From positions 6,670-70,669 of the forward strand of contig CAWJRI010000016.1 in NCBI GenBank assembly GCA_963845175.1: DNA of 64,000 nt, read 5' to 3'. This stretch comes from an uncultured archaeon. GTDB lineage: Archaea > Nanobdellota > Nanobdellia > Woesearchaeales > CAIVOO01. Position 1 is the first letter of the stretch; each line of letters starts with the position of its first letter. The position numbers were made by a program, and so were the translations under genes. Under the pieces are notes generated by a model that was not told the DNA's origin, ran no database searches, and saw nothing but the letters and a program-made list of their open reading frames with translations. Shown one piece after another: positions 1 through 64,000 of the stretch.

Positions 1-89
1 ATTATGTTGTTTCTCTGCGCTTCCCTTCCAAATGTCCTCTGGCTCCCTTCTGGTAGAATAAATATTGGTTGCATATTTCCTTTTGACAT
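1..89 (-). CDS. thermosome / group II chaperonin subunit (5' end only; gene runs off the window)
   Basis: Reverse translation from the ATG at 89 gives MSKGNMQPIFILPEGSQRTFGREAQRNNI, the conserved thermosome N-terminus (QP..ILPEG..R..GR.AQ..NI). GGGGTGA lies just upstream. Confidence 0.6.
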   Translation of the reverse strand, partial: MSKGNMQPIFILPEGSQRTFGREAQRNNI

Positions 90-202
90 GTTTCACCCCT
101 GAAGTCAGTTATTAGTAAGGAGGTTGTTTATAAACATTTTGTTATACGCTTTCAGTATGGAAAATAACAATTTTTATATATACTTGAACTTTCATTTTAA
201 AA

Positions 203-736
203 ATGATAATAACAATCTCAGGCACATCAGGCGCAGGCAAGTCAACTGTTGCAAAGTTTCTGGCTGAAAAGCTCAATTACAACCATTATTCCACCGGCGA
301 CATTCTTAGAAAGCTTGCAGTGGAAAGGGGAATGACAATAAATGAGCTGATGATTGCAGCGAAGACAGACAAATCAATTGACAGCGACATTGACAATTAT
401 TCAAGGAAGCTTGGCGAGAATGAAGACAATTTTGTGATTGACAGCAGGCTGGCATGGCATTTCATTCCCAAATCAGTGAAGGTGTTTCTTGACGCTGATT
501 TGAAAGTTAGGGCAGAAAGAATCTTCAGGCAGAGAAGAGAAGAGGAGAAGTTCGAGACATTCGAAGAGGCAATGGAGCTGATGGAGGAAAGGGAGAAGAT
601 CAATCTCGGCAGATACAGAAAAGTTTATGGCATAACTTATCTGGACAAGAAAAATTATGACCTGGCTATTGACACGACAAAGACAACTGCTGAAGAAGCT
701 GGTGAGAAGATACTGAAATTCATACGAAAGAAATAA
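203..736 (+). CDS. cmk: cytidylate kinase, archaeal type
   Basis: 177 aa. N-terminal P-loop [11 protein letters not shown]. Size and layout match the short archaeal CMP kinases (STGDILR..A.ERGM, IDSRLA). Confidence 0.8.
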
Positions 737-737
737 C

Positions 738-777
738 TTTCAATATTCTAAATAAATCACCACAAGCTTTTTAAATA
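738..777 (+). promoter_or_regulatory. conserved upstream element tttcaatattctaaataa + TATA-like ctttttaaata (upstream of FKBP gene)
   Basis: The 18-mer at 738-755 is identical to the one at 4754-4771. The 11-mer ctttttaaata at 767-777 is identical to the one at 4782-4792. Confidence 0.35.
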
Positions 778-837
778 ACCCCCTTATTCTTCTTAGTATT
801 CTTCTAATACAGCAAACGCGAATTAGAGGGCACTAAA

Positions 838-1503
838 ATGAAAGCAAAGAAAGGAGATTTTGTTGAAATTGAGTACACAGGCATCCTGAAGGAATCAGGT
901 GTAGTCTTTGACACAACTTCAGAGCAGACTGCAAAGGAGAACGAGCTTCACAGCGAGAAGCAAAAATACGGCCCAGTTATAATCTGCATTGGGCAGAGCA
1001 ATCTTGTCAAGGGACTTGACGATGACATTGAAGGGAAGGATGTCGGCGTCGAATACCAGGTTGCACTTCCGCCGGAAAACGCCTTCGGGAAGAAGTCAGC
1101 CAAACTAATCAAGCTTGTGCCGACAAAGGCATTCACAAAGCAGAACATCAGGCCGTTTCCCGGATTGCCGATAAACATTGATGACATGTACGGCATAATC
1201 AAGACAGTCACAGGCGGGAGGACAATTGTTGATTTCAACCACCCATTGTCAGGAAAGGACATAATCTACAAATACAAGATACTGAGGATTGTCACAGATG
1301 ACAATGAGAAGCTTGAGACATTCATGACAACCCAGCTGGGCATAAAGAAAGACGCGTTCAAGATAGAAAATGGCGAAAACGCAGTAAAGCTAAGCATAAA
1401 AGCAAAGCTTCCAAAAGAGGTTCAAGATATTATAACCAAAAAAGCGCTCGAGCTTATACCGACGATTAAGAAGCTTGAGATAGCTGCAGAAGAAAATAAA
1501 TAA
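838..1503 (+). CDS. FKBP-type peptidyl-prolyl cis-trans isomerase (long archaeal form)
   Basis: 221 aa. Starts GDFVEIEYTGILKESGVVFDTT and carries DFNHPLSGKD, as in archaeal FKBP/SlyD-like PPIases. Confidence 0.8.
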   Translation: MKAKKGDFVEIEYTGILKESGVVFDTTSEQTAKENELHSEKQKYGPVIICIGQSNLVKGLDDDIEGKDVGVEYQVALPPENAFGKKSAKLIKLVPTKAFTKQNIRPFPGLPINIDDMYGIIKTVTGGRTIVDFNHPLSGKDIIYKYKILRIVTDDNEKLETFMTTQLGIKKDAFKIENGENAVKLSIKAKLPKEVQDIITKKALELIPTIKKLEIAAEENK

Positions 1504-1572
1504 GTTTATATATAAGTTTAGCAATAAAAAACAAAAAGAGGCCGATATAAAACGAGGGGATGAGGTATCAAA

Positions 1573-2697
1573 ATGGAACAACATTTTAATGTAAGGCCTA
1601 TTGAAAAACACGAATTAAGCTTGAAGCAGACAATGCCTGAAAAGCACGTGCCGGAAGACGATGAACTAGAGGGATTTCTCACAAAGCAGAAGGCACAGAT
1701 AAAAGTTCTCGGAATCGGCGGCGGCGGAAACAACACAATAAACAGAATCACAGAGGTCGGCGTCAAGGGCGCTGAAACAGTGGCAATCAACACAGACGCG
1801 CAGGACCTTCTTTACACTTCAGCTGACAAGAAAATCCTTATCGGAAAAGAGATCACAAAGGGACTTGGCGCAGGCTCAATACCGAAAATCGGCGAAGATG
1901 CTGCAAGGGAGAATGAGTCAGAGATAAAGCATGCCATACAGGGCGCTGACATGGTTTTCATAACCTGCGGACTCGGCGGCGGAACAGGAACAGGAGCTGC
2001 TCCTGTTGTTGCAGAGATCAGCAAAAAGATGGGATGCCTTACTGTGGGCGTCGTTACAATGCCATTTGCAATGGAAGGCCAGCGAAGATACGAGAATGCA
2101 GTTGTCGGGCTGGAAAAAATGGAGCAGATTGTGGACACTTTGATTGTCATACCAAACGACAAGCTGCTTGAACTCGCGCCAGACCTTCCGCTTCACACAG
2201 CATTCAAGGTTGCTGACGAGATTCTGACAAACGCCGTAAAGGGAATTGCAGAGCTTGTCACAAAAGCAGGATTGGTCAATGTTGATTTTGCAGACATAAG
2301 GACAGTTATGGCAAACGGCGGAGTTGCCCTGATAGGGGTCGGCGAGTCTGACTCGGAGAACAGGGCAATAGAGGCAGTTGAAAAGGCAATTGGAAATCCA
2401 TTGCTTGATGTTGACATCTCAGGCGCAACCGGCGCATTGATTAACGTTGTCGGCGGGCCTGACATGACGCTTAATGAAGCAAGAAAAGTCGTTGAGACAG
2501 TCGGCGACAGAATTTCAGAGGACGCAAAGATAATCTGGGGCGCATTAATCTCAGAGGACCTGCAGGGCGTTATCAGGGCGATGCTGATAATAACAGGAGT
2601 ACAGTCTTCGCAGATATTCGGCGGAAGGCCGAGAAAGAAGACAGCTGCGAAGAAGAAGGAGATTGAGAACGAACTGGGAATTGACTTTGTTGATTAG
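1573..2697 (+). CDS. ftsZ: cell division GTPase FtsZ
   Basis: [12 protein letters not shown] and the tubulin signature [17 protein letters not shown]. 374 aa. Confidence 0.95.
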
Positions 2698-2699
2698 AC

Positions 2700-2894
2700 A
2701 TGGAAGAAGGAAAAGTTACACTGAAAGAGAAGCTGAAGCGGTTTATCTACCAATGCAGAATTGTGCTTAGGGTCACAAAAAAACCCACAAAAGAAGAATT
2801 CAAGACAATTGTCAAGGTATCAGGCATTGGAATAATGATAATCGGCTTTTTCGGGTTTGTTCTGCAGATGATAAAGCAGCTTTTATTTCCTTAA
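2700..2894 (+). CDS. secE: protein translocase subunit SecE / Sec61-gamma
   Basis: 64 aa with a single C-terminal TM helix. Sits directly upstream of spt5 as in the conserved secE-nusG/spt5 arrangement, 2 nt after the ftsZ stop. Confidence 0.75.
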   Translation: MEEGKVTLKEKLKRFIYQCRIVLRVTKKPTKEEFKTIVKVSGIGIMIIGFFGFVLQMIKQLLFP

Positions 2895-2895
2895 A

Positions 2896-3426
2896 ATGGA
2901 CGAAGTGGAAAACATAGGCGGAGAAGTGAAGGAGGAGAAGGAAAAGTCAGATACACTTATCTTCGCAGTCAGGGTCACGGCAAACAGGGAGGACCAGGTA
3001 ATGGGATTCCTGACAAGCAATGCCGAGAAAAAGAAGCTTGCTGTTTATTCTGTCATAAGGCCGCACGGCATGAGAGGCTACATTTTCATCGAGTCAGCCA
3101 CAAAGATGGATGCTGAGCAGGCTGCTTTCGGAATTCCCTATGCGAGAGGCATACTTCCGCAGCCGATTGAGTTCAGGGAAATAGAGCACATGCTTGAGCA
3201 GGTCAAGAAGGAGATGAACATAAAGAAGAGCGACATTGTCGAGATAATCGCAGGGCCGTTCAAGAGGGAGAACGCAAAGGTAACTAGGATAGACAAGACA
3301 AAAGAGGAAGTTGTTGTTGAGCTGCTTGAGTCAGCTGTCCCGATCCCAATTACTTTGAAGATGGATGCTGTCAAGGTTATAAGAAGAGATTCTGACGAAG
3401 GAGAAGCAGAGGCGGGAGAAGAATAA
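2896..3426 (+). CDS. spt5: transcription elongation factor Spt5 (NusG)
   Basis: NGN-like N-terminus (IFAVRVTANREDQV) and a KOW motif (DIVEIIAGPFKRENAKVTRID). Acidic tail. Position after secE. Confidence 0.85.
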   Translation: MDEVENIGGEVKEEKEKSDTLIFAVRVTANREDQVMGFLTSNAEKKKLAVYSVIRPHGMRGYIFIESATKMDAEQAAFGIPYARGILPQPIEFREIEHMLEQVKKEMNIKKSDIVEIIAGPFKRENAKVTRIDKTKEEVVVELLESAVPIPITLKMDAVKVIRRDSDEGEAEAGEE

Positions 3427-3427
3427 G

Positions 3428-3718
3428 TTGCGCAACGAGCTTTCAGACAGGGTAAAAGGCCTTCTAAAAAATTTTAAAAGGGCAGAGTCCCAGGAATTTG
3501 GGAATTATGCAGAATCAAATAGATTTCTTTTGGAGTATTGCGGCTATTGCCAGAAAGGGAAAAAATGCGTAATCAATTATGAATTAAGAAGTGCGATGGG
3601 CAAGGGCAGTTCTTATTGGGCAAATGCTTTTATAAAATTTGAAAGGAACTTGAATGTTGAAGTGCCAGAAGGCGCTCAGACAACAAGGGTCCATTGCAAA
3701 GACTATCAAGAAGCGTAA
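3428..3718 (+). CDS. hypothetical protein
   Basis: 96-aa ORF with a TTG start, no recognisable family, and a 3' overlap with the next ORF. Weak support. Confidence 0.3.
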   Translation: MRNELSDRVKGLLKNFKRAESQEFGNYAESNRFLLEYCGYCQKGKKCVINYELRSAMGKGSSYWANAFIKFERNLNVEVPEGAQTTRVHCKDYQEA

Positions 3719-3755
3719 AGAAAGGTTTAAATATCTCAATTTAATTCTTGCAGAT

Positions 3756-4274
3756 ATGCAAAAAAGAGACAATGAGATAAACATCAGTCTTGACAGCTAC
3801 AATGACATCTTTTCTGACTTTGACCCGAGGCCATATAAATTAAAGGCGCTGTCTGTTGATTTTCTTGATGAGGCAAGGCGCGCAAGCAGATATAATACAC
3901 CTCTTAACCTCAAATTCTTCCTTCCGGCAGACAAGAGAAACATGCAGGAGGAAAAAATAATCAAAAAAAGATTGAGTGAGCATTTCAGGAAGCACTATGA
4001 CCGGCTTGAAAAGGAAAGAAGGCAGCTGATAAAGCAGGGGCTTGGCTTCGTATTTCTTGGAATAATTTTTATGCTTCTTTCAACAGTAATTCTTATGAGC
4101 ACGGGAAGAACGTTCCTGGCAGATTTTCTGGCTGTTCTTTTCCAGCCAGCCGGCTGGTTCCTGTTCTGGGAGGGAGCGCATCTGGCAGTATTTGATTCAA
4201 GGATGAAGAAGACTGATTATGACTTTTACAGGAAGATGTCAAAGTGCAGTGTTACGTTTCTGCATTATAAATGA
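3756..4274 (+). CDS. hypothetical membrane protein (2 predicted TM helices)
   Basis: I prefer the internal ATG at 3756 (MQKRDNEINISL...). It has a charged N-terminal half followed by two hydrophobic segments (GLGFVFLGIIFMLLSTVILM, FLAVLFQPAGWFLFW). Confidence 0.5.
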   Translation: MQKRDNEINISLDSYNDIFSDFDPRPYKLKALSVDFLDEARRASRYNTPLNLKFFLPADKRNMQEEKIIKKRLSEHFRKHYDRLEKERRQLIKQGLGFVFLGIIFMLLSTVILMSTGRTFLADFLAVLFQPAGWFLFWEGAHLAVFDSRMKKTDYDFYRKMSKCSVTFLHYK

Positions 4275-4311
4275 AAATTCAAAATGATACTATTCTGCGC
4301 ACAAAAATAAA

Positions 4312-4752
4312 ATGAAGGAAAAAACATTGGTCATTATCAAGCCAGACGGCGTGAAAAAGAGGCTTGCCGGCGAATGCCTGAAAAGATTTGAGAGAGCAGG
4401 GCTGGGTATCGCCGGGCTGAAGGTTGCAAAACTCCGCAAGCCGTTCATGGGGAAATTCTACGCGCATCTGAAGCCAAAATTAAGAAAAAAGCTTTTCAAC
4501 GCAGTCATTGATTTCATGTGCTCAGGCAAAGTTGTCATGGCTGTGATTGAAGGAGAAAATGCAGTTGCCAGGGTGAGAAAGATATGCGGACCGACAAACC
4601 CGAAGGAAGCGCCAAAGGGCACAATCCGCGGCGACTTTTCAACAGATGATTTGGCTGCAAGGGCAAGGCAGAACAAGGCAACGCGGAACATAATTCATGC
4701 TTCGGGAAGCGAGGAGGATGCAAGGAGCGAGCTGAAGCTGATTAGGCTGTAA
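4312..4752 (+). CDS. ndk: nucleoside diphosphate kinase
   Basis: TLVIIKPDGVKKRL, GTIRGDF and the active-site region NIIHASGSEEDA. Confidence 0.9.
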   Translation: MKEKTLVIIKPDGVKKRLAGECLKRFERAGLGIAGLKVAKLRKPFMGKFYAHLKPKLRKKLFNAVIDFMCSGKVVMAVIEGENAVARVRKICGPTNPKEAPKGTIRGDFSTDDLAARARQNKATRNIIHASGSEEDARSELKLIRL

Positions 4753-4753
4753 T

Positions 4754-4792
4754 TTTCAATATTCTAAATAATAACAGAAACCTTTTTAAATA
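4754..4792 (+). promoter_or_regulatory. conserved upstream element tttcaatattctaaataa + TATA-like ctttttaaata (upstream of uL11)
   Basis: Same two blocks as at 738-777 with a ~10-nt spacer. The TATA block ends 22 nt before the uL11 ATG. Confidence 0.4.
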
Positions 4793-4813
4793 TACTCTAA
4801 AAACATATGAAAT

Positions 4814-5578
4814 ATGTCTAAATTAATTGTTGAAGCGATGATTGAAGGAGGCAAGGCATCTGCAGCGCCTCCTCTAGGGCCAGCGCTAGGTCCGACTGGA
4901 TTGAATGTAGCGCAGGTAATTTTAGAGATAAACAAGAAAACAGAGAGCTTCAAGGGCATGCAGGTTCCTATCAAAGTCATAGTTGAAACAGACACAAAAA
5001 CATTTGAGGTTGAAATCGGGACTCCCCCTACTTCAAGCCTAATCAAGAAAGAGGCGGGAATCGAGAAAGGCTCCGGGATGCCTCACGCAGACAAAGTTGC
5101 TGATCTTAGGATAGAGCAGATAATAAAAGTTGCAAAGATGAAATCAGATTCCCTGAGCGGAAAGACGCTGAAGGAGAAAGTAAAGTGCATAATCGGCACA
5201 TGCAATTCAATGGGAGTTCTTGTGGGCGGAAAGCCGGCTGTTGCCGCTATTCAGGATGTTAATTCCGGCAAATACGACAATGAGATAAAGGCGGAAAAGA
5301 CAGAGCTGACTGCAGATGACATGAAGAAGCTGGAAGAGGAGAAGAAGAAGCTGGCAGAAGATGTTGCAAGAAGGCACGCAGAAGAGGAGAAGAAGGCAAA
5401 CGACATAATGGCTGCGCTGGCAGGCAAGGAGAAGAGCGTCATAAAATCAAGATTAAAGGAAAACGGAATCTCAGAGTCATTGATTACAAAATTACTGGCA
5501 ACAATCGTCGGAACCGGCGGGCCTGTTGGTGCTGCGAAACCCGAAGAGAAAAAGCAAGAGAAGAAGCCAGCTGCTTAA
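4814..5578 (+). CDS. rpl11: 50S ribosomal protein uL11 with ~90-aa C-terminal extension
   Basis: GGKASAAPPLGPALGPTGLNV and TFEVEIGTPPTSSLIKK are uL11 signatures. The protein is 254 aa versus ~160 aa for typical archaeal uL11. A TATA-like ctttttaaata lies ~22 nt upstream. Confidence 0.9.
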   Translation: MSKLIVEAMIEGGKASAAPPLGPALGPTGLNVAQVILEINKKTESFKGMQVPIKVIVETDTKTFEVEIGTPPTSSLIKKEAGIEKGSGMPHADKVADLRIEQIIKVAKMKSDSLSGKTLKEKVKCIIGTCNSMGVLVGGKPAVAAIQDVNSGKYDNEIKAEKTELTADDMKKLEEEKKKLAEDVARRHAEEEKKANDIMAALAGKEKSVIKSRLKENGISESLITKLLATIVGTGGPVGAAKPEEKKQEKKPAA

Positions 5579-5581
5579 GTA

Positions 5582-6208
5582 CTATTTACTATTCTGCTGT
5601 TTTAAAGTGCTATTTTTTTGTTTTATGATGCAGAAGTAATTGTAAAGTTCTTTCTGGTGCCCGAGACTCCCCTCAAGGTCTATGTAAAAATTCTTTGTGT
5701 TTGTCAGCCATTCATCGGAAATGTTCAGCTGGCTGAACTCATTTGGGTATTTTTCCTTTAGCTCATTTATGTTTTGGAGTGCATTCCTTCCAAACTCGAT
5801 TGACATATTCTTATTTTGAAACGATTCCAAAATGCTTTCATTATTGGAACATATTATTCCATATTTTTCAATGTCCCCCTTGTAAGTCTTGTATGCAAGC
5901 ATGTAATGCTTTTCTGACAGAAGAAGGTTTTTTCTGAATGAAGCATAAAGATTGGTTGTTTCTGCACCAACTACTTTGCTGTATTCTTTTGTTATCGGGT
6001 CAATCTCGTTAATATTTAACGGGTCAGGATACCTTGGGTGCATCCTCAAATATTCAAGCCCATTGCTGTAATCAGAGAACGAGATATTGTTTGCAGCGTC
6101 AATTTTATTTATTTTAGCGACCGCATAATTGAAATTGTTGCCTGTAAAAAATTCAGCCATCGAGCAGGCAGTGCACAGCAACAGTACGAGTATTGCAAGT
6201 CTTTTCAT
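5582..6208 (-). CDS. hypothetical lipoprotein
   Basis: The internal ATG at 6208 gives MKRLAILVLLLCTAC (signal peptide plus lipobox-like LLCTAC). Low GC, no family recognised. Confidence 0.5.
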   Translation of the reverse strand: MKRLAILVLLLCTACSMAEFFTGNNFNYAVAKINKIDAANNISFSDYSNGLEYLRMHPRYPDPLNINEIDPITKEYSKVVGAETTNLYASFRKNLLLSEKHYMLAYKTYKGDIEKYGIICSNNESILESFQNKNMSIEFGRNALQNINELKEKYPNEFSQLNISDEWLTNTKNFYIDLEGSLGHQKELYNYFCIIKQKNSTLKQQNSK

Positions 6209-6261
6209 ATCCCAGGTTAGCAAAGAACTAGTATTTAAAGTTTCTGAACCAATAAACCCGT

Positions 6262-7074
6262 TCAAAATTTATCTGTCCTTGTATAATCTATGTCCTGCTT
6301 CTTCAGCATATCAACTATTTTCTGCTTGTTCTCCTTCAAGCCTTTCCAATCAAGGATTACAATGTTTGCTGAGCTTGTGCTTTTTGTCAGTGCCTGCTCA
6401 AGCATCTCTTCATCTAAATTTTCCAGATTGTATTTCGGGCAGGCATGGCCCAGCGCAATGTCTGTTTTCAGGACAATTTTCTTGAAATTCGTTGTTGTGT
6501 GCTGTCCGCCGATGCCGAATGCTGTTTTGTAATCAGGGATTTCAGCTGTGACAAGATGATAGATTACTTCTGCGATTATTTTTCCAGCTTCCTTGTTGCT
6601 CCACTGCTCCTCCGACGAGCCGATTTCAATGAACATCACCGGCTTTTCAAGGTAAGGTCCGTGATGCGTGCATTCCTGGACAACTTCAAAGCCAAGATTA
6701 TTCAGTTCCTCTAATTTTATGATTGCTTCCTTCAAATAATTTGCAGGCGCAATGCACAATTGCCTGTCTTTTCCGCCGAACTCCGCCTTTCCCCAGTTGC
6801 CTGGCGCATGTGCGCTTAAAGAAGGAATTTTTGCCTGCGACTGGTGCTTTGTAGCAAATATGAACAAGTCAGCTTCTATTTTTTTGTCAATGTTTTCGCA
6901 GTGGATTGAGTCTGTTTCTGTGATGTAGAGTTTTGTTTCTGTTGATTCTAATTCGTAGATTGGCTCTTTTTCGAATTTATAATTTGTTGCCTTGAACAGA
7001 TAGAGAAGGCGAAGGGAATTTGCTATGTTCATCCCCGCCGGATCCTTCTTTGAAGAGATTACTGCGATTTTCAT
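6262..7074 (-). CDS. dtdA: D-aminoacyl-tRNA deacylase, archaeal DTD2 type
   Basis: MKIAVISSKKDPAGMNI start and ECTHHGP motif. The 270-aa size matches the archaeal tRNA_deacylase family. Confidence 0.8.
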   Translation of the reverse strand: MKIAVISSKKDPAGMNIANSLRLLYLFKATNYKFEKEPIYELESTETKLYITETDSIHCENIDKKIEADLFIFATKHQSQAKIPSLSAHAPGNWGKAEFGGKDRQLCIAPANYLKEAIIKLEELNNLGFEVVQECTHHGPYLEKPVMFIEIGSSEEQWSNKEAGKIIAEVIYHLVTAEIPDYKTAFGIGGQHTTTNFKKIVLKTDIALGHACPKYNLENLDEEMLEQALTKSTSSANIVILDWKGLKENKQKIVDMLKKQDIDYTRTDKF

Positions 7075-7197
7075 ATTTCTATGATTTTTCTGGCTTATTA
7101 TAAATGTTTCCGAAAGATTTAAATATAAGTATATTTATATACATTAAAAATTGTAATTAATTGAATAAATAAAAAAGTAAAAAAATAAGTATATAAT

Positions 7198-9540
7198 ATG
7201 AAAAAACTGCTTGTTTTCGTCGTATTTCTGATTTCTGTAGCAGTCGCTTTTGCAGAGCAGAATCCCGGGCATCCCGCCAGCCAGATTGATCCCGGGGCAT
7301 TTCCCGCAGGCAATTACTCCTTGCAGCCAGGATATGGTTTGTACTGGGGGAATCCTACTAATTCAAACCAACATGTAAATGTTGACACCAGCGGAAATCT
7401 CTGGATTGGCAAAACCGGCGGAGCATTTTTGAAGTTTGACACTAATGGAAACATTGGTGTTGGGACAGCAAATCCAGCTTCAAAACTTGACATTAATGGG
7501 GTTTTGACTGTCGAACCTGTTGTGGATGTTTCAACCATACAGACCAATAGTGCTAATTCATTGATGAACTTTTCAACAGCCAGGTCTTCAGATAATTGGA
7601 AAAGTTTTATATTCACATCCAATAACAAAAATTTATTGACAATTCTGCAGTCAGGCAACGTCGGCATCGACACGACGAACCCATTGTACGCTCTTCATGT
7701 TGCAGGTACAGTTCAATCAGACAGATATAGAGTAGGGCCTACTGGAATTTCAGTTGCATACCAGAGCGGGTCTGATTTACAGATTGGAAGTGGCGCATCA
7801 GGCAATCCTTTAGTATTTATGGCTGGCGCAGAAAGAATGAGAATAACAGATACTGGCTACGTCGGCATCGGCACGACAAGCCCGGGCTCTAAATTAGATG
7901 TGAATGGAGACATTAATTTAAATGGACTTTTGAAAATAAGTGGAGCAAGCGGAGCAACAGGCAATGTTCTTACCAGAACAGCAACAGGCATGGCTTGGCA
8001 AACTCCTGCAGCAGGAGGCACTGGAGTTTTACCCTCAGGCACATCTGGCCAGACACTGCGCAACGACGGAACAAACTGGGTAGCGAACAGCGTATTGTTC
8101 AATAATGGAGCAAGCGTCGGCATCGGCACGACAATCCCAAATTCAAATACTTGGTTGCAACTTGGTGCTCCAAGCGGCGCAGTTTATGGCACTCTTAGTT
8201 TAAAATCAAAAAATTATGTCGGAGGAGGTTATGGAGGCATTTGGCTAGAAGCAAAAGATAACACTAATGCAATTGCCATATTTCATACTGGTTCGTTAGG
8301 AGTGATACGTACAGATTGGACAGGAACTGGCGGTTATACTGCTCCACTTGCTATTATTGGCAGCAGCGTCGGCATCGGGATGACGCCAAGTTCTGGAGAA
8401 ATGCTTGATGTTGCTGGGAATATACATATGGCTGGTCACGACCCGAAGATATATATGGTGGATACAACTGGCGGTGGCGGCCAAAAATCATTTAGTCTAA
8501 GAAGCGGTTATTCTGCAGATGGCATGTTTCAGATTTGGGATGATACAGCGAATGTAAATAGGCTTGCGATAGACACAAACGGCAACGTCGGCATCGGCAC
8601 GACGAATCCTAGCAGTTATAAACTAAACGTAGCAGGAGGCAGTTACGGAACACTTTCAACTGGAAGCACTTATGGACTTTATGGTGCATCTTCTAATTAT
8701 GTAGGAGTAAGAGGTGATGGCTCTTCTGCAGGAGGTTTTTTTTATAATACAGGCACAGGCAGTTCCGCTTACCTTGGTGATGGTAGCTATGGACTTTACA
8801 CAAATAATCCTATATCTGTAGACACAACCACAACAGGAAGCATTGAGTTGATTAAAGGAGATGGAACTAGTTGGGTCAGTTCCACTCTTCAACATTTAAA
8901 TGGTGCAAACCCTGATATGACTTGGTATAGAGTTCTTTATCCAGGTAATCCTGGTTATGCATGGGACGAAATCTATAATGTAGATAGGTATTCCATTTAT
9001 ATTGGCGGTGCAGGAGAAGCATTAACTGTTAAAAGCACAGGCAACGTCGGCATCGGCACTACGAGTCCAAGCTATAAATTAGATGTCAGTGGCGATGCAA
9101 GAGTAAGCACACTTTCGATTGGTTTTACTCCTAGTTCAGGTTGGGGGATAAAATCTTATGGTAGTTCTGTGGGGGTTTACGGAGAAACTAATACTGGAAA
9201 TGCTGTTCAAGGATACGCATATGGTAACGGTAATGGAATTCATGGCTATTCAACTAGTGGTTATGCAGGTTACTTTAATGGGAATGTGAAGATTGCAAGC
9301 GGAGGAACACTATCAGGTGTTCACATTGCAATTGATAAAAGTAGCTGCTTCACTAGTGTGCATGAAGGTTCTTTGGCATATGGAATTTCAGGTGGTTTCA
9401 CTGGTAGCACTGATAATGCAGATTGTTTTGTAGATTCGACTGGAACTACAACTGTTGACACTTATGTTGCAGTGGGTTATAGAAATGATGGCTCTGACGA
9501 TAGGGTGCTTTGCTGCAAACTTATAATTGCGGCGGGCTAA
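7198..9540 (+). CDS. secreted fibre/adhesin-like protein with GNVGIGT repeats (paralog 1)
   Basis: Signal peptide MKKLLVFVVFLISVAVAFA. The N-terminal module NPGHPASQIDPGAFPAGNYS..GYGLYWGN is shared with the ORF at 10976. At least 7 copies of (S/N)GNVGIGT(T)(N/S)P..KL(D/N)V. G/S/T/N-rich, with a Cys-containing C-terminal tip. Confidence 0.7.
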   Translation: MKKLLVFVVFLISVAVAFAEQNPGHPASQIDPGAFPAGNYSLQPGYGLYWGNPTNSNQHVNVDTSGNLWIGKTGGAFLKFDTNGNIGVGTANPASKLDINGVLTVEPVVDVSTIQTNSANSLMNFSTARSSDNWKSFIFTSNNKNLLTILQSGNVGIDTTNPLYALHVAGTVQSDRYRVGPTGISVAYQSGSDLQIGSGASGNPLVFMAGAERMRITDTGYVGIGTTSPGSKLDVNGDINLNGLLKISGASGATGNVLTRTATGMAWQTPAAGGTGVLPSGTSGQTLRNDGTNWVANSVLFNNGASVGIGTTIPNSNTWLQLGAPSGAVYGTLSLKSKNYVGGGYGGIWLEAKDNTNAIAIFHTGSLGVIRTDWTGTGGYTAPLAIIGSSVGIGMTPSSGEMLDVAGNIHMAGHDPKIYMVDTTGGGGQKSFSLRSGYSADGMFQIWDDTANVNRLAIDTNGNVGIGTTNPSSYKLNVAGGSYGTLSTGSTYGLYGASSNYVGVRGDGSSAGGFFYNTGTGSSAYLGDGSYGLYTNNPISVDTTTTGSIELIKGDGTSWVSSTLQHLNGANPDMTWYRVLYPGNPGYAWDEIYNVDRYSIYIGGAGEALTVKSTGNVGIGTTSPSYKLDVSGDARVSTLSIGFTPSSGWGIKSYGSSVGVYGETNTGNAVQGYAYGNGNGIHGYSTSGYAGYFNGNVKIASGGTLSGVHIAIDKSSCFTSVHEGSLAYGISGGFTGSTDNADCFVDSTGTTTVDTYVAVGYRNDGSDDRVLCCKLIIAAG
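7654..9060 (+). repeat. in-frame dispersed repeat, core ggcaacgtcggcatcggcac (encodes GNVGIGT)
   Basis: Copies at 7654 (1 mismatch), 7855 (variant), 8116 (variant), 8368 (variant), 8581 (exact) and 9040 (exact). All are in the reading frame of the 7198 ORF. Confidence 0.8.
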
Positions 9541-9546
9541 TTGAAA

Positions 9547-9714
9547 ATGACAACCATCAAACGCAAATTGTACAAAAGAGGCTCGAGCTTCGAGACAACC
9601 ATTCCCATGCCTCTTCTATTTGCTTTAGACAAGTCAAAGAAGCACAATGTTCTCTTCAGTTACGACAGCAGGATAAACAAATGGTATATTGATTTTGAGG
9701 TGATGAAGAAATGA
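9547..9714 (+). CDS. small AbrB/SpoVT-like (swapped-hairpin) protein, 55 aa, absent from the ORF track
   Basis: ATG at 9547 translates to MTTIKRKLYKRGSSFETTIPMPLLFALDKSKKHNVLFSYDSRINKWYIDFEVMKK. KRGSSFETTIPMPLL resembles the AbrB-fold strand-turn-strand (compare KLISFGSSSYVISIPKAW in the PhoU-like ORF at 44510). Its TGA overlaps the ATG at 9711 (ATGA). Confidence 0.45.
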   Translation: MTTIKRKLYKRGSSFETTIPMPLLFALDKSKKHNVLFSYDSRINKWYIDFEVMKK

Positions 9715-10979
9715 AATTCGTAATGCACGGAGCTGCACAGGAAGTCGGAAGAAGCTGCATTGAAGTAAACACAAAAGGAACAAGATTCCTTCTTGATGCA
9801 GGCGTCAAAATCTCGCCTGACATTGATTATCCAACGCCAATAGAAAATCTCAAGGGCATTGACGTTGTTTTCATCTCGCATGCACACCTGGATCATTCGG
9901 GAATGCTTCCGATGTTCGACTATCAGGGTCTGAACTGCCCAATCATAGGCACAGCTGCGACAAGGGCAATAACATATGAGCTGTTAATAGATTCATACGA
10001 AATAGATAGGCTGAAGAAAAATCGTGTTGTCTACCAGAAGGCAGATGTGAGAAGGATTGCGCAGAGCATAAGAATCCATGGATTGAATGAATGGTACAAG
10101 TTCAAGAACATCAGATTCAAATTGTATGATGCAGGGCACATTCCCGGCTCAACATCTGTGATGGTTAACGCAGATAACAAGAACATTCTCTACACAGGCG
10201 ACATAAACACAGACCCGACTCTGCTTCTGAATCAGGCAGATACAAACTATGAGGAAGATGTTGACGTTCTAATTATTGACTCAACCTACGGCGACAGGGA
10301 CCATCCTGACAGAAAGAGCACAGAAGACGATTTTATCGCAACAGTCAGAGAAAAATTTGAGAAAGGCTCTGTGCTCGTGCCTGCATTCGCAGTCGGAAGG
10401 GCGCAGGAGCTGATGATTTTATTAAACAAAAAGAAGTTTGGGCTCCCTATTTATCTTGACGGCATGGCAAGAAGGGTTACAAAGGACCTGTTCAACTATC
10501 CAGATGATGTCAGGGACATTGGGGCGCTGAAAAATTCATTCCATAATTTGAAAGAAGTTCACGGGATGAGGGAAAGGGCAAACATAGTGAAGGAAAGGGC
10601 AGTCTTCATGACAACATCTGGAATGCTTGACGGCGGGCCTGTGATAGAATATCTGAAGCATTTCCATTTTGACCCTGACACATCAATTTTGCTTACAGGC
10701 TATCAGGCAGAGGGCTCAAATGGAAGGAACCTGCTGACCAGCAGGCACGTTAAATTAGACAACCAGAGAGTCACAGTGAAGAGTTTTGTGAAGCAGTTTG
10801 ACTTTTCAGCTCACGCAGGAATGACAGGATTGAGGAATCTCATAAAGAAAACAAATCCAAAGGCGCTTATTTTGAATCACGGCGATCCGCCGGCAATAGC
10901 TGCGCTGAAGGAATATGCAGAAAGCATCGGGATAAAGGCATATGCCCCGAAGCTTAATGATAAAATTGATGTAAGATGA
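9711..10979 (+). CDS. metallo-beta-lactamase / beta-CASP ribonuclease (aCPSF2-like, no KH domains)
   Basis: GAAQEVGRSCIEV, HAHLDHSG, YDAGHIPGS, FSAHAG and ILNHGDP motifs. 422 aa. Confidence 0.8.
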   Translation: MKFVMHGAAQEVGRSCIEVNTKGTRFLLDAGVKISPDIDYPTPIENLKGIDVVFISHAHLDHSGMLPMFDYQGLNCPIIGTAATRAITYELLIDSYEIDRLKKNRVVYQKADVRRIAQSIRIHGLNEWYKFKNIRFKLYDAGHIPGSTSVMVNADNKNILYTGDINTDPTLLLNQADTNYEEDVDVLIIDSTYGDRDHPDRKSTEDDFIATVREKFEKGSVLVPAFAVGRAQELMILLNKKKFGLPIYLDGMARRVTKDLFNYPDDVRDIGALKNSFHNLKEVHGMRERANIVKERAVFMTTSGMLDGGPVIEYLKHFHFDPDTSILLTGYQAEGSNGRNLLTSRHVKLDNQRVTVKSFVKQFDFSAHAGMTGLRNLIKKTNPKALILNHGDPPAIAALKEYAESIGIKAYAPKLNDKIDVR

Positions 10980-12991
10980 AAAAAATAATTTATGCACTGC
11001 TGATGCTGTTGACATTAGCTACGGCATTGGCAGACGTGCCGAATCCAGGGCATTCAGCCAACCAAGTCGGTCCAGGAACATTTCCCGCAGGCAATTATTC
11101 CATGCAGTCAGGTTACGGCTTGTACTGGGGTAATTCTGTAAATACAAACCAGCACATAAATGAATACAGCGGCGACCTCTGGATTGGAAGAGCATCTCCA
11201 GGAGCCTGGCTGAAGCTTGACAAGAATGGAAACATCGGCATAGGGACACCGAATCCAGCTCAAACTCTTGACATATCAAGCACTGGAGGAGAAACGGGGA
11301 TACAGATTACAAACAAAGGAACAACAGGAACAAGAACTCCTTTGATTCGTTTTGCAAAGGGCACAGCAGATAAATGGGGTTTGCTTACAGGCGACTCGGG
11401 TGACGGATTAGATGATAAATTCTACATCTGGAACTACATAAATTCTCCAGCAGGTGTTGCACAGATGACATTTGACACGAATGGCGACGTTGAAGTTGCC
11501 GGCAAAGTAATGGCAAATGCATTCTGCATCGCAGGAGCATCCCCTGAGTGTACAACCAGTTGGACAACCGGCGGAGGCTTCTGGACAAGGTCAGGAGCTA
11601 CTCTTAGTCCAGCCACTGCGGACGACAGCGTCGCAGTTGTCAGAAACAATGGCAATCAAATAAGCTTGAGAACCACTTCACAGATGTGGGACTTGGATGT
11701 AAATGCAAATGATAATTATTTTAAAATTCGTGACATGAGCATTTCAGGCGGACCAGCTCGGCTGGTTATTGATAAGTCAGGCAACGTCGGGATTGGAACA
11801 ACGCCGGGAGCGACATTGGACATTGCTGGTTCAAATGTTGCAACAGAAACAACCCCACACCTGAAATGGGGTTATGGCGGTTATTTCAAATCCTGGGCAG
11901 AGACCGGTGCCCTAAATCTTATAGGTTTTGTTTCTGATAGTTCAAATTGGAATATGTACATTGGCTTAAAAGGCGGGCAATCAAGTTACGGCTACGGCAA
12001 ATTAATTTTTAGGACAGGCACAAGTTCGTCCTATGCTGACAGAATGACAATTGACCAGAACGGCAACGTCGGCATCGGCACAACGAATCCGCAGGCAAAG
12101 CTTGATGTGCGTGATACAGCGCGTGCGATGGCATCAGCACTTGATTTATACAAAGATGGCACTCAAATAAGAGAATTTGACAGTTTAGGTGTTCAGCACT
12201 TTTACTGGTGGCTGGATGTGGCAAATAATCAACTGCTGCTAAAAGGCGCGCCATCATCGAATGTTATTGCAAGCTTTAACAACAACGGCAACGTCGGCAT
12301 CGGCACGGCATCTTCGTATAAAGATGCAGATGTCCAAATAGGCAGCGTCAGAAAAATTGTATTGGGAAATACTGGTGGAAATCATGTTCCTTTTTATGGC
12401 GAATATATAGGATTTCATACGGCCATAAATTTGGATGATGCGCACTTTATAAAACTTGCAGGGGGCACTGCAACAGGTGGCGACCAATACGGCGGCGGAC
12501 TTATCGGGACGGATTATGTTGGAAACATGTATTTTTACGCATTTAATACCGCCGACAACGTTAATCAAGTAGATGTTGGAGCAATTTCACCTCGTGTTAC
12601 AATCACAAATACAGGCAACGTCGGCATCGGCACATTGAGTCCTGGAGAAAAACTAGATGTAAATGGTAATATTAGAGCAACAGGCACTATTACTCCTTCG
12701 GATGAAAGGCTAAAAACAGACATCAAACCGATATCTAATGTCTTGGATAAATTGTTGCAGCTTAACGGGGTATCTTTTGTATGGAAGAATGACGAGACAA
12801 AAAAACAAAACATAGGACTGATTGCCCAGGATGTAGAAAAAGAATTCCCTGAAGTAGTTTCCACAAGTGAAGACGGCTACAAAGGAATTGATTATAGCAA
12901 ACTAACACCTATTCTGATTGAAGCAGTCAAAGAACTCAAAGCAGAAAACGACGCCCTAAAGCAAAGAGTGGAAGCACTGGAAGCAAAATGA
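10976..12991 (+). CDS. secreted fibre-like protein with GNVGIGT repeats and a C-terminal S74-type intramolecular chaperone domain (paralog 2)
   Basis: Signal peptide. The N-terminal module PNPGHSANQVGPGTFPAGNYS..GYGLYWGN is paralogous to the 7198 ORF. Five GN(V/I)GIGT repeats. The C-terminus is TPSDERLKTDIKPI...LNGVSFVWK...GLIAQDVEKEFPEVV...IDYSKL plus a coiled coil. Its ATG overlaps the upstream stop (ATGA). Confidence 0.75.
   Translation: MKKIIYALLMLLTLATALADVPNPGHSANQVGPGTFPAGNYSMQSGYGLYWGNSVNTNQHINEYSGDLWIGRASPGAWLKLDKNGNIGIGTPNPAQTLDISSTGGETGIQITNKGTTGTRTPLIRFAKGTADKWGLLTGDSGDGLDDKFYIWNYINSPAGVAQMTFDTNGDVEVAGKVMANAFCIAGASPECTTSWTTGGGFWTRSGATLSPATADDSVAVVRNNGNQISLRTTSQMWDLDVNANDNYFKIRDMSISGGPARLVIDKSGNVGIGTTPGATLDIAGSNVATETTPHLKWGYGGYFKSWAETGALNLIGFVSDSSNWNMYIGLKGGQSSYGYGKLIFRTGTSSSYADRMTIDQNGNVGIGTTNPQAKLDVRDTARAMASALDLYKDGTQIREFDSLGVQHFYWWLDVANNQLLLKGAPSSNVIASFNNNGNVGIGTASSYKDADVQIGSVRKIVLGNTGGNHVPFYGEYIGFHTAINLDDAHFIKLAGGTATGGDQYGGGLIGTDYVGNMYFYAFNTADNVNQVDVGAISPRVTITNTGNVGIGTLSPGEKLDVNGNIRATGTITPSDERLKTDIKPISNVLDKLLQLNGVSFVWKNDETKKQNIGLIAQDVEKEFPEVVSTSEDGYKGIDYSKLTPILIEAVKELKAENDALKQRVEALEAK
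11228..12634 (+). repeat. in-frame dispersed repeat, core ggcaacgtcggcatcggcac (encodes GNVGIGT)
   Basis: Copies at 11228 (diverged), 11780 (diverged), 12062 (exact), 12287 (exact) and 12614 (exact). Confidence 0.8.
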
Positions 12992-13317
12992 AAGACAAAC
13001 TAAGAGACGCAATCAAGAACTGGAATTATGACGAATTGAGAAGGTTCGAGAAAGAGATAGGGATGGGAGGCAGGGAAATTAAGAAAATAATCTGGGAGAA
13101 GATGCAGGAGCTGGACAACAGCACGAAGTTCTGCACAACCTGCTTCGCAGAGCTGGAGCCCCGCGAAACAGCCTATACATTGATATTTGGACCGGAAGAT
13201 TTTAAAAAGAAAGCGTCTTTCTGCGCTGTTGATTGCCTTCAATACTTCCTGAGCCACATAAGGGAGCTGGAGAAGATCAAGAGGAAGACAAGGTCAAAAA
13301 ATGATGCAAATCGCTGA
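12988..13317 (+). CDS. small protein with TRASH/zinc-ribbon-like Cys motif
   Basis: 109 aa. FCTTC...(26 aa)...FCAVDC gives a C-x2-C...C-x3-C arrangement. Basic C-terminal tail. ATGA overlap with the fibre gene stop. Confidence 0.4.
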   Translation: MKDKLRDAIKNWNYDELRRFEKEIGMGGREIKKIIWEKMQELDNSTKFCTTCFAELEPRETAYTLIFGPEDFKKKASFCAVDCLQYFLSHIRELEKIKRKTRSKNDANR

Positions 13318-13349
13318 TTTGCGCATTTTAACTCATGAGGTTCGTTAAA

Positions 13350-13733
13350 ATGAAAAGGATTAGCCTGCTGCTGTTGCTGCTGCTTACCGGATGCAGCTCA
13401 TTCATAACAGCAGGAACAGTTCTTGATGTCCCGAATGCAGAGGCAAAACTTGCCTGCACAAACGACGTTAAGATAGCTCTGATTGAAAATACAAATTCCT
13501 GCTATGACTCAAATTCAATCAGAATTGCAGTTGAAAACAACGGAATCGATGTTGCCGGGCTGATTGTGAACAACATAACAATAGAAAAGCCAATCAAGAA
13601 AGGCGGAATTCTTATTGAAAAAATCAACTACAGTAATTTTGATGGAAACCTTGAGATAAAGCCAATACTTAAGCTGGACAACAGGGAGTTTGCCTGCAGC
13701 AATTCTTTGGATAAAACAATTGAAAAGTGCTAG
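13350..13733 (+). CDS. hypothetical lipoprotein
   Basis: MKRISLLLLLLLTGCSS (lipobox LTGC) from the ATG at 13350. No family recognised. Confidence 0.5.
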   Translation: MKRISLLLLLLLTGCSSFITAGTVLDVPNAEAKLACTNDVKIALIENTNSCYDSNSIRIAVENNGIDVAGLIVNNITIEKPIKKGGILIEKINYSNFDGNLEIKPILKLDNREFACSNSLDKTIEKC

Positions 13734-13763
13734 TTTTATAAATTTTTCTGTCTAATAAACTGC

Positions 13764-15419
13764 ATGAAAGACGATTTTTTCAGCGAATTGATTGGAAAGA
13801 TAAAATCAGGGAATCCTGACAAGCAGCAGCTCCACTATTTGAAGACAGAGCTCTGCAAGAAGCACAAAATAAATGAAATACCAACTGACATAGAAATCCT
13901 GACGCATGCTGAAAACAAGGACCTTCCGCTTCTTCAAAAAAAAATACTGACAAAGCCAACGCGGACAATATCAGGCGTAGCTGTTGTGGCTGTGATGACA
14001 AAGCCGTTCAAATGCCCGCACGGGAAATGCATATACTGCCCCGGCGGAATCAACTCCGAGTTCGGCACAGTTCCCCAGAGCTACACAGGAAATGAGCCAG
14101 CTACAATGAGGGCAATCAGGGCAGATTATGACCCTTACATGCAGGTGTTCAACAGATTAGAACAGTATATTGTTATGGGGCACAATCCTGAAAAGGTTGA
14201 ACTGATTGTGATGGGCGGGACATTCCCAAGCTTTCCAAAAACCTACAAGAACGACTTCATAAAATACTTGTTCAAGGCAATGAATGATTTCTCTAAACAG
14301 TTCTACAAAAATGAAAATTTTGATTTCATGAAGTTCAAGAAATTCTTTGAACTGCCTGGCAAAGTCGGAGACAAGGAAAGGACAAGAAAGATACAAGCCA
14401 GATTAAAGAAATTAAAAGGCAAGTGCAGCTTGGAATCCGAGCAAAAAACAAATGAAAAATCAAAAATAAGATGCGTCGGGCTGACAATAGAGACAAGGCC
14501 CGATTACGCAAATCTTGAGCTGGCAAATGAGATGCTTTCATTTGGCTGCACAAGGGTAGAGCTTGGCGTACAGTCTGTTTTTGATGATGTCCTGAAAAAA
14601 GTTGAAAGAGGGCATGATGTTAAAACCACGATTGAAGCGACAAAAACATTGAAGGATTTAGGATTCAAGATAAACTACCACTACATGCTTGGGCTTCCCG
14701 GCTCAAGCGAGAAGCGGGATTTGGAGGGATTTAAGAAGCTTTTCTCAGACGAGAACTTCAAGCCGGACATGCTTAAAATCTATCCGTGCATGGTGATGAA
14801 GGGCACAAAGCTTTATGATTTGTGGAAAGACGGAAAATACACGGCATTAACGACAGAAAGGGCTGCAAAGATAATAACTGAATTCAAGAAAATTGTGCCT
14901 GAGTACTGCAGAATCATGCGAGTGCAGAGGGATATTCCGACAAAAATTTCAGCAGCAGGTGTTGGGATGAATAATTTGAGGCAGTTGATCAAGAGCAGGG
15001 GAGTTAAGTGCAGGTGCATAAGATGCAGGGAAATAAGGAACGAAAAGATTGACAATTATGCAATCAACGTCTACAGGTACAAGGCGTCTGGAGGAGAGGA
15101 ATTATTCATAGCAGCTGAAAACAATGTCCTGCTTGGCTTTTGCCGCCTAAGATTCCCGTCTCAAACATTAAGAAAGGAAATAACAAAAGACTCTGCAATC
15201 ATCCGGGAACTGCATGTCTACGGCTCAGCAGCAGGCATCGGAGAAGAGGGAGCTGTCCAGCACAAGGGAATCGGAAAAAGATTATTGGAAATGGCAGAGA
15301 GAATGGCTTATCTCAACAGCAGGAATAAAATTGTTGTCATCTCTGGCATCGGCGTGAGGGAATATTACAATAAACTCGGCTACAAGAAAGAAGGGGTTTA
15401 TATGGTTAAATCTAATTGA
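13764..15419 (+). CDS. elp3: Elp3-type tRNA uridine(34) modification enzyme (radical SAM + GNAT)
   Basis: PFKCPHGKCIYCPGG cluster motif, a radical-SAM core, and a C-terminal acetyltransferase region (HKGIGKRLLEMAE). 551 aa. Confidence 0.9.
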   Translation: MKDDFFSELIGKIKSGNPDKQQLHYLKTELCKKHKINEIPTDIEILTHAENKDLPLLQKKILTKPTRTISGVAVVAVMTKPFKCPHGKCIYCPGGINSEFGTVPQSYTGNEPATMRAIRADYDPYMQVFNRLEQYIVMGHNPEKVELIVMGGTFPSFPKTYKNDFIKYLFKAMNDFSKQFYKNENFDFMKFKKFFELPGKVGDKERTRKIQARLKKLKGKCSLESEQKTNEKSKIRCVGLTIETRPDYANLELANEMLSFGCTRVELGVQSVFDDVLKKVERGHDVKTTIEATKTLKDLGFKINYHYMLGLPGSSEKRDLEGFKKLFSDENFKPDMLKIYPCMVMKGTKLYDLWKDGKYTALTTERAAKIITEFKKIVPEYCRIMRVQRDIPTKISAAGVGMNNLRQLIKSRGVKCRCIRCREIRNEKIDNYAINVYRYKASGGEELFIAAENNVLLGFCRLRFPSQTLRKEITKDSAIIRELHVYGSAAGIGEEGAVQHKGIGKRLLEMAERMAYLNSRNKIVVISGIGVREYYNKLGYKKEGVYMVKSN

Positions 15420-15963
15420 TAAAAATATTGTGCTTCTCTTCGCCAGCCAGTTCGTCAAGAATTCGCTTCACCACAATCTTTTTGGGGTCAGGCATTAATC
15501 TTACTCTTTTCTTGATGTCTTCGAATGACTCAAACAGCTTTTCCTTTCTTGCCTCAAGTATCTCCCACATGTGCTTCTTGCCCAGTCCAGGCAGTAATTC
15601 CAGCTGGTGCATCCTTGTTGTCAGTGGCTGCGCCTTGTTGAAGAATTCAACGAACCTTTTCTCATCCTTTTCAACAGCGTCCTTCACAAATGCCTCAAGC
15701 TCTGACTTTGCTGTCTGCGTCAGCTTTGTTGAGGGAATTTTTCCGACAATATGATGTATTTTATCCCGCTTGCCCTCACCAATGTAAACCTCCTCGCGCG
15801 GCTGAAGAAAAATATCCTTTTTCGGCACAAGTTCGAGCAATGAGAAGAATTTTTTTCCTATGGCTTGGGCTATGGGAGTCTTCCTGAACATCGGCCTTGT
15901 GTCAAAGGCGTAGCCGTTTGGCAGGAAATCCAATACAACTGCGTATTCTTCTTTGTCTTCCAT
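15412..15963 (-). CDS. DUF655-family RNA-binding protein
   Basis: EEYAVVLDFLPNGY...PIAQAIG..FFSLLELVPK is typical of archaeal DUF655. Lies downstream of rpo4 as in the conserved eL21-rpoF-DUF655 cluster. Confidence 0.75.
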   Translation of the reverse strand: MEDKEEYAVVLDFLPNGYAFDTRPMFRKTPIAQAIGKKFFSLLELVPKKDIFLQPREEVYIGEGKRDKIHHIVGKIPSTKLTQTAKSELEAFVKDAVEKDEKRFVEFFNKAQPLTTRMHQLELLPGLGKKHMWEILEARKEKLFESFEDIKKRVRLMPDPKKIVVKRILDELAGEEKHNIFIN

Positions 15964-15976
15964 ATTAGCTCAAGCT

Positions 15977-16309
15977 TCATTCTTTCACTATATTCACTAT
16001 TTTGCTTAAATTTTCATTGCTCACTGTCAGTGTATAGCCCTGAAGTATGATTTTCAACTCATCAACTGTCTTTGGCATTAGGTCAACAATCTTTATGATT
16101 TGCTCAGGTTTCATTCTTGGGATATTTAGCTCCTCAATCTTCTTGGCAAGCTCACTGCTGTTCTTGCTTAGCGGAAGCGTCTGAAGAAAATCATGCGTTC
16201 TTCCGCTCCTGAATGTCAGCTCTGTGTTCTTCTCTTTTATCTTGTCAAGCTTTTCCTTCACTTCAGCCAGTGATAGCGGCGTTTCTGAAATTATTTCCAG
16301 TTTTGTCAT
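15977..16309 (-). CDS. rpo4: DNA-directed RNA polymerase subunit Rpo4 (RpoF)
   Basis: 110 aa and helical. Has the LSLAEVKEKL...KPEQIIKIVDLMPKT pattern. Sits between eL21 and DUF655. Confidence 0.75.
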   Translation of the reverse strand: MTKLEIISETPLSLAEVKEKLDKIKEKNTELTFRSGRTHDFLQTLPLSKNSSELAKKIEELNIPRMKPEQIIKIVDLMPKTVDELKIILQGYTLTVSNENLSKIVNIVKE

Positions 16310-16310
16310 G

Positions 16311-16601
16311 CTAGCACCTTCTTAGATGGACAGGATGAACAATCAGCTTTTTAAGCTTCCCGCCATCTTTTATCATAACCTCATAGCACTTCCCTTTTTT
16401 TCCGCTCACAACACCGACTTTGTTGTGAAACCTAAGATTATAAAGGCCCTTTTGGTATGCTGGCTCAGCCTTCAATGAGACACTGTCGCCTTTCTTGAAT
16501 TCCTGGAAGTATTTTGTAAGGCTAATCTTGCCTCTGGTCCTGAAACTTTTCTTCATCTTCTTCCTGGACCTTTTCCTACTTCCTGCTAGTCTTGTTACCA
16601 T
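16311..16601 (-). CDS. rpl21e: 50S ribosomal protein eL21
   Basis: GDSVSLKAEPAYQKGLYNLRFHNKVGVV...VHPVHLR. 96 aa. Confidence 0.9.
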   Translation of the reverse strand: MVTRLAGSRKRSRKKMKKSFRTRGKISLTKYFQEFKKGDSVSLKAEPAYQKGLYNLRFHNKVGVVSGKKGKCYEVMIKDGGKLKKLIVHPVHLRRC

Positions 16602-16773
16602 ATTAAACCACCTTTCAAATCAAGATTAAGCGTTATTTAAAAAGCTTTCTATATAAAAATCATATATGAGCAGTTATTGACACCACTCGGGAGAAATATA
16701 TCTTTTGTTAAAAACGAAATATTTATATATTTGTAAGGATTATTTTTTAGTAAAGCTTCTAGGAGGGCTGAAA

Positions 16774-17169
16774 ATGGGAGTGTTCAAGAAAATTAAGAAT
16801 TCACTAAAGCGCGGTTTTGGTTCTGATGATTATGATGTACCAATAGAAAGCGAGGACTATGTCCACGTAACACCCGAGCAGGATGATGGCAGGGCAAAAA
16901 TTGTTGTAAGGCCATTTATGCTTGAGGATTTTGAGGATATAAAGCCAGTTATTGATTCTTTGAGAGAAGGTTATACAATCGCTTTAATCAATATAAGGCC
17001 TCTGAGAGACAGGGATTTAATAGAACTTAAGAGGGCAATCAACAAACTGAAGAAGACATGCGACGCTGTTGAAGGCGACATCGCAGGCTTCGGAGAGGAC
17101 TGGGTTGCTGTCGTCCCTTCGTTCGCGTCAATCTATAGGGAAGCGAAGATAAGCAACGACAATATTTGA
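16774..17169 (+). CDS. sepF: cell division protein SepF homolog
   Basis: ATG at 16774 is preceded by AGGAGGG. KIVVRPFMLEDFEDIKPVIDSLREGYTIALINI...AINKLKKTCDAVEGDIAGFGEDWVAVVP matches the SepF/DUF552 core. ftsZ is present in the same window. Confidence 0.75.
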   Translation: MGVFKKIKNSLKRGFGSDDYDVPIESEDYVHVTPEQDDGRAKIVVRPFMLEDFEDIKPVIDSLREGYTIALINIRPLRDRDLIELKRAINKLKKTCDAVEGDIAGFGEDWVAVVPSFASIYREAKISNDNI

Positions 17170-17317
17170 TTTTTTAATTAGAATTTCTGGTTTTTAACTG
17201 AAACTATAGATAAGGTTATTCGATTTTTAAGTGAAATCACAGGCAACACTGTTTGTTTTTAAAATTTTCTAAAAACAACAAGATTTATAAATTTCATTTT
17301 ACTATATCCTTCCCGAC

Positions 17318-17893
17318 GTGAAAGAAAAATACGAAGAAGAAAAAAAAGCAGAGGAGTTTGAGTCGAAGAACATTACCGTTCTTGCCGGACAGGAGTGCCC
17401 TGTCTGCCACAAGAAGACATGCACACTTACTGAGCTGGAAAAATACATCCCTTTCGGCGAAAAGGATGTTCTAACCTATATTTTCTCAATGAGCTGCGAA
17501 GAATGCGGCTACCATAAGGCAGATGTTGAGTTTGCACAGGAAAACGAGCCTGTGAAATACACGCTAGATATAGAATCTGAAGAGGACATGAAGATAAGGA
17601 TTGTGAAGTCAGCAGAAGCAACTGTAAAAATCCCGCACATATCCACAATCGAATCAGGACCTGCCTCAAACGGCTATGTGACAAATGTTGAGGGAGTCCT
17701 GAACAGGGTCAAGCATGCAGTGGAGATTGCAAGGGACAGCGCAGAGGAAGAGTCAGACAGGAAAAAGGCAAAGAATATGCTGAAGAAAATCCAGAAAATC
17801 ATGTGGGGCCAGGAAAAGGCAAAATTAATCATAGAAGACCCGACAGGAAACAGCGCGATTATTTCTGACAAGGCTGTGAAAAGCAAGCTTTAA
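17318..17893 (+). CDS. ZPR1-type zinc-finger protein
   Basis: CPVCHKK...(x)...CEECGYH zinc ribbon followed by a ZPR1-like beta domain. GTG start ~25 nt downstream of the TATA-like gatttataaat. Confidence 0.7.
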   Translation: MKEKYEEEKKAEEFESKNITVLAGQECPVCHKKTCTLTELEKYIPFGEKDVLTYIFSMSCEECGYHKADVEFAQENEPVKYTLDIESEEDMKIRIVKSAEATVKIPHISTIESGPASNGYVTNVEGVLNRVKHAVEIARDSAEEESDRKKAKNMLKKIQKIMWGQEKAKLIIEDPTGNSAIISDKAVKSKL

Positions 17894-17894
17894 A

Positions 17895-18236
17895 ATGCCA
17901 GATGTTATTATCTGCAACTCATTCGACGGCCCGCTTCTTTATTTGAATGGCAGGGGCTACATAAATCTGGGCGATTTCAGCCAGTGCGCTGATGAACTTC
18001 AAAAAAGGATTTCAGCTGAATTATACCAGCAGGAAAACAGCGGATTGTTCCACACCATGCCCGTCAGCGACAGCCTGCTTGAAAACATCATCTCGCTTTC
18101 CGAAGTTTCGCATATTAAAAATAAATCAATACAGACACAGATTGAAAAATTAAAAATCGAGCTAAAGGACTATTTTAAAAAATACAGGATAGAAACAGTT
18201 CACATCAGTAACCGGGGCAGATGGATTTGCAAATAA
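17895..18236 (+). CDS. hypothetical protein
   Basis: 113-aa ORF starting 1 nt after the ZPR1 stop. No recognisable motif. Confidence 0.4.
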   Translation: MPDVIICNSFDGPLLYLNGRGYINLGDFSQCADELQKRISAELYQQENSGLFHTMPVSDSLLENIISLSEVSHIKNKSIQTQIEKLKIELKDYFKKYRIETVHISNRGRWICK

Positions 18237-18239
18237 TAA

Positions 18240-18665
18240 TTATTTGTTCTTTATTATTCTTGGAACGAAAAACAGATTGTAGCAGACCATCATTATAAGA
18301 AACACCAAAATTTTGCTCGGTCCGTGGTATTCTATATCAAAAGACGAAAAGTATTTTGCGACCTGGTAATAGAATTCAGGCACGCTGTACCCAAAAATAA
18401 GATAAAGCAGAAAAAAGAAAATATTTGCCGGAAACAAAAACTCCTTTCTGAAGTTTGGAACAGTTTTTATCAAATCGATTCCAGCCTCAAGAACAATCCA
18501 GCCAGTTATTATTGCAATTCCGCCTGCGAATATGTAGTAAAAGAACTTATTCTCTTCTCCAAGCCAGAGAAGTATCGACGCGGGAATGAATGTGAATATA
18601 TGAATCAGAAAAACCGCAGTCAGCGCAGCCCTCCTTTTTGCGAAATACTTCAAAAATTCTATCAT
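18240..18665 (-). CDS. hypothetical integral membrane protein
   Basis: 141 aa with 4 hydrophobic segments. Low GC. Last gene of the minus-strand superoperon. Confidence 0.5.
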   Translation of the reverse strand: MIEFLKYFAKRRAALTAVFLIHIFTFIPASILLWLGEENKFFYYIFAGGIAIITGWIVLEAGIDLIKTVPNFRKEFLFPANIFFFLLYLIFGYSVPEFYYQVAKYFSSFDIEYHGPSKILVFLIMMVCYNLFFVPRIIKNK

Positions 18666-18697
18666 TAAAAATAGTTATATTTTTATTATTTATAAAT

Positions 18698-18880
18698 CTA
18701 ATCCTGGACCTTAATCGCTCCCTTTGGGCACTGCACCTCGCACGCCCTGCAGCCGATGCACTCATTCTCGTCAACTGCCTCGACTTTGCCCTTAACCTTT
18801 CCGAATACTTCCTTGGGGCAGATTTTCACGCATTCCCCGCAGCAGTTGCACTTCTTGGAATCAATCACTGGTTTCGGCAT
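18698..18880 (-). CDS. 2x[4Fe-4S] ferredoxin
   Basis: CNCCGECVKICP and CIGCRACEVQCP motifs. I prefer the ATG at 18880 (MPKPVID...) because the longer ORF overlaps the eS1 tail. Confidence 0.75.
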   Translation of the reverse strand: MPKPVIDSKKCNCCGECVKICPKEVFGKVKGKVEAVDENECIGCRACEVQCPKGAIKVQD

Positions 18881-19649
18881 TTTTAGAAATAGCTTTCTTT
18901 TTTGGCTTTTCAGCTTCGCCAACAGCAGCTTCTTCCTCAGCTTTTGGCTTCGCTTCACGCTTCTTCTTTTCCTTTTTTACTTCATCTGCAGGCTGCTCAA
19001 TCTTTATTTCCTCTTTCTTCTCCTCAATTTTTTCCTCAACCTTCACAACAGCAGCCTCAGGCGCCCCTTTCTTATCCTCAATTATCTCCATGACTCTTAT
19101 TTCAGATGTCCTAAGAGGCACAACCTTTCTAAGGGTGGCAGCTATGTTTTTCTGCAGCCTGTTTGAAATAATTTCCTCTATTAATATATCATAAGTCATC
19201 TTGCTTACGGCATCCCTCAATGTTGCCCTTGCAAGCTTTCCAAGCAGCGTCTCCCTTGAGCCATTGACTTTGTGCGCAGTCATCAAAAACGGCTTTATTT
19301 TCACAGAAATCCCGTCTGATGTTTTGCAGATAAAGGAATCATCAATCCTTGTCCTGTCTTTCCTGACGCATCTTCTTATGAACGAAGGCACTATCTCATA
19401 TTTTATCAGCCTTGTCATAAGCTTGTTGTCCTGAACCCCGATTATCTTGAATGTCACATTCACGTTCTGCTTCTTGACATCGCCGATTACAGCAGCAAGG
19501 CTTATGTTGACTGTCCTGTTGACTGCTTCTTCAATTGTAAGCGCAGGCGTCTCACCTATAAATGCACCCCTTAATGCAGCCGGAGCTATTATTTGCCACC
19601 ATTTCTTCATTCTCCAGACATCAATTGTTTTTGTTGCTGCTACAGCCAT
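18861..19649 (-). CDS. rps3ae: 30S ribosomal protein eS1 (S3Ae) with K/E-rich C-terminal tail
   Basis: KKWWQIIAP..., KFKIIGVQDNK-type core, and VKIKPFLMT. ~70 aa of EEK/KKE low-complexity tail. Confidence 0.9.
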   Translation of the reverse strand: MAVAATKTIDVWRMKKWWQIIAPAALRGAFIGETPALTIEEAVNRTVNISLAAVIGDVKKQNVNVTFKIIGVQDNKLMTRLIKYEIVPSFIRRCVRKDRTRIDDSFICKTSDGISVKIKPFLMTAHKVNGSRETLLGKLARATLRDAVSKMTYDILIEEIISNRLQKNIAATLRKVVPLRTSEIRVMEIIEDKKGAPEAAVVKVEEKIEEKKEEIKIEQPADEVKKEKKKREAKPKAEEEAAVGEAEKPKKKAISKNAETSD

Positions 19650-19651
19650 TT

Positions 19652-19855
19652 TTATTTCTCGTTCACTTGGGGCCTTTTTATAGTTATCGGAATTATGCCC
19701 TTTTCAAACTCCTTTTTTGCTATTTCTATTGGATTGTATCTTAGATCCTCAAGGTCCTTTTCAGATAATTTCATCAGAAAAGGGGCTCCCATTGATATCT
19801 GCAGCGCCCTTGTCCCGATTATTCTGGCTTTCTCATATTTTGTAAGCTCACTCAT
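19652..19855 (-). CDS. rpo6: DNA-directed RNA polymerase subunit Rpo6 (RpoK)
   Basis: LTKYEKARIIGTRALQISMGAP...NPIEIAKKEF..G.IP. Confidence 0.85.
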   Translation of the reverse strand: MSELTKYEKARIIGTRALQISMGAPFLMKLSEKDLEDLRYNPIEIAKKEFEKGIIPITIKRPQVNEK

Positions 19856-20277
19856 TCCAGCACCTTCCTTAAATCGTCTGCTGTCTTCATCCCTATCTCA
19901 ACCATCTTGTCAATGTCTTCAATAGAGATTGGCACATTCCCGCCCTTCTGAAGCGAACAAAGTTTTTTGTCGGTTGATGCAATGGTAAGCCTCGCGTCAA
20001 TTATTTTTTCTTCTGTTGTAAGCGGGTCAACTATGAAGTTGCTGCCTATCTTGCACACAGTGACTGAAATCGGCTCGTTTGTCAAAGGCAGTTTCTTGGT
20101 TGTCTTTGACTTGTAATCAATGTTTTCGCCGTCCAGTTTTGGGAAGACAGCGTTCTTCAGCGCAGCGAGCGCTGCAAGCGAAGAAGCATCTATGAGATTG
20201 CCTTCGTCGTTGATTGTAACGATGTCAATGCACACCATCCAGCATTTTTCTCCTTCCTTTATGCAGAGCTTCTTCAC
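19852..20277 (-). CDS. rrp42: exosome complex component Rrp42, C-terminal part (split/frameshifted)
   Basis: Starts at GTG: (V)KKLCIKEGEKCWMVCIDIVTINDEGNLIDASSLAALAALKN is the second half of the RNase PH domain. The frame is shifted by 1 nt relative to the upstream part. Confidence 0.8.
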   Translation of the reverse strand: MKKLCIKEGEKCWMVCIDIVTINDEGNLIDASSLAALAALKNAVFPKLDGENIDYKSKTTKKLPLTNEPISVTVCKIGSNFIVDPLTTEEKIIDARLTIASTDKKLCSLQKGGNVPISIEDIDKMVEIGMKTADDLRKVLE

Positions 20278-20278
20278 G

Positions 20279-20638
20279 TCAATCGCCTTTGACTTCCCTT
20301 ATGCCCCTGTCGACAACCCTTGCAAGCTCGACAGCCTGTATGTCGGGCGGTCCTGCCTCGAATTCAGGGTTTGACATTGGCGAAAGCTCAGCCTCAACCA
20401 TCATCGAGCCCTCGTTAGGCCTGTCAGCGTAAGGTGTGCCCACTGCAAGCTTCACTCCGGCAAGAACCTCTGTCCCGCCGAATTTCACTCTTGCAGAGCC
20501 CTCTGCATTCTTTGAAATGCCGTATTCAACTTCTATCTTTCTTGTTTCAAGAAGTTTTCTTCCATCGATCCTTAAGTTTTCACTCAGTGATTTTAAAATA
20601 TCTTCTCTGTCCATTTTATTCACCGTTCTCCTCTTCAA
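20279..20638 (-). CDS. rrp42: exosome complex component Rrp42, N-terminal part (split/frameshifted)
   Basis: LRIDGRKLLETRKIEVEYG...AEGSARVKFGGTEVLAGVK...ARVVDRGIRE, then a premature TGA. The canonical continuation SKAIDVKKLCI is readable in the +1 frame. Confidence 0.8.
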   Translation of the reverse strand: MKRRTVNKMDREDILKSLSENLRIDGRKLLETRKIEVEYGISKNAEGSARVKFGGTEVLAGVKLAVGTPYADRPNEGSMMVEAELSPMSNPEFEAGPPDIQAVELARVVDRGIREVKGD

Positions 20639-21332
20639 TAACCTTGTACTTATTCTTCAAGGCTTTCTTCTGCTCTTCGAATATTTTCTTTACGCCTTCC
20701 TGCGCCATCTTGAGCGCAGTGTTGAGCTGTTCTTTGGTAATCAATCCGTCCATCTGAAGCAGCGCTATCTGCCCGGTTCGCTGGACTATTGCGACAGGTA
20801 TGTCAACGCCGTCCTCGTGCGAATCCTCCTCGTAGTTCAGGTCCATAATAATTTTGTCCTCGACCCTTCCCACCGACAATGCCGCAATCATGTCCTTCAT
20901 CGGTATGCCTGCATCCGCAAGCGCGATTGAAGCTGCGCAGATTCCCGCGCATCTTGTTCCCGCATCTGTCTGCGGAAGCGCTATGAAAACATCGACAACT
21001 GAGTTCGGGAATTCCTCGAGATTCACAACAGACGTCAATGCCTTTTCAATAACCATTGAAATCTCCTTTGACCTCCTGCTTGGACCCGGCCTGACCCTCT
21101 CTCCTGCGCTCGAAAACGGCATCATTGAGTAATAGACTCTTATGATACCCACCTTCGGGTTCTGCATGAATTTTGGGTAAAGGCTTCTTGGCCCGTGAAC
21201 AGCAGCGTATGCTGAAGTGTTGCCCATCCTGAAAAAAGCTGAGCCGTCGGCGCGCGGGATAACCCCCGCCTTTGCCTCCATTGGCCTCAGCTCGTCAAAT
21301 TTTCTTCCGTCAAATCTTTTTGAGTATGTCAT
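20616..21332 (-). CDS. rrp41: exosome complex exonuclease Rrp41 (RNase PH)
   Basis: RFDGRKFDELRPMEAKAGVIPRADGSAFFRMGNTSAYAAVHGPR and DAGTRCAGI. Confidence 0.9.
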   Translation of the reverse strand: MTYSKRFDGRKFDELRPMEAKAGVIPRADGSAFFRMGNTSAYAAVHGPRSLYPKFMQNPKVGIIRVYYSMMPFSSAGERVRPGPSRRSKEISMVIEKALTSVVNLEEFPNSVVDVFIALPQTDAGTRCAGICAASIALADAGIPMKDMIAALSVGRVEDKIIMDLNYEEDSHEDGVDIPVAIVQRTGQIALLQMDGLITKEQLNTALKMAQEGVKKIFEEQKKALKNKYKVIEEENGE

Positions 21333-21334
21333 TT

Positions 21335-22105
21335 TTATCTCTCCCTGCGCATTTCATCGTTTCTGCCCGCAAAAGTGCGCACTTCCTCATTCCTGACTTC
21401 TTCTCTTGCCTCTATCTTTTTTCCTGTTTTTTTCTCAAGGAAATTCTTTATCTTTTCTGTCAGTCCGCTCATGTGAGCCTCATCCTCTATCTTCTTTATA
21501 GTCTCAACTGCGAGCAATTCCATCTTCGGCTCGCCAGCCAGCCACAGCAGTCCGTTCTGCCCGACAATTATCTTGCAGCCGGTTGCGTCCTTGACCATGC
21601 TTATCATCGAGCCCTGCTTGCCTATGATTCTTGGAACCTTGTTAGTGTTTATCTGGATTATTCTTCCGCCGACAAGCTTCCTCAGGCCCGGGCCTTTCAT
21701 TGTGATGTCAATAAGCTTCTGTGATGTAACATTGAATATGCTTGTAACAATGTAGTCATCAATGTCAAAGAACTGAATCAGGTCAGCGCCTCTATTTACA
21801 AACTCTGATGTTGCGTCCTTTATTGACAGCATTGCAGGGTAGGCTGAGTTTGTGTCAACTCTCCATCCTGAATATGAGACATCAACAATCTTTCCGATTA
21901 TCATGTCCCCTTTCCTTGGGCTGTATCTTCCTGACAAGGGAGTTATCCTTATTATTTTGCCGTCGACGTTCACCATTCCGAGCCTCGACGCCACGATTTT
22001 GTCCTTGTCCCTGTATGTCCCGAACGAAGGCAGAAAGTCCATTCCGCTTGCCAGCTCCTCGCCGGGCACAACTATGCTTTTGTTTTTTGTTAAAAGCTCA
22101 CTCAT
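21335..22105 (-). CDS. rrp4: exosome complex RNA-binding protein Rrp4 (S1 + KH)
   Basis: VVPGEELA, an S1 region (GDMIIGKIVDVSYSGWRVD) and a KH region (VPRIIGKQGSMISMVKDATGCKIIVGQNG). ~35-aa charged tail. Confidence 0.9.
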   Translation of the reverse strand: MSELLTKNKSIVVPGEELASGMDFLPSFGTYRDKDKIVASRLGMVNVDGKIIRITPLSGRYSPRKGDMIIGKIVDVSYSGWRVDTNSAYPAMLSIKDATSEFVNRGADLIQFFDIDDYIVTSIFNVTSQKLIDITMKGPGLRKLVGGRIIQINTNKVPRIIGKQGSMISMVKDATGCKIIVGQNGLLWLAGEPKMELLAVETIKKIEDEAHMSGLTEKIKNFLEKKTGKKIEAREEVRNEEVRTFAGRNDEMRRER

Positions 22106-22113
22106 TTTTCCTC

Positions 22114-22845
22114 CTATTTGCTTCTTATAACTTTAATCTCTGCCTCTCCATGCGTCAGCGAGTTAATCTTTTCGAAAAACTCGTCCTGCATGCCCGCGGG
22201 CAAATCAGCTGTGCAGCTCAAAGAGCCGTCGGCGTTCCATTTTTCGCCTGTCACTTTAGCAAGCTGTTTTATCACTCCATGCGCCCTTGATGCATGTTTG
22301 AGAGGCACGTTTATTTCAAATTCTTTTATTTCGAATTTTATCGGCAGGATAGCCCGCAACTCTTTTATTATTTCCTGCAGCTGGTCCTCAGCCGCCTTGT
22401 TGTCGTCTATCCTCACCTTAGCTTCCCTCATCGCGTTTTCAATCCTTGTTGCCGGATGCGGGAGCTCTGTCTTTGAATCCACGCAATTTTGATGTATTAA
22501 ATCAACTATTCTCTTTCTTTTTACTTCCCTCTGCTCCTCTCTGAATTTTTCAGAGACCTGTATAAGCCCTTCCTTGATTATTTTTTCTGCGATTTTCAGG
22601 TGGTCAGCTGTGCCGAATGCTTCCTTCATCTCAGTTTCTGTCGGCCTCAGCCCCTTTTTCGCGTCTCTGAAAACGCCCTCGTTCTTCAGGACATCCCGTA
22701 CATCGGAAATCTGCCCGTTCCTGAATTTCATTGCAAGGTCAGGGTCTATGACAACTTCAAAATGATTTGACTTGCCCTTGCTGTACCTTGCCACATTTAT
22801 GTGCGGCTGGTCTCCGTACAGGTTTTTTGCAAATCCCTTTGTCAT
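22114..22845 (-). CDS. sdo1: SBDS-family ribosome maturation protein
   Basis: ARYSKGKSNHFEVVIDPDLAMKFRNG...VFRDAKKG. Conserved position between psmA and rrp4. Confidence 0.9.
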   Translation of the reverse strand: MTKGFAKNLYGDQPHINVARYSKGKSNHFEVVIDPDLAMKFRNGQISDVRDVLKNEGVFRDAKKGLRPTETEMKEAFGTADHLKIAEKIIKEGLIQVSEKFREEQREVKRKRIVDLIHQNCVDSKTELPHPATRIENAMREAKVRIDDNKAAEDQLQEIIKELRAILPIKFEIKEFEINVPLKHASRAHGVIKQLAKVTGEKWNADGSLSCTADLPAGMQDEFFEKINSLTHGEAEIKVIRSK

Positions 22846-22849
22846 GTTA

Positions 22850-23581
22850 TCACTTCTTCTTTATCTGCGCAAAAATGCCTTCTACTTCTTTTCTTGTCAG
22901 CCTTGTGAACTTCGGCTTGTCTAACTTTATGTACGCAGCGTCAATCCTGTCAATGTCAAAGTTATTGTCAAGTATCTTTACAAGCGCCCTGACTCCGAGC
23001 TTCAAAGCCTCGTCGACAGTTATGCTTTCCTTGTATTCCTTTGTAAGTATCTCCTCAACCTCTGTCTCTCCTTCGCCGATTGCAGCTGCCCTGTACCTGA
23101 AATAGATTCCGATTGGATCTGTCTCATATAGGATAGGTCCTGTTTCGTCAATGCCTGCAACCAGCAGCGAAACTCCGAAAGGCCTAAGCCCGCCGGACTG
23201 CGTGCATATCTGCTTCAAATCGCAGATGTTCTTCACGATCTCTGAAACATCAATCGCATTGTCGTATGTAACGCGGTGCTGCTGCGCTTCCAGCTGCGCC
23301 CTTTCAACAAGGACGCGCGCGTCTGACAATATTCCCGAAGCAGTCGCGCCGACATGCTCGTCAATCTGCCAGATTTTCTCAACAGCTTCTGTGACTATTA
23401 ATTTGTCAGCAATTCTTTTGTCTGCAATCAAAACAACTCCGTCTTTGCAGACAATCCCCAAAGCGGTGTTTCCTAATTTTACTGTTTTCTTGGCGTATTC
23501 GACCTGGAGCAATCTGCCATCTGGCGAGAACATTGTTATTGCCCTGTCATACCCCATCATCTGATGCTGTACTGGTTGCAT
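22850..23581 (-). CDS. psmA: proteasome subunit alpha
   Basis: GYDRAITMFSPDGRLLQVEYA. I prefer the ATG at 23581, 1 nt after the Pop5 stop. Confidence 0.9.
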   Translation of the reverse strand: MQPVQHQMMGYDRAITMFSPDGRLLQVEYAKKTVKLGNTALGIVCKDGVVLIADKRIADKLIVTEAVEKIWQIDEHVGATASGILSDARVLVERAQLEAQQHRVTYDNAIDVSEIVKNICDLKQICTQSGGLRPFGVSLLVAGIDETGPILYETDPIGIYFRYRAAAIGEGETEVEEILTKEYKESITVDEALKLGVRALVKILDNNFDIDRIDAAYIKLDKPKFTRLTRKEVEGIFAQIKKK

Positions 23582-23582
23582 T

Positions 23583-23921
23583 TTACACCTCACCTATTTT
23601 TTTCTCGATCTTGTTTAGCATGCCTGAAACAGCTACACTTCTTATCTGAATGCTGGACAATGCCAATGATGCCTTTAAATGGTCAAGATATTTATTATTT
23701 ACCTTTATTATGCCTGTCTTGCCGTTGAATTTTTCAGGGAATATATGAATCTGGGCATTTGCAAGGCTTAAATCTCCTATTAATTTTGACGCATTTCGCA
23801 TTATTTCAGCTGAAATAGCATTAAAATCGCTTTTTATGCCTTTTTGCATTATTTCAAAGCCCAAATATCGCTTTTTTTCCCGCAAACTCGGTAAAATCGG
23901 CTTTATTTTCTTAATTTTCAT
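23583..23921 (-). CDS. rnp2: RNase P protein component 2 (Pop5/Rnp2)
   Basis: LPSLREKKRYLGFEI start. 112 aa. First gene of the archaeal exosome/proteasome superoperon. Confidence 0.75.
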   Translation of the reverse strand: MKIKKIKPILPSLREKKRYLGFEIMQKGIKSDFNAISAEIMRNASKLIGDLSLANAQIHIFPEKFNGKTGIIKVNNKYLDHLKASLALSSIQIRSVAVSGMLNKIEKKIGEV

Positions 23922-24096
23922 CTTTTTGCTGTAAAACGGTTTTCATTAACCGAGAAAATAAGATTTTGTCTTTTTTCTCCCTTTTCCCGTGCAATGTGTG
24001 AAAAGTTGGAGAGGTTTATAAGTATTGCGGTTTATATACTGGGGGTAAGGAGCATATATAAAAATAAGCTCATTATCTTAATGATGGGGAAGAATA

Positions 24097-25299
24097 ATGA
24101 AAACCAATCCAATACAAAGGGCGCTGGAATTAAGAGAAACTTTAATTGAAGATGACCGAGTCTTAGTTGCAGATTTCAGCGGGACATTGCAGGGCAAGGA
24201 CACTTCAAAAGTTATCGACCTTATGCCAATTGTAGGAACTGAATATTTTCCTTTTAGAACAAAAGTCAATGTCAAGGAGTTAGACCCATTGGCTTCAGAA
24301 ACATACGGCACCGAATTCTTCAATGCATCTAAAAAAATAGACGAGGAAATTGAATCTTTTGTCAGAAGGCAGGAGTTTGACTTTCCGCTGTGGTTCAAAA
24401 ATGAAAAGCAGTTCAGGATGAACCAGGTGCAATTTTATAACTCGCCTTTCATCCTTCAAATAGCCGGATGCAATTTTCATGACGGCAGCTCCTCTGGAGG
24501 CTGCTGGTATTGCTTTGTGGATGACAAAAGCAACGATGGAAAGTCAGGCGCTGGAAAAGTCCAGCTGAGCATTGATGAAACAATTGACAGCATGCTAAGC
24601 GCCAGGGAAAAAATCAGGGAACAGTACTGCGCAGCCGGGCATGAAATGGATTTGAGAGTTCTTAGGGTATCTGGTGGCGAACCCACCATAGCATTGGATT
24701 GGATATTGAACCTTTGGCGGGAAATTGAGAGGAGAGGGCTTGATTTTGTCGGGCAGTTGGACAGCAACCTTTCCACAGCAAGTGTTGTTGAATATTTTGA
24801 GAAAAAGGGGATTTTCGAGGCAAATACACTGGAGAAACTTGCGCAGTATCCTGTAAAAGTCCTTACTGCATTGAAGGGAGTGGATGAAGAGAATCTGCAG
24901 AGCAATGTGCAGTCTGAGACAACCTTGGCAGACCAGGAGCAGTCTCTGAAAAAATTTGTTAACGCAGGCTTTGAAATATTCCCGCAGTTGTACAATCCCA
25001 ATCCAGCAACATTAGAGGCATATTTGGAAAGGATTGACTCCGTTATTGAAAATCTCGCGTTAAGAATCCACGTCGGCCCACTGAAAGTTTATGGGCCAAC
25101 ATCATACAGACTGTCGCTGGAAGCCCGAAGGCGTGGCGTTGAAGAAGAAGGATTCATCAAAAAGCAAAAGGAATTGTGGGATTCAAATTATCGCAGGAGC
25201 TGCGAGGTTTTGGACAAATACCTGAGAGAGAAATATGGCGTCGGCTACAAAGAGGTAACGCGCGCAGATGTCAGGGTTAAAGTAAACAAATTGCTCTAA
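24097..25299 (+). CDS. radical-SAM-like enzyme with expanded cluster loop (C-x10-C-x2-C) and an unknown N-terminal domain
   Basis: AGCNFHDGSSSGGCWYCF (Cys125/136/139, nt 24469-24513), then RVSGGEPT at aa 190-197 (SAM-binding GGE motif) and DSNLS. The N-terminal ~120 aa has no recognisable motif. Confidence 0.55.
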   Translation: MKTNPIQRALELRETLIEDDRVLVADFSGTLQGKDTSKVIDLMPIVGTEYFPFRTKVNVKELDPLASETYGTEFFNASKKIDEEIESFVRRQEFDFPLWFKNEKQFRMNQVQFYNSPFILQIAGCNFHDGSSSGGCWYCFVDDKSNDGKSGAGKVQLSIDETIDSMLSAREKIREQYCAAGHEMDLRVLRVSGGEPTIALDWILNLWREIERRGLDFVGQLDSNLSTASVVEYFEKKGIFEANTLEKLAQYPVKVLTALKGVDEENLQSNVQSETTLADQEQSLKKFVNAGFEIFPQLYNPNPATLEAYLERIDSVIENLALRIHVGPLKVYGPTSYRLSLEARRRGVEEEGFIKKQKELWDSNYRRSCEVLDKYLREKYGVGYKEVTRADVRVKVNKLL

Positions 25300-25301
25300 A
25301 C

Positions 25302-25880
25302 ATGTACAGCGCAACACAGATTGTCGGGGATTTTTTCGAGAGAAAAGTAATGAGGATATTTGAATTGGAAAGGACAGACCCTGGTGCATTGGGGGTTGCG
25401 CCTGACTTGATTTCCAGAGATAGTTCTTTTTATGTTGAAGTAAAGGCATCTGCGTACAACAACGGCGGCGTAATCAACAGGGGGCAACTATACAGGTTTG
25501 ACGAGGACATAGGTGTGAGGCGATTTTACGCCTTTGCTTACCATTCGATTGCAAGAGACATGCAGAGAAATTACCTGACAGAAAAAATGCTGAGGAATGC
25601 CCTGAAGCTAAGGTCATTGTTTTTGTTTCCATTCAGTGTAACAAAGGCACACTTTGAAAATTCCAAAATAAGGAAAAATCCAAAGCACGACGATTTCGTG
25701 CAGCTGAGGGAGAGCCTGGCGCAGAGAATTTTTGAATTAGACGAAGAGGCATGGGAGCATTTGGGTCTCAAAAAGAAGGATTATAAAATGATAAGACCGC
25801 ACGAAAAAATCTACATAGTGACCAGAAACGGGCATTTGGAGCAGCAAATTTTAGATTCATTTTACCCCGAATTGATTTAG
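25302..25880 (+). CDS. PD-(D/E)xK nuclease, Hjc-like motif arrangement, with C-terminal extension
   Basis: Starts 2 nt after the upstream stop. GDFFERKV (E13)...GVAPDLIS (D35)...FYVEVKAS (E46, K48), followed by RGQLYRF...RFYAFAYH, as in Holliday-junction resolvase Hjc. 192 aa versus ~130-145 for Hjc. Confidence 0.5.
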   Translation: MYSATQIVGDFFERKVMRIFELERTDPGALGVAPDLISRDSSFYVEVKASAYNNGGVINRGQLYRFDEDIGVRRFYAFAYHSIARDMQRNYLTEKMLRNALKLRSLFLFPFSVTKAHFENSKIRKNPKHDDFVQLRESLAQRIFELDEEAWEHLGLKKKDYKMIRPHEKIYIVTRNGHLEQQILDSFYPELI

Positions 25881-25893
25881 GCAATCCAAAAAT

Positions 25894-27063
25894 TTAACTG
25901 TTTATAAGAATCAAAGGAACAAACATTTCATCTTTGCTGACTCCGCCGTGTTTTGCTTTATGGAAGTGATTTGTTTTGTAATTTGCGAGTTTTTCTTTTA
26001 AAATATAATTTTTCTTCATTATCAGCACATAATCGCCCACCCTGTCAAATAATCTTTTGTTTGGTTTTCCAATTCCGTAGAAGTTGTCCTTAATCAACTG
26101 CTCTCCTTTGAAGCACCAGCAGTATTTTGACATCTTGGTTTTTACAATTTTTTCAAAATCCTTTGTTTTGCTGGGCCTGACGTAGCAATTTCTCACCCTT
26201 GACTCTCCTGTAAGGGGGATTGTCAGGCACTCTTTTAATCCTTTTATATCTTCAATCCACATTGTTGTTTTTGGAGCAACATCAATAAGACCATGGTCTG
26301 CAGTAACAATTATCTCTGTATTGGTTCCCCTGACTGATTTAGCCAAATTCTTCATCTGTTTATCCAAATCCCGGAAAAGAGCATTGACTTTTCTGCTGCC
26401 AGCCCCCTCATCATGTGTTAATGAATCTAAGTCATAAATGTAGGCGTGAATTAATCTTTTTTTTGCTGATTTCTTTTTGATTAATGTCTTTATTTTTGTA
26501 AAAGTATTCTTGTAATCTTTTGTCGGCATGATTTCGGTATATTTTGAAACATATTCGGTAAATTGGCTGTGGGCGATTTTTTTGTCAATTAATGTAAAGC
26601 ATTTCCCGTTAAATCCTTTATGGAACGATTCAATGTCCATGATTTTGTCCATCTCAAACCCTGATTTGGACAAGGACTCATTGCCATACATTGGTACAAA
26701 AGGCAGAATTGTGGTTATCGCCCCGACTTCCTTAAGATTAATGTCCCAGCCAGTGAGGGCATGCTGCTGTGTCGGATAGCCAACTGAAAAAGAAGTATTC
26801 GCACATGCAGTAGTAGATAAAAAAGTGGAAGTCATTTTTGAACTAAGGTTTTCTAACAAAAAAGAATTTTTTTGTTTTTTTAAGTAATTGTATCCTAATC
26901 CGTCAATTATAATCAAAACTATGTTCTTGAATTTCTTTAACTCTTTTGATTTTAACGAAACAAGCTCAGGATACGAATGTTTTTTTCCAAAGCTGTTTGA
27001 AATAGAACTCATTAAATTAACAATGCTATTTCCCTTGTAATCCGGCAGGGTAAATTCATACAT
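25894..27063 (-). CDS. alkaline-phosphatase-superfamily phosphodiesterase/pyrophosphatase-like protein (COG1524-like)
   Basis: VLIIIDGLGYNY, IIVTADHG and AKHGGVSKDEMFVPL are metal-ligand motifs of the AP superfamily. GC is noticeably lower than in neighbouring genes. Confidence 0.7.
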   Translation of the reverse strand: MYEFTLPDYKGNSIVNLMSSISNSFGKKHSYPELVSLKSKELKKFKNIVLIIIDGLGYNYLKKQKNSFLLENLSSKMTSTFLSTTACANTSFSVGYPTQQHALTGWDINLKEVGAITTILPFVPMYGNESLSKSGFEMDKIMDIESFHKGFNGKCFTLIDKKIAHSQFTEYVSKYTEIMPTKDYKNTFTKIKTLIKKKSAKKRLIHAYIYDLDSLTHDEGAGSRKVNALFRDLDKQMKNLAKSVRGTNTEIIVTADHGLIDVAPKTTMWIEDIKGLKECLTIPLTGESRVRNCYVRPSKTKDFEKIVKTKMSKYCWCFKGEQLIKDNFYGIGKPNKRLFDRVGDYVLIMKKNYILKEKLANYKTNHFHKAKHGGVSKDEMFVPLILINS

Positions 27064-27231
27064 GATAATAGAATAGAGAAATTATTTCTTTTATAATGTT
27101 TTCTGAAAATACCTAAGTCCTGTCCTAGGCGCTGAAGTATATATCGACAGCAAGGCATGCTCCCGAAACCTTTAAATACCACCTCTAATTTAACACCTCA
27201 ATAGATATTCTAAGATGAATATGGGGCCATA

Positions 27232-27864
27232 ATGAAAGAAATAAAAACCGGCACAACAACAATGGTTATTATGTGCAAGGATGGAATAGTGGTAGCTGCA
27301 GACAGGAGAGCGACTGCAGGAAACATCATTGCCAATAAGGACTGCCCGAAAATCTACGAACTGTCGGACAAGATGCTGCTGACTGTTGCAGGGACTGTCT
27401 CAGACATCCAGCTTCTTATAAAAATTGCAAGGGCGCAGATAAAGTTGATGAAAGTGAGGACAGGCAGGGACGTGACAAACAAGGAGGCAGCAAATCTTCT
27501 TGCAGGCATGGTTTACTCAAACATAAGAAAGTTCAGCCTTATACCGGGAATTTCGCAGTTCCTGCTGGGCGGAATTGACAACGAAGGCTTCCACATCTAC
27601 GAGATAAACTTTGACGGCTCTGTGATGCCTATCGAAGATTATGTCGCATCTGGTTCAGGAAGCGACATGGTCTACGGAGTATTGGAGACACTTTACAAAA
27701 AAGACATGAGCGTGAACGACGTGATTCAGCTTGCAGCGAAAGGATTGAATGCAGCAATCCAGAGGGATTCGGCATCAGGCTCTGGCTTTGATATAATGAC
27801 TGTGACAAAAGAAGGGCTAAAAAAGGTAGCAGCAAAAAAACTTCAATTGAAAGTAGAGTTATAA
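27232..27864 (+). CDS. psmB: proteasome subunit beta
   Basis: Short propeptide then the TTTMVIMCKDGIVVAADRRAT active-site Thr region. GSGS and DSASG motifs. Confidence 0.9.
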   Translation: MKEIKTGTTTMVIMCKDGIVVAADRRATAGNIIANKDCPKIYELSDKMLLTVAGTVSDIQLLIKIARAQIKLMKVRTGRDVTNKEAANLLAGMVYSNIRKFSLIPGISQFLLGGIDNEGFHIYEINFDGSVMPIEDYVASGSGSDMVYGVLETLYKKDMSVNDVIQLAAKGLNAAIQRDSASGSGFDIMTVTKEGLKKVAAKKLQLKVEL

Positions 27865-27904
27865 ACAACCTATTCTGAAGTGATTTAGAAGCAGGGGTTC
27901 TTGA

Positions 27905-29797
27905 ATGGGAGACATCATAAAAGAAATTTTAAGCAGAATTCCAGAAAACGAGATAGCTGACGCTGTATTCGAGGGCGCAAACATAGTTCTGTACACAAAG
28001 GATAAGGATTTTTTCCTTGAGCCCGGCACGAAAATCAGGGAGATTGTGGATGAATTAAAAAAGAGGATAGAGCTTAGGCCGGACCCGTCGATAACACTAA
28101 ACCAGGAAAAGGCAGAAGCTGAAATTAAAAAAGTAATCCCGGAAGAAGCAGGCGTCTCAAATATAATCTTTGACCCGCAGAGGTCCAGGGTAATAATCGA
28201 AGTCGAGAAGCCGGGGCTTGCAATCGGAAAGCAGGGCGAGCTTCTGAGGGAGATAAAGCAGAAAACATTGTGGGTTCCGCTTGTAAGAAGGACGCCTGCA
28301 ATAAGGTCTGTCCTGATTGAAAACATAAGAAATGTTCTTTACCAGAATTCTGATTACAGGAGAAAATTCCTTAACAAGATCGGGCACAGGATTTATGACG
28401 GCTGGCTGAGAGGAAAAAAGAATGAGTGGATAAGGGTTTCATATCTTGGCGGGGCAAGGCAGGTCGGAAGAAGCTGCATACTTCTACAGACACCTGAGTC
28501 AAGGGTGATGCTTGACTGCGGAATAAACGTCGCAGCAGAAAGCGAGCACGCCTATCCGAAGCTCGAGGCGCCTGAATTCAAGATCGACGAGCTGGACGCG
28601 ATAGTCATAACGCACGCGCATCTCGACCATTCTGGTTTTGTTCCTTACCTTTACAAGTTCGGCTACAAGGGGCCGACTTACTGCACAGCGCCCACAAGAG
28701 ACATCATGGCATTACTTCAGCTTGATTTCGTAAAAATCCAGCAGAGTGAGGGCAAAGACCCGATTTACACCAGCGACGACATAAAGGAGATGGTCAAGCA
28801 CACAATCTGCCTTGACTTTGAAGAAGTTTCTGACATAACACCCGATGTGCGCATGACTTTGTACAACGCAGGGCACATAATCGGAAGTTCGATGATACAT
28901 CTGCACGTCGGAAACGGGCTGCATAACATACTTTACACAGGCGACCTTAAATATGGAAGAACAGAATTGCTTGAGTCAGCTGCGACGCAGTTCCCAAGGC
29001 TTGAATCACTGATGATTGAAAGCACTTACGGCGGAAAGGACAATATCCTGCCTCCACTCAAAGAAGAAGAAGACGAGTTTAGAGATGTTGTAAAAGAAAC
29101 TGTCAAAAGAAAAGGCAAGATACTTATTCCTGTGCTCGGAACAGGAAGAGGACAGGACATGATGATTATTGTTGAGGACATGATAAGGAGAGGTGAGCTT
29201 GAAAAGATTCCTGTTTACATTGACGGCATGGTCTGGGATGTTACAGCAATCCACACTGCTTATCCTGAATTCCTTAATAGCAACATAAGAAAGCAGATCT
29301 TCCACAAGGATGAAAATCCATTCCTTTCAGAAATATTCAAAAGAGTCGGCTCGAAAAAGGAAAGGGACCAGATACTTGAGGAGGAGGGAAGCTGCATAAT
29401 ACTCGCAACATCTGGAATGCTTGTAGGAGGCCCTTCTGTCGAGTACCTGAAGGCACTGGCAAACAGCTCCAGGAACACGCTGATTTTTTCATGCTACCAG
29501 CCAGAGGGCTCGCTCGGCTGGAGAATAAGGAACGGCGAAACAGAATTCACATTCACCGAGGGGACAAAGCAGGAAGTTATGAAAGTGAACATGGAAGTGA
29601 CGAGGTTTGAGATAACAGACCACTCAGACAGGAAGCAGCTGATGAACTTTGTCTACAAATGCGAACCGAGACCGAAGAAAATAATTGTCAATCACGGCGA
29701 AAGCTCAAGATGCCTTGATTTGGCAAGCTCAATGCACAGGCAGTACAGGGTTGAGACAAACTGCCCGAGAAATCTTGAAGCAGTAAGGCTGAGATGA
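27905..29797 (+). CDS. fttA: aCPSF1 / FttA, KH-domain beta-CASP ribonuclease (transcription termination factor)
   Basis: N-terminal KH region (IIEVEKPGLAIGKQGELLREI), GGARQVGRSC, HAHLDHSG, YNAGHIIGS, TDHSD and VNHGE. 630 aa. Confidence 0.9.
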   Translation: MGDIIKEILSRIPENEIADAVFEGANIVLYTKDKDFFLEPGTKIREIVDELKKRIELRPDPSITLNQEKAEAEIKKVIPEEAGVSNIIFDPQRSRVIIEVEKPGLAIGKQGELLREIKQKTLWVPLVRRTPAIRSVLIENIRNVLYQNSDYRRKFLNKIGHRIYDGWLRGKKNEWIRVSYLGGARQVGRSCILLQTPESRVMLDCGINVAAESEHAYPKLEAPEFKIDELDAIVITHAHLDHSGFVPYLYKFGYKGPTYCTAPTRDIMALLQLDFVKIQQSEGKDPIYTSDDIKEMVKHTICLDFEEVSDITPDVRMTLYNAGHIIGSSMIHLHVGNGLHNILYTGDLKYGRTELLESAATQFPRLESLMIESTYGGKDNILPPLKEEEDEFRDVVKETVKRKGKILIPVLGTGRGQDMMIIVEDMIRRGELEKIPVYIDGMVWDVTAIHTAYPEFLNSNIRKQIFHKDENPFLSEIFKRVGSKKERDQILEEEGSCIILATSGMLVGGPSVEYLKALANSSRNTLIFSCYQPEGSLGWRIRNGETEFTFTEGTKQEVMKVNMEVTRFEITDHSDRKQLMNFVYKCEPRPKKIIVNHGESSRCLDLASSMHRQYRVETNCPRNLEAVRLR

Positions 29798-30663
29798 AAA
29801 AGGCATTAAAGATTGTTTTGATTGTTGTTGCAGTTCTGATAATTTTGGCAGTTGTAGGATTTGTTTCTGTCATGGGAACAAGCACAAGGACAGCTTATCT
29901 GAAAATAGACAATGGCACAGTTGAAGTTGACAAGGGCAGCGGCTGGACAGCTGCAGCAGACAACATGGATCTTTCGCTGAATGACAAAGTAAGGACAGCT
30001 GACGGCGAAGCATCAGTCATTCTCTATGAAAGCATCATAGTGCAGCTTGAAAAGAACACAGAAGTTTTGATAAAGGATTTGGCAAAGAACAATGTTGTTG
30101 TTAAGCAGGCTAGCGGAACAACCTGGAATAAGTTCACGGGGCTGAGTGGCGTCAAGGGCTATGAGGTGGAAACGCCGACGACAGTGGCAACTGTCAGGGG
30201 AACAGAGTTTGGAATAAATCTTTCTCAGGTGATGGTCGGCGAAGGCGAGGTTGATGTTTCAGCAGATGGCCAGAATCTTACAGTATTTGAAGGAGAGAAG
30301 TCAGATCTTCTGTTTGACAAGCTTACAAAACTTAATCTAACACCTGAAGAAAAGCAGTTTGTTTTGAAGAGACTTGCAAAAAGCCTCGAAAGACTCAAGG
30401 AGATGAGAATGGCTCAGCTGAATAAGCATAGCTTTTTGCTTAATCAAATCAAAAAAATGCGCAATTTAACTGACGCAGACATCCAGAGGGGATTTGCAAA
30501 GCTTGACAGCGGCAATTTGACAGAGGAAGAAATAATGAAAAAGATGCCGATTCCGCTGCAGAAGCTGCCTGTTTCAAAGAATTCTATTGATAAGATAATT
30601 GAACTGAACCAAAAAATTAGGAAACAGCAGCAGTTCATGAAGAAGTTAAAGGGAGGACAATAG
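29794..30663 (+). CDS. FecR-domain membrane-anchored protein
   Basis: N-terminal TM (IVLIVVAVLIILAVVGFV). VRTADGEASVILYESIIVQLEKNTEVLI...TPTTVATVRGTEFGI resembles the FecR fold. ATGA overlap with the aCPSF1 stop. Confidence 0.6.
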   Translation: MKKALKIVLIVVAVLIILAVVGFVSVMGTSTRTAYLKIDNGTVEVDKGSGWTAAADNMDLSLNDKVRTADGEASVILYESIIVQLEKNTEVLIKDLAKNNVVVKQASGTTWNKFTGLSGVKGYEVETPTTVATVRGTEFGINLSQVMVGEGEVDVSADGQNLTVFEGEKSDLLFDKLTKLNLTPEEKQFVLKRLAKSLERLKEMRMAQLNKHSFLLNQIKKMRNLTDADIQRGFAKLDSGNLTEEEIMKKMPIPLQKLPVSKNSIDKIIELNQKIRKQQQFMKKLKGGQ

Positions 30664-30673
30664 TTAATGGAAA

Positions 30674-32608
30674 ATGCACAGGGCTAAAACAGGCGTTTGC
30701 CTGGCGATTTCACTGGCTTGTGCACTTGTTTTTTCTCTGCTTTTTTATTTTGGATTTTATTCAAACATACAGCTGAAGCTGAGCGACAATCTCTACGGCG
30801 GGAGGAATGCGCTCGACAGCATAGTCATCGTGGCGATTGATGACAAGAGCCTGCAGGAGATTGGAAGATGGCCCTGGGACCGCGAATGGTTTGCCAAGGC
30901 AATAGATTTTCTGAATGAAAGCAAGACAGTTGGGATTGATGTTGCTTTTTTTGAGGAGTCCAGCAAAGAAACTGATGCAAGGCTCGCAGAAGCGATGAAA
31001 AATTCGCACAATGTCGTGATTCCTGTTGAATACACTTCTTTTGAAAGTGTAAATGGAAGAGTTGTAGGCAAGGATATGCTTTATCCAGTCGGTGAGCTCG
31101 GGAAATCCGCCAGAGGTTTGGGCTATGTCAATGTTGTCACAGACAGCGACGGTGTTACAAGGGCAGTCAATCTTGATGTCAGCGACAAATATTCGAATTT
31201 CGCAGAAACAGTCTACAGGCTTTACTGGAAAAATGAGACAGTAAAGAGAACAAGCAGGTTTCTTGTGAATTTTGTCGGGAAGCCGAAAAGCTTCAATTAC
31301 TATTCATTCACAGACATTGTCCACGGGCGCGTGAACAAAAGCGTCTTCAGGGGAAAGCTTGTCTTTATCGGCTCAACTTCGCCTGACATGCACGATGATT
31401 ATTTTGTGCCGACATCTCAAGGCAAGGCGATGCCTGGCGTAGAGGTGCACGCAAACACTGTGCAGACAATGATTACAAAGAGATTCCTGGGCAACGAGCC
31501 GAAATGGCTTGTAATCCTTTCTCTTTTTATTTTTGCCGCGATTGTCGCGCTCCTTGTGGACAGGCTTAATATCTGGCTTTCGGGTGCAATTGCCTTTGCA
31601 TTATTTTTAGTCTACACGCTGGTTTCAATTAAGATTTTTGACTTCGGCACCATAATGAATTTTATCTATATCCCTGCAGTGATTTTATTTTCCTATGTTT
31701 CTGTTCTTGCCTACTCATACCTGACAGAGCAGAAGTCCAAGAAAAATATAATGGGCGCGTTTGGCAAATATGTCTCGCCAGTTATTGTTGAGCAGATAGT
31801 GAAGCATCCCGAGAAGCTTAAGCTCGGCGGTGAGAAAAGAAATGTTACAATCCTGTTTTCCGACATAAGGGGATTTACTTCGATTTCAGAAAAGCTCACG
31901 CCTGAAAAACTTGTAACTCTGCTTAACGAATATCTTTCAGCAATGACCAATATCGTGCTCGAGCACAGCGGGCTGGTTGACAAATACATCGGCGACGCAA
32001 TCATGGCATTCTGGAATGCCCCGCTGGACCAGCCGAAGCATCCGAAGCTTGCCTGCTCAACAGCGCTTGGGATGATAAATAAACTTGGCGAGCTCCAGCT
32101 GAAATGGAAAAAAGAGGGGCTGCCGCATATTGACATAGGCATTGGATTGAATACAGGCGACGCAGTAATAGGAAACATGGGCTCCTACGATAGGTTTGAT
32201 TACACTGCAATGGGAGACAATATCAACCTGGGCTCGAGGCTGGAAGGGCTGACAAAACAGTATGGCGTGAAAATAATAATAAGCGAGTCAACCTATGAAA
32301 AGGTTAAGGATGAATTTGTTGCAAGGAAGCTTGACTTGGTTAGCGTCAAGGGAAAGACAAAGCCTGTCTTCATTTATGAATTGGTCTGCAGGAAAAATGA
32401 GCTGACAAAGAAAAATACGGAATCAATAAAGCATTACGAAGCTGGGCTGAATCTTTACTTTGCAAGGAAATGGGACAGTGCGCTGAATGAATTCAGCAGG
32501 CTGAAGGATGACAGGCCAGCAGAGGAATTCATCCAGCGCTGCAGGAATTTCAAGAAGAGCCCGCCTCCAAAAGGCTGGAACGGTACCTGGATAATGAAGA
32601 CGAAGTAA
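30674..32608 (+). CDS. CHASE2-sensor class III adenylate/guanylate cyclase
   Basis: CHASE2 start (IVIVAIDDKSLQEIGRWPWDR), 3 TM segments, then the cyclase core VTILFSDIRGFTS...KYIGDAIMAFWNAP...GIGLNTGDAVIGNMGS...YTAMGDNINLGSRLE. Confidence 0.85.
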   Translation: MHRAKTGVCLAISLACALVFSLLFYFGFYSNIQLKLSDNLYGGRNALDSIVIVAIDDKSLQEIGRWPWDREWFAKAIDFLNESKTVGIDVAFFEESSKETDARLAEAMKNSHNVVIPVEYTSFESVNGRVVGKDMLYPVGELGKSARGLGYVNVVTDSDGVTRAVNLDVSDKYSNFAETVYRLYWKNETVKRTSRFLVNFVGKPKSFNYYSFTDIVHGRVNKSVFRGKLVFIGSTSPDMHDDYFVPTSQGKAMPGVEVHANTVQTMITKRFLGNEPKWLVILSLFIFAAIVALLVDRLNIWLSGAIAFALFLVYTLVSIKIFDFGTIMNFIYIPAVILFSYVSVLAYSYLTEQKSKKNIMGAFGKYVSPVIVEQIVKHPEKLKLGGEKRNVTILFSDIRGFTSISEKLTPEKLVTLLNEYLSAMTNIVLEHSGLVDKYIGDAIMAFWNAPLDQPKHPKLACSTALGMINKLGELQLKWKKEGLPHIDIGIGLNTGDAVIGNMGSYDRFDYTAMGDNINLGSRLEGLTKQYGVKIIISESTYEKVKDEFVARKLDLVSVKGKTKPVFIYELVCRKNELTKKNTESIKHYEAGLNLYFARKWDSALNEFSRLKDDRPAEEFIQRCRNFKKSPPPKGWNGTWIMKTK

Positions 32609-32635
32609 TCATGTCAGAGACGAGCGCGTTTCTGA

Positions 32636-32665
32636 GCACAAAGAAATGCCTCGCATTTCTTGTGC
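32636..32665. terminator. strong hairpin between convergent genes
   Basis: gcacaaagaaatgc-ctc-gcatttcttgtgc (13-14 bp stem with one bulge) lies 28 nt after the cyclase stop. A second AGGATTT...AAATCCT inverted repeat follows. Confidence 0.4.
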
Positions 32666-32716
32666 AAGAAATCATTTTAGGATTTCTTTGCATCCTAAAA
32701 ATCCTTTGGCGGATTT

Positions 32717-33643
32717 TTATGATTTCTTATATGCAACATAAATATCTGCTTCCAGCATCTTGTCGTTCTTGTAATAATGATGCACGAAATAGACATTTCC
32801 TTCATTGTCTATTGAAGCCTCTCCTGCAAGTGGCGAAATAATTAATTCAGGGGTCTGCCATTCGCCATCAACTTTCTTTGACCTCCACAAGCCATAATTT
32901 CTTGAAATCCATAATTCGTTTCCATCAGGGCTCAAAGCAGGCCAGCCTTCGCTGTCTGCTGTGTTGACTGCTTCGACATTTTCAGGCTCTAACCACTCTC
33001 CATTTACTTTTTTTGAAACCCAGATGTCAAGCCCGCCTTTTCCTCCTGGCCTGTCAGAATGGAAGTAGAGCTCATTTCCATCATCTGTTATGTGGAGCTC
33101 GCCAACTTTGTAATCAGGATTAAAATCCGCATTTTTCCAGTTCTGCCATCTGCCATCATTGTATTCTGCAGTGAACCAGTGCACCCCAGTATAACCTTCC
33201 CTGACAGAGCAGAACCATATAATATTATCCTGGACAAATTCGCAGCCATCCATTGCGAGCTTTCCTGGGTCCTGCAGAAATATTCTTTCAGGCTTTTCCC
33301 ATTCATTGTTTGATTTTTTTGAAACATATATGCCTGTTACTCCATCTATTACCTGCTTCTCAACAGGAACTCTTACATCTGGGGTGAAAAAGAAATACAA
33401 TGTATTGCCGTCAGGCATTATAAATGCCGAATCTTCTGCTCCCGCTGTGTTAACTAGTCCTGGGATAGGAACTGGCTTTTCATATTCATCAGAATAAGTC
33501 TGTGGCGGAGACAGGTCTGTTTCCGGAGTGATTTTTACTGCGTCTGCAGGAATCTTGCTCTCCCTGTCAATAATAATCTGCTGCTTTTGGGCGCAGCCGC
33601 TTGCAAGCAGAATTACAATTAACAATACAGGCAGATATTTCAT
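32717..33643 (-). CDS. lipoprotein with TolB-like PD40 beta-propeller repeats
   Basis: MKYLPVLLIVILLASGCAQ lipobox. Repeated (S/T)(P/D)DGNELYF/WISR...G..D(I/L)W motifs. Confidence 0.65.
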   Translation of the reverse strand: MKYLPVLLIVILLASGCAQKQQIIIDRESKIPADAVKITPETDLSPPQTYSDEYEKPVPIPGLVNTAGAEDSAFIMPDGNTLYFFFTPDVRVPVEKQVIDGVTGIYVSKKSNNEWEKPERIFLQDPGKLAMDGCEFVQDNIIWFCSVREGYTGVHWFTAEYNDGRWQNWKNADFNPDYKVGELHITDDGNELYFHSDRPGGKGGLDIWVSKKVNGEWLEPENVEAVNTADSEGWPALSPDGNELWISRNYGLWRSKKVDGEWQTPELIISPLAGEASIDNEGNVYFVHHYYKNDKMLEADIYVAYKKS

Positions 33644-33733
33644 TTGCTATGATATTTAATGCAGATTTATAAATTTTTACCAGCAAATCACCAAAACATA
33701 TTTAAATCCTGATTAACTTGATTACTTGGTTAG

Positions 33734-36340
33734 ATGGAAGAAAACTGGCATTCACTGGGAATAAAAAAGGCAGGCGAGCTGCTGGAGACAGACTTGTCTA
33801 AAGGGCTTGATTCTGAAGAAGCTGAAATACGCCAAAAAAGATACGGGCAGAACAAGCTGGTTGAAGAGAAAAAACTCAGTTTCCTTTCTGTCGCTTTAAA
33901 TGAGATAAGGGAGCCGATGATTCTGCTCCTTCTTGTTGTCGGCGTCATTTACAGCATCTGGGGCGAGCTGAGGGATGCAATTACAATATTTTCAGTTATT
34001 TTGGTTCTTGTATTTCTTGAGGTTTACACTGAGTTCAGGGCAATAAAATCAATTGCTGCGCTGAAAAAACTTACAGAGCCGAATGTTACAGTTGTAAGGG
34101 ATTCAAAATACAAGGAGATAGCTGTTGCAGACCTTGTGCCAGGAGACATCATCATGCTTAAAATGGGGCAGAGAGTTCCAGCTGATGCCAGGCTGGTTGA
34201 ATCCTATGGATTGAAGGCAAACGAATCTTCGCTCACAGGCGAGTCTGTCCTTGTTGAAAAAGATGCTAGTGTTGTGGCTGATGCAAAAGCGCAGGTTGCC
34301 GAAAGAAAAAATATGATTTTTGCAGGAAGCGTAATCAGCCAGGGAAGGGGGAAAGCTGTTGTTGTAAGCACAGGAATGAGGACAGAGCTTGGCAAAATCA
34401 CAAAAATGGTGCAGGAGGCAAAAGTGGAAAGGACCCCGCTGCAGAAATTGATGAAGGAATTGACAAAATGGATGGTTTGGGTTGCATTGTTCTTCAGCAT
34501 AATAATTCCTCTACTCGGCTTCCTCAGGGGCCAGCCATTAAAGCAGATGGTGCTGACTGGGCTGGCTTTGTCTTTCTCGACAATTCCGGAAGAGCTGCCG
34601 ATTGTCATAACAATGGTCCTGGCGCTGGGCTCGTTTGCGCTTTCAAAAAGCAATGCATTGGTCAAGAATCTTGGCGCAGCTGAGACACTTGGCTCTGTCA
34701 CAGTCATCTGCGCAGACAAGACAGGCACACTGACAGAGAACAAGATGAGCGTGTCAAAGGTTTTCAGCGACGGAAAACTGAATGATTTCAGCAGGCATGA
34801 CAAGGGCGCAAGGTCGCTGCTCGAGGCATCTGTGCTTTGCAATGATGTTCTTGTCAAGGACAACAATGTTTTTGTCGGGGATCCAACCCAGATTGCAGGA
34901 CTGAATGCAGCAGTTGAATCAGGCATCGGAATAAATCAAGTCAGGAAAAAATACGGGAAACTGCTGGATGAATTCAGCTTTGACAGCAGTAGAAAGCTGA
35001 TGTCAGTTGTCTATGCAGGCAGCAGGGCAAACTATGTATTTGCAACAGGCGCTCCTGAAATTCTGATTTCAAAATGCAATAAGATAATTGTGCAGGGCAG
35101 GGAAAAGAAGCTCACTCCCTATGACAAAAAAGTAATACGCAATGCAATTGATGAGATGAGCAGGAACTCACTAAGGGTTGTCGCATTCGCATGCAAGAAG
35201 ACAAAGGCCAGCAGGCTAAGCCAGAACAGCGCTGAATCAGGCCTTGCGTTCATTGGGATGTTCGGCATCATTGACCCGCCGAGAAAAGGCGTTGAAAAGG
35301 CAGTTGAAGAGTGCCGTGACGCAGGCATAAGGGTAATAATGATTACAGGTGACCATGCTGACACCGCAAGGGAGATTGCAAAGAGAGTTGGCATAGACGG
35401 CGCAAAGGTTGTGACTGGTGAGGAGCTCGACAGGATGAGCGAGAAGAAATTGCTGGAAACAGTAAGGACCGTCTCTGTCTACGCAAGAATTTCTCCGGAG
35501 CACAAGCTTAAGATTGTTAATGCGCTGAAGAAAAACAGGGAGATTGTAGCTGTCACAGGCGACGGCATCAATGACGCGCCTGCACTGAGCAACGCCCACA
35601 TCGGCATTGCAATGGGCGAGACAGGCACAGATGTCGCGAGGGAAGCATCAAGCATGGTGCTTGCCGATGACAATTTCATGACAATTGCAAAGGCGGTGAG
35701 GGAGGGGAGGAAAATATTTGATAACTTGAAGAAAGGGATAAGATATTACCTTTCATGCAAGATTGCCCTTGTGATAATATTCCTAATGCCTGTGCTTTTT
35801 GGCCTGGCTCTTCCTCTTGCGCCGATACAGATAATAATCCTTGAACTGTTCATGGATGCTGCTGCCTCAACAGGATTTTCCATTGAGCCGGCCGAATCAG
35901 ATATAATGATGCGCAAGCCGAGGGACACGCAGGAGAAATTTCTGAACAGGAAAATGGTAAGCTCTATTTTTATTTCCGCCCTCTGCCTTATTGCAGCTGT
36001 CTTGTTCTCCTACTTCTGGAGCATCCACAGCGGAGCAGGCGTGCTGAAGGCGCAGACAATTGCGTTTGCAACCTGGATTGTCGGGCACATCTTTCTGGCA
36101 ATCAACATGCGCTCTGAAAGGGAGCCAATTTACAAGCTTGGAATTTTCTCGAACAAGATCATAATTGTCTGGGCAGTTGCTGCAGTCGGGCTGCTCCTGC
36201 TTGCTGCCAATGTTCCTTATTTGGAGGCTGTGCTGAAAACCGCTTCGCTCAGCGCAGGCGAATGGGGATGGATACTACTAGTTTCATTTGTAGCCACATT
36301 CTGGATGGAAGCAAAGAAAATAGTCAAGAGAATGTATTAA
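33734..36340 (+). CDS. P-type cation-transporting ATPase (P2, Ca2+/cation type)
   Basis: TGES, ICADKTGTLTENKM, MITGDH and VTGDGINDAPAL, with ~10 TM segments. 868 aa. Confidence 0.9.
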   Translation: MEENWHSLGIKKAGELLETDLSKGLDSEEAEIRQKRYGQNKLVEEKKLSFLSVALNEIREPMILLLLVVGVIYSIWGELRDAITIFSVILVLVFLEVYTEFRAIKSIAALKKLTEPNVTVVRDSKYKEIAVADLVPGDIIMLKMGQRVPADARLVESYGLKANESSLTGESVLVEKDASVVADAKAQVAERKNMIFAGSVISQGRGKAVVVSTGMRTELGKITKMVQEAKVERTPLQKLMKELTKWMVWVALFFSIIIPLLGFLRGQPLKQMVLTGLALSFSTIPEELPIVITMVLALGSFALSKSNALVKNLGAAETLGSVTVICADKTGTLTENKMSVSKVFSDGKLNDFSRHDKGARSLLEASVLCNDVLVKDNNVFVGDPTQIAGLNAAVESGIGINQVRKKYGKLLDEFSFDSSRKLMSVVYAGSRANYVFATGAPEILISKCNKIIVQGREKKLTPYDKKVIRNAIDEMSRNSLRVVAFACKKTKASRLSQNSAESGLAFIGMFGIIDPPRKGVEKAVEECRDAGIRVIMITGDHADTAREIAKRVGIDGAKVVTGEELDRMSEKKLLETVRTVSVYARISPEHKLKIVNALKKNREIVAVTGDGINDAPALSNAHIGIAMGETGTDVAREASSMVLADDNFMTIAKAVREGRKIFDNLKKGIRYYLSCKIALVIIFLMPVLFGLALPLAPIQIIILELFMDAAASTGFSIEPAESDIMMRKPRDTQEKFLNRKMVSSIFISALCLIAAVLFSYFWSIHSGAGVLKAQTIAFATWIVGHIFLAINMRSEREPIYKLGIFSNKIIIVWAVAAVGLLLLAANVPYLEAVLKTASLSAGEWGWILLVSFVATFWMEAKKIVKRMY

Positions 36341-36580
36341 TTACTTGTTCTGCTGCTCTTCGCTGCCCTGGATGCAGAAGTAGAAATGCTTGAATCCCAT
36401 CTTATTCTTTACAGGGCAGGCGCCGCACATGCATCCCTTCCTTTCCTTGATGCACTTGCTCTTCCCGACTTGCGGGAAGCAGAAACCCTTTTCCCCTTTT
36501 CCGCAGTCAATATAGGACGGGCAATTCCCGCATATACATATTACATTATCTTTTTTTGCTTTAGTTGGCGGCATAGTCAT
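36341..36580 (-). CDS. DUF2769-like cysteine-rich protein
   Basis: CICGNCPSYIDC...GFCF...KSKCIKERKGCMCGACPV...FYFCIQG pattern. Confidence 0.6.
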   Translation of the reverse strand: MTMPPTKAKKDNVICICGNCPSYIDCGKGEKGFCFPQVGKSKCIKERKGCMCGACPVKNKMGFKHFYFCIQGSEEQQNK

Positions 36581-37469
36581 ATTTCCAGTCAGTGCACTTT
36601 ATTTTCCTTGTTAATTTTACAGCATTTATAATATTTTCTGCCAGAAGCCTTACCTCTCCCCTGTAGCAGTCGTTAACCACAATTTTTTTATCCTTATAAG
36701 TTGAATCGCACACAGATGACATTGCATAAATGCTTGCAAATGGGGGGAAAAGCATGCCGAAGAAATTTAAGGTGAGGAATAGGTTGGAGATTACCATTGA
36801 AGCGCCTTCTTCGTGGCCTGTCACAATTATTCCAGCTGTCTTTCCCATGAATCTTCTGAGCAGGCCTGAGCCTGGCACGCCGTTGTCAGCCGTCTGCTCT
36901 ATGAATTTCATGTGCTTTATATTAAGCTCCCTGTCTTTTGGAACTTTTGGGTTTGCCGGCTTCAGGCTGCCGTCAAGGCTTATGCACCTGTCAATGAACG
37001 CCTTCATCAAAGTTGAAACATTAAAGTTGTTGACAGGAGTTGCAAATATTATTGCATCTGCCCCAAGGATTTTGTCATAGAGTATGTTTGTCATGTCATC
37101 ACCCTGCTTTCCTTTCGGGTAGCAGGTGCAGTAGAAATGGCACTGCGTGTTTGCTGTTGAATAGCAGGCTTTGCAGTGCTCTATTTTGTATTCCCTCAGT
37201 TTCACCAGCTCTGTATCTGCCCCCAATTTCCTGCAGTAGTCAAGGCAGGTTTTAAGGAGCGATTCAGAATTTGAATCTTCCTGGGCAGTGTCAAATTTGT
37301 CCCTTGCAGAGCCTGAGATGCCCAGAACTTTGATTTTTCTGTTTTTGGCTTTCCCCATTGATTCTGCTTCTTTGACTGCTTCCTGCCGGATTGCCCTGAA
37401 TCTTTTCAGCGTCTTTTGGTCTATATTAAGCAGCTTCATTAATTCCCTGTCAGATTTCTTGTTTTTCAT
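36561..37469 (-). CDS. flavodoxin-fold NADPH-dependent FMN reductase / iron-sulfur flavoprotein-like
   Basis: IKVLGISGSAR..., EHCKACYS...CHFYCTC Cys cluster, and ADAIIFATPVNNFNVSTLMKAFIDR. Confidence 0.7.
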   Translation of the reverse strand: MKNKKSDRELMKLLNIDQKTLKRFRAIRQEAVKEAESMGKAKNRKIKVLGISGSARDKFDTAQEDSNSESLLKTCLDYCRKLGADTELVKLREYKIEHCKACYSTANTQCHFYCTCYPKGKQGDDMTNILYDKILGADAIIFATPVNNFNVSTLMKAFIDRCISLDGSLKPANPKVPKDRELNIKHMKFIEQTADNGVPGSGLLRRFMGKTAGIIVTGHEEGASMVISNLFLTLNFFGMLFPPFASIYAMSSVCDSTYKDKKIVVNDCYRGEVRLLAENIINAVKLTRKIKCTDWKYDYAAN

Positions 37470-37470
37470 T

Positions 37471-37677
37471 TTACAGCACTATCCCGAAAAACCAGAGTAA
37501 AATTGCTAAAACAACATGCACGAGCGCAAGCAAACCTGTCAGCAATGCAAAAAATTTGTGGTACTTGAAGACATTTTTCTGGAATTTAAACACCGCAACA
37601 CCCAGTGAGATAGTGATTGTCAGTGATATAAAAACTAGAAAGCCAATCCACATTGCCAAAGGTATGTTTAGCAGCAT
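37471..37677 (-). CDS. small membrane protein (2 TM)
   Basis: 68 aa with two hydrophobic helices. Lies between the cupredoxin and flavoprotein genes with 1-nt spacers. Confidence 0.4.
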   Translation of the reverse strand: MLLNIPLAMWIGFLVFISLTITISLGVAVFKFQKNVFKYHKFFALLTGLLALVHVVLAILLWFFGIVL

Positions 37678-37678
37678 T

Positions 37679-38017
37679 TTATTGGACGATTATTGTTCCT
37701 TTCATTGAAGGGTGTATCAAACAGCTATAATTATAGGTGCCTGTCTGGTTGAATGTGTATGAATAGCTGTCGCCTGGGTACAGTGTTTGTTCAAAAAAAT
37801 TACTTTTTAGCACGTGATTTACATCGTCAAGATTTGTCCAAGTCACTTTTGTGCCAGCCTTGACTGTTACAGACTGCGGATTAAAGGCAAAGTCCTTGAT
37901 GAGAATTTTGCTGGTTTCTACTGGTGCTGTTGTCTGCGGTGCGCTCTGCTGGCATCCGCTTAGCAGAACAGCCAAAATCATTAAAGCCAAAATTCCAAAC
38001 ACCAGTCTTTTTGCCAT
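37679..38017 (-). CDS. cupredoxin (plastocyanin/amicyanin-like) lipoprotein
   Basis: LLSGCQQ lipobox. Copper ligands NH(V) and YSCLIHPSMKG (C-x2-H-x2-M). Confidence 0.7.
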   Translation of the reverse strand: MAKRLVFGILALMILAVLLSGCQQSAPQTTAPVETSKILIKDFAFNPQSVTVKAGTKVTWTNLDDVNHVLKSNFFEQTLYPGDSYSYTFNQTGTYNYSCLIHPSMKGTIIVQ

Positions 38018-38100
38018 ATGCTTAGTTTATATTTAGCTGTTTAAAAACATTTTGTTTTCCAAAACCTTTATAAAATACCTTTTCTAGTAATACTCCAAAT

Positions 38101-38172
38101 GGCGGTAATCGTACAATGGTAGTATACGGGTCTGTGGAACCCGTGACCCGGGTCCGATTCCCGGTTACCGCC
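38101..38172 (+). tRNA. tRNA-His (GTG)
   Basis: Manual cloverleaf: acceptor GCGGTAA/TTACCGC, anticodon stem CGGGT/ACCCG with loop CTGTGGA, and T-arm CCGGG-TCCGATT-CCCGG. An encoded G-1 lies opposite C73. A TATA-like tttataaaata sits ~25 nt upstream. Confidence 0.9.
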
Positions 38173-38182
38173 CTTCTTTAAA

Positions 38183-38353
38183 ATGAAGCGCAAAAACATA
38201 ATCAAGGCAGTTGGATTGGTTGCAGTAGCTGCACTGGTGTTAAACCTGATTTTATTCTCATTCCTGCACTACAAGCCGCTTGCATTCTGGCTGATAATCC
38301 TGCTTATCGCAGTCATCGCGTTTCCGCTGTTAAAATGGCTCAAATCAAAATAA
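38183..38353 (+). CDS. possible small membrane protein (56 aa, below the ORF-track cutoff)
   Basis: MKRKNIIKAVGLVAVAALVLNLILFSFLHYKPLAFWLIILLIAVIAFPLLKWLKSK has two hydrophobic helices. Overlaps the ogg start by 19 nt. Confidence 0.3.
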   Translation: MKRKNIIKAVGLVAVAALVLNLILFSFLHYKPLAFWLIILLIAVIAFPLLKWLKSK

Positions 38354-39144
38354 AGGACTTCAACTTGAAGGAGACAGTCGAATGCGGGCAATTGTTCAGG
38401 TGGCAGCTGGTCGACGGCTGGTACTACATTATTATAAGAGATAAATTGTTCAGGGTAAGGCAGGAAGGAAGCAAGTTAAAATTCAACGGCGCTTCAGGCA
38501 ATTTCATAAAACATTTCTTCAGATTAGATGATGATTACAGCAAAATAATAAGGACAATAAGCAAAGATGCATACATAAAAAAGGCAGTTGAGCATTCAAG
38601 GGGGCTGAGGATAATCAGATACGATCCCTGGGAAGCGCTGATTTCATTTGTCTGCTCTGCAAGGTCAAACATTCCGCAGATAAGGCGCAATCTTAATAAT
38701 CTTTCAAAGACATTTGGCAGAAAAATCTCATTGGGAAGCTACAAAACATACACATTTCCAAAGCCAGGCAGCCTTAATAATATAAAAAAGATAAGAAAGT
38801 GCGGAGTGGGCTTCAGAGACAGATACCTTTTCAAAATAAACAAGATGGCTGATGAAAAAAAGCTGAAATCCCTGAAAAAGCTTTCCTATGAAGATGCAAA
38901 AGAGGAGCTGATTAAATTCCCGGGCGTTGGACACAAGGTTGCTGACTGCATCCTGCTTTACTCGCTCGAATTCCTGAATGCGTTCCCTGTTGATGTCTGG
39001 CTTGAAAGGCTGATGAAGCAGCGCTACAAAAAGGAAAACATCCCCCAGATGAGGGATTTCTCCCAGAAATACTTTGGAAAATATGCAGGTTATGCCCAGC
39101 AGTACCTGTTCCACTATACTAGGTGTATATGCCGAAAAATTTAA
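38335..39144 (+). CDS. ogg: 8-oxoguanine DNA glycosylase / AP lyase (HhH-GPD, OGG1-like)
   Basis: CGQLFRW, DPWEALISFVCSARSNI, FPGVGHKVADCILLYSL and FPVDVW. Confidence 0.85.
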   Translation: MAQIKIKDFNLKETVECGQLFRWQLVDGWYYIIIRDKLFRVRQEGSKLKFNGASGNFIKHFFRLDDDYSKIIRTISKDAYIKKAVEHSRGLRIIRYDPWEALISFVCSARSNIPQIRRNLNNLSKTFGRKISLGSYKTYTFPKPGSLNNIKKIRKCGVGFRDRYLFKINKMADEKKLKSLKKLSYEDAKEELIKFPGVGHKVADCILLYSLEFLNAFPVDVWLERLMKQRYKKENIPQMRDFSQKYFGKYAGYAQQYLFHYTRCICRKI

Positions 39145-39169
39145 ATAATTCACCTTCTCAACTTCAAAT

Positions 39170-39484
39170 ATGCCTATACTGAATGACAAAAATTTTGAAA
39201 GAGACGTTGCCGCAGGCATATCTATTGTCAAGTTCTATTCGCTGTGGAGCTCTGATAGCAGGGCATTGGAAGAGCCCTACAAGCAGCTTTCTGATGAGTT
39301 TAGGGGAAAGGCGAAGTTTATTGAATCAGAGATTAATTCAAACCCTGAAATTGCAAAGAAATTCGGAGTGGCTTCCATCCCTTCAATAATGATATTTACA
39401 AACGGCAGGCCGACCGCAAGGATTGAAAAACTATGCACAAAAAGAGAACTAAGAAACCAGTTAGAAAAGTTCATAAAAATTTAA
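39170..39484 (+). CDS. thioredoxin-fold protein with a degenerate active site (WSSDS in place of WCGPC)
   Basis: IVKFYSLWSSDSRALEEPYKQL...FGVASIPSIMIF.NG has thioredoxin topology, but both redox cysteines are replaced by Ser. Confidence 0.7.
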   Translation: MPILNDKNFERDVAAGISIVKFYSLWSSDSRALEEPYKQLSDEFRGKAKFIESEINSNPEIAKKFGVASIPSIMIFTNGRPTARIEKLCTKRELRNQLEKFIKI

Positions 39485-40158
39485 AGAGCGCTAAACCAGT
39501 TAAAAAGATTCATAAGAATGTGAGGTCTTTTAAGGTTCTGGTTGTAATACTAATAGTACTCTCATCTTTGCTTATTCTGCTGGATAATTTCAAATTTCTT
39601 GCAAACAACAATAATTTTTACCAGCACGAATTTTCAAAATATGATGTTTACAGCAAATATCCTGATGCAGACAAGATAAACAATAACCTGCTGGCTTATC
39701 TCAATTCAAAAGGGGCGCTGAATGAAAATATTTTTTTAGAGATTGAATTGGCTCATCTGAGGGATGTCAGGTATCTTATGCATTATTTCACACTTTCACT
39801 TGAAGTTATGGCAGGGCTGTTCCTGCTGCTGGCAATCCTGCTGCTTATTCTGTCAGGAAGGCAGTTCCTTGGGAAATTCCTGAAAGTCCTTTTTTTCGGC
39901 TCAATATTCTCAGTTGTTATTGTGGCTGTGATTGCGCTGCTGCCATTTGACATTTCATTTATATGGTTCCACAAGCTTCTTTTCCACAACAACTACTGGA
40001 TGCTTCCGCCCGGCGCGCTGACCACAATCTATTCAGAAGATTTTTTCTATGATTTCAGCGTTAGATGGTTCCTGACTGCCATAGCAACTTCGCTGGCAGC
40101 GTTTGCTGTTGCAGTCATCGGGCTTGCAATTAAAAAAGAAAAGTTTTTTAAACTATAA
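39433..40158 (+). CDS. TIGR01906/DUF1461-family integral membrane protein
   Basis: N-terminal TM, E..LAHLRDVRYLM, and FHKLLFHNNYWMLPPGALTTIYSEDFF motifs typical of the family. The start is uncertain because it overlaps the upstream gene by 52 nt. Confidence 0.55.
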   Translation: MHKKRTKKPVRKVHKNLKSAKPVKKIHKNVRSFKVLVVILIVLSSLLILLDNFKFLANNNNFYQHEFSKYDVYSKYPDADKINNNLLAYLNSKGALNENIFLEIELAHLRDVRYLMHYFTLSLEVMAGLFLLLAILLLILSGRQFLGKFLKVLFFGSIFSVVIVAVIALLPFDISFIWFHKLLFHNNYWMLPPGALTTIYSEDFFYDFSVRWFLTAIATSLAAFAVAVIGLAIKKEKFFKL

Positions 40159-40174
40159 AACAAAAGTTCTTATT

Positions 40175-40807
40175 ATGAAACCATTGGTGGTTGTCAACTT
40201 CAAGACATACAAAGAGGCGACAGGCAAAAATGCCTTAAAGCTTGCAAAAATCTGCAGCAGATTCAAGAATGCAATAATCTGCGTGCAGGCAGCTGACCTT
40301 TGTCTTGCAAAAAAAATCAAGATTCCTGTTTTCGCCCAGCACGTTGATTTGGTTGACTACGGGCAATTCACCGGCTTCATTCTTCCTGAAGATGTGAAGG
40401 CAGAGGGCGCAAAAGGAACTTTGCTGAATCATTCTGAGCATCGGCTGAGGTTTGATGTTCTGAAGAAGCTTGTGCAGAGATGCAAGAAAATAAAGCTGAA
40501 AACAATTGTCTGCGTGAAAACAGCAGATGAAGCGGGCAGGCTTTCAAGATTAAAGCCAGATTTCATTGCAATTGAGCCGCCTGAGCTGATTGGCGGAAAG
40601 ATTTCTGTATCAACCGCAAGGCCAAGCCTGATTTCCGATGCAGTCAAGAAATCAGTTGTTCATGTTCTTTGCGGTGCAGGTGTGCATACAGGAGAGGATG
40701 TGAAGATTGCGTTGAAGCTCGGTGCAAAAGGAGTACTAGTTGCTTCTGGCGTTGTAAAAGCAAGAAATCCTGCAAAAGTTTTGAGAGATTTAGCCAGGAT
40801 AAATTAA
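40175..40807 (+). CDS. tpiA: triosephosphate isomerase, archaeal type
   Basis: ATG at 40175: MKPLVVVNFKTYKEATG..., LLNHSEHR, IAIEPPELIG and LCGAGV. Confidence 0.85.
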   Translation: MKPLVVVNFKTYKEATGKNALKLAKICSRFKNAIICVQAADLCLAKKIKIPVFAQHVDLVDYGQFTGFILPEDVKAEGAKGTLLNHSEHRLRFDVLKKLVQRCKKIKLKTIVCVKTADEAGRLSRLKPDFIAIEPPELIGGKISVSTARPSLISDAVKKSVVHVLCGAGVHTGEDVKIALKLGAKGVLVASGVVKARNPAKVLRDLARIN

Positions 40808-40826
40808 AAATAGAGAAAAATAAAAC

Positions 40827-41111
40827 CTATTTCTTCTTAAGCGTCACTTCAATCGTGGAAACCCTGACATCTCTTCCTTCCTTGTTCTTGAAGCCTTCCG
40901 AGTCAATCACTATGTCCTTCACATCAACCTGATCAGCCATGAATCTCTTCCTTACAACCTCTGCAACATCCACTGCCCTGTTGATGAATTTTCCTCTGGC
41001 CTTTATAATCACTTCACTTGCTCCTTTTGTCGTGAACTGCATCACAACTCCCGTGACATAGTTCATGAAGGGCTTTCCACCAATAAACATAGAATTGTCG
41101 TTGTCCGCCAT
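40827..41111 (-). CDS. albA: chromatin protein Alba
   Basis: IFIGGKPFMNYVTGVVMQF...VIIKARGKFINRAVDVAEVVR...STIEVTLKK. Confidence 0.9.
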   Translation of the reverse strand: MADNDNSMFIGGKPFMNYVTGVVMQFTTKGASEVIIKARGKFINRAVDVAEVVRKRFMADQVDVKDIVIDSEGFKNKEGRDVRVSTIEVTLKKK

Positions 41112-41127
41112 TTAAATCCCCCCGTTC

Positions 41128-41322
41128 CTAAATCTTCTCTTTTGTTTTCGCTAGTCTAGTCAAGTAACCTGCGACAATGTTTCGGATTTTCTTTGACTGA
41201 AACCCAGCCATTTGCTTTAGTTTTTCCTTGTTTTCACTAAAGTCAGTGCTAACTTCATCCCTGTGCTTCCCAAAAATCTCTTGTGTCGCACGCTTTATCT
41301 TTGTGGTTTTTACGCGTCCCAT
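41128..41322 (-). CDS. rps17e: 30S ribosomal protein eS17
   Basis: MGRVKTTKIKRATQEI...NKE...KKIRNIVAGYLTRL. 64 aa. Confidence 0.9.
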   Translation of the reverse strand: MGRVKTTKIKRATQEIFGKHRDEVSTDFSENKEKLKQMAGFQSKKIRNIVAGYLTRLAKTKEKI

Positions 41323-41371
41323 ATACTTGCTTTTAGTTGCCTTGTTTATAAATTTTTGCCATCAGAATTAT

Positions 41372-41385
41372 TTTCAATATTGAAA
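41372..41385 (-). promoter_or_regulatory. perfect palindrome tttcaatattgaaa upstream of the eS17 TATA box
   Basis: A palindromic version of the same element lies ~20 nt upstream (minus-strand sense) of tttataaac (41344-41352), which is ~23 nt before the eS17 ATG. Confidence 0.35.
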
Positions 41386-41389
41386 TAAA

Positions 41390-42136
41390 TTAGAATAATT
41401 CATTCACAATCTTAGCAGCCAATTTTACAGTAAGATTATCCCTGTCTTTTTTTGGATTGACTTCAACAATATCAACAACCTTCAGATTCTTCAGAAGCTT
41501 CAGCCTCTGCACAAGATAAATCAATTCCCTTGAGCTCAACCCGCCTGCAACTGTATACCCCGTGCCTGGCGCAAATGCAGGATCAGCAACATCAATGTCA
41601 ATCGAGACATACAACGACTTGAACTGCCTGCAGTTTTCCATTACAGCATCACAGAATTCCTTTACGCCAAGCTCAAAAATATCTTTCATAGTAAAATGCA
41701 GTATTTTTTTCTCTTGGATAAAATCAAGCTCCTGTTTGTGCAAATCACGAATGCCCGCAAGAATAACTTTTGCGCCTTCATCAGCGAGCTTCCTGACAAA
41801 ATCCTCATGAGTCACTGCATCTGTTCCTTCCATGCAGTCAGCGTGCGCATCTAAACTTAATAATCCATCGCAGCCAGAGCCCCTGAAAGCGGAGTATGTT
41901 ATTGAATGATCTCCGCCAAGCACAATTCCTTCTTTCACAGCCTTTCTTATTTTTTCCTGTGAAATGCTTACGTTTGAATTGTCGACTTCAACATTCTCAG
42001 CTTCAACAAACCTGCTTCTTTTGCTTTCATTCGCAAACAGATTGTTCAGCTCTGCAAGAATCGCGTCAGGCGCCTTCTCTGTGCCAATATTTTTTCCCAG
42101 ACAGCCTGCTGAATATGGAATTTTAAGAATTTTCAT
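41390..42136 (-). CDS. arginase-family ureohydrolase (probably agmatinase)
   Basis: GGDHSITY, LDAHADC and VSIDIDVADPAFAPGTG. I prefer the ATG at 42136, 1 nt after the argS stop. Confidence 0.75.
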   Translation of the reverse strand: MKILKIPYSAGCLGKNIGTEKAPDAILAELNNLFANESKRSRFVEAENVEVDNSNVSISQEKIRKAVKEGIVLGGDHSITYSAFRGSGCDGLLSLDAHADCMEGTDAVTHEDFVRKLADEGAKVILAGIRDLHKQELDFIQEKKILHFTMKDIFELGVKEFCDAVMENCRQFKSLYVSIDIDVADPAFAPGTGYTVAGGLSSRELIYLVQRLKLLKNLKVVDIVEVNPKKDRDNLTVKLAAKIVNELF

Positions 42137-42137
42137 T

Positions 42138-43829
42138 TCACATCTCATCCAGACATTCAATTCCAAGCAGCCCAAGCCCGTTCTTCAAGACCTGCCTGAC
42201 ACAATTAATCAGAAGAATCCTTGCCTTCTTCAGTTCCTCGTCCTCAGCAAGCACCTGGCACGCCTGATAAAACTCATTGAACGCATGGCTCAGGTCAAGA
42301 AGGTATCTTGCAACAACCTCTGGCCTCTGGTTCCTTGCGCTTTCCTCAACCGCCTCTGGAAAATCAGCAATCAGTTTCACTAGTTTTTTCTCTTCCTCCG
42401 CCTTCAGCAGGGAAAAATCCGCCTTGTCAATTATTTTTCCGAATTTATTTATCATTGATGTGATTCTCGCGTAGGCATACTGCACATAAGGACCTGTTTC
42501 GCCCTCAAATGATATCGATTCCTTTGGGTTGTAATTCATGTCTTTCAGATGGTCGTGCTTCAGCATGAAAAATTTCAATGCGCCAAGCCCGATTGTCTTT
42601 GCCCTTTTTTCAATTTCAGCGTCGCTCAGCCCCTCATATCTTTTTTTCAAATCCTCTCTTGAAAGCCCGATAACCTCATTCATCAAATCATCTGCATCAA
42701 CAACATTCCCCTCCCTTGATTTCATCTCACCTTCAGGAAGATAAACCATGCCATAACTCATGTGGAAGCATTTGTTTGCAAACTCGTAGCCAAGCAGGTC
42801 AAAAATCTTGAAAAGTTGCTGGAAATACGCATTCTGCTCTGAGCCGACAATATAGAAAAGTTTGTCCATTTTGTATTCGTCAAATCTTATTTTTGCAAGC
42901 TCAATGTCAGAAACAATGTAAAGCGATGTCCCGTCTGACCTCATCAGTATCTTGTCAGGCAGGTTAAAGTCCTGAAGCGGAGCATAGATTGCGCCGTCAT
43001 CTGTTTTCTTGAAAATTCCTTTCTCAAGGCCATCTATAACCCTTTTCTTGCCTTTTTCATAAACCTCAGATTCATAATATGTATTGTCAAATCTTATTCC
43101 CAGTTTTTCATAAGTGTCATTAAATCCCTTGTAGACCCAGTTGTTCATCTTTCTCCACAAAGCAAGCGTCTCCTTGTCGCCTTCCTCCCATTTTTTGAGC
43201 ATCTCCTTTGCTTCGTTTTCAAGTTTAGGGTCATTCTGCTCTTTTGTGTTATACAAAACATAGAAGTATCCTACAAAATGGTCAGGCTTTATATCAGGCT
43301 CCTTGTCATTACCCCATTTCTTGTATGCGAGCATAGACTTGCAGATATGAATGCCCCTGTCATTCACCCAATTAACTCTTGTAACTTTATGCCCAGCAAA
43401 TTCAAGAATGTTTGAGAAGCTCATCCCAATTAGGTTGTTCCTTATGTGCCCGAGATGCTGCGGCTTGTTTGTGTTTGGGCCGGAAAATTCAACCATAATT
43501 GTCTTGTCCTTGCCTATCAGCGATTTGCCGTAGTCGTTCTTCAGCTTGACAACATTTGGCAGGACAAGCTCAGAAAGCTTTTCTTTTTTCACGAAAAAAT
43601 TTACATAAGGGCCAACTGCCTTCACTTCCTTAATCAGCTCAGACTCTTTCACTTCTTCTGCAATTTCTTCAGCAATCTTTTTTGGGTCTTTTTTTGCCTC
43701 TTTTGCAAGCCCAAAGCAGGGCAGCGCAAAGTCGCCAAGCTTTTGGTCAGGAGGTATCTCCAGCATGGAATCTGATATAGAATATTTCTTGCTGACAAGC
43801 CTGACTATCTCTTTTTTAAACTCATCCAT
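42138..43829 (-). CDS. argS: arginine--tRNA ligase
   Basis: FSGPNTNKPQHLGHIRN (HIGH region) and an anticodon-binding C-terminus ending GIECLDEM. 563 aa. Confidence 0.95.
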   Translation of the reverse strand: MDEFKKEIVRLVSKKYSISDSMLEIPPDQKLGDFALPCFGLAKEAKKDPKKIAEEIAEEVKESELIKEVKAVGPYVNFFVKKEKLSELVLPNVVKLKNDYGKSLIGKDKTIMVEFSGPNTNKPQHLGHIRNNLIGMSFSNILEFAGHKVTRVNWVNDRGIHICKSMLAYKKWGNDKEPDIKPDHFVGYFYVLYNTKEQNDPKLENEAKEMLKKWEEGDKETLALWRKMNNWVYKGFNDTYEKLGIRFDNTYYESEVYEKGKKRVIDGLEKGIFKKTDDGAIYAPLQDFNLPDKILMRSDGTSLYIVSDIELAKIRFDEYKMDKLFYIVGSEQNAYFQQLFKIFDLLGYEFANKCFHMSYGMVYLPEGEMKSREGNVVDADDLMNEVIGLSREDLKKRYEGLSDAEIEKRAKTIGLGALKFFMLKHDHLKDMNYNPKESISFEGETGPYVQYAYARITSMINKFGKIIDKADFSLLKAEEEKKLVKLIADFPEAVEESARNQRPEVVARYLLDLSHAFNEFYQACQVLAEDEELKKARILLINCVRQVLKNGLGLLGIECLDEM

Positions 43830-43855
43830 ATATTATTTCTAGGAGCCACTATTTA

Positions 43856-44080
43856 TTAAGCTTTTGCCCTCTTCAGCGTCTTGATTTCCTCTTCAAGCCG
43901 CCTTACTTGCTTCTCAAGCTTCTGCGCATATTCCTTCCATTCGTTTACATAATTTGATTGCTTCAGCGCAGTTTTTAGCAGAAGCTCATTCTTTTTCATC
44001 AAGTCAGCAATCTCCCTGTCTCTTTTTCGCAGTTCATTGGCGTACACGCCTTCTATCTTGCTCTTTTTTCTGAAAAACAA
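43856..44080 (-). CDS. small coiled-coil protein, hypothetical
   Basis: 74 aa with heptad-like charged sequence. TTG start preceded by GAGGTGA. Confidence 0.4.
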   Translation of the reverse strand: MFFRKKSKIEGVYANELRKRDREIADLMKKNELLLKTALKQSNYVNEWKEYAQKLEKQVRRLEEEIKTLKRAKA

Positions 44081-44300
44081 ATTTTCACCTCACGATTTTT
44101 TTTCAAGCACCCATTTTATTTCATCAAACTCATTATTCAGGTTTCATGTTTTATTTATAAATGTTTCAGGATTTTTCTGAATTTGTGGCAATATATTTTT
44201 AAGAACCTAAAAGAAAGGCAAAAGTTTGTGGAGGACATTAATTGTTTCGGAGCAGACGCAAAAGAATATTTTATAGCAGAAGAAGTAAAAAGGGAAGACT

Positions 44301-44417
44301 TTATTCCTCAGCTTCCTTCCACTTGTTTATGAAATCTGTCTCTTCGCCAGAAAGCAGTTCTTCATCTGTATAATGATTCTCGATTACTTCTTTCTGGAAT
44401 ATGCGCACAATTCTCAT
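44301..44417 (-). CDS. possible 38-aa acidic micro-protein (not in the ORF track)
   Basis: MRIVRIFQKEVIENHYTDEELLSGEETDFINKWKEAEE. The ATG is preceded by AGAGGTGGTTAAA, the best SD match in this gap. Confidence 0.3.
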   Translation of the reverse strand: MRIVRIFQKEVIENHYTDEELLSGEETDFINKWKEAEE

Positions 44418-44509
44418 TTTAACCACCTCTTTTTCGGAAATTATTCGTGTTCTATTATATAAATATAGAAAGATTTATATAATAAGTTATTCTATATATT
44501 GTATATACA

Positions 44510-45535
44510 TTGGGGGTTAAATTGGAATCAAGGAAGCTTATTAGTTTTGGAAGTTCATCTTATGTTATTTCTATTCCCAAAGCATGGGTCAAAAAAAACA
44601 AGCTTGAAAAAGGCTCTCCAATATATCTGAGTGAAAAGTCAGATGGCCTTATCATTTCTCCAAGCACAGAAAACAAAAAGCAGACAAAGGAGACTCAGAT
44701 AGATGTCTCAAACAAATCAATTGACAGAATAAAGGCAGAGATAGTGGCAAGCTACCTCAATAATTATGATATAATAGAGATAAGGAACGCAAAAGATGAG
44801 GATATGCAGCAGATAAAGGGGATTCTGAGGGATTTGGCAGGCCTAGAGATAATGGAGCAGACCCAGACAAAAATAGTTGTCAAGGACCTCATAAACATAA
44901 AAGAGGTTTCAATCAAAACCCTCATAAGAAGGATAGACATCATCATAAGATCCATGTTTGACGATCTGATTGCAGGCACACACAGCAAAATGGGCAATCT
45001 TCTTAAAAGTTTTTATCAGAGAGACATGGACATAAACAGGCTTTACTATCTTGTAAGAAGGGTCATGACAGCTGCGCTCGAAGACCCAACCATAAGAAGG
45101 ATGCTTGAAACCAACTCGATTGAGCTTGTTTTTGACTGGGAAATCGCATTAAGACTTGAAAAAATAGGCGACCAGCTGAAAAGGATGGCAAAAAGGCTGA
45201 ATGAGGTGAAGCTTGAAAACAGGCCAAATAAATACATTGACTGCATTCTTGGAGAGCTTTGCGCAACTTATCTTAACATAATGAAAGCTTACTACTCCAA
45301 AGACAAGAATATCGCTTTTGATGTGGAATTGAATAATACTTCCAGAGTACAGAAATGCAATGACCTGCTTGAGCACCTTGAGAAGCACAGAGAGATGGAC
45401 ATGCATGAGGCAGACAACCTTGTCATCCTCACAGAAAAATTCAAGGACATGTCAGCGTCGATAAAAAACATCGCAAGGGTTGTGATTGACAACGGAATGA
45501 CTGGTTCACAAGCCTTAAAAAGAGAAAATTTATAA
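44510..45535 (+). CDS. AbrB-domain + PhoU-repeat regulator (archaeal PhoU-like)
   Basis: N-terminal RKLISFGSSSYVISIPKAWVKKNKL (AbrB/SpoVT fold) followed by two PhoU-like helical repeats. TTG start ~25 nt after the TATA gatttatataat. Confidence 0.7.
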   Translation: MGVKLESRKLISFGSSSYVISIPKAWVKKNKLEKGSPIYLSEKSDGLIISPSTENKKQTKETQIDVSNKSIDRIKAEIVASYLNNYDIIEIRNAKDEDMQQIKGILRDLAGLEIMEQTQTKIVVKDLINIKEVSIKTLIRRIDIIIRSMFDDLIAGTHSKMGNLLKSFYQRDMDINRLYYLVRRVMTAALEDPTIRRMLETNSIELVFDWEIALRLEKIGDQLKRMAKRLNEVKLENRPNKYIDCILGELCATYLNIMKAYYSKDKNIAFDVELNNTSRVQKCNDLLEHLEKHREMDMHEADNLVILTEKFKDMSASIKNIARVVIDNGMTGSQALKRENL

Positions 45536-45710
45536 ACTCCTTTTCCTTTATCTTTAATTTGTGATGATTTACGAACCCCCACAGATGAATTCTTACCATC
45601 TATTTGAAAAAATCTACGAGGTGAATTTTTAATGGCAAAGAAGAAGAAGAAATAAGGTGATTACATGGCTAAGAAGAAAAAAACAATAAAGAAAAAATCG
45701 AGTTGTTCTT

Positions 45711-45745
45711 GCTGTCGTTGAAACGGCAGCAATTTTTTATTTTTG
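45711..45745 (+). terminator. hairpin + T-tract
   Basis: gctgtcg-ttgaaa-cggcagc (7-bp stem, one G.U) followed by aattttttatttttg. Lies between the convergent PhoU-like gene and purB. Confidence 0.4.
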
Positions 45746-45747
45746 TT

Positions 45748-47166
45748 TTAAACTTTTGATTCTGATTTCATTCCCAAATAATGTGCATATTTATTTCTGA
45801 TCGGCTCAACTAATTTCAGGAAGTCGTCCACTTGTTCAACTGACCTTCCGATGAATTCATCTGAATTCTTAAGAACCGTTTCAACTTCTTTTGCATTTAG
45901 GGGGATCTCTTTGTCATCCTCGATTTTTTGAAGCAGATTATTTGATTTTCCTTGCTTGATAGCGTCCCCTGCTTCCATTGCATATTGCTTAAGCCTGCCG
46001 TGCAGGTAATTCCTATCCCCTCCTTTCTTAACAGCTTCCATTAAAATAGTATTAATTGCCATAAATGGAAGCTCCCGCATTAAGTTCTGCTCTATAATCT
46101 TATGGTTTACAACAAGACCGTCCATTACTCTTAAATAAACTTCAAGAATAGCATCAGCACTCAAAAAAGCATCAGGTATTATCAGTCTTTCAATCGCGGA
46201 ATTGTCTAAACTGCGTTCAAGCCATTGAACTGCAGCTGTCTCTGCTGATGAAGCGATCAGCCCCCTTGAATAACGCCCAAGCGAGCAAATCCTTTCAGAT
46301 GTCATCGGGTTTCTTTTATAAGGCATTGCAGAAGAGCCCACCTGGTCTTTGCCAAACGGCTCTTCAACTTCCTTGTCGTGCTGCATCAGCCTGATGTCTA
46401 TGGCTGCTTTTTCAGCTGAAATGGCTATTTGAGCAAGCGTCGATACCATTTGGTAAACAAAAAGCTTTGGATATGTCTGGCCGGTTATTGGAAACGTCTC
46501 CTTAAATCCAAGCTCCTTAGCAACTAATTTGTCCAATTCAACAGCCTTTTCCTTGCTTCCAAGCAGAGTTATTGTGTCTGCCATAGTTCCAGTGGCCCCT
46601 TTAACCCCTCTTCCCTTAAAATTTTCTCTTCTATATTCCAAATCCTGAAGAGCCATCAAAAACTGATAACCCCACATTGAAATTCTTTTTCCCAGTGTCG
46701 GTGGCTGTGCAGGCTGGTAATGAGTGTAGCCAAGAAGCATCAGATCCTTGTGTATTTCTGCGTCTTTTGCAGTCAAATCAATTGCATTGGCAACCTTTGG
46801 TATAATCAAATCAAGGGCATCTCTTATCTGCATTAATTCAGCATTGTCTGTAACATCACAACTTGTCAGTCCTGCATGAATTATTCCTTTTGCTGATTCT
46901 GCCTGCTCCCCGTAGGCGCGTATGTGCGACATAACATCATGCCTTGTCTTTTTTTCTATTTCATTTGCTCGCTCTAAATTCAAGTTGTAAATATATTTTT
47001 CAAGGTCAGCTATTTGTTCGTCAGAATAATTCATTCCAAGGTTTTTTTGTATTTTTGCAACAGCAAACCAGACCTTTCTCCAATTAGAAAATTTTGTCTC
47101 TTCACTCCAAATCTTTAGCATATCCTTGCTTGGGTATCTTGTCCAGAGCGGGTCCATTTCTTTCAC
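45748..47166 (-). CDS. purB: adenylosuccinate lyase
   Basis: Fumarate-lyase signature GSSAMPYKRNP. 472 aa. Confidence 0.95.
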   Translation of the reverse strand: MKEMDPLWTRYPSKDMLKIWSEETKFSNWRKVWFAVAKIQKNLGMNYSDEQIADLEKYIYNLNLERANEIEKKTRHDVMSHIRAYGEQAESAKGIIHAGLTSCDVTDNAELMQIRDALDLIIPKVANAIDLTAKDAEIHKDLMLLGYTHYQPAQPPTLGKRISMWGYQFLMALQDLEYRRENFKGRGVKGATGTMADTITLLGSKEKAVELDKLVAKELGFKETFPITGQTYPKLFVYQMVSTLAQIAISAEKAAIDIRLMQHDKEVEEPFGKDQVGSSAMPYKRNPMTSERICSLGRYSRGLIASSAETAAVQWLERSLDNSAIERLIIPDAFLSADAILEVYLRVMDGLVVNHKIIEQNLMRELPFMAINTILMEAVKKGGDRNYLHGRLKQYAMEAGDAIKQGKSNNLLQKIEDDKEIPLNAKEVETVLKNSDEFIGRSVEQVDDFLKLVEPIRNKYAHYLGMKSESKV

Positions 47167-48287
47167 CTCACATAAGCTTCCAGTGACTTTCTTACTTTAT
47201 CAATCGGCGGGGCGTCGAAAATATTCCTTCCAATGACTGCGTTTGCCATTGACGTGTAAATGTCGCTTATTATCGCCAGAAATTCTGCAGGCAGATGCTT
47301 CGGCTTGTTTACCATCTTCCCTTTCCAGCCTTCTGCTCCTTTTTTCTCCTCAACTTCCTTTACCCATTCTGGCTGATTGTTCCTGTACCACTGCCTTGCC
47401 ACTTCCTTGCTCATCTGCACACCATCCATGGTAAACCTGCATTCGTCAGGCGTTCCGAGAACGTCAACAAACATAAACTCCCTTCTGTATGTTCTATAGG
47501 GTGATATTCCGAACTCAAACTTTCCGTCATCATTGTTTATGCCCAGCGGAGCCATTGTTTCTGTAATTAGCTTGTTGCCCTTGTTAAGCAGCGCTTTTAT
47601 CCTTTCCAATTCCTCATTATCGAGCCCCGAAAGCCTTTGCGCCTCATTCCATTTCATGTAGCGGTCGCCGTCTTCAATCTTCGTGCTAACATCAAAATAC
47701 GGCTGAGGAAGCTTTTCACCTTCGACAGGCATGTGGTCGAGGCCCAAATCCTGATATGTCAGAGTTCCTTTATTTAGCCTATCAAATACAGAGCTTCCCT
47801 TTGGAAGCGTGTTCCTGTACATAACTTCCAATGGAATAAGGATATTTCTTGGGCTTTGCTGGTAAACAGAATAGTCATATAGAACATATTCCTCAATTTT
47901 TTCATCATTTTTTATTGGTGCAATTCCAATATACTCTTTCTTATCCATTTCAGTTATTTCTTTCACCCTTCTTGCAGGCAGCTCCGGCTTCATCACAAAT
48001 TTTACCCACATTTCATTCGACGGGTTTAAAAATTGCTTATTCACAAAATACCTTTTTTCATCATCACCTATTTTCAGTCCTGCATATGAACTTTCAATGC
48101 CCATCTTTTTAAGCTCTTCAAAGAAATAAGCTGACATCATGCAGAGTGCAGCTCCCTTGTTTTTTATGTGGTCTGGCATCTCGCCCCAGTCAAAAACAGA
48201 ATACCTATCTGAGAAACCGAAAAGTCCCCACCCCATTTTTCTAAGTTCAACTGGTTTTAAAATCTTAATGTCTTTTGTACTTCCCAT
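47163..48287 (-). CDS. purC: SAICAR synthase (long form)
   Basis: FSDRYSVFDWGEMPDHIKNKGAAL and a SAICAR_synt core with insertions. Operon position. 4-nt overlap with purB. Confidence 0.8.
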   Translation of the reverse strand: MGSTKDIKILKPVELRKMGWGLFGFSDRYSVFDWGEMPDHIKNKGAALCMMSAYFFEELKKMGIESSYAGLKIGDDEKRYFVNKQFLNPSNEMWVKFVMKPELPARRVKEITEMDKKEYIGIAPIKNDEKIEEYVLYDYSVYQQSPRNILIPLEVMYRNTLPKGSSVFDRLNKGTLTYQDLGLDHMPVEGEKLPQPYFDVSTKIEDGDRYMKWNEAQRLSGLDNEELERIKALLNKGNKLITETMAPLGINNDDGKFEFGISPYRTYRREFMFVDVLGTPDECRFTMDGVQMSKEVARQWYRNNQPEWVKEVEEKKGAEGWKGKMVNKPKHLPAEFLAIISDIYTSMANAVIGRNIFDAPPIDKVRKSLEAYVR

Positions 48288-48288
48288 C

Positions 48289-49164
48289 TTATTTCACCTC
48301 TATTAGTTTTTTCAAGTCATTTAAATCCTTCAGCATGTGAAGTTGTTTGTGACCTTCATATTTCTGTCTTCCTTTAACCAATTCATTCTTAATGTTTTCC
48401 AAAATCTCCAGATTTTTTCTTCCGATTATCTTTGCGGCGTAAATCGCCACATTTGTCGGGTTTAAGATTCCAACGTTTAATGTGTTGTGATCTCTATTAT
48501 CCTGTATTGCCTCCACATATGCTAATACCTCTGTTTTTGAATGCGCGGAAATGCTGTGCGGATAACCAGAAATAACAAGCTCTTCATCTAATATAATAGG
48601 ACCCATCGCGGAAATGATTAACTGATTTGGCTTGTCAAGCTTGCTTCCATGTTTCACAGCTTCATTATTTACTCCTAACTTTTTAAGCTCGCTTGAAATT
48701 TTTTCACCAAAAGTGGTTGAGTCCAGGCTGTAGCAGACAATTGCGCCATCATATTTTTTCTTAGCAGCAATATAACCAAGCATTAAAGCATCTTCAATGC
48801 AGTTAATCCTGACGCATCCGACAGGGTAGCCTGGCGGAAGCTCGCTTGAGGATAATAACGAAGATAACCCGTCTGTTGCCTTGTCAGAAATTGGAAGCCC
48901 AATTACAATTGTTCCCAAATCTGCCATTCTGACGTAATCACTTACCAGCGCATTAGTCAGCCCAGCACCTGCGATAATTACATCCCAAGGAAGACCTCCT
49001 AACTTGGTTCGTGCAAACTCCTCAACCTTTTCCGGAGTCCTATGCGCAGAAGCAATTCCAACATAAATATCAGCATCAGTAGGTTTGGTTGCCATAAGTG
49101 CGTCCAACCTTTCCGACAGCTTCAAATCAGACGGGCTTCCCAAACCAATAAGTATGTTTACCAT
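48289..49164 (-). CDS. purE: AIR carboxylase/mutase PurE with a degenerate second PurE-like half
   Basis: GLGSPSDL, ASAHRTPEKV and IIAGAGLTNAL in the first ~140 aa. The second half repeats weakly (ISAHSKTE, NPTNVAIYAAKIIG). Confidence 0.75.
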   Translation of the reverse strand: MVNILIGLGSPSDLKLSERLDALMATKPTDADIYVGIASAHRTPEKVEEFARTKLGGLPWDVIIAGAGLTNALVSDYVRMADLGTIVIGLPISDKATDGLSSLLSSSELPPGYPVGCVRINCIEDALMLGYIAAKKKYDGAIVCYSLDSTTFGEKISSELKKLGVNNEAVKHGSKLDKPNQLIISAMGPIILDEELVISGYPHSISAHSKTEVLAYVEAIQDNRDHNTLNVGILNPTNVAIYAAKIIGRKNLEILENIKNELVKGRQKYEGHKQLHMLKDLNDLKKLIEVK

Positions 49165-49167
49165 TTT

Positions 49168-50455
49168 TCACCTCGCTTCTAACGCCTTGCTGCCAATATC
49201 AGTTCTGTAATGGACACCATCCCAGCTGATTTTCTTGACAGCTTCGTATGCTCTGGCTTGGGCATCATTTATTGTGCCGCCCAAAGCAGTAACTCCCAGC
49301 ACCCTTCCGCCAGAAGTTATAATTTTATCATTATCTATTTTTGTTCCCGCGTGAAACACAACAACACCTGACATTTTCTCGACATCATTCAGCCCAAAAA
49401 TTTCCTTACCTTTTGCATAATTATCTGGATAGCCTTTGGATGCCATAACAACACAGACAGCTGCTCTTTCATCCCATTTGACTGGGTTTTCCTTGACAAT
49501 CTCTGCTAAATTGCCTTCAACAACAGCCTTTAAGTAAGGCACAATGTCTGATTTCATCCTCATGACTATTGGCTGTGTTTCAGGGTCGCCCATCCTGCAG
49601 TTGAATTCCAGAACATAAGGTCTTTTGCCATCAACCATTATTCCTGCATAAAGCACTCCCTTGTAAGGCATTCCTTCAGAGCGCATACCATTGATTGCCG
49701 GGTACATTATTGTATCAATAATCTCCTGCTCCAAATCCTTGATGACTGGCGCAGGCGAGTAAGCACCCATTCCGCCTGTGTTCTTCCCCTGGTCATTGTC
49801 AAAGACGCGCTTGTGGTCTTGCGATGACGCCAGTGGCAGGATATACCTCCCGTCACTGAGCGCGATAAAAGAAGCTTCTTCGCCATAAAGCCTTTGCTCA
49901 ATAATAACATGATTTCCTGCGTCGCCAAAAATCTTTTTAACCATGATATCATCAACAGCAGTTATTGCCTCTTCCAGCGTTGAACAGACAACAACACCTT
50001 TTCCAGCAGCAAGCCCGTCCGCCTTTACAACAACGCCTTTGTCAAAATGCTCGCTGCAAAACCTCCTGGCATCCTCTGGGTTGTCTGTGGCATTAAAATT
50101 TGCAGTTGGAATGCTGTATCTTTTCAAAAATCCCTTTGTGAAAACCTTGCTTCCTTCAAGAACAGCTGCATCTTTTTTCGGCCCCACGATTGCAAGGTTG
50201 CGTTTTTCAAAGTAATCAACTAAGCCGTCAACCAACGGCGCCTCTGGCCCAACAACAGTAAGGCCAACTTTGTTTTGTTCAACAAAATCAGCAATGGAGC
50301 CAAAATCACTTATGTTTAATACATGAATATTTTCAGCAATCTTTGCAGTGCCCGCATTTCCAGGCGCGCAGTAAACCTCTTCAACCTCAGTGCTTTGCCC
50401 GATTTTCCAGGCAAGCGCATGCTCCCTCCCCTGAACCTAATATTAAGACTTTCAT
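49168..50455 (-). pseudogene. purD: phosphoribosylamine--glycine ligase PurD, reading frame broken in a G-run near the 5' end (possible assembly indel)
   Basis: ATG at 50455 (SD GAGGTGA) gives MKVLILGSG, then the frame is lost at GGGG (50428-50431). The +1 frame continues REHALAWKIGQSTEVEEVYCAPGNAGTA...VVGPEAPLVDGLVDYF into the 355-aa ORF. Total length 1288 nt = 3n+1. Confidence 0.75.
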
Positions 50456-50516
50456 TTTTTCATCACCTCAAAATTTTAATTTTGACGGGGCTGAAAATCT
50501 CCTGATTTTCACCGCC

Positions 50517-51329
50517 TCATTTGAAACAGTCAACAGCATTCCTGAATATCTGCAGGCCGTCTCCTTCCTTGGCTGTTTTCTTTCCTTGCCTGTTGCGTTC
50601 ATCTTTAATAGACGTCCATTGCGGATGGTTTTCAATAAACAAAAATGCCTCCGGATGGGGCATCAGCCCGAAAATCCTTCCTGTTTCGTCGCAAATGGCT
50701 GCAATTGCTTCGTAAGAGCCATTAGGGTTGTCAGGATATTTCATCGTTGGCATATTTTCTTTATCAATATACTGGCAGGCCACAAGATTCTTGTCAAAAA
50801 GTTTTTTAATGATATCTTCAGAAGCGACAAACTTTCCCTCGCCGTGCCTGACAGGCAAAGAAATATACTCTATATTCTTTGTCCAAATGCAGTTTTCATG
50901 AACTTTTAAATCCACCCACCTGTCCTCGAACTTTCCTGAGTCATTGAATGTCAGGCTTGCCTGCTGTTCAAAATATTTATTGCCAATTGCAGGCAGAAGC
51001 CCAAGCTTCACCAGCGCCTGTAAGCCGTTGCATATCCCTATAATTAGATTGCCATCATCTATGAATTTTTTTATCTGATTTTCCAACCCTTCACCATTAA
51101 CCCTTGCATTTTTGATTTTATTAGCCAAAACCATTCCAGAGCCCAAATCATCCCCGTATGAGAATCCGCCTGGAAACGCGATTATTTTGTAGTCTGAAAT
51201 CTTTTCTTCGCCGGCGATTATGTCATTTATGTGGACCCTTTTCGCCTCTGCGCCTGCCAACTCAAACGCCAGCTTTGTCTCGTAATCGCAGTTTATTCCA
51301 TACCCTGTCAATACAAGTGCTTTTACCAT
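50517..51329 (-). CDS. purQ: FGAM synthase glutaminase subunit PurQ (long form)
   Basis: MVKALVLTGYGINCDYE, FPGGFSYGDDLG and GICNGLQAL (catalytic Cys). I prefer the ATG at 51329, which overlaps the purL stop (ATGGTAA). Confidence 0.85.
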   Translation of the reverse strand: MVKALVLTGYGINCDYETKLAFELAGAEAKRVHINDIIAGEEKISDYKIIAFPGGFSYGDDLGSGMVLANKIKNARVNGEGLENQIKKFIDDGNLIIGICNGLQALVKLGLLPAIGNKYFEQQASLTFNDSGKFEDRWVDLKVHENCIWTKNIEYISLPVRHGEGKFVASEDIIKKLFDKNLVACQYIDKENMPTMKYPDNPNGSYEAIAAICDETGRIFGLMPHPEAFLFIENHPQWTSIKDERNRQGKKTAKEGDGLQIFRNAVDCFK

Positions 51330-54244
51330 TTTAAAGTGCTTTGCCACGCTTCCTTTAGTTTGCGAATATCAGTTTCAATCACATTCCTGCCGTTCAGACC
51401 TTTTACGACAAAATTGTCTGAATATGTGACTTCTCCAATGCATGCAAAATCAGTTCCCTGCATCAGCTTTTCAAACTCTTTCTTATTCTTAGGGTCGATT
51501 GTCACCACAAACCTGCTTTGGGATTCTGAGAACAGTATGTAATCATCGCGTGCAGCATTTGTTGGAACCTTGCTCAAATCAATATCCATTCCTAAACTGC
51601 CTGCAAAAGCGCTTTCAGCAAGCGCAACAGCAAGTCCGCCATCGCTGCAGTCGTGGCACGAAGCAATAAGCTCTTTTTCAACTGCCTTTGGCAGTGATTC
51701 GTAAATCCCTTTTGCCTTTACAACATCAACCCTTGGAACAGAATTTCCCACGGCATTATTTATTTTGAAATAAACAGAGCCGCCAAGCTCTTTTTTTGTT
51801 TTTCCTACAACATAAACCAAGTCGTCTGGGCGCTTAACGTCCATTGTGATTGCTTTTCTGTAGTCATCCATGATTCCGATTGCTGAAATCAGGATTGTCG
51901 GTATAATTGAATATTTTTTCCCTTCAACTGTTTTGTCAGATGACATGCTGTCTTTTCCTGAAATGAACGGAGTCATAAATGATAGAGAATAGTTGTGGCA
52001 GGCTTCTGCTGCCCTTACAAGCTGCGCAAGCTTGAATTTTCCATCAGGATTCTTTTTCTCATCATGAATCGGGCTTGGCCAGCAGAAGTTATCAAGCAGG
52101 GCAATCTTATCAAGAGAGCCCCCTACTGAAATTATCTGCCTTATTGCCTCATCAATTGCGCAGGCTGTCCCGCGATAGGTGTCAATCTTCATGTATCTCG
52201 GATTTATTCCGTTGCTCACTGCCAGCCCTTTTTTTGACAATGGAACAGGCTTGATAACAGCAGCGTCACTTGGCCCGCAATTGCCTGACCCAACAAGCGG
52301 CTTTATTATTGTGTTCCCCTGCACCTCATGGTCATACTGCCTTACAACCCATTCCTTGCTGCAGATATTCAAGTCAGCCAGAATTTTCATCAGGGTTCCT
52401 GTATAGTCGTCAGCAGCAGGAAGCTCCGGCTCATCAAAAACAGGCCTTTTCCACTCTGCCTCCAGCTCCATCTGCGGAACTTCGTCGTGCAAAAAGTCCA
52501 TGTTAACATACGCAACTGTCCTTTCGCCGTATTTTACATGGAATTTTCCAGAATCATTAAAACTTCCCAAGACAGTTGATTCAACGCCGTGCCTTTCAGA
52601 AAGTTTCATGAATATATCAATCTTGTCTTTGGGAACTGCAATTGTCATCCTTTCCTGCGCCTCGCTGACCAAAATCTCCCAAGGGTCAAGCCCATCATAT
52701 TTCAGAGGCGCTTTTAAAATATCCATCTCAAAGCCGTTGGAAAGCTGTGCGATTTCACCGACAGAAGAGCTTAACCCACCTGCGCCGTTGTCTGTTATTG
52801 CTGTGTAAAGCCCCAAATCGCGGGCAACCAGAAGCATGTCCAGCATCTTTTTCTGCACAATCGGCGCGCCTATCTGGACGTGCTGCGCACTTATAGTGTC
52901 CATGTGGCTTATTGATGACTGTGTTGCGCCATGAATGCCGTCCTTGCCGATTCTTCCGCCGACCATTACAATGTAATCGCCGGGGTCTATCCTCTTTTCT
53001 TCAGAAGGCTCGCCATTTATTTCTTTTGGCATTATACCAAGTGTTCCGCAGTAAACAAGCGGTCTTGCAATATAGCAGTCGTCAAAAACAACTGTGCCGT
53101 TCACGGTCGGAATCCCGCTCTTGTTCCCGCCATGCTCAATGCCTTTCTCAACTCCCTTGAAAATCCTTTTCGGGCGGAGCACTCCTTTTGGCACATTTTC
53201 TTCAGGCGTTTCAGGCGGTCCGAAGCACAGGACATTTGTGTTTGCTATCAGCTTCGCGCCGCGCCCTGTCCCACCCGGATCCCTGTTGACGCCGACAATT
53301 CCTGTGATTGACCCTCCGTAAGGATCTGCAGCTGACGGCGAATTATGAGTCTCGACCTTGAAAACAAGATTGTTGTCTTTATCAAATCCGATGACGCCTG
53401 CGTTGTCTGTGAATACAGACACACAGAAATCATTTTTGCCAAGCTTTTGCCTTATTTCGTTTGTTGCAGCGAATATTCTTGTTTTCAGCAGGCTGTCAAT
53501 TGTCTTTCCTTCATAATTTATTTTTGCATTAAAAATCTTATGCTTGCAGTGCTCGCTCCATGTCTGCGCAATTGACTCAAGCTCAACATCTGTCGGGTTT
53601 GCTGAGAGGCCAAACTTTTTCCTTTCTTCAACAACCTTAGGCTTTGAGAAATATGCTTTTATTGCTTTCATCTCCTGAAGATTCAATGCAAGAGTCCTGC
53701 TATTGCTTATTTTTGCCAGCTCTTCGTCAGGCACATCAAGGTTGATTTCATCCACATCCCCTCCTGTAAGCCTTGCAATAGGAAGATCAAGCGGTTGATT
53801 TACCAGCCATCTTTCTATTATTGAGTTGCTTAAATAATCCCCTATTTTACAAATTTCATTGCAATTCAAACGCCCGGAAATCAATAATTTTTTTGAAGTG
53901 AAAAACTTTTCCTCTTCCGAAAGCTTTTTCCCAAGCAAATCCTCAACAGCCTCCTTTGCAGTTGCGCCGACATTGTCTGTCACGCCGGGCTTGTAGCCGA
54001 TTTCAAGGATAAGGTCTGCAGGAAATTCTTTGTCAATCAGGCATTTTTGGACTATCTTGTCTGTCAAAGGCCCCTGCGCAATCCTTTCCAATTCCTCTCC
54101 AGAGAACTCTGCGTTTGTCGAGTAAACATCAACAACCCTGACTCTCCCAACATCTATCCCCAAATCTTCCTTTACATCTTTTTTTATGCTATCTCCTCTG
54201 GCGTCATTGAATTCTTTCTTTATGATGACTTCAATCCTGTGCAT
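51323..54244 (-). CDS. purL: FGAM synthase PurL with fused PurS-like N-terminal domain
   Basis: ATG at 54244 (MHRIEVIIKKEF..., PurS-like). ETHNSPSAADPYGGS and duplicated AIRS/AIRS_C regions. ~973 aa without a glutaminase domain. Confidence 0.9.
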   Translation of the reverse strand: MHRIEVIIKKEFNDARGDSIKKDVKEDLGIDVGRVRVVDVYSTNAEFSGEELERIAQGPLTDKIVQKCLIDKEFPADLILEIGYKPGVTDNVGATAKEAVEDLLGKKLSEEEKFFTSKKLLISGRLNCNEICKIGDYLSNSIIERWLVNQPLDLPIARLTGGDVDEINLDVPDEELAKISNSRTLALNLQEMKAIKAYFSKPKVVEERKKFGLSANPTDVELESIAQTWSEHCKHKIFNAKINYEGKTIDSLLKTRIFAATNEIRQKLGKNDFCVSVFTDNAGVIGFDKDNNLVFKVETHNSPSAADPYGGSITGIVGVNRDPGGTGRGAKLIANTNVLCFGPPETPEENVPKGVLRPKRIFKGVEKGIEHGGNKSGIPTVNGTVVFDDCYIARPLVYCGTLGIMPKEINGEPSEEKRIDPGDYIVMVGGRIGKDGIHGATQSSISHMDTISAQHVQIGAPIVQKKMLDMLLVARDLGLYTAITDNGAGGLSSSVGEIAQLSNGFEMDILKAPLKYDGLDPWEILVSEAQERMTIAVPKDKIDIFMKLSERHGVESTVLGSFNDSGKFHVKYGERTVAYVNMDFLHDEVPQMELEAEWKRPVFDEPELPAADDYTGTLMKILADLNICSKEWVVRQYDHEVQGNTIIKPLVGSGNCGPSDAAVIKPVPLSKKGLAVSNGINPRYMKIDTYRGTACAIDEAIRQIISVGGSLDKIALLDNFCWPSPIHDEKKNPDGKFKLAQLVRAAEACHNYSLSFMTPFISGKDSMSSDKTVEGKKYSIIPTILISAIGIMDDYRKAITMDVKRPDDLVYVVGKTKKELGGSVYFKINNAVGNSVPRVDVVKAKGIYESLPKAVEKELIASCHDCSDGGLAVALAESAFAGSLGMDIDLSKVPTNAARDDYILFSESQSRFVVTIDPKNKKEFEKLMQGTDFACIGEVTYSDNFVVKGLNGRNVIETDIRKLKEAWQSTLKW

Positions 54245-54245
54245 T

Positions 54246-55343
54246 TTATTTGAACTCCAGCATCTTACCTTCACTGAAATATCCTTTGCTATTGATTCTT
54301 ATGCCTGGCTTTTCTGTCACATGACCAACTATCTGCGCATAAGTTCCCATACTGTGAAGCTTATTAAGAGTTTTTTCAGCTTCTTTTTTTGAAACAACAA
54401 TCAACATTCCATTGCCCATGTTCCATGTTTTGTATACCTCTTCGTCAGAAGTGCCTCCCAATTCTTGTATTTGTTTCATTATTTCAGTAGGTTCTATCAA
54501 ATCAGTCAACTCTGCTCCCAAGTTTTTAGGCCCAAGCACCCTTCCAAGCTTTTCTGGGATTCCGCCTCCTGTTATGTGCGCTACACCATTCAGCCTGACA
54601 TAAGGCTCTTCGCCAAATCCTCCATGTAGTTGAAGAATTTTTTTAGCATAAATTGTCGAATGCGCCAATATTTGAGACACCAAAACTGGTTCTTTTTTAT
54701 GCCACTCATCTCCAAACTTTTTTTCTAATGCATCCCTTATTAACGAATAACCATTTGACCTAAAACTGTATTCTGCTAACGCGATTATGTGATCCTGTGG
54801 CTTGATGTATTTTCCAGTAATTTCTTTCCCCTCTCCGAGAATAGAAAGCACTGTTCCTTCCCAATTGTATGCGTTTTCAGTATACCCGCCAATTCTTCGG
54901 CCAAGCTGGGCAATTTCTCCGCTAACAATGGCTATGCCAGCTTCTTTTGCAGCTTCGACCATTCCTATGGCAAGCTGTTCAATAACTTCCTTGCTTAGTT
55001 TTTTAAATCCTAATGTATCTGCCCCAGCAATTGGTTCTGCACCAAACCTGACAGAATCATCTGCAAGCATCGCAAAAAGGTCAAAACCCATTGTTCTATG
55101 ATTTTCTGCCCTTTCAGCAATTTCAATTTTTGTGCCAATGCCGTCTGAATTCAGCATTAACCTGTATGGACCAAGGCTTATTGTGACAATCCTGTGCAAC
55201 CCCTCTTCTTCCAGAACTACAATCTCTCCAATCCTGCCTTTTCTGTTTTTGTATGTTTGCTGGCACGCCTTTGCCATTATTGCACTGCAAATATTAGCTA
55301 AAGTGTCGTCAACCCCTGCTTTCTTGTATGTTAGTTCAGTCAT
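54246..55343 (-). CDS. purM: AIR synthetase
   Basis: YKKAGVD start, DGIGTK, and GGGIPEKL-type C-terminal domain. Confidence 0.9.
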   Translation of the reverse strand: MTELTYKKAGVDDTLANICSAIMAKACQQTYKNRKGRIGEIVVLEEEGLHRIVTISLGPYRLMLNSDGIGTKIEIAERAENHRTMGFDLFAMLADDSVRFGAEPIAGADTLGFKKLSKEVIEQLAIGMVEAAKEAGIAIVSGEIAQLGRRIGGYTENAYNWEGTVLSILGEGKEITGKYIKPQDHIIALAEYSFRSNGYSLIRDALEKKFGDEWHKKEPVLVSQILAHSTIYAKKILQLHGGFGEEPYVRLNGVAHITGGGIPEKLGRVLGPKNLGAELTDLIEPTEIMKQIQELGGTSDEEVYKTWNMGNGMLIVVSKKEAEKTLNKLHSMGTYAQIVGHVTEKPGIRINSKGYFSEGKMLEFK

Positions 55344-55347
55344 TTTT

Positions 55348-56076
55348 TCACTTCTCCAGCCCGTGCCTGTTAATTATGTGATGCACTATCTCCTTGCCGT
55401 TGATAAAGGCGCAGGCAACAGCAACCCTGAAATCAGGGTTTAGCGCGCCGTAAACTGCTTCTGCAATGTCCTTTGGAGTATTTCCTTCTAATTTGACATC
55501 AAGCGGTTCGCCTTCGAATGAAGGAAGCGGATTCTGGTTTTTGCCTGAATACGTTGAAATCAGCTTTCCTTTTCCAGGAGCAAGCTCAAATTCAAAAAAT
55601 TGTCTTTGACTGATTGCACCTCCATTCAAAATTTCTTCTCTTTTTATTATTCCAATTGCATCTTTTTTGCTATCAAGCCCGACATAGGCAGCTATCCTTG
55701 GAGTGAAATGCGGCGGATCAGCTTCGTAAGACCATGCAGAAAGGGAGCCTTCAAGAATTTGTAATGGAGTAAACTCGTGCCAAGGGTGCATGTCAATTGT
55801 GTCAGTTTGTTTCCCATTACTGAGTATTATAGAATCTTTATTTAAAATCATTGCAGGATAAAAAAGCAGATCAGCATCTCCTTTCTTCAGCTCCTCTTCA
55901 TTTGTCGGCATCACTAGTATTCTTCCGTATCGCAGCTCAAATTTTCTTGCCTGGTTAGGAGGAGACCTTACCGTTATTGCGTAAACAGCAAACTTGCTTT
56001 CTCCTGAAACATCCTTTCCGATAATTAGCAATCTTCCAGGATACTCCATGTTTGCAAGCGCTTCTAAGTCATTCAT
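55348..56076 (-). CDS. purO: archaeal IMP cyclohydrolase PurO
   Basis: YPGRLLIIGKD...AVYAITVRSPPNQARKF is the PurO-family N-terminus. Operon context. Confidence 0.8.
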   Translation of the reverse strand: MNDLEALANMEYPGRLLIIGKDVSGESKFAVYAITVRSPPNQARKFELRYGRILVMPTNEEELKKGDADLLFYPAMILNKDSIILSNGKQTDTIDMHPWHEFTPLQILEGSLSAWSYEADPPHFTPRIAAYVGLDSKKDAIGIIKREEILNGGAISQRQFFEFELAPGKGKLISTYSGKNQNPLPSFEGEPLDVKLEGNTPKDIAEAVYGALNPDFRVAVACAFINGKEIVHHIINRHGLEK

Positions 56077-56087
56077 TTTTCATCACC

Positions 56088-57188
56088 TTAAATCATATTA
56101 TTCATAATCATGTATTCAGCATTCAGAATCGATGCTCCTGCGGCTCCCCTTATTGTATTGTGCGACACCAGCCTGTATTTTATCTCTTTTTCGTCCTTTC
56201 CGTGCTTGAGTGTTCCGACAGTCACAGACATACCGTTTCCTGCCATCAAGTCATATCTTATCTGCGGCCTGTCTATCTTTGGCGTATAAATTATTGGTTT
56301 TTCAGGTGATGAAGGCAGTTCAAGCTTTTTCAGCGGATTGAAGCTTTCAAACGCATGAATCACGTCTTCCAGCTTTATTTTGTTATCGAACCTCACTGTC
56401 ACACATTCAAGATGCCCATCTTTGTGCGCGACCCTGTTGCATTGTGCGCCTATTTTTATTTCTGCGCGCTCAAATTTGTCGCATATGTACCTTCCTAAAA
56501 TCTTCAGTGGCTCGTTTTCAACCTTCCATTCTTCGTCTTTAATGTAAGGGATAACATTGTCGATTATGTCCAATGCCGAAACTCCCGGGTAGCCTGCGCC
56601 TGACAATGCTTGGAATGTCACAACATCAACGGATTTCATTCCGAAATCAAGCAGTGGCTTGAGCGTCAGCGCCAGCCCAATTGTCGTGCAGTTGGGATTT
56701 GTGACTATTGCCCCTTCTCTCAAATCCCACTTTATCCTTTGATGAGACAGAACACTTGTATGATAGCCATTTATTTCAGGGATAACAAGCGGGACGCAGT
56801 CGCCAAATTCTTTGACATCTTTCTCTGTTCCACCCCACCTGAATGTCTTTGTGTTTGAACAAACAACTGCTCCGCTTCTTGCACAAACTAATTCATAGTC
56901 TCTTGCAATATCTGCGTCAAGCGCAGAAAAAATAATTTTACAATCATAACTATCAGTCATAACTTTCTTGACTTTTTTGCTTCTGAATTTTTCAGGAATG
57001 TCGCCAGAAACAATCCAACCGCCTTTGGCAGCAACTGCTTCTTCATATGTCTTGCCAGCAGATCTTTCAGAAGCAGCTAGTTCAGCCAATTCAAACAAAG
57101 GATGGTCTTTAAGCAAATCAACAAATCTCTGTCCGACAGCCCCTGTTGCCCCCAGCACGCCAACTTTTATTTTTTTCAAATTAACCAC
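56088..57188 (-). CDS. asd: aspartate-semialdehyde dehydrogenase (archaeal type)
   Basis: KVGVLGATGAVGQRFVDLLKDHPLFELAELAASERSAGK, the active-site region TNPNCTTI, and SGAGYPG. Confidence 0.85.
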   Translation of the reverse strand: MVNLKKIKVGVLGATGAVGQRFVDLLKDHPLFELAELAASERSAGKTYEEAVAAKGGWIVSGDIPEKFRSKKVKKVMTDSYDCKIIFSALDADIARDYELVCARSGAVVCSNTKTFRWGGTEKDVKEFGDCVPLVIPEINGYHTSVLSHQRIKWDLREGAIVTNPNCTTIGLALTLKPLLDFGMKSVDVVTFQALSGAGYPGVSALDIIDNVIPYIKDEEWKVENEPLKILGRYICDKFERAEIKIGAQCNRVAHKDGHLECVTVRFDNKIKLEDVIHAFESFNPLKKLELPSSPEKPIIYTPKIDRPQIRYDLMAGNGMSVTVGTLKHGKDEKEIKYRLVSHNTIRGAAGASILNAEYMIMNNMI

Positions 57189-57303
57189 CTAGATTTATTA
57201 GTTTACAAGCTGTTTTATATAGTTTTCCAGAAGATTTTCGTACCAAGTTTGTGACGAATATGCCTCAATAAAGCTTAAATATTAACTCACTTTAGCAATC
57301 TCC

Positions 57304-57792
57304 ATGGACAAGAGACAAAAGATTCTGGACTTTATGACAAGGGATGCAAGGATTTCAGCTGCGCAGATAGCTGCAATGCTTGACATGGATGAAAGCGAAG
57401 TCAGGAGAGCAATCAAGGGTTTTGAAGATGACAATGTAATTGTCAAGTATAAGGCAATGGTCAATCCGCAGAAAGTTGAAAACGGCAATGTAACTGCGCT
57501 GATTGAAATAAAAGTTATTCCCGAGCGGGGCACCGGCTTTGACTCTGTTTCCGAAAGAATCGCGAAATTCCCAGAGGTCAAGAGCCTGTTTTTATTGTCA
57601 GGCACATATGATTTGCTCGCAATTGCCGAAGGAAAGAATCTTCAGGAAGTCTCTGCATTTGTCTCGCAGAAGCTCGCGACAATCGAAAGGGTGCAGAGTA
57701 CAACAACTCACTTTCTCCTTAAGAAATACAAGGAAGACGGGATAGAATTCTTTGAGCAGGACAGGACAAGAAGGCTGCAGATAACACCATGA
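57304..57792 (+). CDS. Lrp/AsnC-family transcriptional regulator
   Basis: An HTH (ARISAAQIAAMLDMDESEVRRAIKGFEDDNVI) plus a RAM-like domain. Confidence 0.85.
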   Translation: MDKRQKILDFMTRDARISAAQIAAMLDMDESEVRRAIKGFEDDNVIVKYKAMVNPQKVENGNVTALIEIKVIPERGTGFDSVSERIAKFPEVKSLFLLSGTYDLLAIAEGKNLQEVSAFVSQKLATIERVQSTTTHFLLKKYKEDGIEFFEQDRTRRLQITP

Positions 57793-58928
57793 ACGAGAAA
57801 GTTAAGGCAATTCCGCCGTCAGGGATAAGGAAATTCTTTGACATGGTCAGCGAAATGGACGATGTCATCTCACTCGGCGTAGGCGAGCCTGATTTTATAA
57901 CACCCTGGCACATAAGGGAAGGCTCAATCTATGCATTGGAGAAAGGGCATACTTCATACACATCAAATAAGGGAATGAAGGAGCTGAGGGAAGAAATAGC
58001 AAAGTATGCTGCAGAAACTTTCAATGCACCTTATGATTCGAACAACATTCTTGTGACTGTCGGAGTCAGCGAGGCATTTGATTTAGCATTAAGAACTTTG
58101 CTTAATCCAAACGATGAAGTAATAATTCCGGAGCCCTGCTATGTCAGCTACAAGCCGTTGAGCTATTTGTGCAATGCAAAGCCAGTTGTAATAGACACAA
58201 AAGAGGAGGATGAGTTCGAGCTTAGGGCAGAGGACATTGAAGAGGCAATAACAAGGAAAACAAAGGCAATTATATTGAATTATCCGAACAACCCAACAGG
58301 CGCAACACTGTCAAAAAAGCGCATGAATGAGATTGCAAACACAATTCTCCAGAACAAAATCTGGCTTATTTCAGACGAGATTTACTCTGAACTGACTTAT
58401 GACGGCAGCCATACTTCATTTGCAAGCTCTGAGGAGATGAGGAAAAGAATGATTTTCCTACATGGCTTTTCAAAGGCATATGCAATGACAGGCTTCAGGA
58501 TTGGATATGCAGCCGGGCCAGAGGAAACAATAAGCCTGATGACAAAAATCCACCAGTACTCAATGCTCTGCGCGCCAATTATAGGGCAGATGGCTGCGAT
58601 TGAAGCGCTGAGAAATGGAAATGAGGAAATGCTGAAGATGAAGGAGGAATATGATCAGAGGAGAAAGCTGATTGTGAAGGGATTAAACAAAATCGGATTG
58701 AACTGCTTCACGCCAAAAGGAGCTTTCTATGCGTTCCCTTCAATCAAGTCAACAGGGCTTTCATCTGAGATGTTCTGCGAGGAGCTTTTAAAAAAAGAGA
58801 AAGTTGCGACTGTGCCTGGCAACGCATTCGGAAGAAGCGGGGAGGGATTTATAAGGTGCTCCTATGCAGCCTCCATAGACGAAATAAACATAGCATTGGA
58901 GCGGATTGAGAGATTTTTAAGTTCTTAG
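57789..58928 (+). CDS. class I/II pyridoxal-phosphate aminotransferase (aspartate aminotransferase-like)
   Basis: NYPNNPTG, SDEIYSEL and the PLP-lysine region FSKAYAMTGFRIGY. 4-nt overlap with the lrp stop. Confidence 0.9.
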   Translation: MNEKVKAIPPSGIRKFFDMVSEMDDVISLGVGEPDFITPWHIREGSIYALEKGHTSYTSNKGMKELREEIAKYAAETFNAPYDSNNILVTVGVSEAFDLALRTLLNPNDEVIIPEPCYVSYKPLSYLCNAKPVVIDTKEEDEFELRAEDIEEAITRKTKAIILNYPNNPTGATLSKKRMNEIANTILQNKIWLISDEIYSELTYDGSHTSFASSEEMRKRMIFLHGFSKAYAMTGFRIGYAAGPEETISLMTKIHQYSMLCAPIIGQMAAIEALRNGNEEMLKMKEEYDQRRKLIVKGLNKIGLNCFTPKGAFYAFPSIKSTGLSSEMFCEELLKKEKVATVPGNAFGRSGEGFIRCSYAASIDEINIALERIERFLSS

Positions 58929-58992
58929 AACACGCGCGGTTACGCGCTTAACTATTATGACACTTGTCTAATAGCTTTTTCCCGCCCTAACA

Positions 58993-59011
58993 CCTTTTTC
59001 TCTGAAAAAGG
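58993..59011 (+). terminator. perfect 8-bp hairpin followed by a T-rich tract
   Basis: cctttttc-tct-gaaaaagg then ggtttgttt, ~65 nt after the aminotransferase stop. Confidence 0.3.
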
Positions 59012-59106
59012 GGTTTGTTTGAGAAGTTTATAAATAATAGATAAATCAATTTATATTTTATATTACAGATATGCTTATTAACTAATTTTTATTTTAAAAT
59101 TTGTAG

Positions 59107-60657
59107 GTGTTTATGGATGAGGCAAAAGAGAGTTGCGGAATTGTTGCAGCAAGGCTGAAAAAGCCGCTTGCTGAATATTCGCTTGGAGGGGTTGTTGAGC
59201 CTATTTATAGGATGCTTCTCGTGCTGCAGAACAGGGGGCAGCTCAGCGCTGGCTTTACAACACTCAATCCAAATGGCTCAGGGCTTTTCAAATTCCCCCA
59301 TACAGGCGTGGGGCTTGTTAATACAGTTTTTAAGGTTACAAACAAGGAAGAAAAGTTGGATTTACTCAGGAAATATGCAAGCACTGTGGGCATAGGTCAT
59401 AACAGGTACGCAACAGTAAATGTTGGAGATGATTATTCTAAAATTCTGGAAGAAGCGCAGCCATTTTACCGTGCTCATGGAAAATTATGGAAAGAGTTTG
59501 CGCTGGCATTCAATGGAAATCTTGCAAATTATAGTGCATTACGAAAACAGCTGGAGGAAGAAAGAAGCTACACATTCAAGACAAATACAGATACAGAAAT
59601 TCTTCAGCATTTGTTTGCAATAATGATTGCAGAGGAAGAAGATAAGCTTGAAAGAAAGCCCAACGAGAAGAAATGCAAACCTAATTTCCTGCAGGTGTTA
59701 AAACAGGTTTACCCCGAATTTGACGGCGCGTATAACATAGTTTTTTTGAACGGGAATGGCGATTTGGCAGTCATAAGAGACCCATTAGGATTCAAGCCGT
59801 TGTGCTATGGAGAAAATGACGACCTTTTCGCTGCAGCATCTGAAAGCGTGGCGCTGACTAAGATTGGAATAAAAGAAATAAACTTTGTGGAACCGGGGCA
59901 GGTAGTTATGTTCCAAGACAACAAATTTTCAGTTGAAAGGTATGCAAAAGCGGAGAAAACCGCAGAATGTATGTTCGAAAGGGTTTATTTCTCTGATGTG
60001 TCATCGGTTTTCAGTGAAGGCTCAATATATGGAATGAGAACAAATCTTGGCACAGCGCTTGCAAAAATTGAGCCATTGAAAGAAAACTTCAAAAAAGATA
60101 AAGAATTCATTGTCGTGCCTGTTCCCCAGACTTCAAAGACATCTGCTGAAGCATATGCAAATGAACTTGAACTGCCATATAGAGAAGGGGCAATAATTAA
60201 AAATGAATATGTAGGAAGAATTTTTATAGAAAAGGATAGAAAAAAGATAAAAGATAAGTTCAGACTTGTGAAAGATATTTTGCATAACAAAAAAGTAATG
60301 TTAGTTGATGATAGTCTTGTCAGAGGTGACACAAGCAGAGAGTTAGTGGAGTATTTAAAAAATGAAGGAGGCGCAAAAGAGGTTCATATGAGATTGACCT
60401 GCCCTCCAATAATAGCCCCCTGCTTTTATGGAATAGATTTTCCGACAATAAAAGAACTCGCAGCTGCCAAATACAAGTCAGTAGATGATGCTGAATTCTA
60501 TCTGGCGCAGGACATAGGCGCGACAACATTGAAGTACCAGACAATTGAAGGGCTTACTAATTCGCTGATTCTTACGAGAGAAAGATTATGCCTTGCCTGC
60601 CTTAATAGGGAATACCCAACAAAATGTGGCGAAGAAAATTATAAAAAACAACTTTAG
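59107..60657 (+). CDS. purF: amidophosphoribosyltransferase
   Basis: Propeptide then CGIVAA (N-terminal nucleophile Cys). PRT motif VMLVDDSLVRGDT. C-terminal Cys ligands (CPPIIAPCFYGIDFP). The start is GTG 59107 or ATG 59113. Confidence 0.9.
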   Translation: MFMDEAKESCGIVAARLKKPLAEYSLGGVVEPIYRMLLVLQNRGQLSAGFTTLNPNGSGLFKFPHTGVGLVNTVFKVTNKEEKLDLLRKYASTVGIGHNRYATVNVGDDYSKILEEAQPFYRAHGKLWKEFALAFNGNLANYSALRKQLEEERSYTFKTNTDTEILQHLFAIMIAEEEDKLERKPNEKKCKPNFLQVLKQVYPEFDGAYNIVFLNGNGDLAVIRDPLGFKPLCYGENDDLFAAASESVALTKIGIKEINFVEPGQVVMFQDNKFSVERYAKAEKTAECMFERVYFSDVSSVFSEGSIYGMRTNLGTALAKIEPLKENFKKDKEFIVVPVPQTSKTSAEAYANELELPYREGAIIKNEYVGRIFIEKDRKKIKDKFRLVKDILHNKKVMLVDDSLVRGDTSRELVEYLKNEGGAKEVHMRLTCPPIIAPCFYGIDFPTIKELAAAKYKSVDDAEFYLAQDIGATTLKYQTIEGLTNSLILTRERLCLACLNREYPTKCGEENYKKQL

Positions 60658-61883
60658 ATCTTATCTATCTTCATAATCTCTTCCTTGCCTGACTCCATGT
60701 TCTTGATTTTTACATTGCCTTTCTTCAGCTCGTCAGGCCCGACAATAATTACCTTCTTTGCATTTATAGAATTGGCATAATTAAGTTGTTTTGAAAGCGG
60801 CCTCCTCATCAAATCAATGTCAACAGAATATCTTTTTCTCAGTTCGCTGCAGATTTTTAATGCTTTTTCCCTCACTTCATCATTGATTACTGCGATGAAG
60901 AAATCAACGCCTTTGTCAGGCTTGGGCATCTTTTTCCTCTCCTGTAGAAGCAAGCTTAATGTTGCATAGCCTATTGCAAATCCTGTTGCAGGTGTTTTCT
61001 CACCGCCATACTGCTCAACAAGATTGTCATATCTTCCTCCGCCTGCAATTGACCTGAACTTTCCTTCCCTGTCAAATGCCTCAAAAACATTTCCAGTGTA
61101 ATACGACAACCCTCTTGCTGTTGAAAGGTCGAGCTTCACGAATTCCTTTGGAACAAGATTGAAAACAGCCTTCAATTCATCTAACCCTTCCTTTGCAAGC
61201 TTGTTCATCCTCAGTTTCTCAAGCTCTTCTAATTTTTCAATCATTATAATCTCATTTATTTTTCTGAAATTGATGTCCATCATTGTGAATTCCTTTTCCA
61301 GCTCCTCAACCGAAAGCTTGTCACTCTTGTCAATTGCCCTAAAAACAGTTTCCAATTTGTCTGCGGGAATGAAGTCGAGCAGCCCCTGCAGTAATTTCCT
61401 GTTGTTGATTTTTATAACAAAATCCTTCTCAGTCAGTCCGACTGATTTTAATGCATCAATCATAAGATTAACGATTTCAGCGTCTGCCTCTGGCTTGTCT
61501 GTGCCAAATAGCTCAACACCAAACTGATAGAATTCCCTCAGCCTTCCTTTCTGCGGAGCTTCATACCGCCAGAGCTTATCAGCATAATACCATTTGACTG
61601 GCTTTGCCAGCTCCCGCTGCTTCTGCACAAACAGCCTTGTTGCAGGCACAGTCAGGTCAGGCCTCAGCCCAAGCTGTTCATTGCCCTTTTTCTCAAGGAC
61701 AAAAATCTGGCTTCTTATTTCTTCACCCTGCTTTGTTTCAAGCAGCTCCAATGTCTCGAACGCAGGAGTTTCAATCTCCTTGTAGCCATAGCTCTCTGCA
61801 ACAGCCTTTAATCTATTGAAAATCATCTGCTGGATCTGCTTGTCATCAGGATACCAGTCTGCTGCTCCCTTTACCGGCTGCAT
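60654..61883 (-). CDS. hisS: histidine--tRNA ligase
   Basis: Class II motifs (LRPDLTVP, FYQFGVELFG, GGGRYD) and an anticodon-binding C-terminus. Its stop overlaps the convergent purF stop. Confidence 0.95.
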   Translation of the reverse strand: MQPVKGAADWYPDDKQIQQMIFNRLKAVAESYGYKEIETPAFETLELLETKQGEEIRSQIFVLEKKGNEQLGLRPDLTVPATRLFVQKQRELAKPVKWYYADKLWRYEAPQKGRLREFYQFGVELFGTDKPEADAEIVNLMIDALKSVGLTEKDFVIKINNRKLLQGLLDFIPADKLETVFRAIDKSDKLSVEELEKEFTMMDINFRKINEIIMIEKLEELEKLRMNKLAKEGLDELKAVFNLVPKEFVKLDLSTARGLSYYTGNVFEAFDREGKFRSIAGGGRYDNLVEQYGGEKTPATGFAIGYATLSLLLQERKKMPKPDKGVDFFIAVINDEVREKALKICSELRKRYSVDIDLMRRPLSKQLNYANSINAKKVIIVGPDELKKGNVKIKNMESGKEEIMKIDKI

Positions 61884-61947
61884 GATATATTATTGGTTTT
61901 GGCTCTTTATAAATCTTGTTGATTTTCTTACAGATAAATTTATTAAA

Positions 61948-62337
61948 ATGCGCGGGCTACTTTTTCATATGGCTAATTTTGATGATTTCAAACCATATTC
62001 TTACAAGACCCATGGCAATTTGGAAGATTATTTAAAAACAAATTATGGAAGCAGCGCAGATAATCGTTTTTTAGGGCCTAATTGTTTTTTTATTATCAAG
62101 TGCAAAGAGCTTATGATTCCTGGCTTTACTTACGTAAGAGTGGATCGAAGCCCAGTGCCTGATATCAGTTATTTTGTAAATTCTGATTATTTATTAGAAA
62201 GCAGCGGCATTGGCGAATGGAACATGAGTTGCATTGGCGCAGAAAAAGGAGTCTATAAACCAAGAGAGGTATTAAAAAATCAAATATGGTCGATTTCTGG
62301 CTTGGACCTCTCAAAAATTATATTGTTAAAAAAATAA
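61948..62337 (+). CDS. hypothetical protein
   Basis: I prefer the ATG at 61948, ~30 nt after the TATA-like ctttataaatc. Low GC, no family recognised. Confidence 0.4.
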   Translation: MRGLLFHMANFDDFKPYSYKTHGNLEDYLKTNYGSSADNRFLGPNCFFIIKCKELMIPGFTYVRVDRSPVPDISYFVNSDYLLESSGIGEWNMSCIGAEKGVYKPREVLKNQIWSISGLDLSKIILLKK

Positions 62338-62348
62338 AAAAATAAAAA

Positions 62349-62684
62349 TCAGACTGCTTTGACTATTTTGCCGATTATCATCAAGACAAGGCCAAGCACA
62401 ATCAGCCAGAAGCCTGGGAATAACGGATTGTACAGCGAATTAAGCAGTGCAGCAACTCCAAGCACAAGCGCAATTCCGCCAACAAGGCAGAGCTTCATTG
62501 CCCAGATTTTTCTTCTTATTGCCTTCCTTATTCTTGGCAGGTCCTTCAGCTTGAAAGCAAGGTCCTTTAATTCAGCCTCTGCAAAGTTTGCAAGAAGACC
62601 AAGTACCTCTTCCTTATGCCTGCCCCAAAGCGCTTCAGCACTTTTCTTTATTTTAGATAATACATTTACTTTTTTTGCCATCAT
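62349..62684 (-). CDS. hypothetical membrane protein
   Basis: 111 aa with a charged N-terminal half and two C-terminal TM helices. Confidence 0.45.
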   Translation of the reverse strand: MMAKKVNVLSKIKKSAEALWGRHKEEVLGLLANFAEAELKDLAFKLKDLPRIRKAIRRKIWAMKLCLVGGIALVLGVAALLNSLYNPLFPGFWLIVLGLVLMIIGKIVKAV

Positions 62685-62730
62685 ATCACCTCTTTAACAT
62701 TTAATAAACAGAATGAGTTTTTAAATGTTA

Positions 62731-63330
62731 TTATTTCTTCTTATTCCTTCCCCTGCTTTCGACAATCTCCAGTCTCTTAAGAATTCTTTGCGCATCTGGA
62801 TAGGATTCTTTGTATCCTTCAATCGCCTCATTAAAGCACTCCTCAAAAATCTTATAGTGCTTTGATTCCAATGCTTGTTTCAGAAGATGCAAATCAACTG
62901 CCTTGTCTTCTTCCTTTTCAGAGAAAAAGCTCAGCCCGAAATCTATGAAATGAATTTCATTGCCAAGAATAATGTTTGATGTTGTCAAGTCGCCGTGAAT
63001 AATGTTGTTAGCATGCAGTTTTGCAACCTTTCTTCCGATTTCCCTGCTTAGTTTCCTGTGGTTTGTATGCAGAACTTCCTTCACCAGACTTCCTTTGACA
63101 TGGCTCATTGAAATCTTCATATTTTTGTCATCCATGCTTATCAGCTTCGGTCCAGGAAATCCAATTTCAGAAAGCTTTTCAATCACCTTTGCCTCGCGCC
63201 TTGTCCTGCACTTCCTCAGCTCCGCATCTATCTCAGGATGCCTGTATGTTTTCTCGAAGCGGTGCTTAACTACAGTCATTCCGTCTGAATAGATTACTGC
63301 TTCTGCGCCTTGGGCAATTATCTCCTGCAT
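62731..63330 (-). CDS. bud32: KEOPS kinase Bud32
   Basis: IAQGAEAVIY, RTRREAKV, HGDLTTSNIIL and IDFGLS. 199 aa, stand-alone (not fused to Kae1). Confidence 0.85.
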   Translation of the reverse strand: MQEIIAQGAEAVIYSDGMTVVKHRFEKTYRHPEIDAELRKCRTRREAKVIEKLSEIGFPGPKLISMDDKNMKISMSHVKGSLVKEVLHTNHRKLSREIGRKVAKLHANNIIHGDLTTSNIILGNEIHFIDFGLSFFSEKEEDKAVDLHLLKQALESKHYKIFEECFNEAIEGYKESYPDAQRILKRLEIVESRGRNKKK

Positions 63331-63716
63331 ACTCCCTCCATAATTGAATCATAAGCAGTTGCTAAAAGCAGTTCAAAATAACCAAAAGGATGGCCTTCGA
63401 AATTCTTTGGCGCTTTTAAATTAAATGTCTCCCTGCTGACTACATCGTTAATTCCATTTATTTTTCCAAGCTCAGCAAGCTTGTCTTTGTAGCCATCACT
63501 TACAAATATGGCTGCTCTCATTTTTGATTTTGCTGCGAGTCTTAAAACTAGTTTGTCTGTAAGCGCCTGCGTGGTGTCAAATTCGCTGAATGTGGTCAGC
63601 ATTCCGTTTTCCAGCGCAAAATACTCATCAGGCACATAGCCCAGCATATTCTTGACTTTGCTTCTTTTCCACAATTCTCCCATATCTCCCAAAATTGTAT
63701 AGTATGTCAAACTCAT
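63318..63716 (-). CDS. hypothetical protein, overlaps the bud32 start by 13 nt
   Basis: ATG at 63716 (MSLTYYTILG...). No motif recognised. Operonic with bud32. Confidence 0.4.
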   Translation of the reverse strand: MSLTYYTILGDMGELWKRSKVKNMLGYVPDEYFALENGMLTTFSEFDTTQALTDKLVLRLAAKSKMRAAIFVSDGYKDKLAELGKINGINDVVSRETFNLKAPKNFEGHPFGYFELLLATAYDSIMEGVCRR

Positions 63717-63800
63717 TTTAACTCCCTCCCAGAACACCCCTGAAACCTTGCTATATATGGTTATATTTAAATATTAGTATTTTAAGCGTACTTAATATAC

Positions 63801-63872
63801 AGCCCCGTAGTGTAGCGGCAATCATGTCAGGCTCTGGACCTGGAGACGGCGGTTCGAGTCCGCCCGGGGCTA
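63801..63872 (+). tRNA. tRNA-Gln (CTG)
   Basis: Manual cloverleaf: acceptor AGCCCCG/CGGGGCT, anticodon stem TCAGG/CCTGG with loop CTCTGGA, T-arm GGCGG-TTCGAGT-CCGCC, discriminator A. A TATA-like atatttaaatatt sits ~27 nt upstream. Confidence 0.85.
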
Positions 63873-64000
63873 TTTATTTGTTAATCTTATGAGGGCAATC
63901 AATTGCATTCTTATGCGGGTACTGTTTGCATAATTCAGGTCTGTTTTGATTATAAATCCCGCAATAATATCCTTGTTTATTTGTCTTTAAGTGCTTGCAA

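Follow-up and report, generated by a model that had tools for sequence, protein, structure and literature searches.

The closest described counterparts of the proteins analysed here are the MAT (mosaic adhesive trimer) fibres of Bdellovibrio bacteriovorus, a predatory bacterium that grabs its prey with fibres of this kind (PMC10769870). Members of the family combine a signal peptide, a conserved N-domain, a trimeric beta-helix with the capping-loop motif VG-G/N-pi-xxPxxxL, and either an S74 domain, marked by SDxxxK, or a non-S74 tip (PMC10769870). Bd2133 and Bd3182 are two examples (Caulton et al. 2024, PMC10769870; PDB 8OND, 8OML, 8OL4, 8OJN), and both surface display and glycan binding have been demonstrated for MAT fibres (PMC10769870).

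We analysed a 64-kb stretch of DNA (the window) from a Woesearchaeota-type DPANN archaeon, in which an earlier note had described an operon-like accessory cluster. All six of its ORFs were found, on the plus strand: fib1 (7198-9540, 780 aa), a small basic ORF (9547-9714, 55 aa, or 57 aa with the TTG at 9541 as start codon), a beta-CASP RNase gene (9711-10979, 422 aa), fib2 (10976-12991, 671 aa), p109 (12988-13317, 109 aa) and a gene for a predicted lipoprotein (13335-13733, 132 aa). We consider it probable that this arrangement arose when an older RNase unit was twice invaded by genes for secreted MAT-type attachment fibres, the co-expression of RNase and fibres being a by-product of the site of insertion and thus no sign of a shared function.

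The surroundings of the cluster are those of a housekeeping region, with dtdA, L11, elp3, rpo4 and DUF655 as flanking genes. Upstream of the cluster, the only non-coding gap of notable size is the AT-rich stretch (7075-7197) from which dtdA (minus strand) and fib1 diverge; its final 60 nt are 92% A+T and contain several TATA-like runs, and it is likely to hold the promoter of the cluster. At the other end, the boundary lies at 13734-13763 (plus strand), with oligo-T runs directly past the lipoprotein stop codon and the TATA-like TTTATAAA at 13735-13742, 29 nt upstream of the elp3 ATG. This spacing fits the known placement of archaeal TATA boxes, some 26-27 nt ahead of the transcription start, and the boundary suggests termination, with elp3 transcribed from its own promoter as a leaderless mRNA.

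Judged from their sequences, the two large ORFs do appear to encode secreted, paralogous and modular fibres that share a base and differ at their ends, as had been proposed. Read by eye, both begin with a Sec-type signal peptide at aa 1-19 (MKKLLVFVVFLISVAVAFA before EQ in fib1, MKKIIYALLMLLTLATALA before DV in fib2), each combining a KK n-region with a hydrophobic core and a cleavage motif (AFA before E or ALA before D). The N-module follows (aa 20-81 in fib1, 20-82 in fib2), and the N-termini are identical at 53 of 79 positions (67%, E=5e-30) between residues 22-99 of fib1 and 23-100 of fib2. The shared module had been put at about 90 aa; it is indeed common to both fibres, but only the first 25 or so residues after the signal peptide (NPGHxASQxxPGxFPAGNYS) and a lineage-specific stretch are specific to the N-terminus; its second half already behaves like the first shaft repeat. 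When 1.84 billion representatives were searched exhaustively with a profile, no more than 3 proteins proved to contain the complete module. By analogy, it may serve as a cell anchor.

The GNVGIGT repeats reported for both fibres were likewise recovered. Motifs of the G[N]VGIGT type occur 5-7 times per fibre, with five in fib2 and seven (G)xVGIGT capping-loop motifs in the fib1 shaft, and are found in no other frame of the window. The phmmer alignments to 8OND, 8OML, 8OL4 and 8OJN fall on GNVGIGTxxPxxKL. Among PDB sequences, fib1 matches 8OND (bd2133, E=1.6e-6), 8OL4 and 8OJN, and fib2 matches 8OND (E=2.5e-12), 8OML, 8OL4, the phage long tail fibre 6F45 and MyRF (7DC3); fib1 also matches PHROG tail-fibre families, and fib2 matches 40 such families. 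The two shafts are homologous to those of the solved Bdellovibrio MAT adhesive fibres. The sequences themselves show homology, gene content, intact motifs, the distribution of the genes among relatives and differing rates of evolution; from these we infer export, trimerisation, surface anchoring and adhesion of the fibres, as well as their co-transcription.

The C-termini differ, with a Cys-containing domain in fib1 and S74 in fib2. In fib2, S74 occupies aa 575-671, and its Peptidase_S74 core (Pfam PF13884, aa 575-628, 12698-12859, plus strand) was matched over profile positions 1-57 of 58 with E=1.1e-19 and 70.9 bits (cut-off 22). The catalytic motif, defined as SDxxxK in PMC10769870, is intact as SDERLK at 575-580, with the Ser575/Lys580 pair. 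What did not stand is the idea of S74 as a receptor-binding tip, because S74 is a self-cleaving chaperone and the mature end of fib2 would be the module before S575. Cleavage at this residue is predicted to leave a mature fibre of about aa 20-574.

Lacking S74, fib1 falls in the non-S74 class and ends in a Gly/Tyr-rich stretch (aa ~645-695) and a 4-Cys tip (aa ~700-780); the tip domain as a whole (aa 690-780) is encoded at 9265-9537, plus strand. The cysteines are C717, C743, C772 and C773, and we infer that the tip can form disulphides; it is a candidate ligand-binding end. No match to it was found in Pfam, PDB or PHROG, and its sole homologue found, at 57% identity, is the positional orthologue P0003. 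The AF2 monomer model of the tip (pLDDT 43) was unusable.

Combining these features, each fibre would be exported via Sec, lose its signal peptide and trimerise into a beta-helical shaft in which the GNVGIGTxxPxxKLxV motifs would form the “capping loops”. The paralog-shared N-terminal module would then keep the fibre on the cell, while the distal end would be presented for binding. In fib2, S74 would act as an intramolecular chaperone before excising itself at Ser575, and fib1 would end in its disulphide-capable 4-Cys tip instead. Their likely role is to bind a partner or host cell, or a surface glycan, and the most likely function is that of surface attachment fibres with swappable tips.

The proposal of exchangeable tips seems reasonable, as a relative with a 71% identical beta-CASP protein (L083) carries, at the position of fib1, a fibre with an unrelated Cys-rich tip. 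Tips and shaft length would shift rapidly through recombination and through insertions and deletions of repeat units. A repeat-unit deletion was found in one fibre variant (L086/P0241). The length of fib1 is 780 aa, compared with 937 in P0003. Such rapid evolution is equally expected of surface proteins exposed to viruses, and the N-module and the fib1 tip are without characterised homologues, so one could also read the fibres as cellular and secreted but serving as structural envelope or matrix fibres, or as decoys that bind viruses. We think this unlikely, given that tip swapping at a fixed locus is a hallmark of changing binding specificity and that all characterised members of the shaft family, namely phage fibres and Bdellovibrio MATs, are adhesins that bind the surface of another cell (PMC10769870).

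Attachment fibres remain our preferred reading of fib1 and fib2. The beta-CASP protein contains the Pfam domains Lactamase_B, Beta-Casp and RMMBL, its gene is preceded by a Shine-Dalgarno-like GAGGTGA, and its PDB matches are aCPSF1, FttA, CPSF73 and INTS11. Its catalytic residues (H57, H59, D61, H62, H143, D164, H368 and H390) are invariant. The aCPSF1 model matched only over positions 178-629 (289.7 bits against a cut-off of 580), that is, past the KH domains, and the protein is KH-less. The earlier description as an aCPSF2-like RNase agrees with this make-up, in which KH is absent and the MBL, beta-CASP and RMMBL domains keep their metal-binding motifs intact, the aCPSF2-type label referring to domain architecture, not phylogeny. 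A full-length aCPSF1/FttA is encoded at 27905-29797, which makes the cluster protein a KH-less second paralog. Identity with type VII CRISPR Cas14 was rejected, as NCBIfam NF045584, a model that includes the C-terminal extension, gave 257 bits (cut-off 800) and aligned over only the first 434 of its 612 positions. Homologues number in the thousands at 42-53% identity and, where their source is named, come from Woesearchaeota or Nanoarchaeota; with conservation across many DPANN and other archaeal genomes, the gene appears to be a conserved housekeeping-type gene of Woesearchaeota/DPANN.

The 55-aa protein always overlaps the beta-CASP start and is 76-88% identical in L083 and in the fibre-free relative L084. 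Its gene layout indicates that it is translationally coupled to beta-CASP and a conserved partner of the RNase gene. It had no sequence match in Pfam, NCBIfam or PDB, even with the permissive E limits of 0.1 or 10. Its AF2 model (pLDDT 62) has the order beta-beta-alpha...beta, which is compatible with a SpoVT-AbrB fold; Foldseek returned no match to this model with E below 0.7, and hhalign against seven AbrB/MazE sequences gave the expected register (P=0.0033, probability 9.7%). The protein is possibly an AbrB/MazE-like swapped hairpin, as its earlier label “AbrB-like” would have it.

On the other side of fib2, p109 consists of a helical N-half and a zinc-ribbon-like C-half with C-x2-C-x26-C-x3-C, a pattern that is invariant in six homologues. 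The spacer of TRASH domains is 19-22 residues, shorter than the x26 of p109, which may or may not be TRASH-like, as it had been labelled. DUF7576 matches five of six family members weakly (maximum E-value 1, best E=2e-4), with 13.5 bits for the p109 of the window against a gathering cut-off of 27; weak DUF3330 matches were also found, and p109 had no PDB match. Its gene directly follows beta-CASP in L003, L005, L007, L083 and L084, which makes p109 a conserved downstream partner of beta-CASP in a subset of Woesearchaeota.

The 132-aa protein had been called a lipoprotein, and it retains this prediction, with MRFVKMKRISLLLLLLLTGC giving a signal peptide that ends in the lipobox L17-T18-G19-C20 (LTGC; pattern [LVI][ASTVI][GAS]C). 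Homologues of 127 aa occur in L083 (53% identity, lipobox kept as LLAGC) and in the ERZ1426824 contig, and none was found in L084, L003, L005 or L007. The lipoprotein has so far been seen only in fibre-bearing relatives, in few genomes, and this co-occurrence may reflect some functional linkage inside the cluster.

The relatives bear directly on how the cluster was assembled. In L084, whose beta-CASP is 53% identical, dtdA (minus strand), a 54-aa small protein, beta-CASP and p109 follow each other without fibres, and in L003, L005 and L007 beta-CASP is followed by p109 with no fibre, elp3 also being present in L005 and L007. L083 has only the upstream fibre, and fib2 is absent from between beta-CASP and p109 in all five of these genomes. 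Both fibres were found only in the relative represented by the ERZ1426824 contig, whose beta-CASP is 93% identical, so the conserved fibre-small protein-beta-CASP-fibre order suggested earlier extends no further than this close relative. Rates are also unequal, with beta-CASP 93% identical compared with about 26% for the shafts of fib1 and P0003 and 57% for their tips. Since fibre-free and one-fibre relatives keep the RNase unit, and since these rates differ, the fibres appear to be lineage-specific, fast-evolving and recent insertions into an older RNase operon.

These comparisons weigh against the model that follows from the earlier note, a dedicated, co-regulated fibre operon to which an RNase and a regulator belong. 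In this model, the DNA-binding micro-protein and beta-CASP would act specifically on the fibre mRNAs, controlling or processing them, and the apparatus would have the Zn-ribbon protein and the lipoprotein as accessory parts. The layout at first sight favours it: six same-strand genes are separated by gaps of 6-17 nt or joined by three consecutive ATGA start/stop overlaps, which can be read directly in the sequence at 9711, 10976 and 12988 and make up three of the six in the window; gene order is conserved in one relative; and the lipoprotein was seen in fibre-bearing genomes only. However, 37 of the 55 same-strand gene pairs in the window lie no more than 20 nt apart, and since such packing is the norm in this genome, the overlaps do not imply a functional link. 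Moreover, the small protein, beta-CASP and p109 stay linked in genomes without fibres, fib2 is missing even where beta-CASP is 71% identical, beta-CASP is conserved in many DPANN and other archaea, and T8 and T5 runs within the fibre genes are unlike a streamlined polycistron. We consider such an operon very improbable. Slightly more improbable still is a viral reading, in which the genes would be left over from an integrated virus, or would encode tail fibres for the virions of a tailed archaeal virus, rather than cellular surface proteins. In its favour are strong PHROG tail-fibre matches, a classically viral S74 domain and some shaft homologues that sit on phage-like contigs (P0030 in L089, for example). 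Against it, both proteins have Sec signal peptides, for which a virion fibre put together in the cytoplasm has no use; the neighbourhood is free of capsid, terminase, integrase and other viral genes; the flanks (dtdA, L11, elp3, rpo4) show conserved synteny; a search of 2.9 million viral contigs gave no close relatives; and several related genomes also have this chromosomal slot filled.

Double invasion of an RNase unit by fibre genes thus remains the reading that we prefer. The ancestral unit would have comprised three genes beside elp3, encoding the 55-aa basic protein, the KH-less beta-CASP and the 109-aa Zn-ribbon protein. Two insertions of secreted, phage-tail-fibre-like MAT genes would have followed, with start/stop overlaps re-created. 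A bolder version, which we advance tentatively and with more doubt than confidence, is that these are the first recognised archaeal counterparts of MATs, and that a DPANN episymbiont recognises and holds its host via phage-derived trimeric fibres, with tips exchanged at fixed sites in the chromosome and with expression firmly coupled to that of an essential RNase operon. If true, a single attachment toolkit would be common to phages, predatory bacteria and ultra-small symbiotic archaea, and the NPGH N-module, possibly together with the co-occurring lipoprotein, would be a new anchor for the archaeal envelope.

Each part of the cluster has a described relative. The beta-CASP protein resembles aCPSF1/FttA and aCPSF2 in its MBL, beta-CASP and RMMBL domains and in having all catalytic residues; it differs from aCPSF1/FttA in lacking the two N-terminal KH domains, and from aCPSF2 in being flanked by the 55-aa and Zn-ribbon partners, which have not been described for aCPSF2. 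With the phage S74 fibres and tailspikes, such as the K1F endosialidase and the T5 L-shaped fibre (PDB 6F45, 8JOV), the archaeal proteins share S74 with its catalytic Ser-Lys pair (in fib2) and, as predicted, a trimeric beta-helical architecture with a modular receptor-binding end; in contrast to them, they have a signal peptide and no viral genomic context.

The likeness to the MAT fibres goes further. In both Bdellovibrio and the archaeon, the fibres are cell-encoded and non-viral, with a signal peptide followed by a paralog-shared N-domain and a long shaft whose recurring capping-loop motifs align to the archaeal GNVGIGT repeats. Both systems also have two classes, one with an S74 chaperone bearing SDxxxK and one with unrelated non-S74 tips, and in both, tips are swapped between paralogs. 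Nevertheless, the archaeal host belongs to the DPANN, and as archaea have no outer membrane, the anchoring of the fibres must differ from that in Bdellovibrio. The archaeal N-module is about 60-80 aa long and essentially lineage-specific, whereas that of Bdellovibrio is beta-rich and of ~130 aa, the two being alike in their place in the layout. Two copies were seen on the archaeal contig, a count for the contig only, compared with 21 in Bdellovibrio, and the archaeal fibres are shorter (671-780 aa compared with about 1000 aa). Finally, the archaeal fibre genes, unlike those of Bdellovibrio, are wedged into a housekeeping RNase operon.

The six ORFs that an earlier note on this DNA had described, together with the common N-terminus and GNVGIGT repeats of the two large products, their differing C-termini and the ATGA overlaps, were all found where it had placed them. 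They lie on one strand and occupy positions 7198-13733 of the window: fib1, the first fibre-like gene (7198-9540; 780 aa), a small ORF (9547-9714; 55 aa, or 57 aa if it starts at the TTG at 9541), a beta-CASP nuclease gene (9711-10979; 422 aa), fib2 (10976-12991; 671 aa), the gene for the Zn-ribbon-like protein p109 (12988-13317; 109 aa) and that for a lipobox protein (13335-13733; 132 aa). On inspection of the sequence, stop and start codons overlap as ATGA at 9711, 10976 and 12988, and gaps of 6 nt (after fib1), 17 nt and 30 nt remain. Archaeal housekeeping genes flank the cluster (ftsZ, secE, spt5, L11, dtdA, elp3, DUF655 and rpo4). A TATA box of its own precedes elp3, at a spacing that suits a leaderless mRNA, and oligo-T runs follow the lipoprotein gene, so that 13733 is probably the end of the cluster. 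For the small ORF, TTATAATT at 9523-9530 was considered as an internal promoter and taken as a chance match, as it lies at the wrong distance from the ATG for a start without a leader and is not conserved in P0003, the fib1 orthologue on a relative's contig. On the minus strand, positions 5582-6265 encode a protein of 208-227 aa that overlaps dtdA by 4 nt, starts with a hydrophobic segment resembling a signal and matches no family; it is kept beside dtdA in two other genomes (45% identical in L084, 85% in L086). Farther along, purine-biosynthesis-type genes at 45748-60657 (adenylosuccinate lyase, 45748-47166; PurL-like AIRS/FGAR-AT, 51323-54274; glutamine amidotransferase, 59107-60657) exceed the biosynthetic capacity usually assumed for DPANN genomes.

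Both large proteins begin with a predicted Sec-type signal peptide, directly after which 53 of 79 residues are identical between them (E=5e-30), and each carries five to seven G(N)VGIGT-type motifs, which are absent from all other frames of the window. At its C-terminus, fib2 has a Peptidase_S74 (S74) intramolecular chaperone/protease domain (E=1.1e-19) with the catalytic SDERLK intact at 575-580, and fib1 has a four-cysteine domain for which no family match was found; an AF2 model of this tip, built on a two-sequence alignment, reached a pLDDT of 43, too low for use in a fold search. The shafts are homologous to those of the mosaic adhesive trimer (MAT) fibres of Bdellovibrio. In a PDB sequence search, 8OND (bd2133, a fibre fragment of Bdellovibrio bacteriovorus) was matched by fib2 at E=2.5e-12 and by fib1 at 1.6e-6, further fibre structures of this species were also matched (8OML, 8OL4 and 8OJN), and GNVGIGTxxPxxKL motifs anchor the alignments. 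The S74 region of fib2 additionally matches phage long tail fibres and MyRF in the PDB, and the fibres match PHROG tail-fibre families. The shaft and S74 family is very large, with >2000 matches among the candidates scored, and the nearest full-length shaft homologues are 26-33% identical. Contigs were inspected for four non-self shaft homologues: P0038 and P0002 have bacterial housekeeping neighbours, P0030 lies in a phage-like contig, and P0003 is found on ERZ1426824, the relative's 34-kb contig. The fibres thus belong to a known shaft/S74 family, and it is the lineage that is unexpected, the N-terminal module that is lineage-specific and the insertion history that is instructive.

The fibres have changed much faster than the beta-CASP gene between them. 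Between the window and ERZ1426824, the beta-CASP proteins are 93% identical, whereas fib1 and P0003 share ~26% of residues in the shaft and 57% in the tip, and these positional orthologues differ in length (780 and 937 aa, respectively). A fibre in the same slot as fib1 at locus L083 carries another Cys-rich tip without significant similarity to that of fib1. At locus L086 (1420-1794; dtdA 94% identical), the fragment P0241 joins residue ~103 to ~146 of fib1, so that one shaft repeat unit is gone. When the N-terminus of P0003 was compared with window positions 7198-7300 and 10976-11080, its signal-peptide-proximal cap (ADVPNPGHSANQ-GPG) proved nearer to fib2 than to fib1, and past ~35 residues it was unlike both, which hints at recombination or exchange among fibre paralogs. 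Recent gene conversion between the N-termini of fib1 and fib2 in the window genome was rejected, as their DNA identity is only ~70%. A T8 homopolymer inside fib1 (8736-8743, coding GGFFYN) could be an archaeal oligo-T termination signal or a tract prone to slippage; at the corresponding place the L083 fibre has GGYFRD, which a T8 run cannot encode. Rapid change of the shaft and swapping of tips at a fixed slot are what would be expected for binders of a changing external ligand, and a non-adhesive role of the fibres, as structural elements or decoys, seems rather unlikely.

The earlier note had further read the ATGA chaining as a sign of co-translation within an operon-like cluster, possibly with dedicated regulation. 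The gene orders of relatives speak against a fibre operon. On ERZ1426824 the order is dtdA (minus strand), a 937-aa fibre, the small ORF, beta-CASP, a 948-aa S74 fibre, ORFs of 109 and 127 aa, and elp3. In L083 (beta-CASP 71% identical) a fibre lies 5' of the small ORF, but fib2 is missing and the 109-aa gene directly follows beta-CASP with a 1-nt overlap. L084 (53%) has dtdA and a 126-aa ORF, both on the minus strand, then a small 54-aa ORF, beta-CASP and a 101-aa p109 homologue, with neither fibre nor lipoprotein. In L003, L005 and L007 (42-44%), a p109 homologue comes right after beta-CASP, followed by elp3 in the latter two, again with no fibre. Fibre genes were found at none of ~80 archaeal loci around beta-CASP homologues. 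The overlaps are no argument for a common function either, since 37 of the 55 same-strand neighbour pairs in the window are <=20 nt apart and ATGA overlaps also join genes that have no relation to each other, among them aCPSF1 and a FecR-domain gene. A dedicated fibre/RNase operon, contradicted by relatives that lack fibres, is therefore very unlikely, and caution is due when function is read from gene overlap in compact genomes. The fibres were instead inserted into an older unit, most parsimoniously in three steps: an ancestral small-protein/beta-CASP/p109 unit stood beside elp3, a fibre gene entered the intergenic slot on the dtdA side, and a second fibre later landed exactly between beta-CASP and p109. 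The locus thus illustrates how surface genes that evolve fast can be inserted with precision into a housekeeping operon that is itself conserved. That the fibres stem from a prophage or from virions is highly improbable, given their predicted signal peptides, the housekeeping genes on the flanks and scans of viral contigs for both fibres, which gave one weak partial match only.

The N-terminal module shared by the fibres is genuine but narrow in distribution. A profile of residues 20-81/82 of the fibres, searched exhaustively against 1.84 billion representative proteins, found it complete in only three of them, namely fib1, fib2 and P0241, the 119-aa N-terminal fragment of L086's fib1 orthologue, and a metagenome scan of 241 million records found it at two loci only; a word-indexed protein search with the module alignment returned nothing. 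Most other profile matches cover the second half alone, in several stretches per protein, so this half behaves like a shaft repeat. A shorter cap, NPGHxASQ(I/V)xPGxFPxGN(Y/F)(S/T)F, comes directly after the membrane anchor or signal peptide of a few other fibre-like proteins (P0259, P0286 and P0324). The protein encoded at L087 724-1947 (407 aa), in which N-x-S/T sequons are extremely frequent, has the cap motif at an internal position (SDIDPGTFPAGNYVFQQNVT), which makes the short cap a mobile element within a wider class of glycoproteins, probably archaeal ones.

The fibre-independent unit, composed of the 55-aa protein, the beta-CASP protein and p109 and often found beside elp3, spans 9547-13317 in the window, 1400-3161 in L083, 7177-8918 in L084 and ~10001-11650 in L003, L005 and L007. 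The 422-aa beta-CASP protein is a second, KH-less paralog, as a full-length aCPSF1/FttA (KH_TffA, KH_2, MBL, beta-CASP, RMMBL) is encoded at 27905-29797; the latter overlaps the FecR-domain gene (29794-30663) by ATGA, a CHASE2-adenylate/guanylate cyclase gene (30674-32608) comes next, and together these are unusual neighbours for a termination factor. Every metal-binding and beta-CASP motif residue of the paralog is invariant, and its closest structures by sequence are aCPSF1, FttA, CPSF73 and INTS11; a Cas14 assignment fell far under the cut-off. It has thousands of full-length homologues, which among the matches listed are 42-53% identical, with one at 71%, and those with a source name are from Woesearchaeota or Nanoarchaeota, which places the window in a DPANN archaeon of the Woesearchaeota type. 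The basic 55-aa protein is 76-88% identical where beta-CASP is 53-71%; it is clearly a real gene product, and its conservation points to tight constraint, as on a partner or subunit of an aCPSF2-type RNase. Family and structure searches did not recognise it. Its AF2 model (pLDDT 62) has the order beta-beta-alpha...beta, Foldseek gave no significant match with this low-confidence model, and a profile comparison with AbrB/MazE sequences gave the expected register at only P=0.0033 and a probability of 9.7%, so that "AbrB-like" is a hypothesis. In p109, C-x2-C-x26-C-x3-C is invariant and DUF7576 matches are weak; it is a putative Zn-ribbon, possibly TRASH-like. PDB profile searches with both small proteins returned chance matches only (Kelch repeats and designed helical bundles). 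The 132-aa protein, with the lipobox LTGC, is present only where fibres are among the genomes seen, a weak hint of a tie to them, as this co-occurrence is not independent of phylogeny. The 55-aa protein and p109, as flanking partners of a KH-less beta-CASP, may help to find the role of the poorly understood aCPSF2-type RNases.

To our knowledge, host recognition and attachment in DPANN archaea are largely unexplained, with few molecular candidates. The locus offers several: two domain-defined fibres, a predicted self-cleavage at S575, a small lineage-specific putative anchor module and natural tip variants in close relatives. Full-text literature searches returned no paper on MAT-type fibres in archaea, nor any tying S74 fibres to DPANN or Patescibacteria, and the tail-fibre-like "antennae" of a cryo-ET study are on the host cell, not on its DPANN partner. 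As a result of the insertion, the cluster would be co-transcribed from the AT-rich 7075-7197. The fibres would be exported via Sec with removal of the signal peptide; in fib2, S74 would aid trimerisation and then cleave itself off at S575, so that the exposed end would be the last beta-helix module, and fib1 would form a trimer capped by a disulphide-stabilised tip. Both would be kept on the cell by the common module and may bind a host or partner surface.

This proposal leans on the MAT superfamily, in which a signal peptide is followed at once by a conserved N-terminal domain, the shaft is a trimeric beta-helix with a recurring "capping loop" motif at its edges, and some members end in an S74 chaperone/protease carrying SDxxxK, the others in non-S74 tips of several unrelated kinds (Caulton et al. 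2024, PMC10769870). These fibres are displayed on the predator surface, one member binds glycans, and tips have been swapped during evolution (PMC10769870). By analogy, the N-terminal module would be the cell-proximal anchor. In layout, fib1 and fib2 match the architecture of the Bdellovibrio fibres one to one, with one in each class, S74 and non-S74.

What the first reader, a model, noticed from the sequence alone, without database searches (positions are those of the whole stretch)
24097..25880. Atypical radical-SAM-like enzyme translationally coupled to an Hjc-like PD-(D/E)xK nuclease, inserted into the conserved exosome/proteasome neighbourhood
Seen in sequence:
- ORF1 (400 aa) carries AGCNFHDGSSSGGCWYCF, i.e. 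C-x10-C-x2-C instead of the canonical CX3CX2C.
- About 55 aa later it has RVSGGEPT (the GGE SAM-binding motif) and then DSNLS, so a radical-SAM core is plausible.
- That core is preceded by ~120 aa with no motif I recognise.
- ORF2 starts 2 nt after the ORF1 stop. It shows the E...PD...ExK triad in Hjc-like order (GDFFERKV / APDLIS / YVEVKAS) and has ~50 extra C-terminal residues.
- The pair has its own AT-rich TATA-containing upstream region (23922-24096).
- It separates Pop5-psmA-SBDS-rrp4-rrp41-rrp42 from psmB-aCPSF1, genes that are housekeeping and syntenic in archaea.

Established knowledge: expanded cluster loops exist in a few radical-SAM enzymes (for example CX14CX2C in Burkholderia QueE, a 7-deazapurine pathway enzyme). 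PD-(D/E)xK folds are the effector of restriction, repair and many defence systems.

Inference: this is a two-gene nucleic-acid modification/cleavage module, either a defence or a DNA/RNA repair-modification system. I do not recognise this pairing as a described system.
Basis: partly seen in the sequence, partly recalled or inferred. Interest (0 to 1): 0.75.

Follow-up and report, generated by a model that had tools for sequence, protein, structure and literature searches.

The report
Two unlinked DPANN genes, chance neighbours
A genuine but uncharacterised radical-SAM enzyme and a genuine but uncharacterised PD-(D/E)xK nuclease, each conserved separately across DPANN archaea, are adjacent only in this genome and its nearest relatives, so they are not a conserved two-gene system.

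Summary
ORF1 (24097-25299, 400 aa) is a radical-SAM enzyme with an invariant CX10CX2C loop and a GGEP motif; its model matches radical-SAM folds. ORF2 (25302-25880, 192 aa) starts 2 nt after ORF1 and has an invariant E...PD...ExK triad.

The inference of a two-gene module does not hold. About 70 ORF1 loci and 24 ORF2 loci from other genomes show no co-occurrence within about 6 kb. The pair is seen intact only in one near-identical genome (L091). L092, with housekeeping proteins mostly 94-98% identical, keeps ORF2 in the same slot but has other genes in place of ORF1.

Neither protein matches any PADLOC, PHROGs or specific NCBIfam model. The "atypical" loop is a 7-residue insertion: sister DPANN clades carry CX3CX2C at the same position, and a phage QueE-like protein has the same CX10CX2C.

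ORF2 is not Hjc. The profile-profile match has 2% probability, and canonical Hjc genes exist separately in related DPANN loci. Its neighbours elsewhere are often DNA repair or replication genes.

Verdict: two independent, uncharacterised, DPANN-restricted families, placed side by side in a variable slot. Modest interest.

The parts
23922..24096 (.). Divergent AT-rich intergenic region between the Pop5 operon (- strand) and ORF1 (+ strand). It has TATA-like elements (TTTATATA at 24031-24038, ATATATAA at about 24055-24062).
   Evidence: Sequence read. GC is about 0.36. The bacterial-type promoter scan was uninformative. Promoter function is inferred, not shown.
24097..25299 (+). ORF1: a 400-aa radical-SAM enzyme from an uncharacterised DPANN-restricted family.
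   Evidence: ORF. Pfam Radical_SAM scores 27.7 bits. 155 homologues at 55-100% identity. AF2 model pLDDT 93. Best Foldseek PDB matches are PFL-activase, OxsB, AprD4, LIAS, NifB and BlsE.
24097..24441 (+). ORF1 N-terminal domain (about residues 1-115). It is strongly conserved and rich in invariant basic and aromatic residues (R13, R54, K56, K60, W99, K101). It matches no known family and is the presumed substrate-binding cap.
   Evidence: Invariant columns. No Pfam, NCBIfam or PDB sequence match. It is predicted with confidence as part of the model. Its role is inferred.
24469..24513 (+). Codons for C125...C136..C139 (CNFHDGSSSGGCWYC): a [4Fe-4S] cluster-binding loop in which 7 extra residues make CX10CX2C instead of CX3CX2C.
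   Evidence: The three Cys are invariant. Sister clades have CX3CX2C at the same place. The loop aligns without gaps to the CX10CX2C loop of a phage QueE-like protein.
24670..24684 (+). Codons for S192-G-G-E-P196, the GGE SAM-binding motif.
   Evidence: Invariant. It lies on strand E188-193 of the model.
25300..25301 (+). The 2-nt spacer between the ORF1 stop codon and the ORF2 start codon.
   Evidence: The spacer is 17 nt in the closest relative, L091, so tight coupling is not conserved.
25302..25880 (+). ORF2: a 192-aa PD-(D/E)xK nuclease from an uncharacterised DPANN-restricted family. It has an N-terminal catalytic core and a C-terminal domain of about 70 residues.
   Evidence: ORF. 117 homologues, all about 190 aa and all unnamed. 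Model pLDDT 93. Best folds are Afu Hjc, EcoRV, Sso Hjc and DpnI, all weak.
25338..25445 (+). Codons spanning the catalytic residues E13, P34-D35 and E46-V-K48 of ORF2.
   Evidence: Invariant in 33 homologues. This is the only stretch that aligns to the Hjc profile.

Best explanation
The two genes are independent and happen to be adjacent. In this genome and its nearest relatives they are probably co-transcribed, inside a rearrangement-prone slot between the Pop5-psmA-SBDS-exosome operon and psmB-aCPSF1.

**ORF1**
- It is a single-cluster radical-SAM enzyme. C125, C136 and C139 hold a [4Fe-4S] cluster, and the GGEP motif and a partial TIM barrel bind SAM to generate a 5'-deoxyadenosyl radical. 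The fold and motifs are shown; the chemistry is inferred.
- The unusual CX10CX2C is a glycine-rich 7-residue insertion in the canonical loop, specific to the Woesearchaeota-type subfamily.
- A conserved basic N-terminal domain of about 115 residues and a C-terminal helical bundle most likely form the substrate site.
- The family is restricted to DPANN archaea, shows no consistent partner gene, and often sits among translation genes. My best guess is that it modifies a conserved cellular macromolecule (RNA or protein) or a nucleotide. This is inferred.

**ORF2**
- It is a metal-dependent PD-(D/E)xK endonuclease (E13/D35/E46/K48) with an extra C-terminal domain.
- It forms a DPANN-specific family distinct from Hjc.
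- It most likely acts in DNA repair or replication-associated DNA processing. This is inferred from recurrent neighbours: Nre, RNase HII, XPD, PolB, AP endonuclease and UDG/Fpg/PolX/ligase.
For: **Independence of the two genes**
- tblastn of both proteins over 70 ORF1 loci and 20 ORF2 loci found no co-occurrence. Four more ORF2 loci also lack ORF1.
- The intact pair is seen only in L091, where housekeeping proteins are 96-99% identical. L075 carries ORF1 in the same position, but the contig ends inside the gene.
- L092 keeps ORF2, but two unrelated genes replace ORF1. Its aCPSF1 is 98% identical and its Rrp4 and Rrp41 97%.
- L012 (ORF2 89% identical) has a different upstream gene.
- Neighbour clustering shows no universal partner for either gene.

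**ORF1 as a radical-SAM enzyme**
- Searches support the assignment.
- The loop is an insertion: the core family is always CNFHDGxxxGGCxYC, while the nearest relatives (E from 1e-113 to 1e-36, from Aenigmatarchaeota and Nanoarchaeota) have CX3CX2C.
- The same loop length occurs in a phage QueE-like protein.
- Expanded loops are already documented for QueE and HmdB (PMC4389238).

**ORF2 as a nuclease that is not Hjc**
- Searches support the nuclease core. hhalign against an Hjc alignment gives 2% probability.
- Canonical Hjc genes, 44% identical to Pfu Hjc, are present in DPANN loci L034 and L038. The same queries do not detect ORF2.

**Repair context for ORF2**
- Nre is coupled 2 nt upstream in L006.
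- RNase HII is adjacent in L008 and L024.
- PolB is nearby in L024 and XPD in L021.
- UDG, Fpg, PolX and ligase are nearby in L010.
- AP endonuclease is adjacent in L095.

**No sign of defence or mobility**
- No PADLOC hit, no PHROGs hit, no relevant phage match, and GC equal to the flanks.
Against: - The 2-nt spacing and shared orientation mean the two are almost certainly co-expressed here, and a lineage-specific functional link cannot be excluded.
- Genome-level co-occurrence without adjacency was not tested, because only about 6-8 kb around each gene was available.
- In one sub-clade ORF1 is followed by a Rad50/LmuB-like ATPase. This would fit a DNA-related role for ORF1 and so a thematic link to ORF2.
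- ORF1 and ORF2 diverge faster (87-92%) than the flanking core genes (96-99%). They behave more like accessory genes than core informational genes.
- The repair-gene enrichment around ORF2 is only suggestive: 5 of about 20 distinct contexts have such a gene immediately adjacent.
- No substrate for ORF1 is identified.
Confidence: 0.72

Rival explanations
1. One reading: ORF1 and ORF2 form a dedicated two-gene nucleic-acid modification and cleavage module. It would act either in defence (modify self or foreign DNA or RNA, then cleave) or as a radical-SAM-dependent repair pair.
For: - The 2-nt spacing and shared strand.
- The pair is retained in L091.
- The slot varies between close relatives.
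- ORF1 lies next to a Rad50/LmuB-like ATPase in one sub-clade.
- ORF2 lies next to repair genes elsewhere.
Against: - None of 70 ORF1 loci and none of 24 ORF2 loci outside the immediate relatives keep the pairing.
- A near-identical genome keeps ORF2 without ORF1 at this site.
- No PADLOC or PHROGs match.
- GC content is the same as the flanks.
- The spacer is not conserved (17 nt in L091).
Confidence: 0.08
2. ORF2 is a solitary or orphan restriction-type (or selfish) endonuclease, not a repair enzyme.
For: - Foldseek hits include EcoRV and DpnI; DpnI also combines a PD-(D/E)xK domain with a C-terminal DNA-binding domain.
- One deep-branching homologue lies near a D12-class adenine methyltransferase and transposases (L097).
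- The best viral fold match is a haloarchaeal virus protein.
Against: - The family is uniform in length, at about 190 aa.
- Members are 35-100% identical across Woese-, Pace-, Micr- and Aenigmatarchaeota.
- The gene is syntenically stable within the window's clade. This is not how restriction enzymes usually behave.
- No adjacent methyltransferase in about 19 of 20 contexts.
- No PADLOC hit.
Confidence: 0.1
3. ORF1 is a divergent QueE-type 7-deazapurine pathway enzyme (or another small-molecule nucleotide-transforming radical-SAM enzyme), as hinted by the expanded cluster loop.
For: - The only phage-genome hit is an annotated QueE with an identical CX10CX2C loop length, 27% identity over residues 119-262.
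- One source names a homologue 'organic radical activating enzyme'.
Against: - No QueE NCBIfam model matches ORF1 even at E<=1.
- The phage protein itself reaches only about 72 bits against QueE cut-offs of 200-300 bits.
- QueE structures are not among the top 50 Foldseek hits.
- ORF1 is 400 aa with extra N- and C-terminal domains.
- No recurrent neighbour cluster was annotated as QueC, QueD or TGT, although most clusters were not annotated.
Confidence: 0.07
4. ORF1 is a protein-radical activase (PFL-AE or NrdG-like) for an unidentified glycyl-radical or other protein substrate.
For: - The best structural match is E. coli PFL-activating enzyme (E 9e-6, TM 0.66 on the target).
- It has a single cluster.
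- Some sources annotate homologues as PFL-activating enzyme.
Against: - The NCBIfam activase models score 13-14 bits against cut-offs of 250-326.
- A canonical NrdG-like activase is present separately in at least one DPANN locus (L022, position -3; its sequence starts ...CNFRCGFCH).
- No glycyl-radical enzyme was seen next to ORF1 among recurrent neighbours.
Confidence: 0.1

Closest known systems
PFL-activating enzyme, NrdG and QueE type single-cluster radical-SAM enzymes (COG1180/COG0602 group)
   Same: - Partial TIM-barrel radical-SAM fold.
- One [4Fe-4S] site near the start of the core.
- A GGE motif.
- The best Foldseek match is PFL-AE 8fo0.
- An expanded first-to-second Cys spacing occurs in QueE (CX14CX2C, PMC4389238), and exactly CX10CX2C occurs in a phage QueE-like protein.
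   Different: - ORF1 is 400 aa, against about 210-250 aa.
- It has a conserved N-terminal domain of about 115 residues and a C-terminal helical extension with no detectable homologues.
- No NCBIfam model of these families comes near its cut-off.
- Sequence identity to structural matches is 10-15%.
Archaeal Holliday junction resolvase Hjc (PF01870; 1GEF, 2WCW, 1HH1)
   Same: - The order and spacing of catalytic residues is almost identical: ORF2 has E13/D35/E46/K48. Pfu Hjc residues E9, D33, E46 and K48 are invariant in the Hjc alignment; that these four are the catalytic residues is from my memory of the literature.
- The top Foldseek PDB hit is Afu Hjc.
   Different: - No Pfam Hjc hit.
- HMMER against PDB finds no Hjc.
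- hhalign gives 2% probability, with only 31 columns around PD..EVK aligned.
- The fold match is weak (E 0.086, TM 0.36 on the query and 0.51 on the target).
- ORF2 has about 70 extra C-terminal residues.
- Canonical Hjc genes exist separately in related DPANN loci.
Type II restriction endonucleases EcoRV and DpnI
   Same: PD-(D/E)xK core. DpnI also has a catalytic domain followed by a C-terminal DNA-binding domain. Both are weak Foldseek hits.
   Different: - Matches are below significance (E 0.1-1.3).
- ORF2 is a conserved family with syntenic stability in its clade.
- No partner methyltransferase in nearly all contexts.

Membership tests
Radical SAM superfamily (ORF1) | Three-cysteine [4Fe-4S] binding motif near the start of the core | tested here: met
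   C125, C136 and C139 are invariant in 39 sequences. The spacing is CX10CX2C in the core family and CX3CX2C in sister clades at the same position.
Radical SAM superfamily (ORF1) | GGE SAM-binding motif and partial (beta/alpha)6 TIM-barrel fold | tested here: met
   SGGEP at 192-196 is invariant. AF2 model pLDDT 93. All significant Foldseek PDB hits are radical-SAM enzymes.
Radical SAM superfamily (ORF1) | Pfam PF04055 gathering score | tested here: inconclusive
   ORF1 scores 27.7 bits against a 29.5-bit cut-off. Many homologues carry a precomputed PF04055 hit, and distant relatives score 32-44 bits.
Radical SAM superfamily (ORF1) | Reductive SAM cleavage to 5'-deoxyadenosine | not testable with these tools
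   Needs anaerobic reconstitution and a biochemical assay.
QueE (7-carboxy-7-deazaguanine synthase) | Match to QueE equivalog models (TIGR03365, TIGR03963, TIGR04322, TIGR04349, TIGR04508) | tested here: not met
   None is listed for ORF1 even at E<=1. Only the loop length resembles a phage QueE-like protein.
Glycyl-radical enzyme activases (PFL-AE, NrdG, YjjW) | Match to activase equivalog models above the cut-off | tested here: not met
   14.2 bits against a cut-off of 326, and 13.5 against 250. The similarity is structural only.
RaSEA (archaeosine radical-SAM enzyme) | Sequence membership and pairing with ArcS | tested here: inconclusive
   No NCBIfam family beyond four chance-level hits. 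No recurrent neighbour cluster was annotated as ArcS, but most clusters were not annotated. I had no RaSEA sequence to compare directly, and the paper read gives no motif.
PD-(D/E)xK nuclease superfamily (ORF2) | E...(P)D...(D/E)xK catalytic residues on the core alpha-beta-beta-beta-alpha-beta fold | tested here: met
   E13, P34-D35 and E46-V-K48 are invariant. The model has H4-19, E22-24, E36-38, E44-48, E56-59 and following helices. The top PDB folds are Hjc, EcoRV and DpnI, all weak.
Hjc Holliday junction resolvase family (ORF2) | Sequence or profile membership (PF01870 or alignment to solved Hjc proteins) | tested here: not met
   No Pfam hit. No Hjc in HMMER-versus-PDB searches. hhalign gives 2% probability. 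tblastn with four Hjc/Hje sequences finds canonical Hjc in L034 and L038 but not ORF2.
Hjc Holliday junction resolvase family (ORF2) | Four-way junction resolving activity as a dimer | not testable with these tools
   Needs a biochemical assay.
Known anti-phage defence systems | Match of either protein to a defence-system component model | tested here: not met
   PADLOC returns no families for either protein at E<=1. PHROGs returns none.
Known anti-phage defence systems | Conserved co-localisation of the components across genomes | tested here: not met
   No co-occurrence at 70 ORF1 loci or 24 ORF2 loci outside the nearest relatives.

The most novel reading that the evidence does not exclude
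In this Woesearchaeota-type lineage, a DPANN-specific radical-SAM enzyme that acts on damaged or modified DNA has recently been placed in an operon with a DPANN-specific repair nuclease. Together they would form a young radical-SAM-dependent DNA repair or processing pair. The same radical-SAM enzyme sitting next to a Rad50/LmuB-like ATPase in another sub-clade would reflect the same DNA-directed role.
Probability: 0.07. Interest if true: 0.65.

Novelty: new member of a known kind. Interest (0 to 1): 0.3.

Why it matters
As a system, it does not matter much: the adjacency is an accident of one lineage, not a new defence or repair module.

Individually, the two proteins are well-defined, confidently modelled, DPANN-restricted families with no annotation. 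One is a radical-SAM enzyme with an unknown N-terminal domain. The other is an Hjc-like but distinct nuclease that recurs next to DNA repair and replication genes.

DPANN archaea have very small genomes, so conserved lineage-specific enzymes are reasonable targets for working out how these organisms maintain RNA, proteins and DNA.

The result also shows that CX10CX2C is simply a loop insertion in an otherwise canonical radical-SAM clade.

Tried and rejected
**Defence system: rejected**
- PADLOC and PHROGs on both proteins gave no hits.
- tblastn against 50,697 phage genomes found nothing for ORF2. For ORF1 it found one weak QueE-like hit.

**Specific family assignment for ORF1: none found**
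- No NCBIfam or Pfam family came near a cut-off for ORF1 or for 10 distant relatives.
- HMMER single-sequence and profile searches against PDB sequences gave only chance hits for both proteins.

**ORF2 as the Hjc orthologue: rejected**.

**Horizontal insertion judged by composition: rejected.** GC is equal to the flanks.

**A conserved functional partner for ORF1: none is universal**. The recurring neighbours are clade-specific:
- acylphosphatase (10 loci)
- Cbf5/TruB (8 loci)
- a class II aaRS (8 loci)
- a Rad50/LmuB-like ATPase (6 loci, 4 non-redundant)

**Domain fusions in long ORF2 homologues:** the extra 95 or so N-terminal residues of P0222 and P0227 match no Pfam family.

**Literature:** searches for DPANN with radical SAM and DPANN with Hjc found nothing on these families. 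The RaSEA paper gave no sequence features to compare.

**Promoter and terminator scan:** it uses a bacterial consensus, and counts were not above the shuffled controls.
Full report
**1.

The window contains ORF1 at 24097..25299 (+ strand, 400 aa) and ORF2 at 25302..25880 (+ strand, 192 aa), separated by two nucleotides.
- ORF1 carries AGCNFHDGSSSGGCWYCF (C125-x10-C136-x2-C139), RVSGGEPT (residues 190-197) and DSNLS (residues 222-226).
- ORF2 carries GDFFERKV (E13), APDLIS (P34-D35) and YVEVKAS (E46-x-K48).
Pop5, proteasome alpha, SBDS, Rrp4, Rrp41 and Rrp42 lie on the minus strand. Proteasome beta and aCPSF1/FttA lie on the plus strand.
- The upstream 175 bp is AT-rich with TATA-like elements. 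It is a divergent region shared with the Pop5 operon.

**2. Both proteins are real, conserved and confidently folded**

ORF1:
- It has 155 homologues, nearly all 390-430 aa and 55-100% identical. Those that are named come from Woesearchaeota, Nanoarchaeota or unclassified archaeon bins.
- In a 39-sequence alignment the three cysteines, SGGEP, DxNLST and many N-terminal residues are invariant.
- The AlphaFold2 model has mean pLDDT 93.
- Its significant PDB fold matches are all radical-SAM enzymes: PFL-activase 8fo0 (E 9e-6, TM 0.66 on the target), OxsB, AprD4, LIAS, NifB and BlsE.
- Pfam Radical_SAM scores 27.7 bits, just under the 29.5 cut-off.

ORF2:
- A single-sequence search finds 60 homologues and a profile search finds 117. 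All are about 190 aa and unnamed, from Woese-, Pace-, Micr- and Aenigmatarchaeota bins.
- E13, P34-D35 and E46-V-K48 are invariant, as are N54-G-G-V57 and Q62.
- The model has pLDDT 93.
- Its best PDB matches are A. fulgidus Hjc, EcoRV, S. solfataricus Hjc and DpnI, all weak (best E 0.086).

**3. The two genes are not a conserved pair**

I fetched 65 ORF1 loci from metagenomes and 14 ORF2 loci from GTDB genomes, plus loci around selected homologues. I then ran tblastn with both proteins against all of them.
- Not one of 70 ORF1 loci contains ORF2, and not one of 20 ORF2 loci contains ORF1, within about 6 kb.
- Four further ORF2 loci also lack ORF1.

Very close relatives show the same thing:
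- L091 and L075 have housekeeping proteins 96-99% identical to the window and carry ORF1 at the same place. L091 also shows ORF2, with a 17-nt spacer. The L075 contig ends inside ORF1, so ORF2 cannot be assessed there.
- L092 has aCPSF1 98%, Rrp4 and Rrp41 97% and Pop5 96% identical, with the same gene order. It keeps ORF2 (87%) but has an unrelated 285-aa gene and an opposite-strand 196-aa gene where ORF1 would be. It also has a CN-hydrolase in place of the window's downstream PglZ-like gene.
- L012 (ORF2 89%) has the 200-aa gene upstream.
- At 80% ORF2 identity (L094) the whole neighbourhood is different.

So ORF2 is the stable resident of a variable slot. ORF1 is present there only in the window's immediate lineage.

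ORF1 and ORF2 have about 44-46% GC, like the flanks, so neither looks recently imported from a compositionally different donor.

**4. There is no defence signature**

Neither protein matches any PADLOC model at E<=1 or any PHROG. ORF2 has no match in 50,697 phage genomes.

**5. What ORF1 is**

A profile search of 1.84 billion representatives shows a compact core family, followed by a tail of distant radical-SAM relatives.

A motif scan shows how the loop arose:
- The core family always has CNFHDGxxxGGCxYC.
- The next relatives (E from 1e-113 to 1e-36) come from Aenigmatarchaeota and Nanoarchaeota bins. They have a canonical CX3CX2C at the same place, for example CNLHCVYC.
- A few other relatives have CX6, CX10 or CX11.
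- The atypical spacing is therefore a subfamily-specific 7-residue insertion in a standard loop.

Comparison with known families:
- The only phage hit for ORF1 is a Burkholderia phage protein annotated QueE. Its loop, CNYGAKSEAGACRFC, is also CX10CX2C and aligns to ORF1 without gaps.
- That phage protein is itself only a weak QueE match, and no QueE model hits ORF1.
- Expanded loops are established for QueE and HmdB (PMC4389238).
- No NCBIfam or Pfam family is approached by ORF1 or by ten of its distant relatives.

What can be said about function:
- Only three cysteines are invariant. It is therefore a single-cluster enzyme, which argues against methylthiotransferase-, TYW1-, MoaA- or RlmN-type chemistry. 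This rests on established knowledge of those families.
- Neighbour clustering finds no universal partner. Recurrent neighbours are clade-specific: acylphosphatase, Cbf5/TruB, a class II aaRS and ribosomal or RNA polymerase genes. In one sub-clade the downstream gene is a Rad50/LmuB-like ATPase with a CPTC hook.
- The substrate is unknown. My best inference is modification of a conserved macromolecule or nucleotide, with the basic N-terminal domain as the substrate-binding element.

**6. What ORF2 is**

The catalytic residue spacing (E13/D35/E46/K48) is nearly that of Pfu Hjc. Residues E9, D33, E46 and K48 are invariant in my Hjc alignment, and the Pfu sequence I used was verified as identical to 1GEF. 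That these four are the catalytic residues is from my memory of the literature.

Membership in the Hjc family nevertheless fails:
- There is no Pfam or PDB sequence hit.
- hhalign of the ORF2 alignment against an Hjc/Hje alignment gives 2% probability over 31 columns.
- tblastn with four Hjc/Hje sequences readily finds canonical Hjc genes (44% identity) in DPANN loci L034 and L038, but nothing at ORF2 or its homologues.

ORF2 is therefore a separate DPANN family with an added C-terminal domain.

Across about 20 distinct contexts, an immediately adjacent gene is a DNA repair or replication gene in five:
- Nre, 2 nt upstream (L006)
- RNase HII (L008 and L024)
- XPD (L021)
- AP endonuclease (L095)

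In addition, PolB lies two genes away in L024, and UDG, Fpg, PolX and ligase lie nearby in L010. Other contexts are translation-related or rich in mobile elements. This pattern suggests a DNA repair or processing nuclease but does not prove it.

**7. Verdict**

- The sequence observations are confirmed, and the fold-level readings (radical SAM, PD-(D/E)xK) are right.
- The proposed two-gene module is not supported. The adjacency is confined to one shallow lineage, inside a slot that differs even between near-identical genomes.
- Each gene is a new, uncharacterised member of a well-known superfamily.
- A lineage-specific functional link cannot be excluded, because the two are probably co-transcribed here and I could not test genome-level co-occurrence. 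Nothing beyond adjacency supports it.

Noticed in passing
window 19852-20638 (- strand); break near 20293-20297: Rrp42 (exosome RNase PH subunit) is split into two ORFs by a 1-nt insertion (GGGAAG against GGG-AG) relative to the intact 253-aa orthologue in L092. The local DNA is 94% identical. This is either an assembly error or a real frameshift in an essential gene.
   Followed up: partly
window 25894-27063 (- strand): The gene just downstream of ORF2 is an alkaline-phosphatase-superfamily protein (Pfam Phosphodiest, Metalloenzyme and PglZ). Its GC is lower (0.35-0.38) than its surroundings. It is present in L012 but replaced by a CN-hydrolase in L092, which again marks this slot as variable. 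Its PADLOC PglZ hits are only marginal.
   Followed up: partly
L002:9260-14174, L057, L062, L065, L078 (downstream of ORF1 homologues): In one Woesearchaeota-type sub-clade ORF1 is followed by a 688-689-aa SMC/Rad50-like ATPase with a CPTC zinc hook. This ATPase matches the Lamassu LmuB model full-length (E 6e-36). After it (and a NUDIX gene in L002) come two paralogous unknown proteins of about 350-400 aa, and no Mre11 is adjacent. Whether this is housekeeping Rad50 or a Lamassu-like system is unresolved.
   Followed up: partly
L006:4796-6585 and L007: An ORF2 homologue starts 2 nt after a 400-aa Nre (Nre_N and Nre_C) DNA-repair gene. This is the same spacing as the ORF1-ORF2 junction in the window, so ORF2 is found tightly coupled to different upstream genes in different lineages.
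   Followed up: no
L015:4856-6406 and L017:5026-6576 (Micrarchaeota): ORF2 homologues here are called about 220 aa long, with an N-terminal extension. They abut, with a 0-nt gap, a conserved 293-aa protein that has no Pfam match. This could be a lineage-specific partner or a mis-called start.
   Followed up: no
L034:5192-5470 and L038:10043-10327: Canonical Hjc orthologues (44% identical to P. furiosus Hjc) lie a few kb from ORF1 homologues in two DPANN metagenome contigs. This shows that these lineages have a standard Hjc in addition to the ORF2 family.
   Followed up: partly
L093:445-1308 (Burkholderia phage BCSR5, QRE00060.1): A 287-aa phage protein annotated as QueE has a CX10CX2C cluster loop. 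It matches QueE models only over its N-terminal half, at about 72 bits against cut-offs of 200-300, so its annotation may be over-specific.
   Followed up: partly
P0222 (288 aa) and P0227 (293 aa), ORF2 homologues: Two ORF2-family proteins carry a conserved N-terminal extension of about 95 residues with no Pfam match. In P0227 the PD of the catalytic motif reads TD.
   Followed up: no
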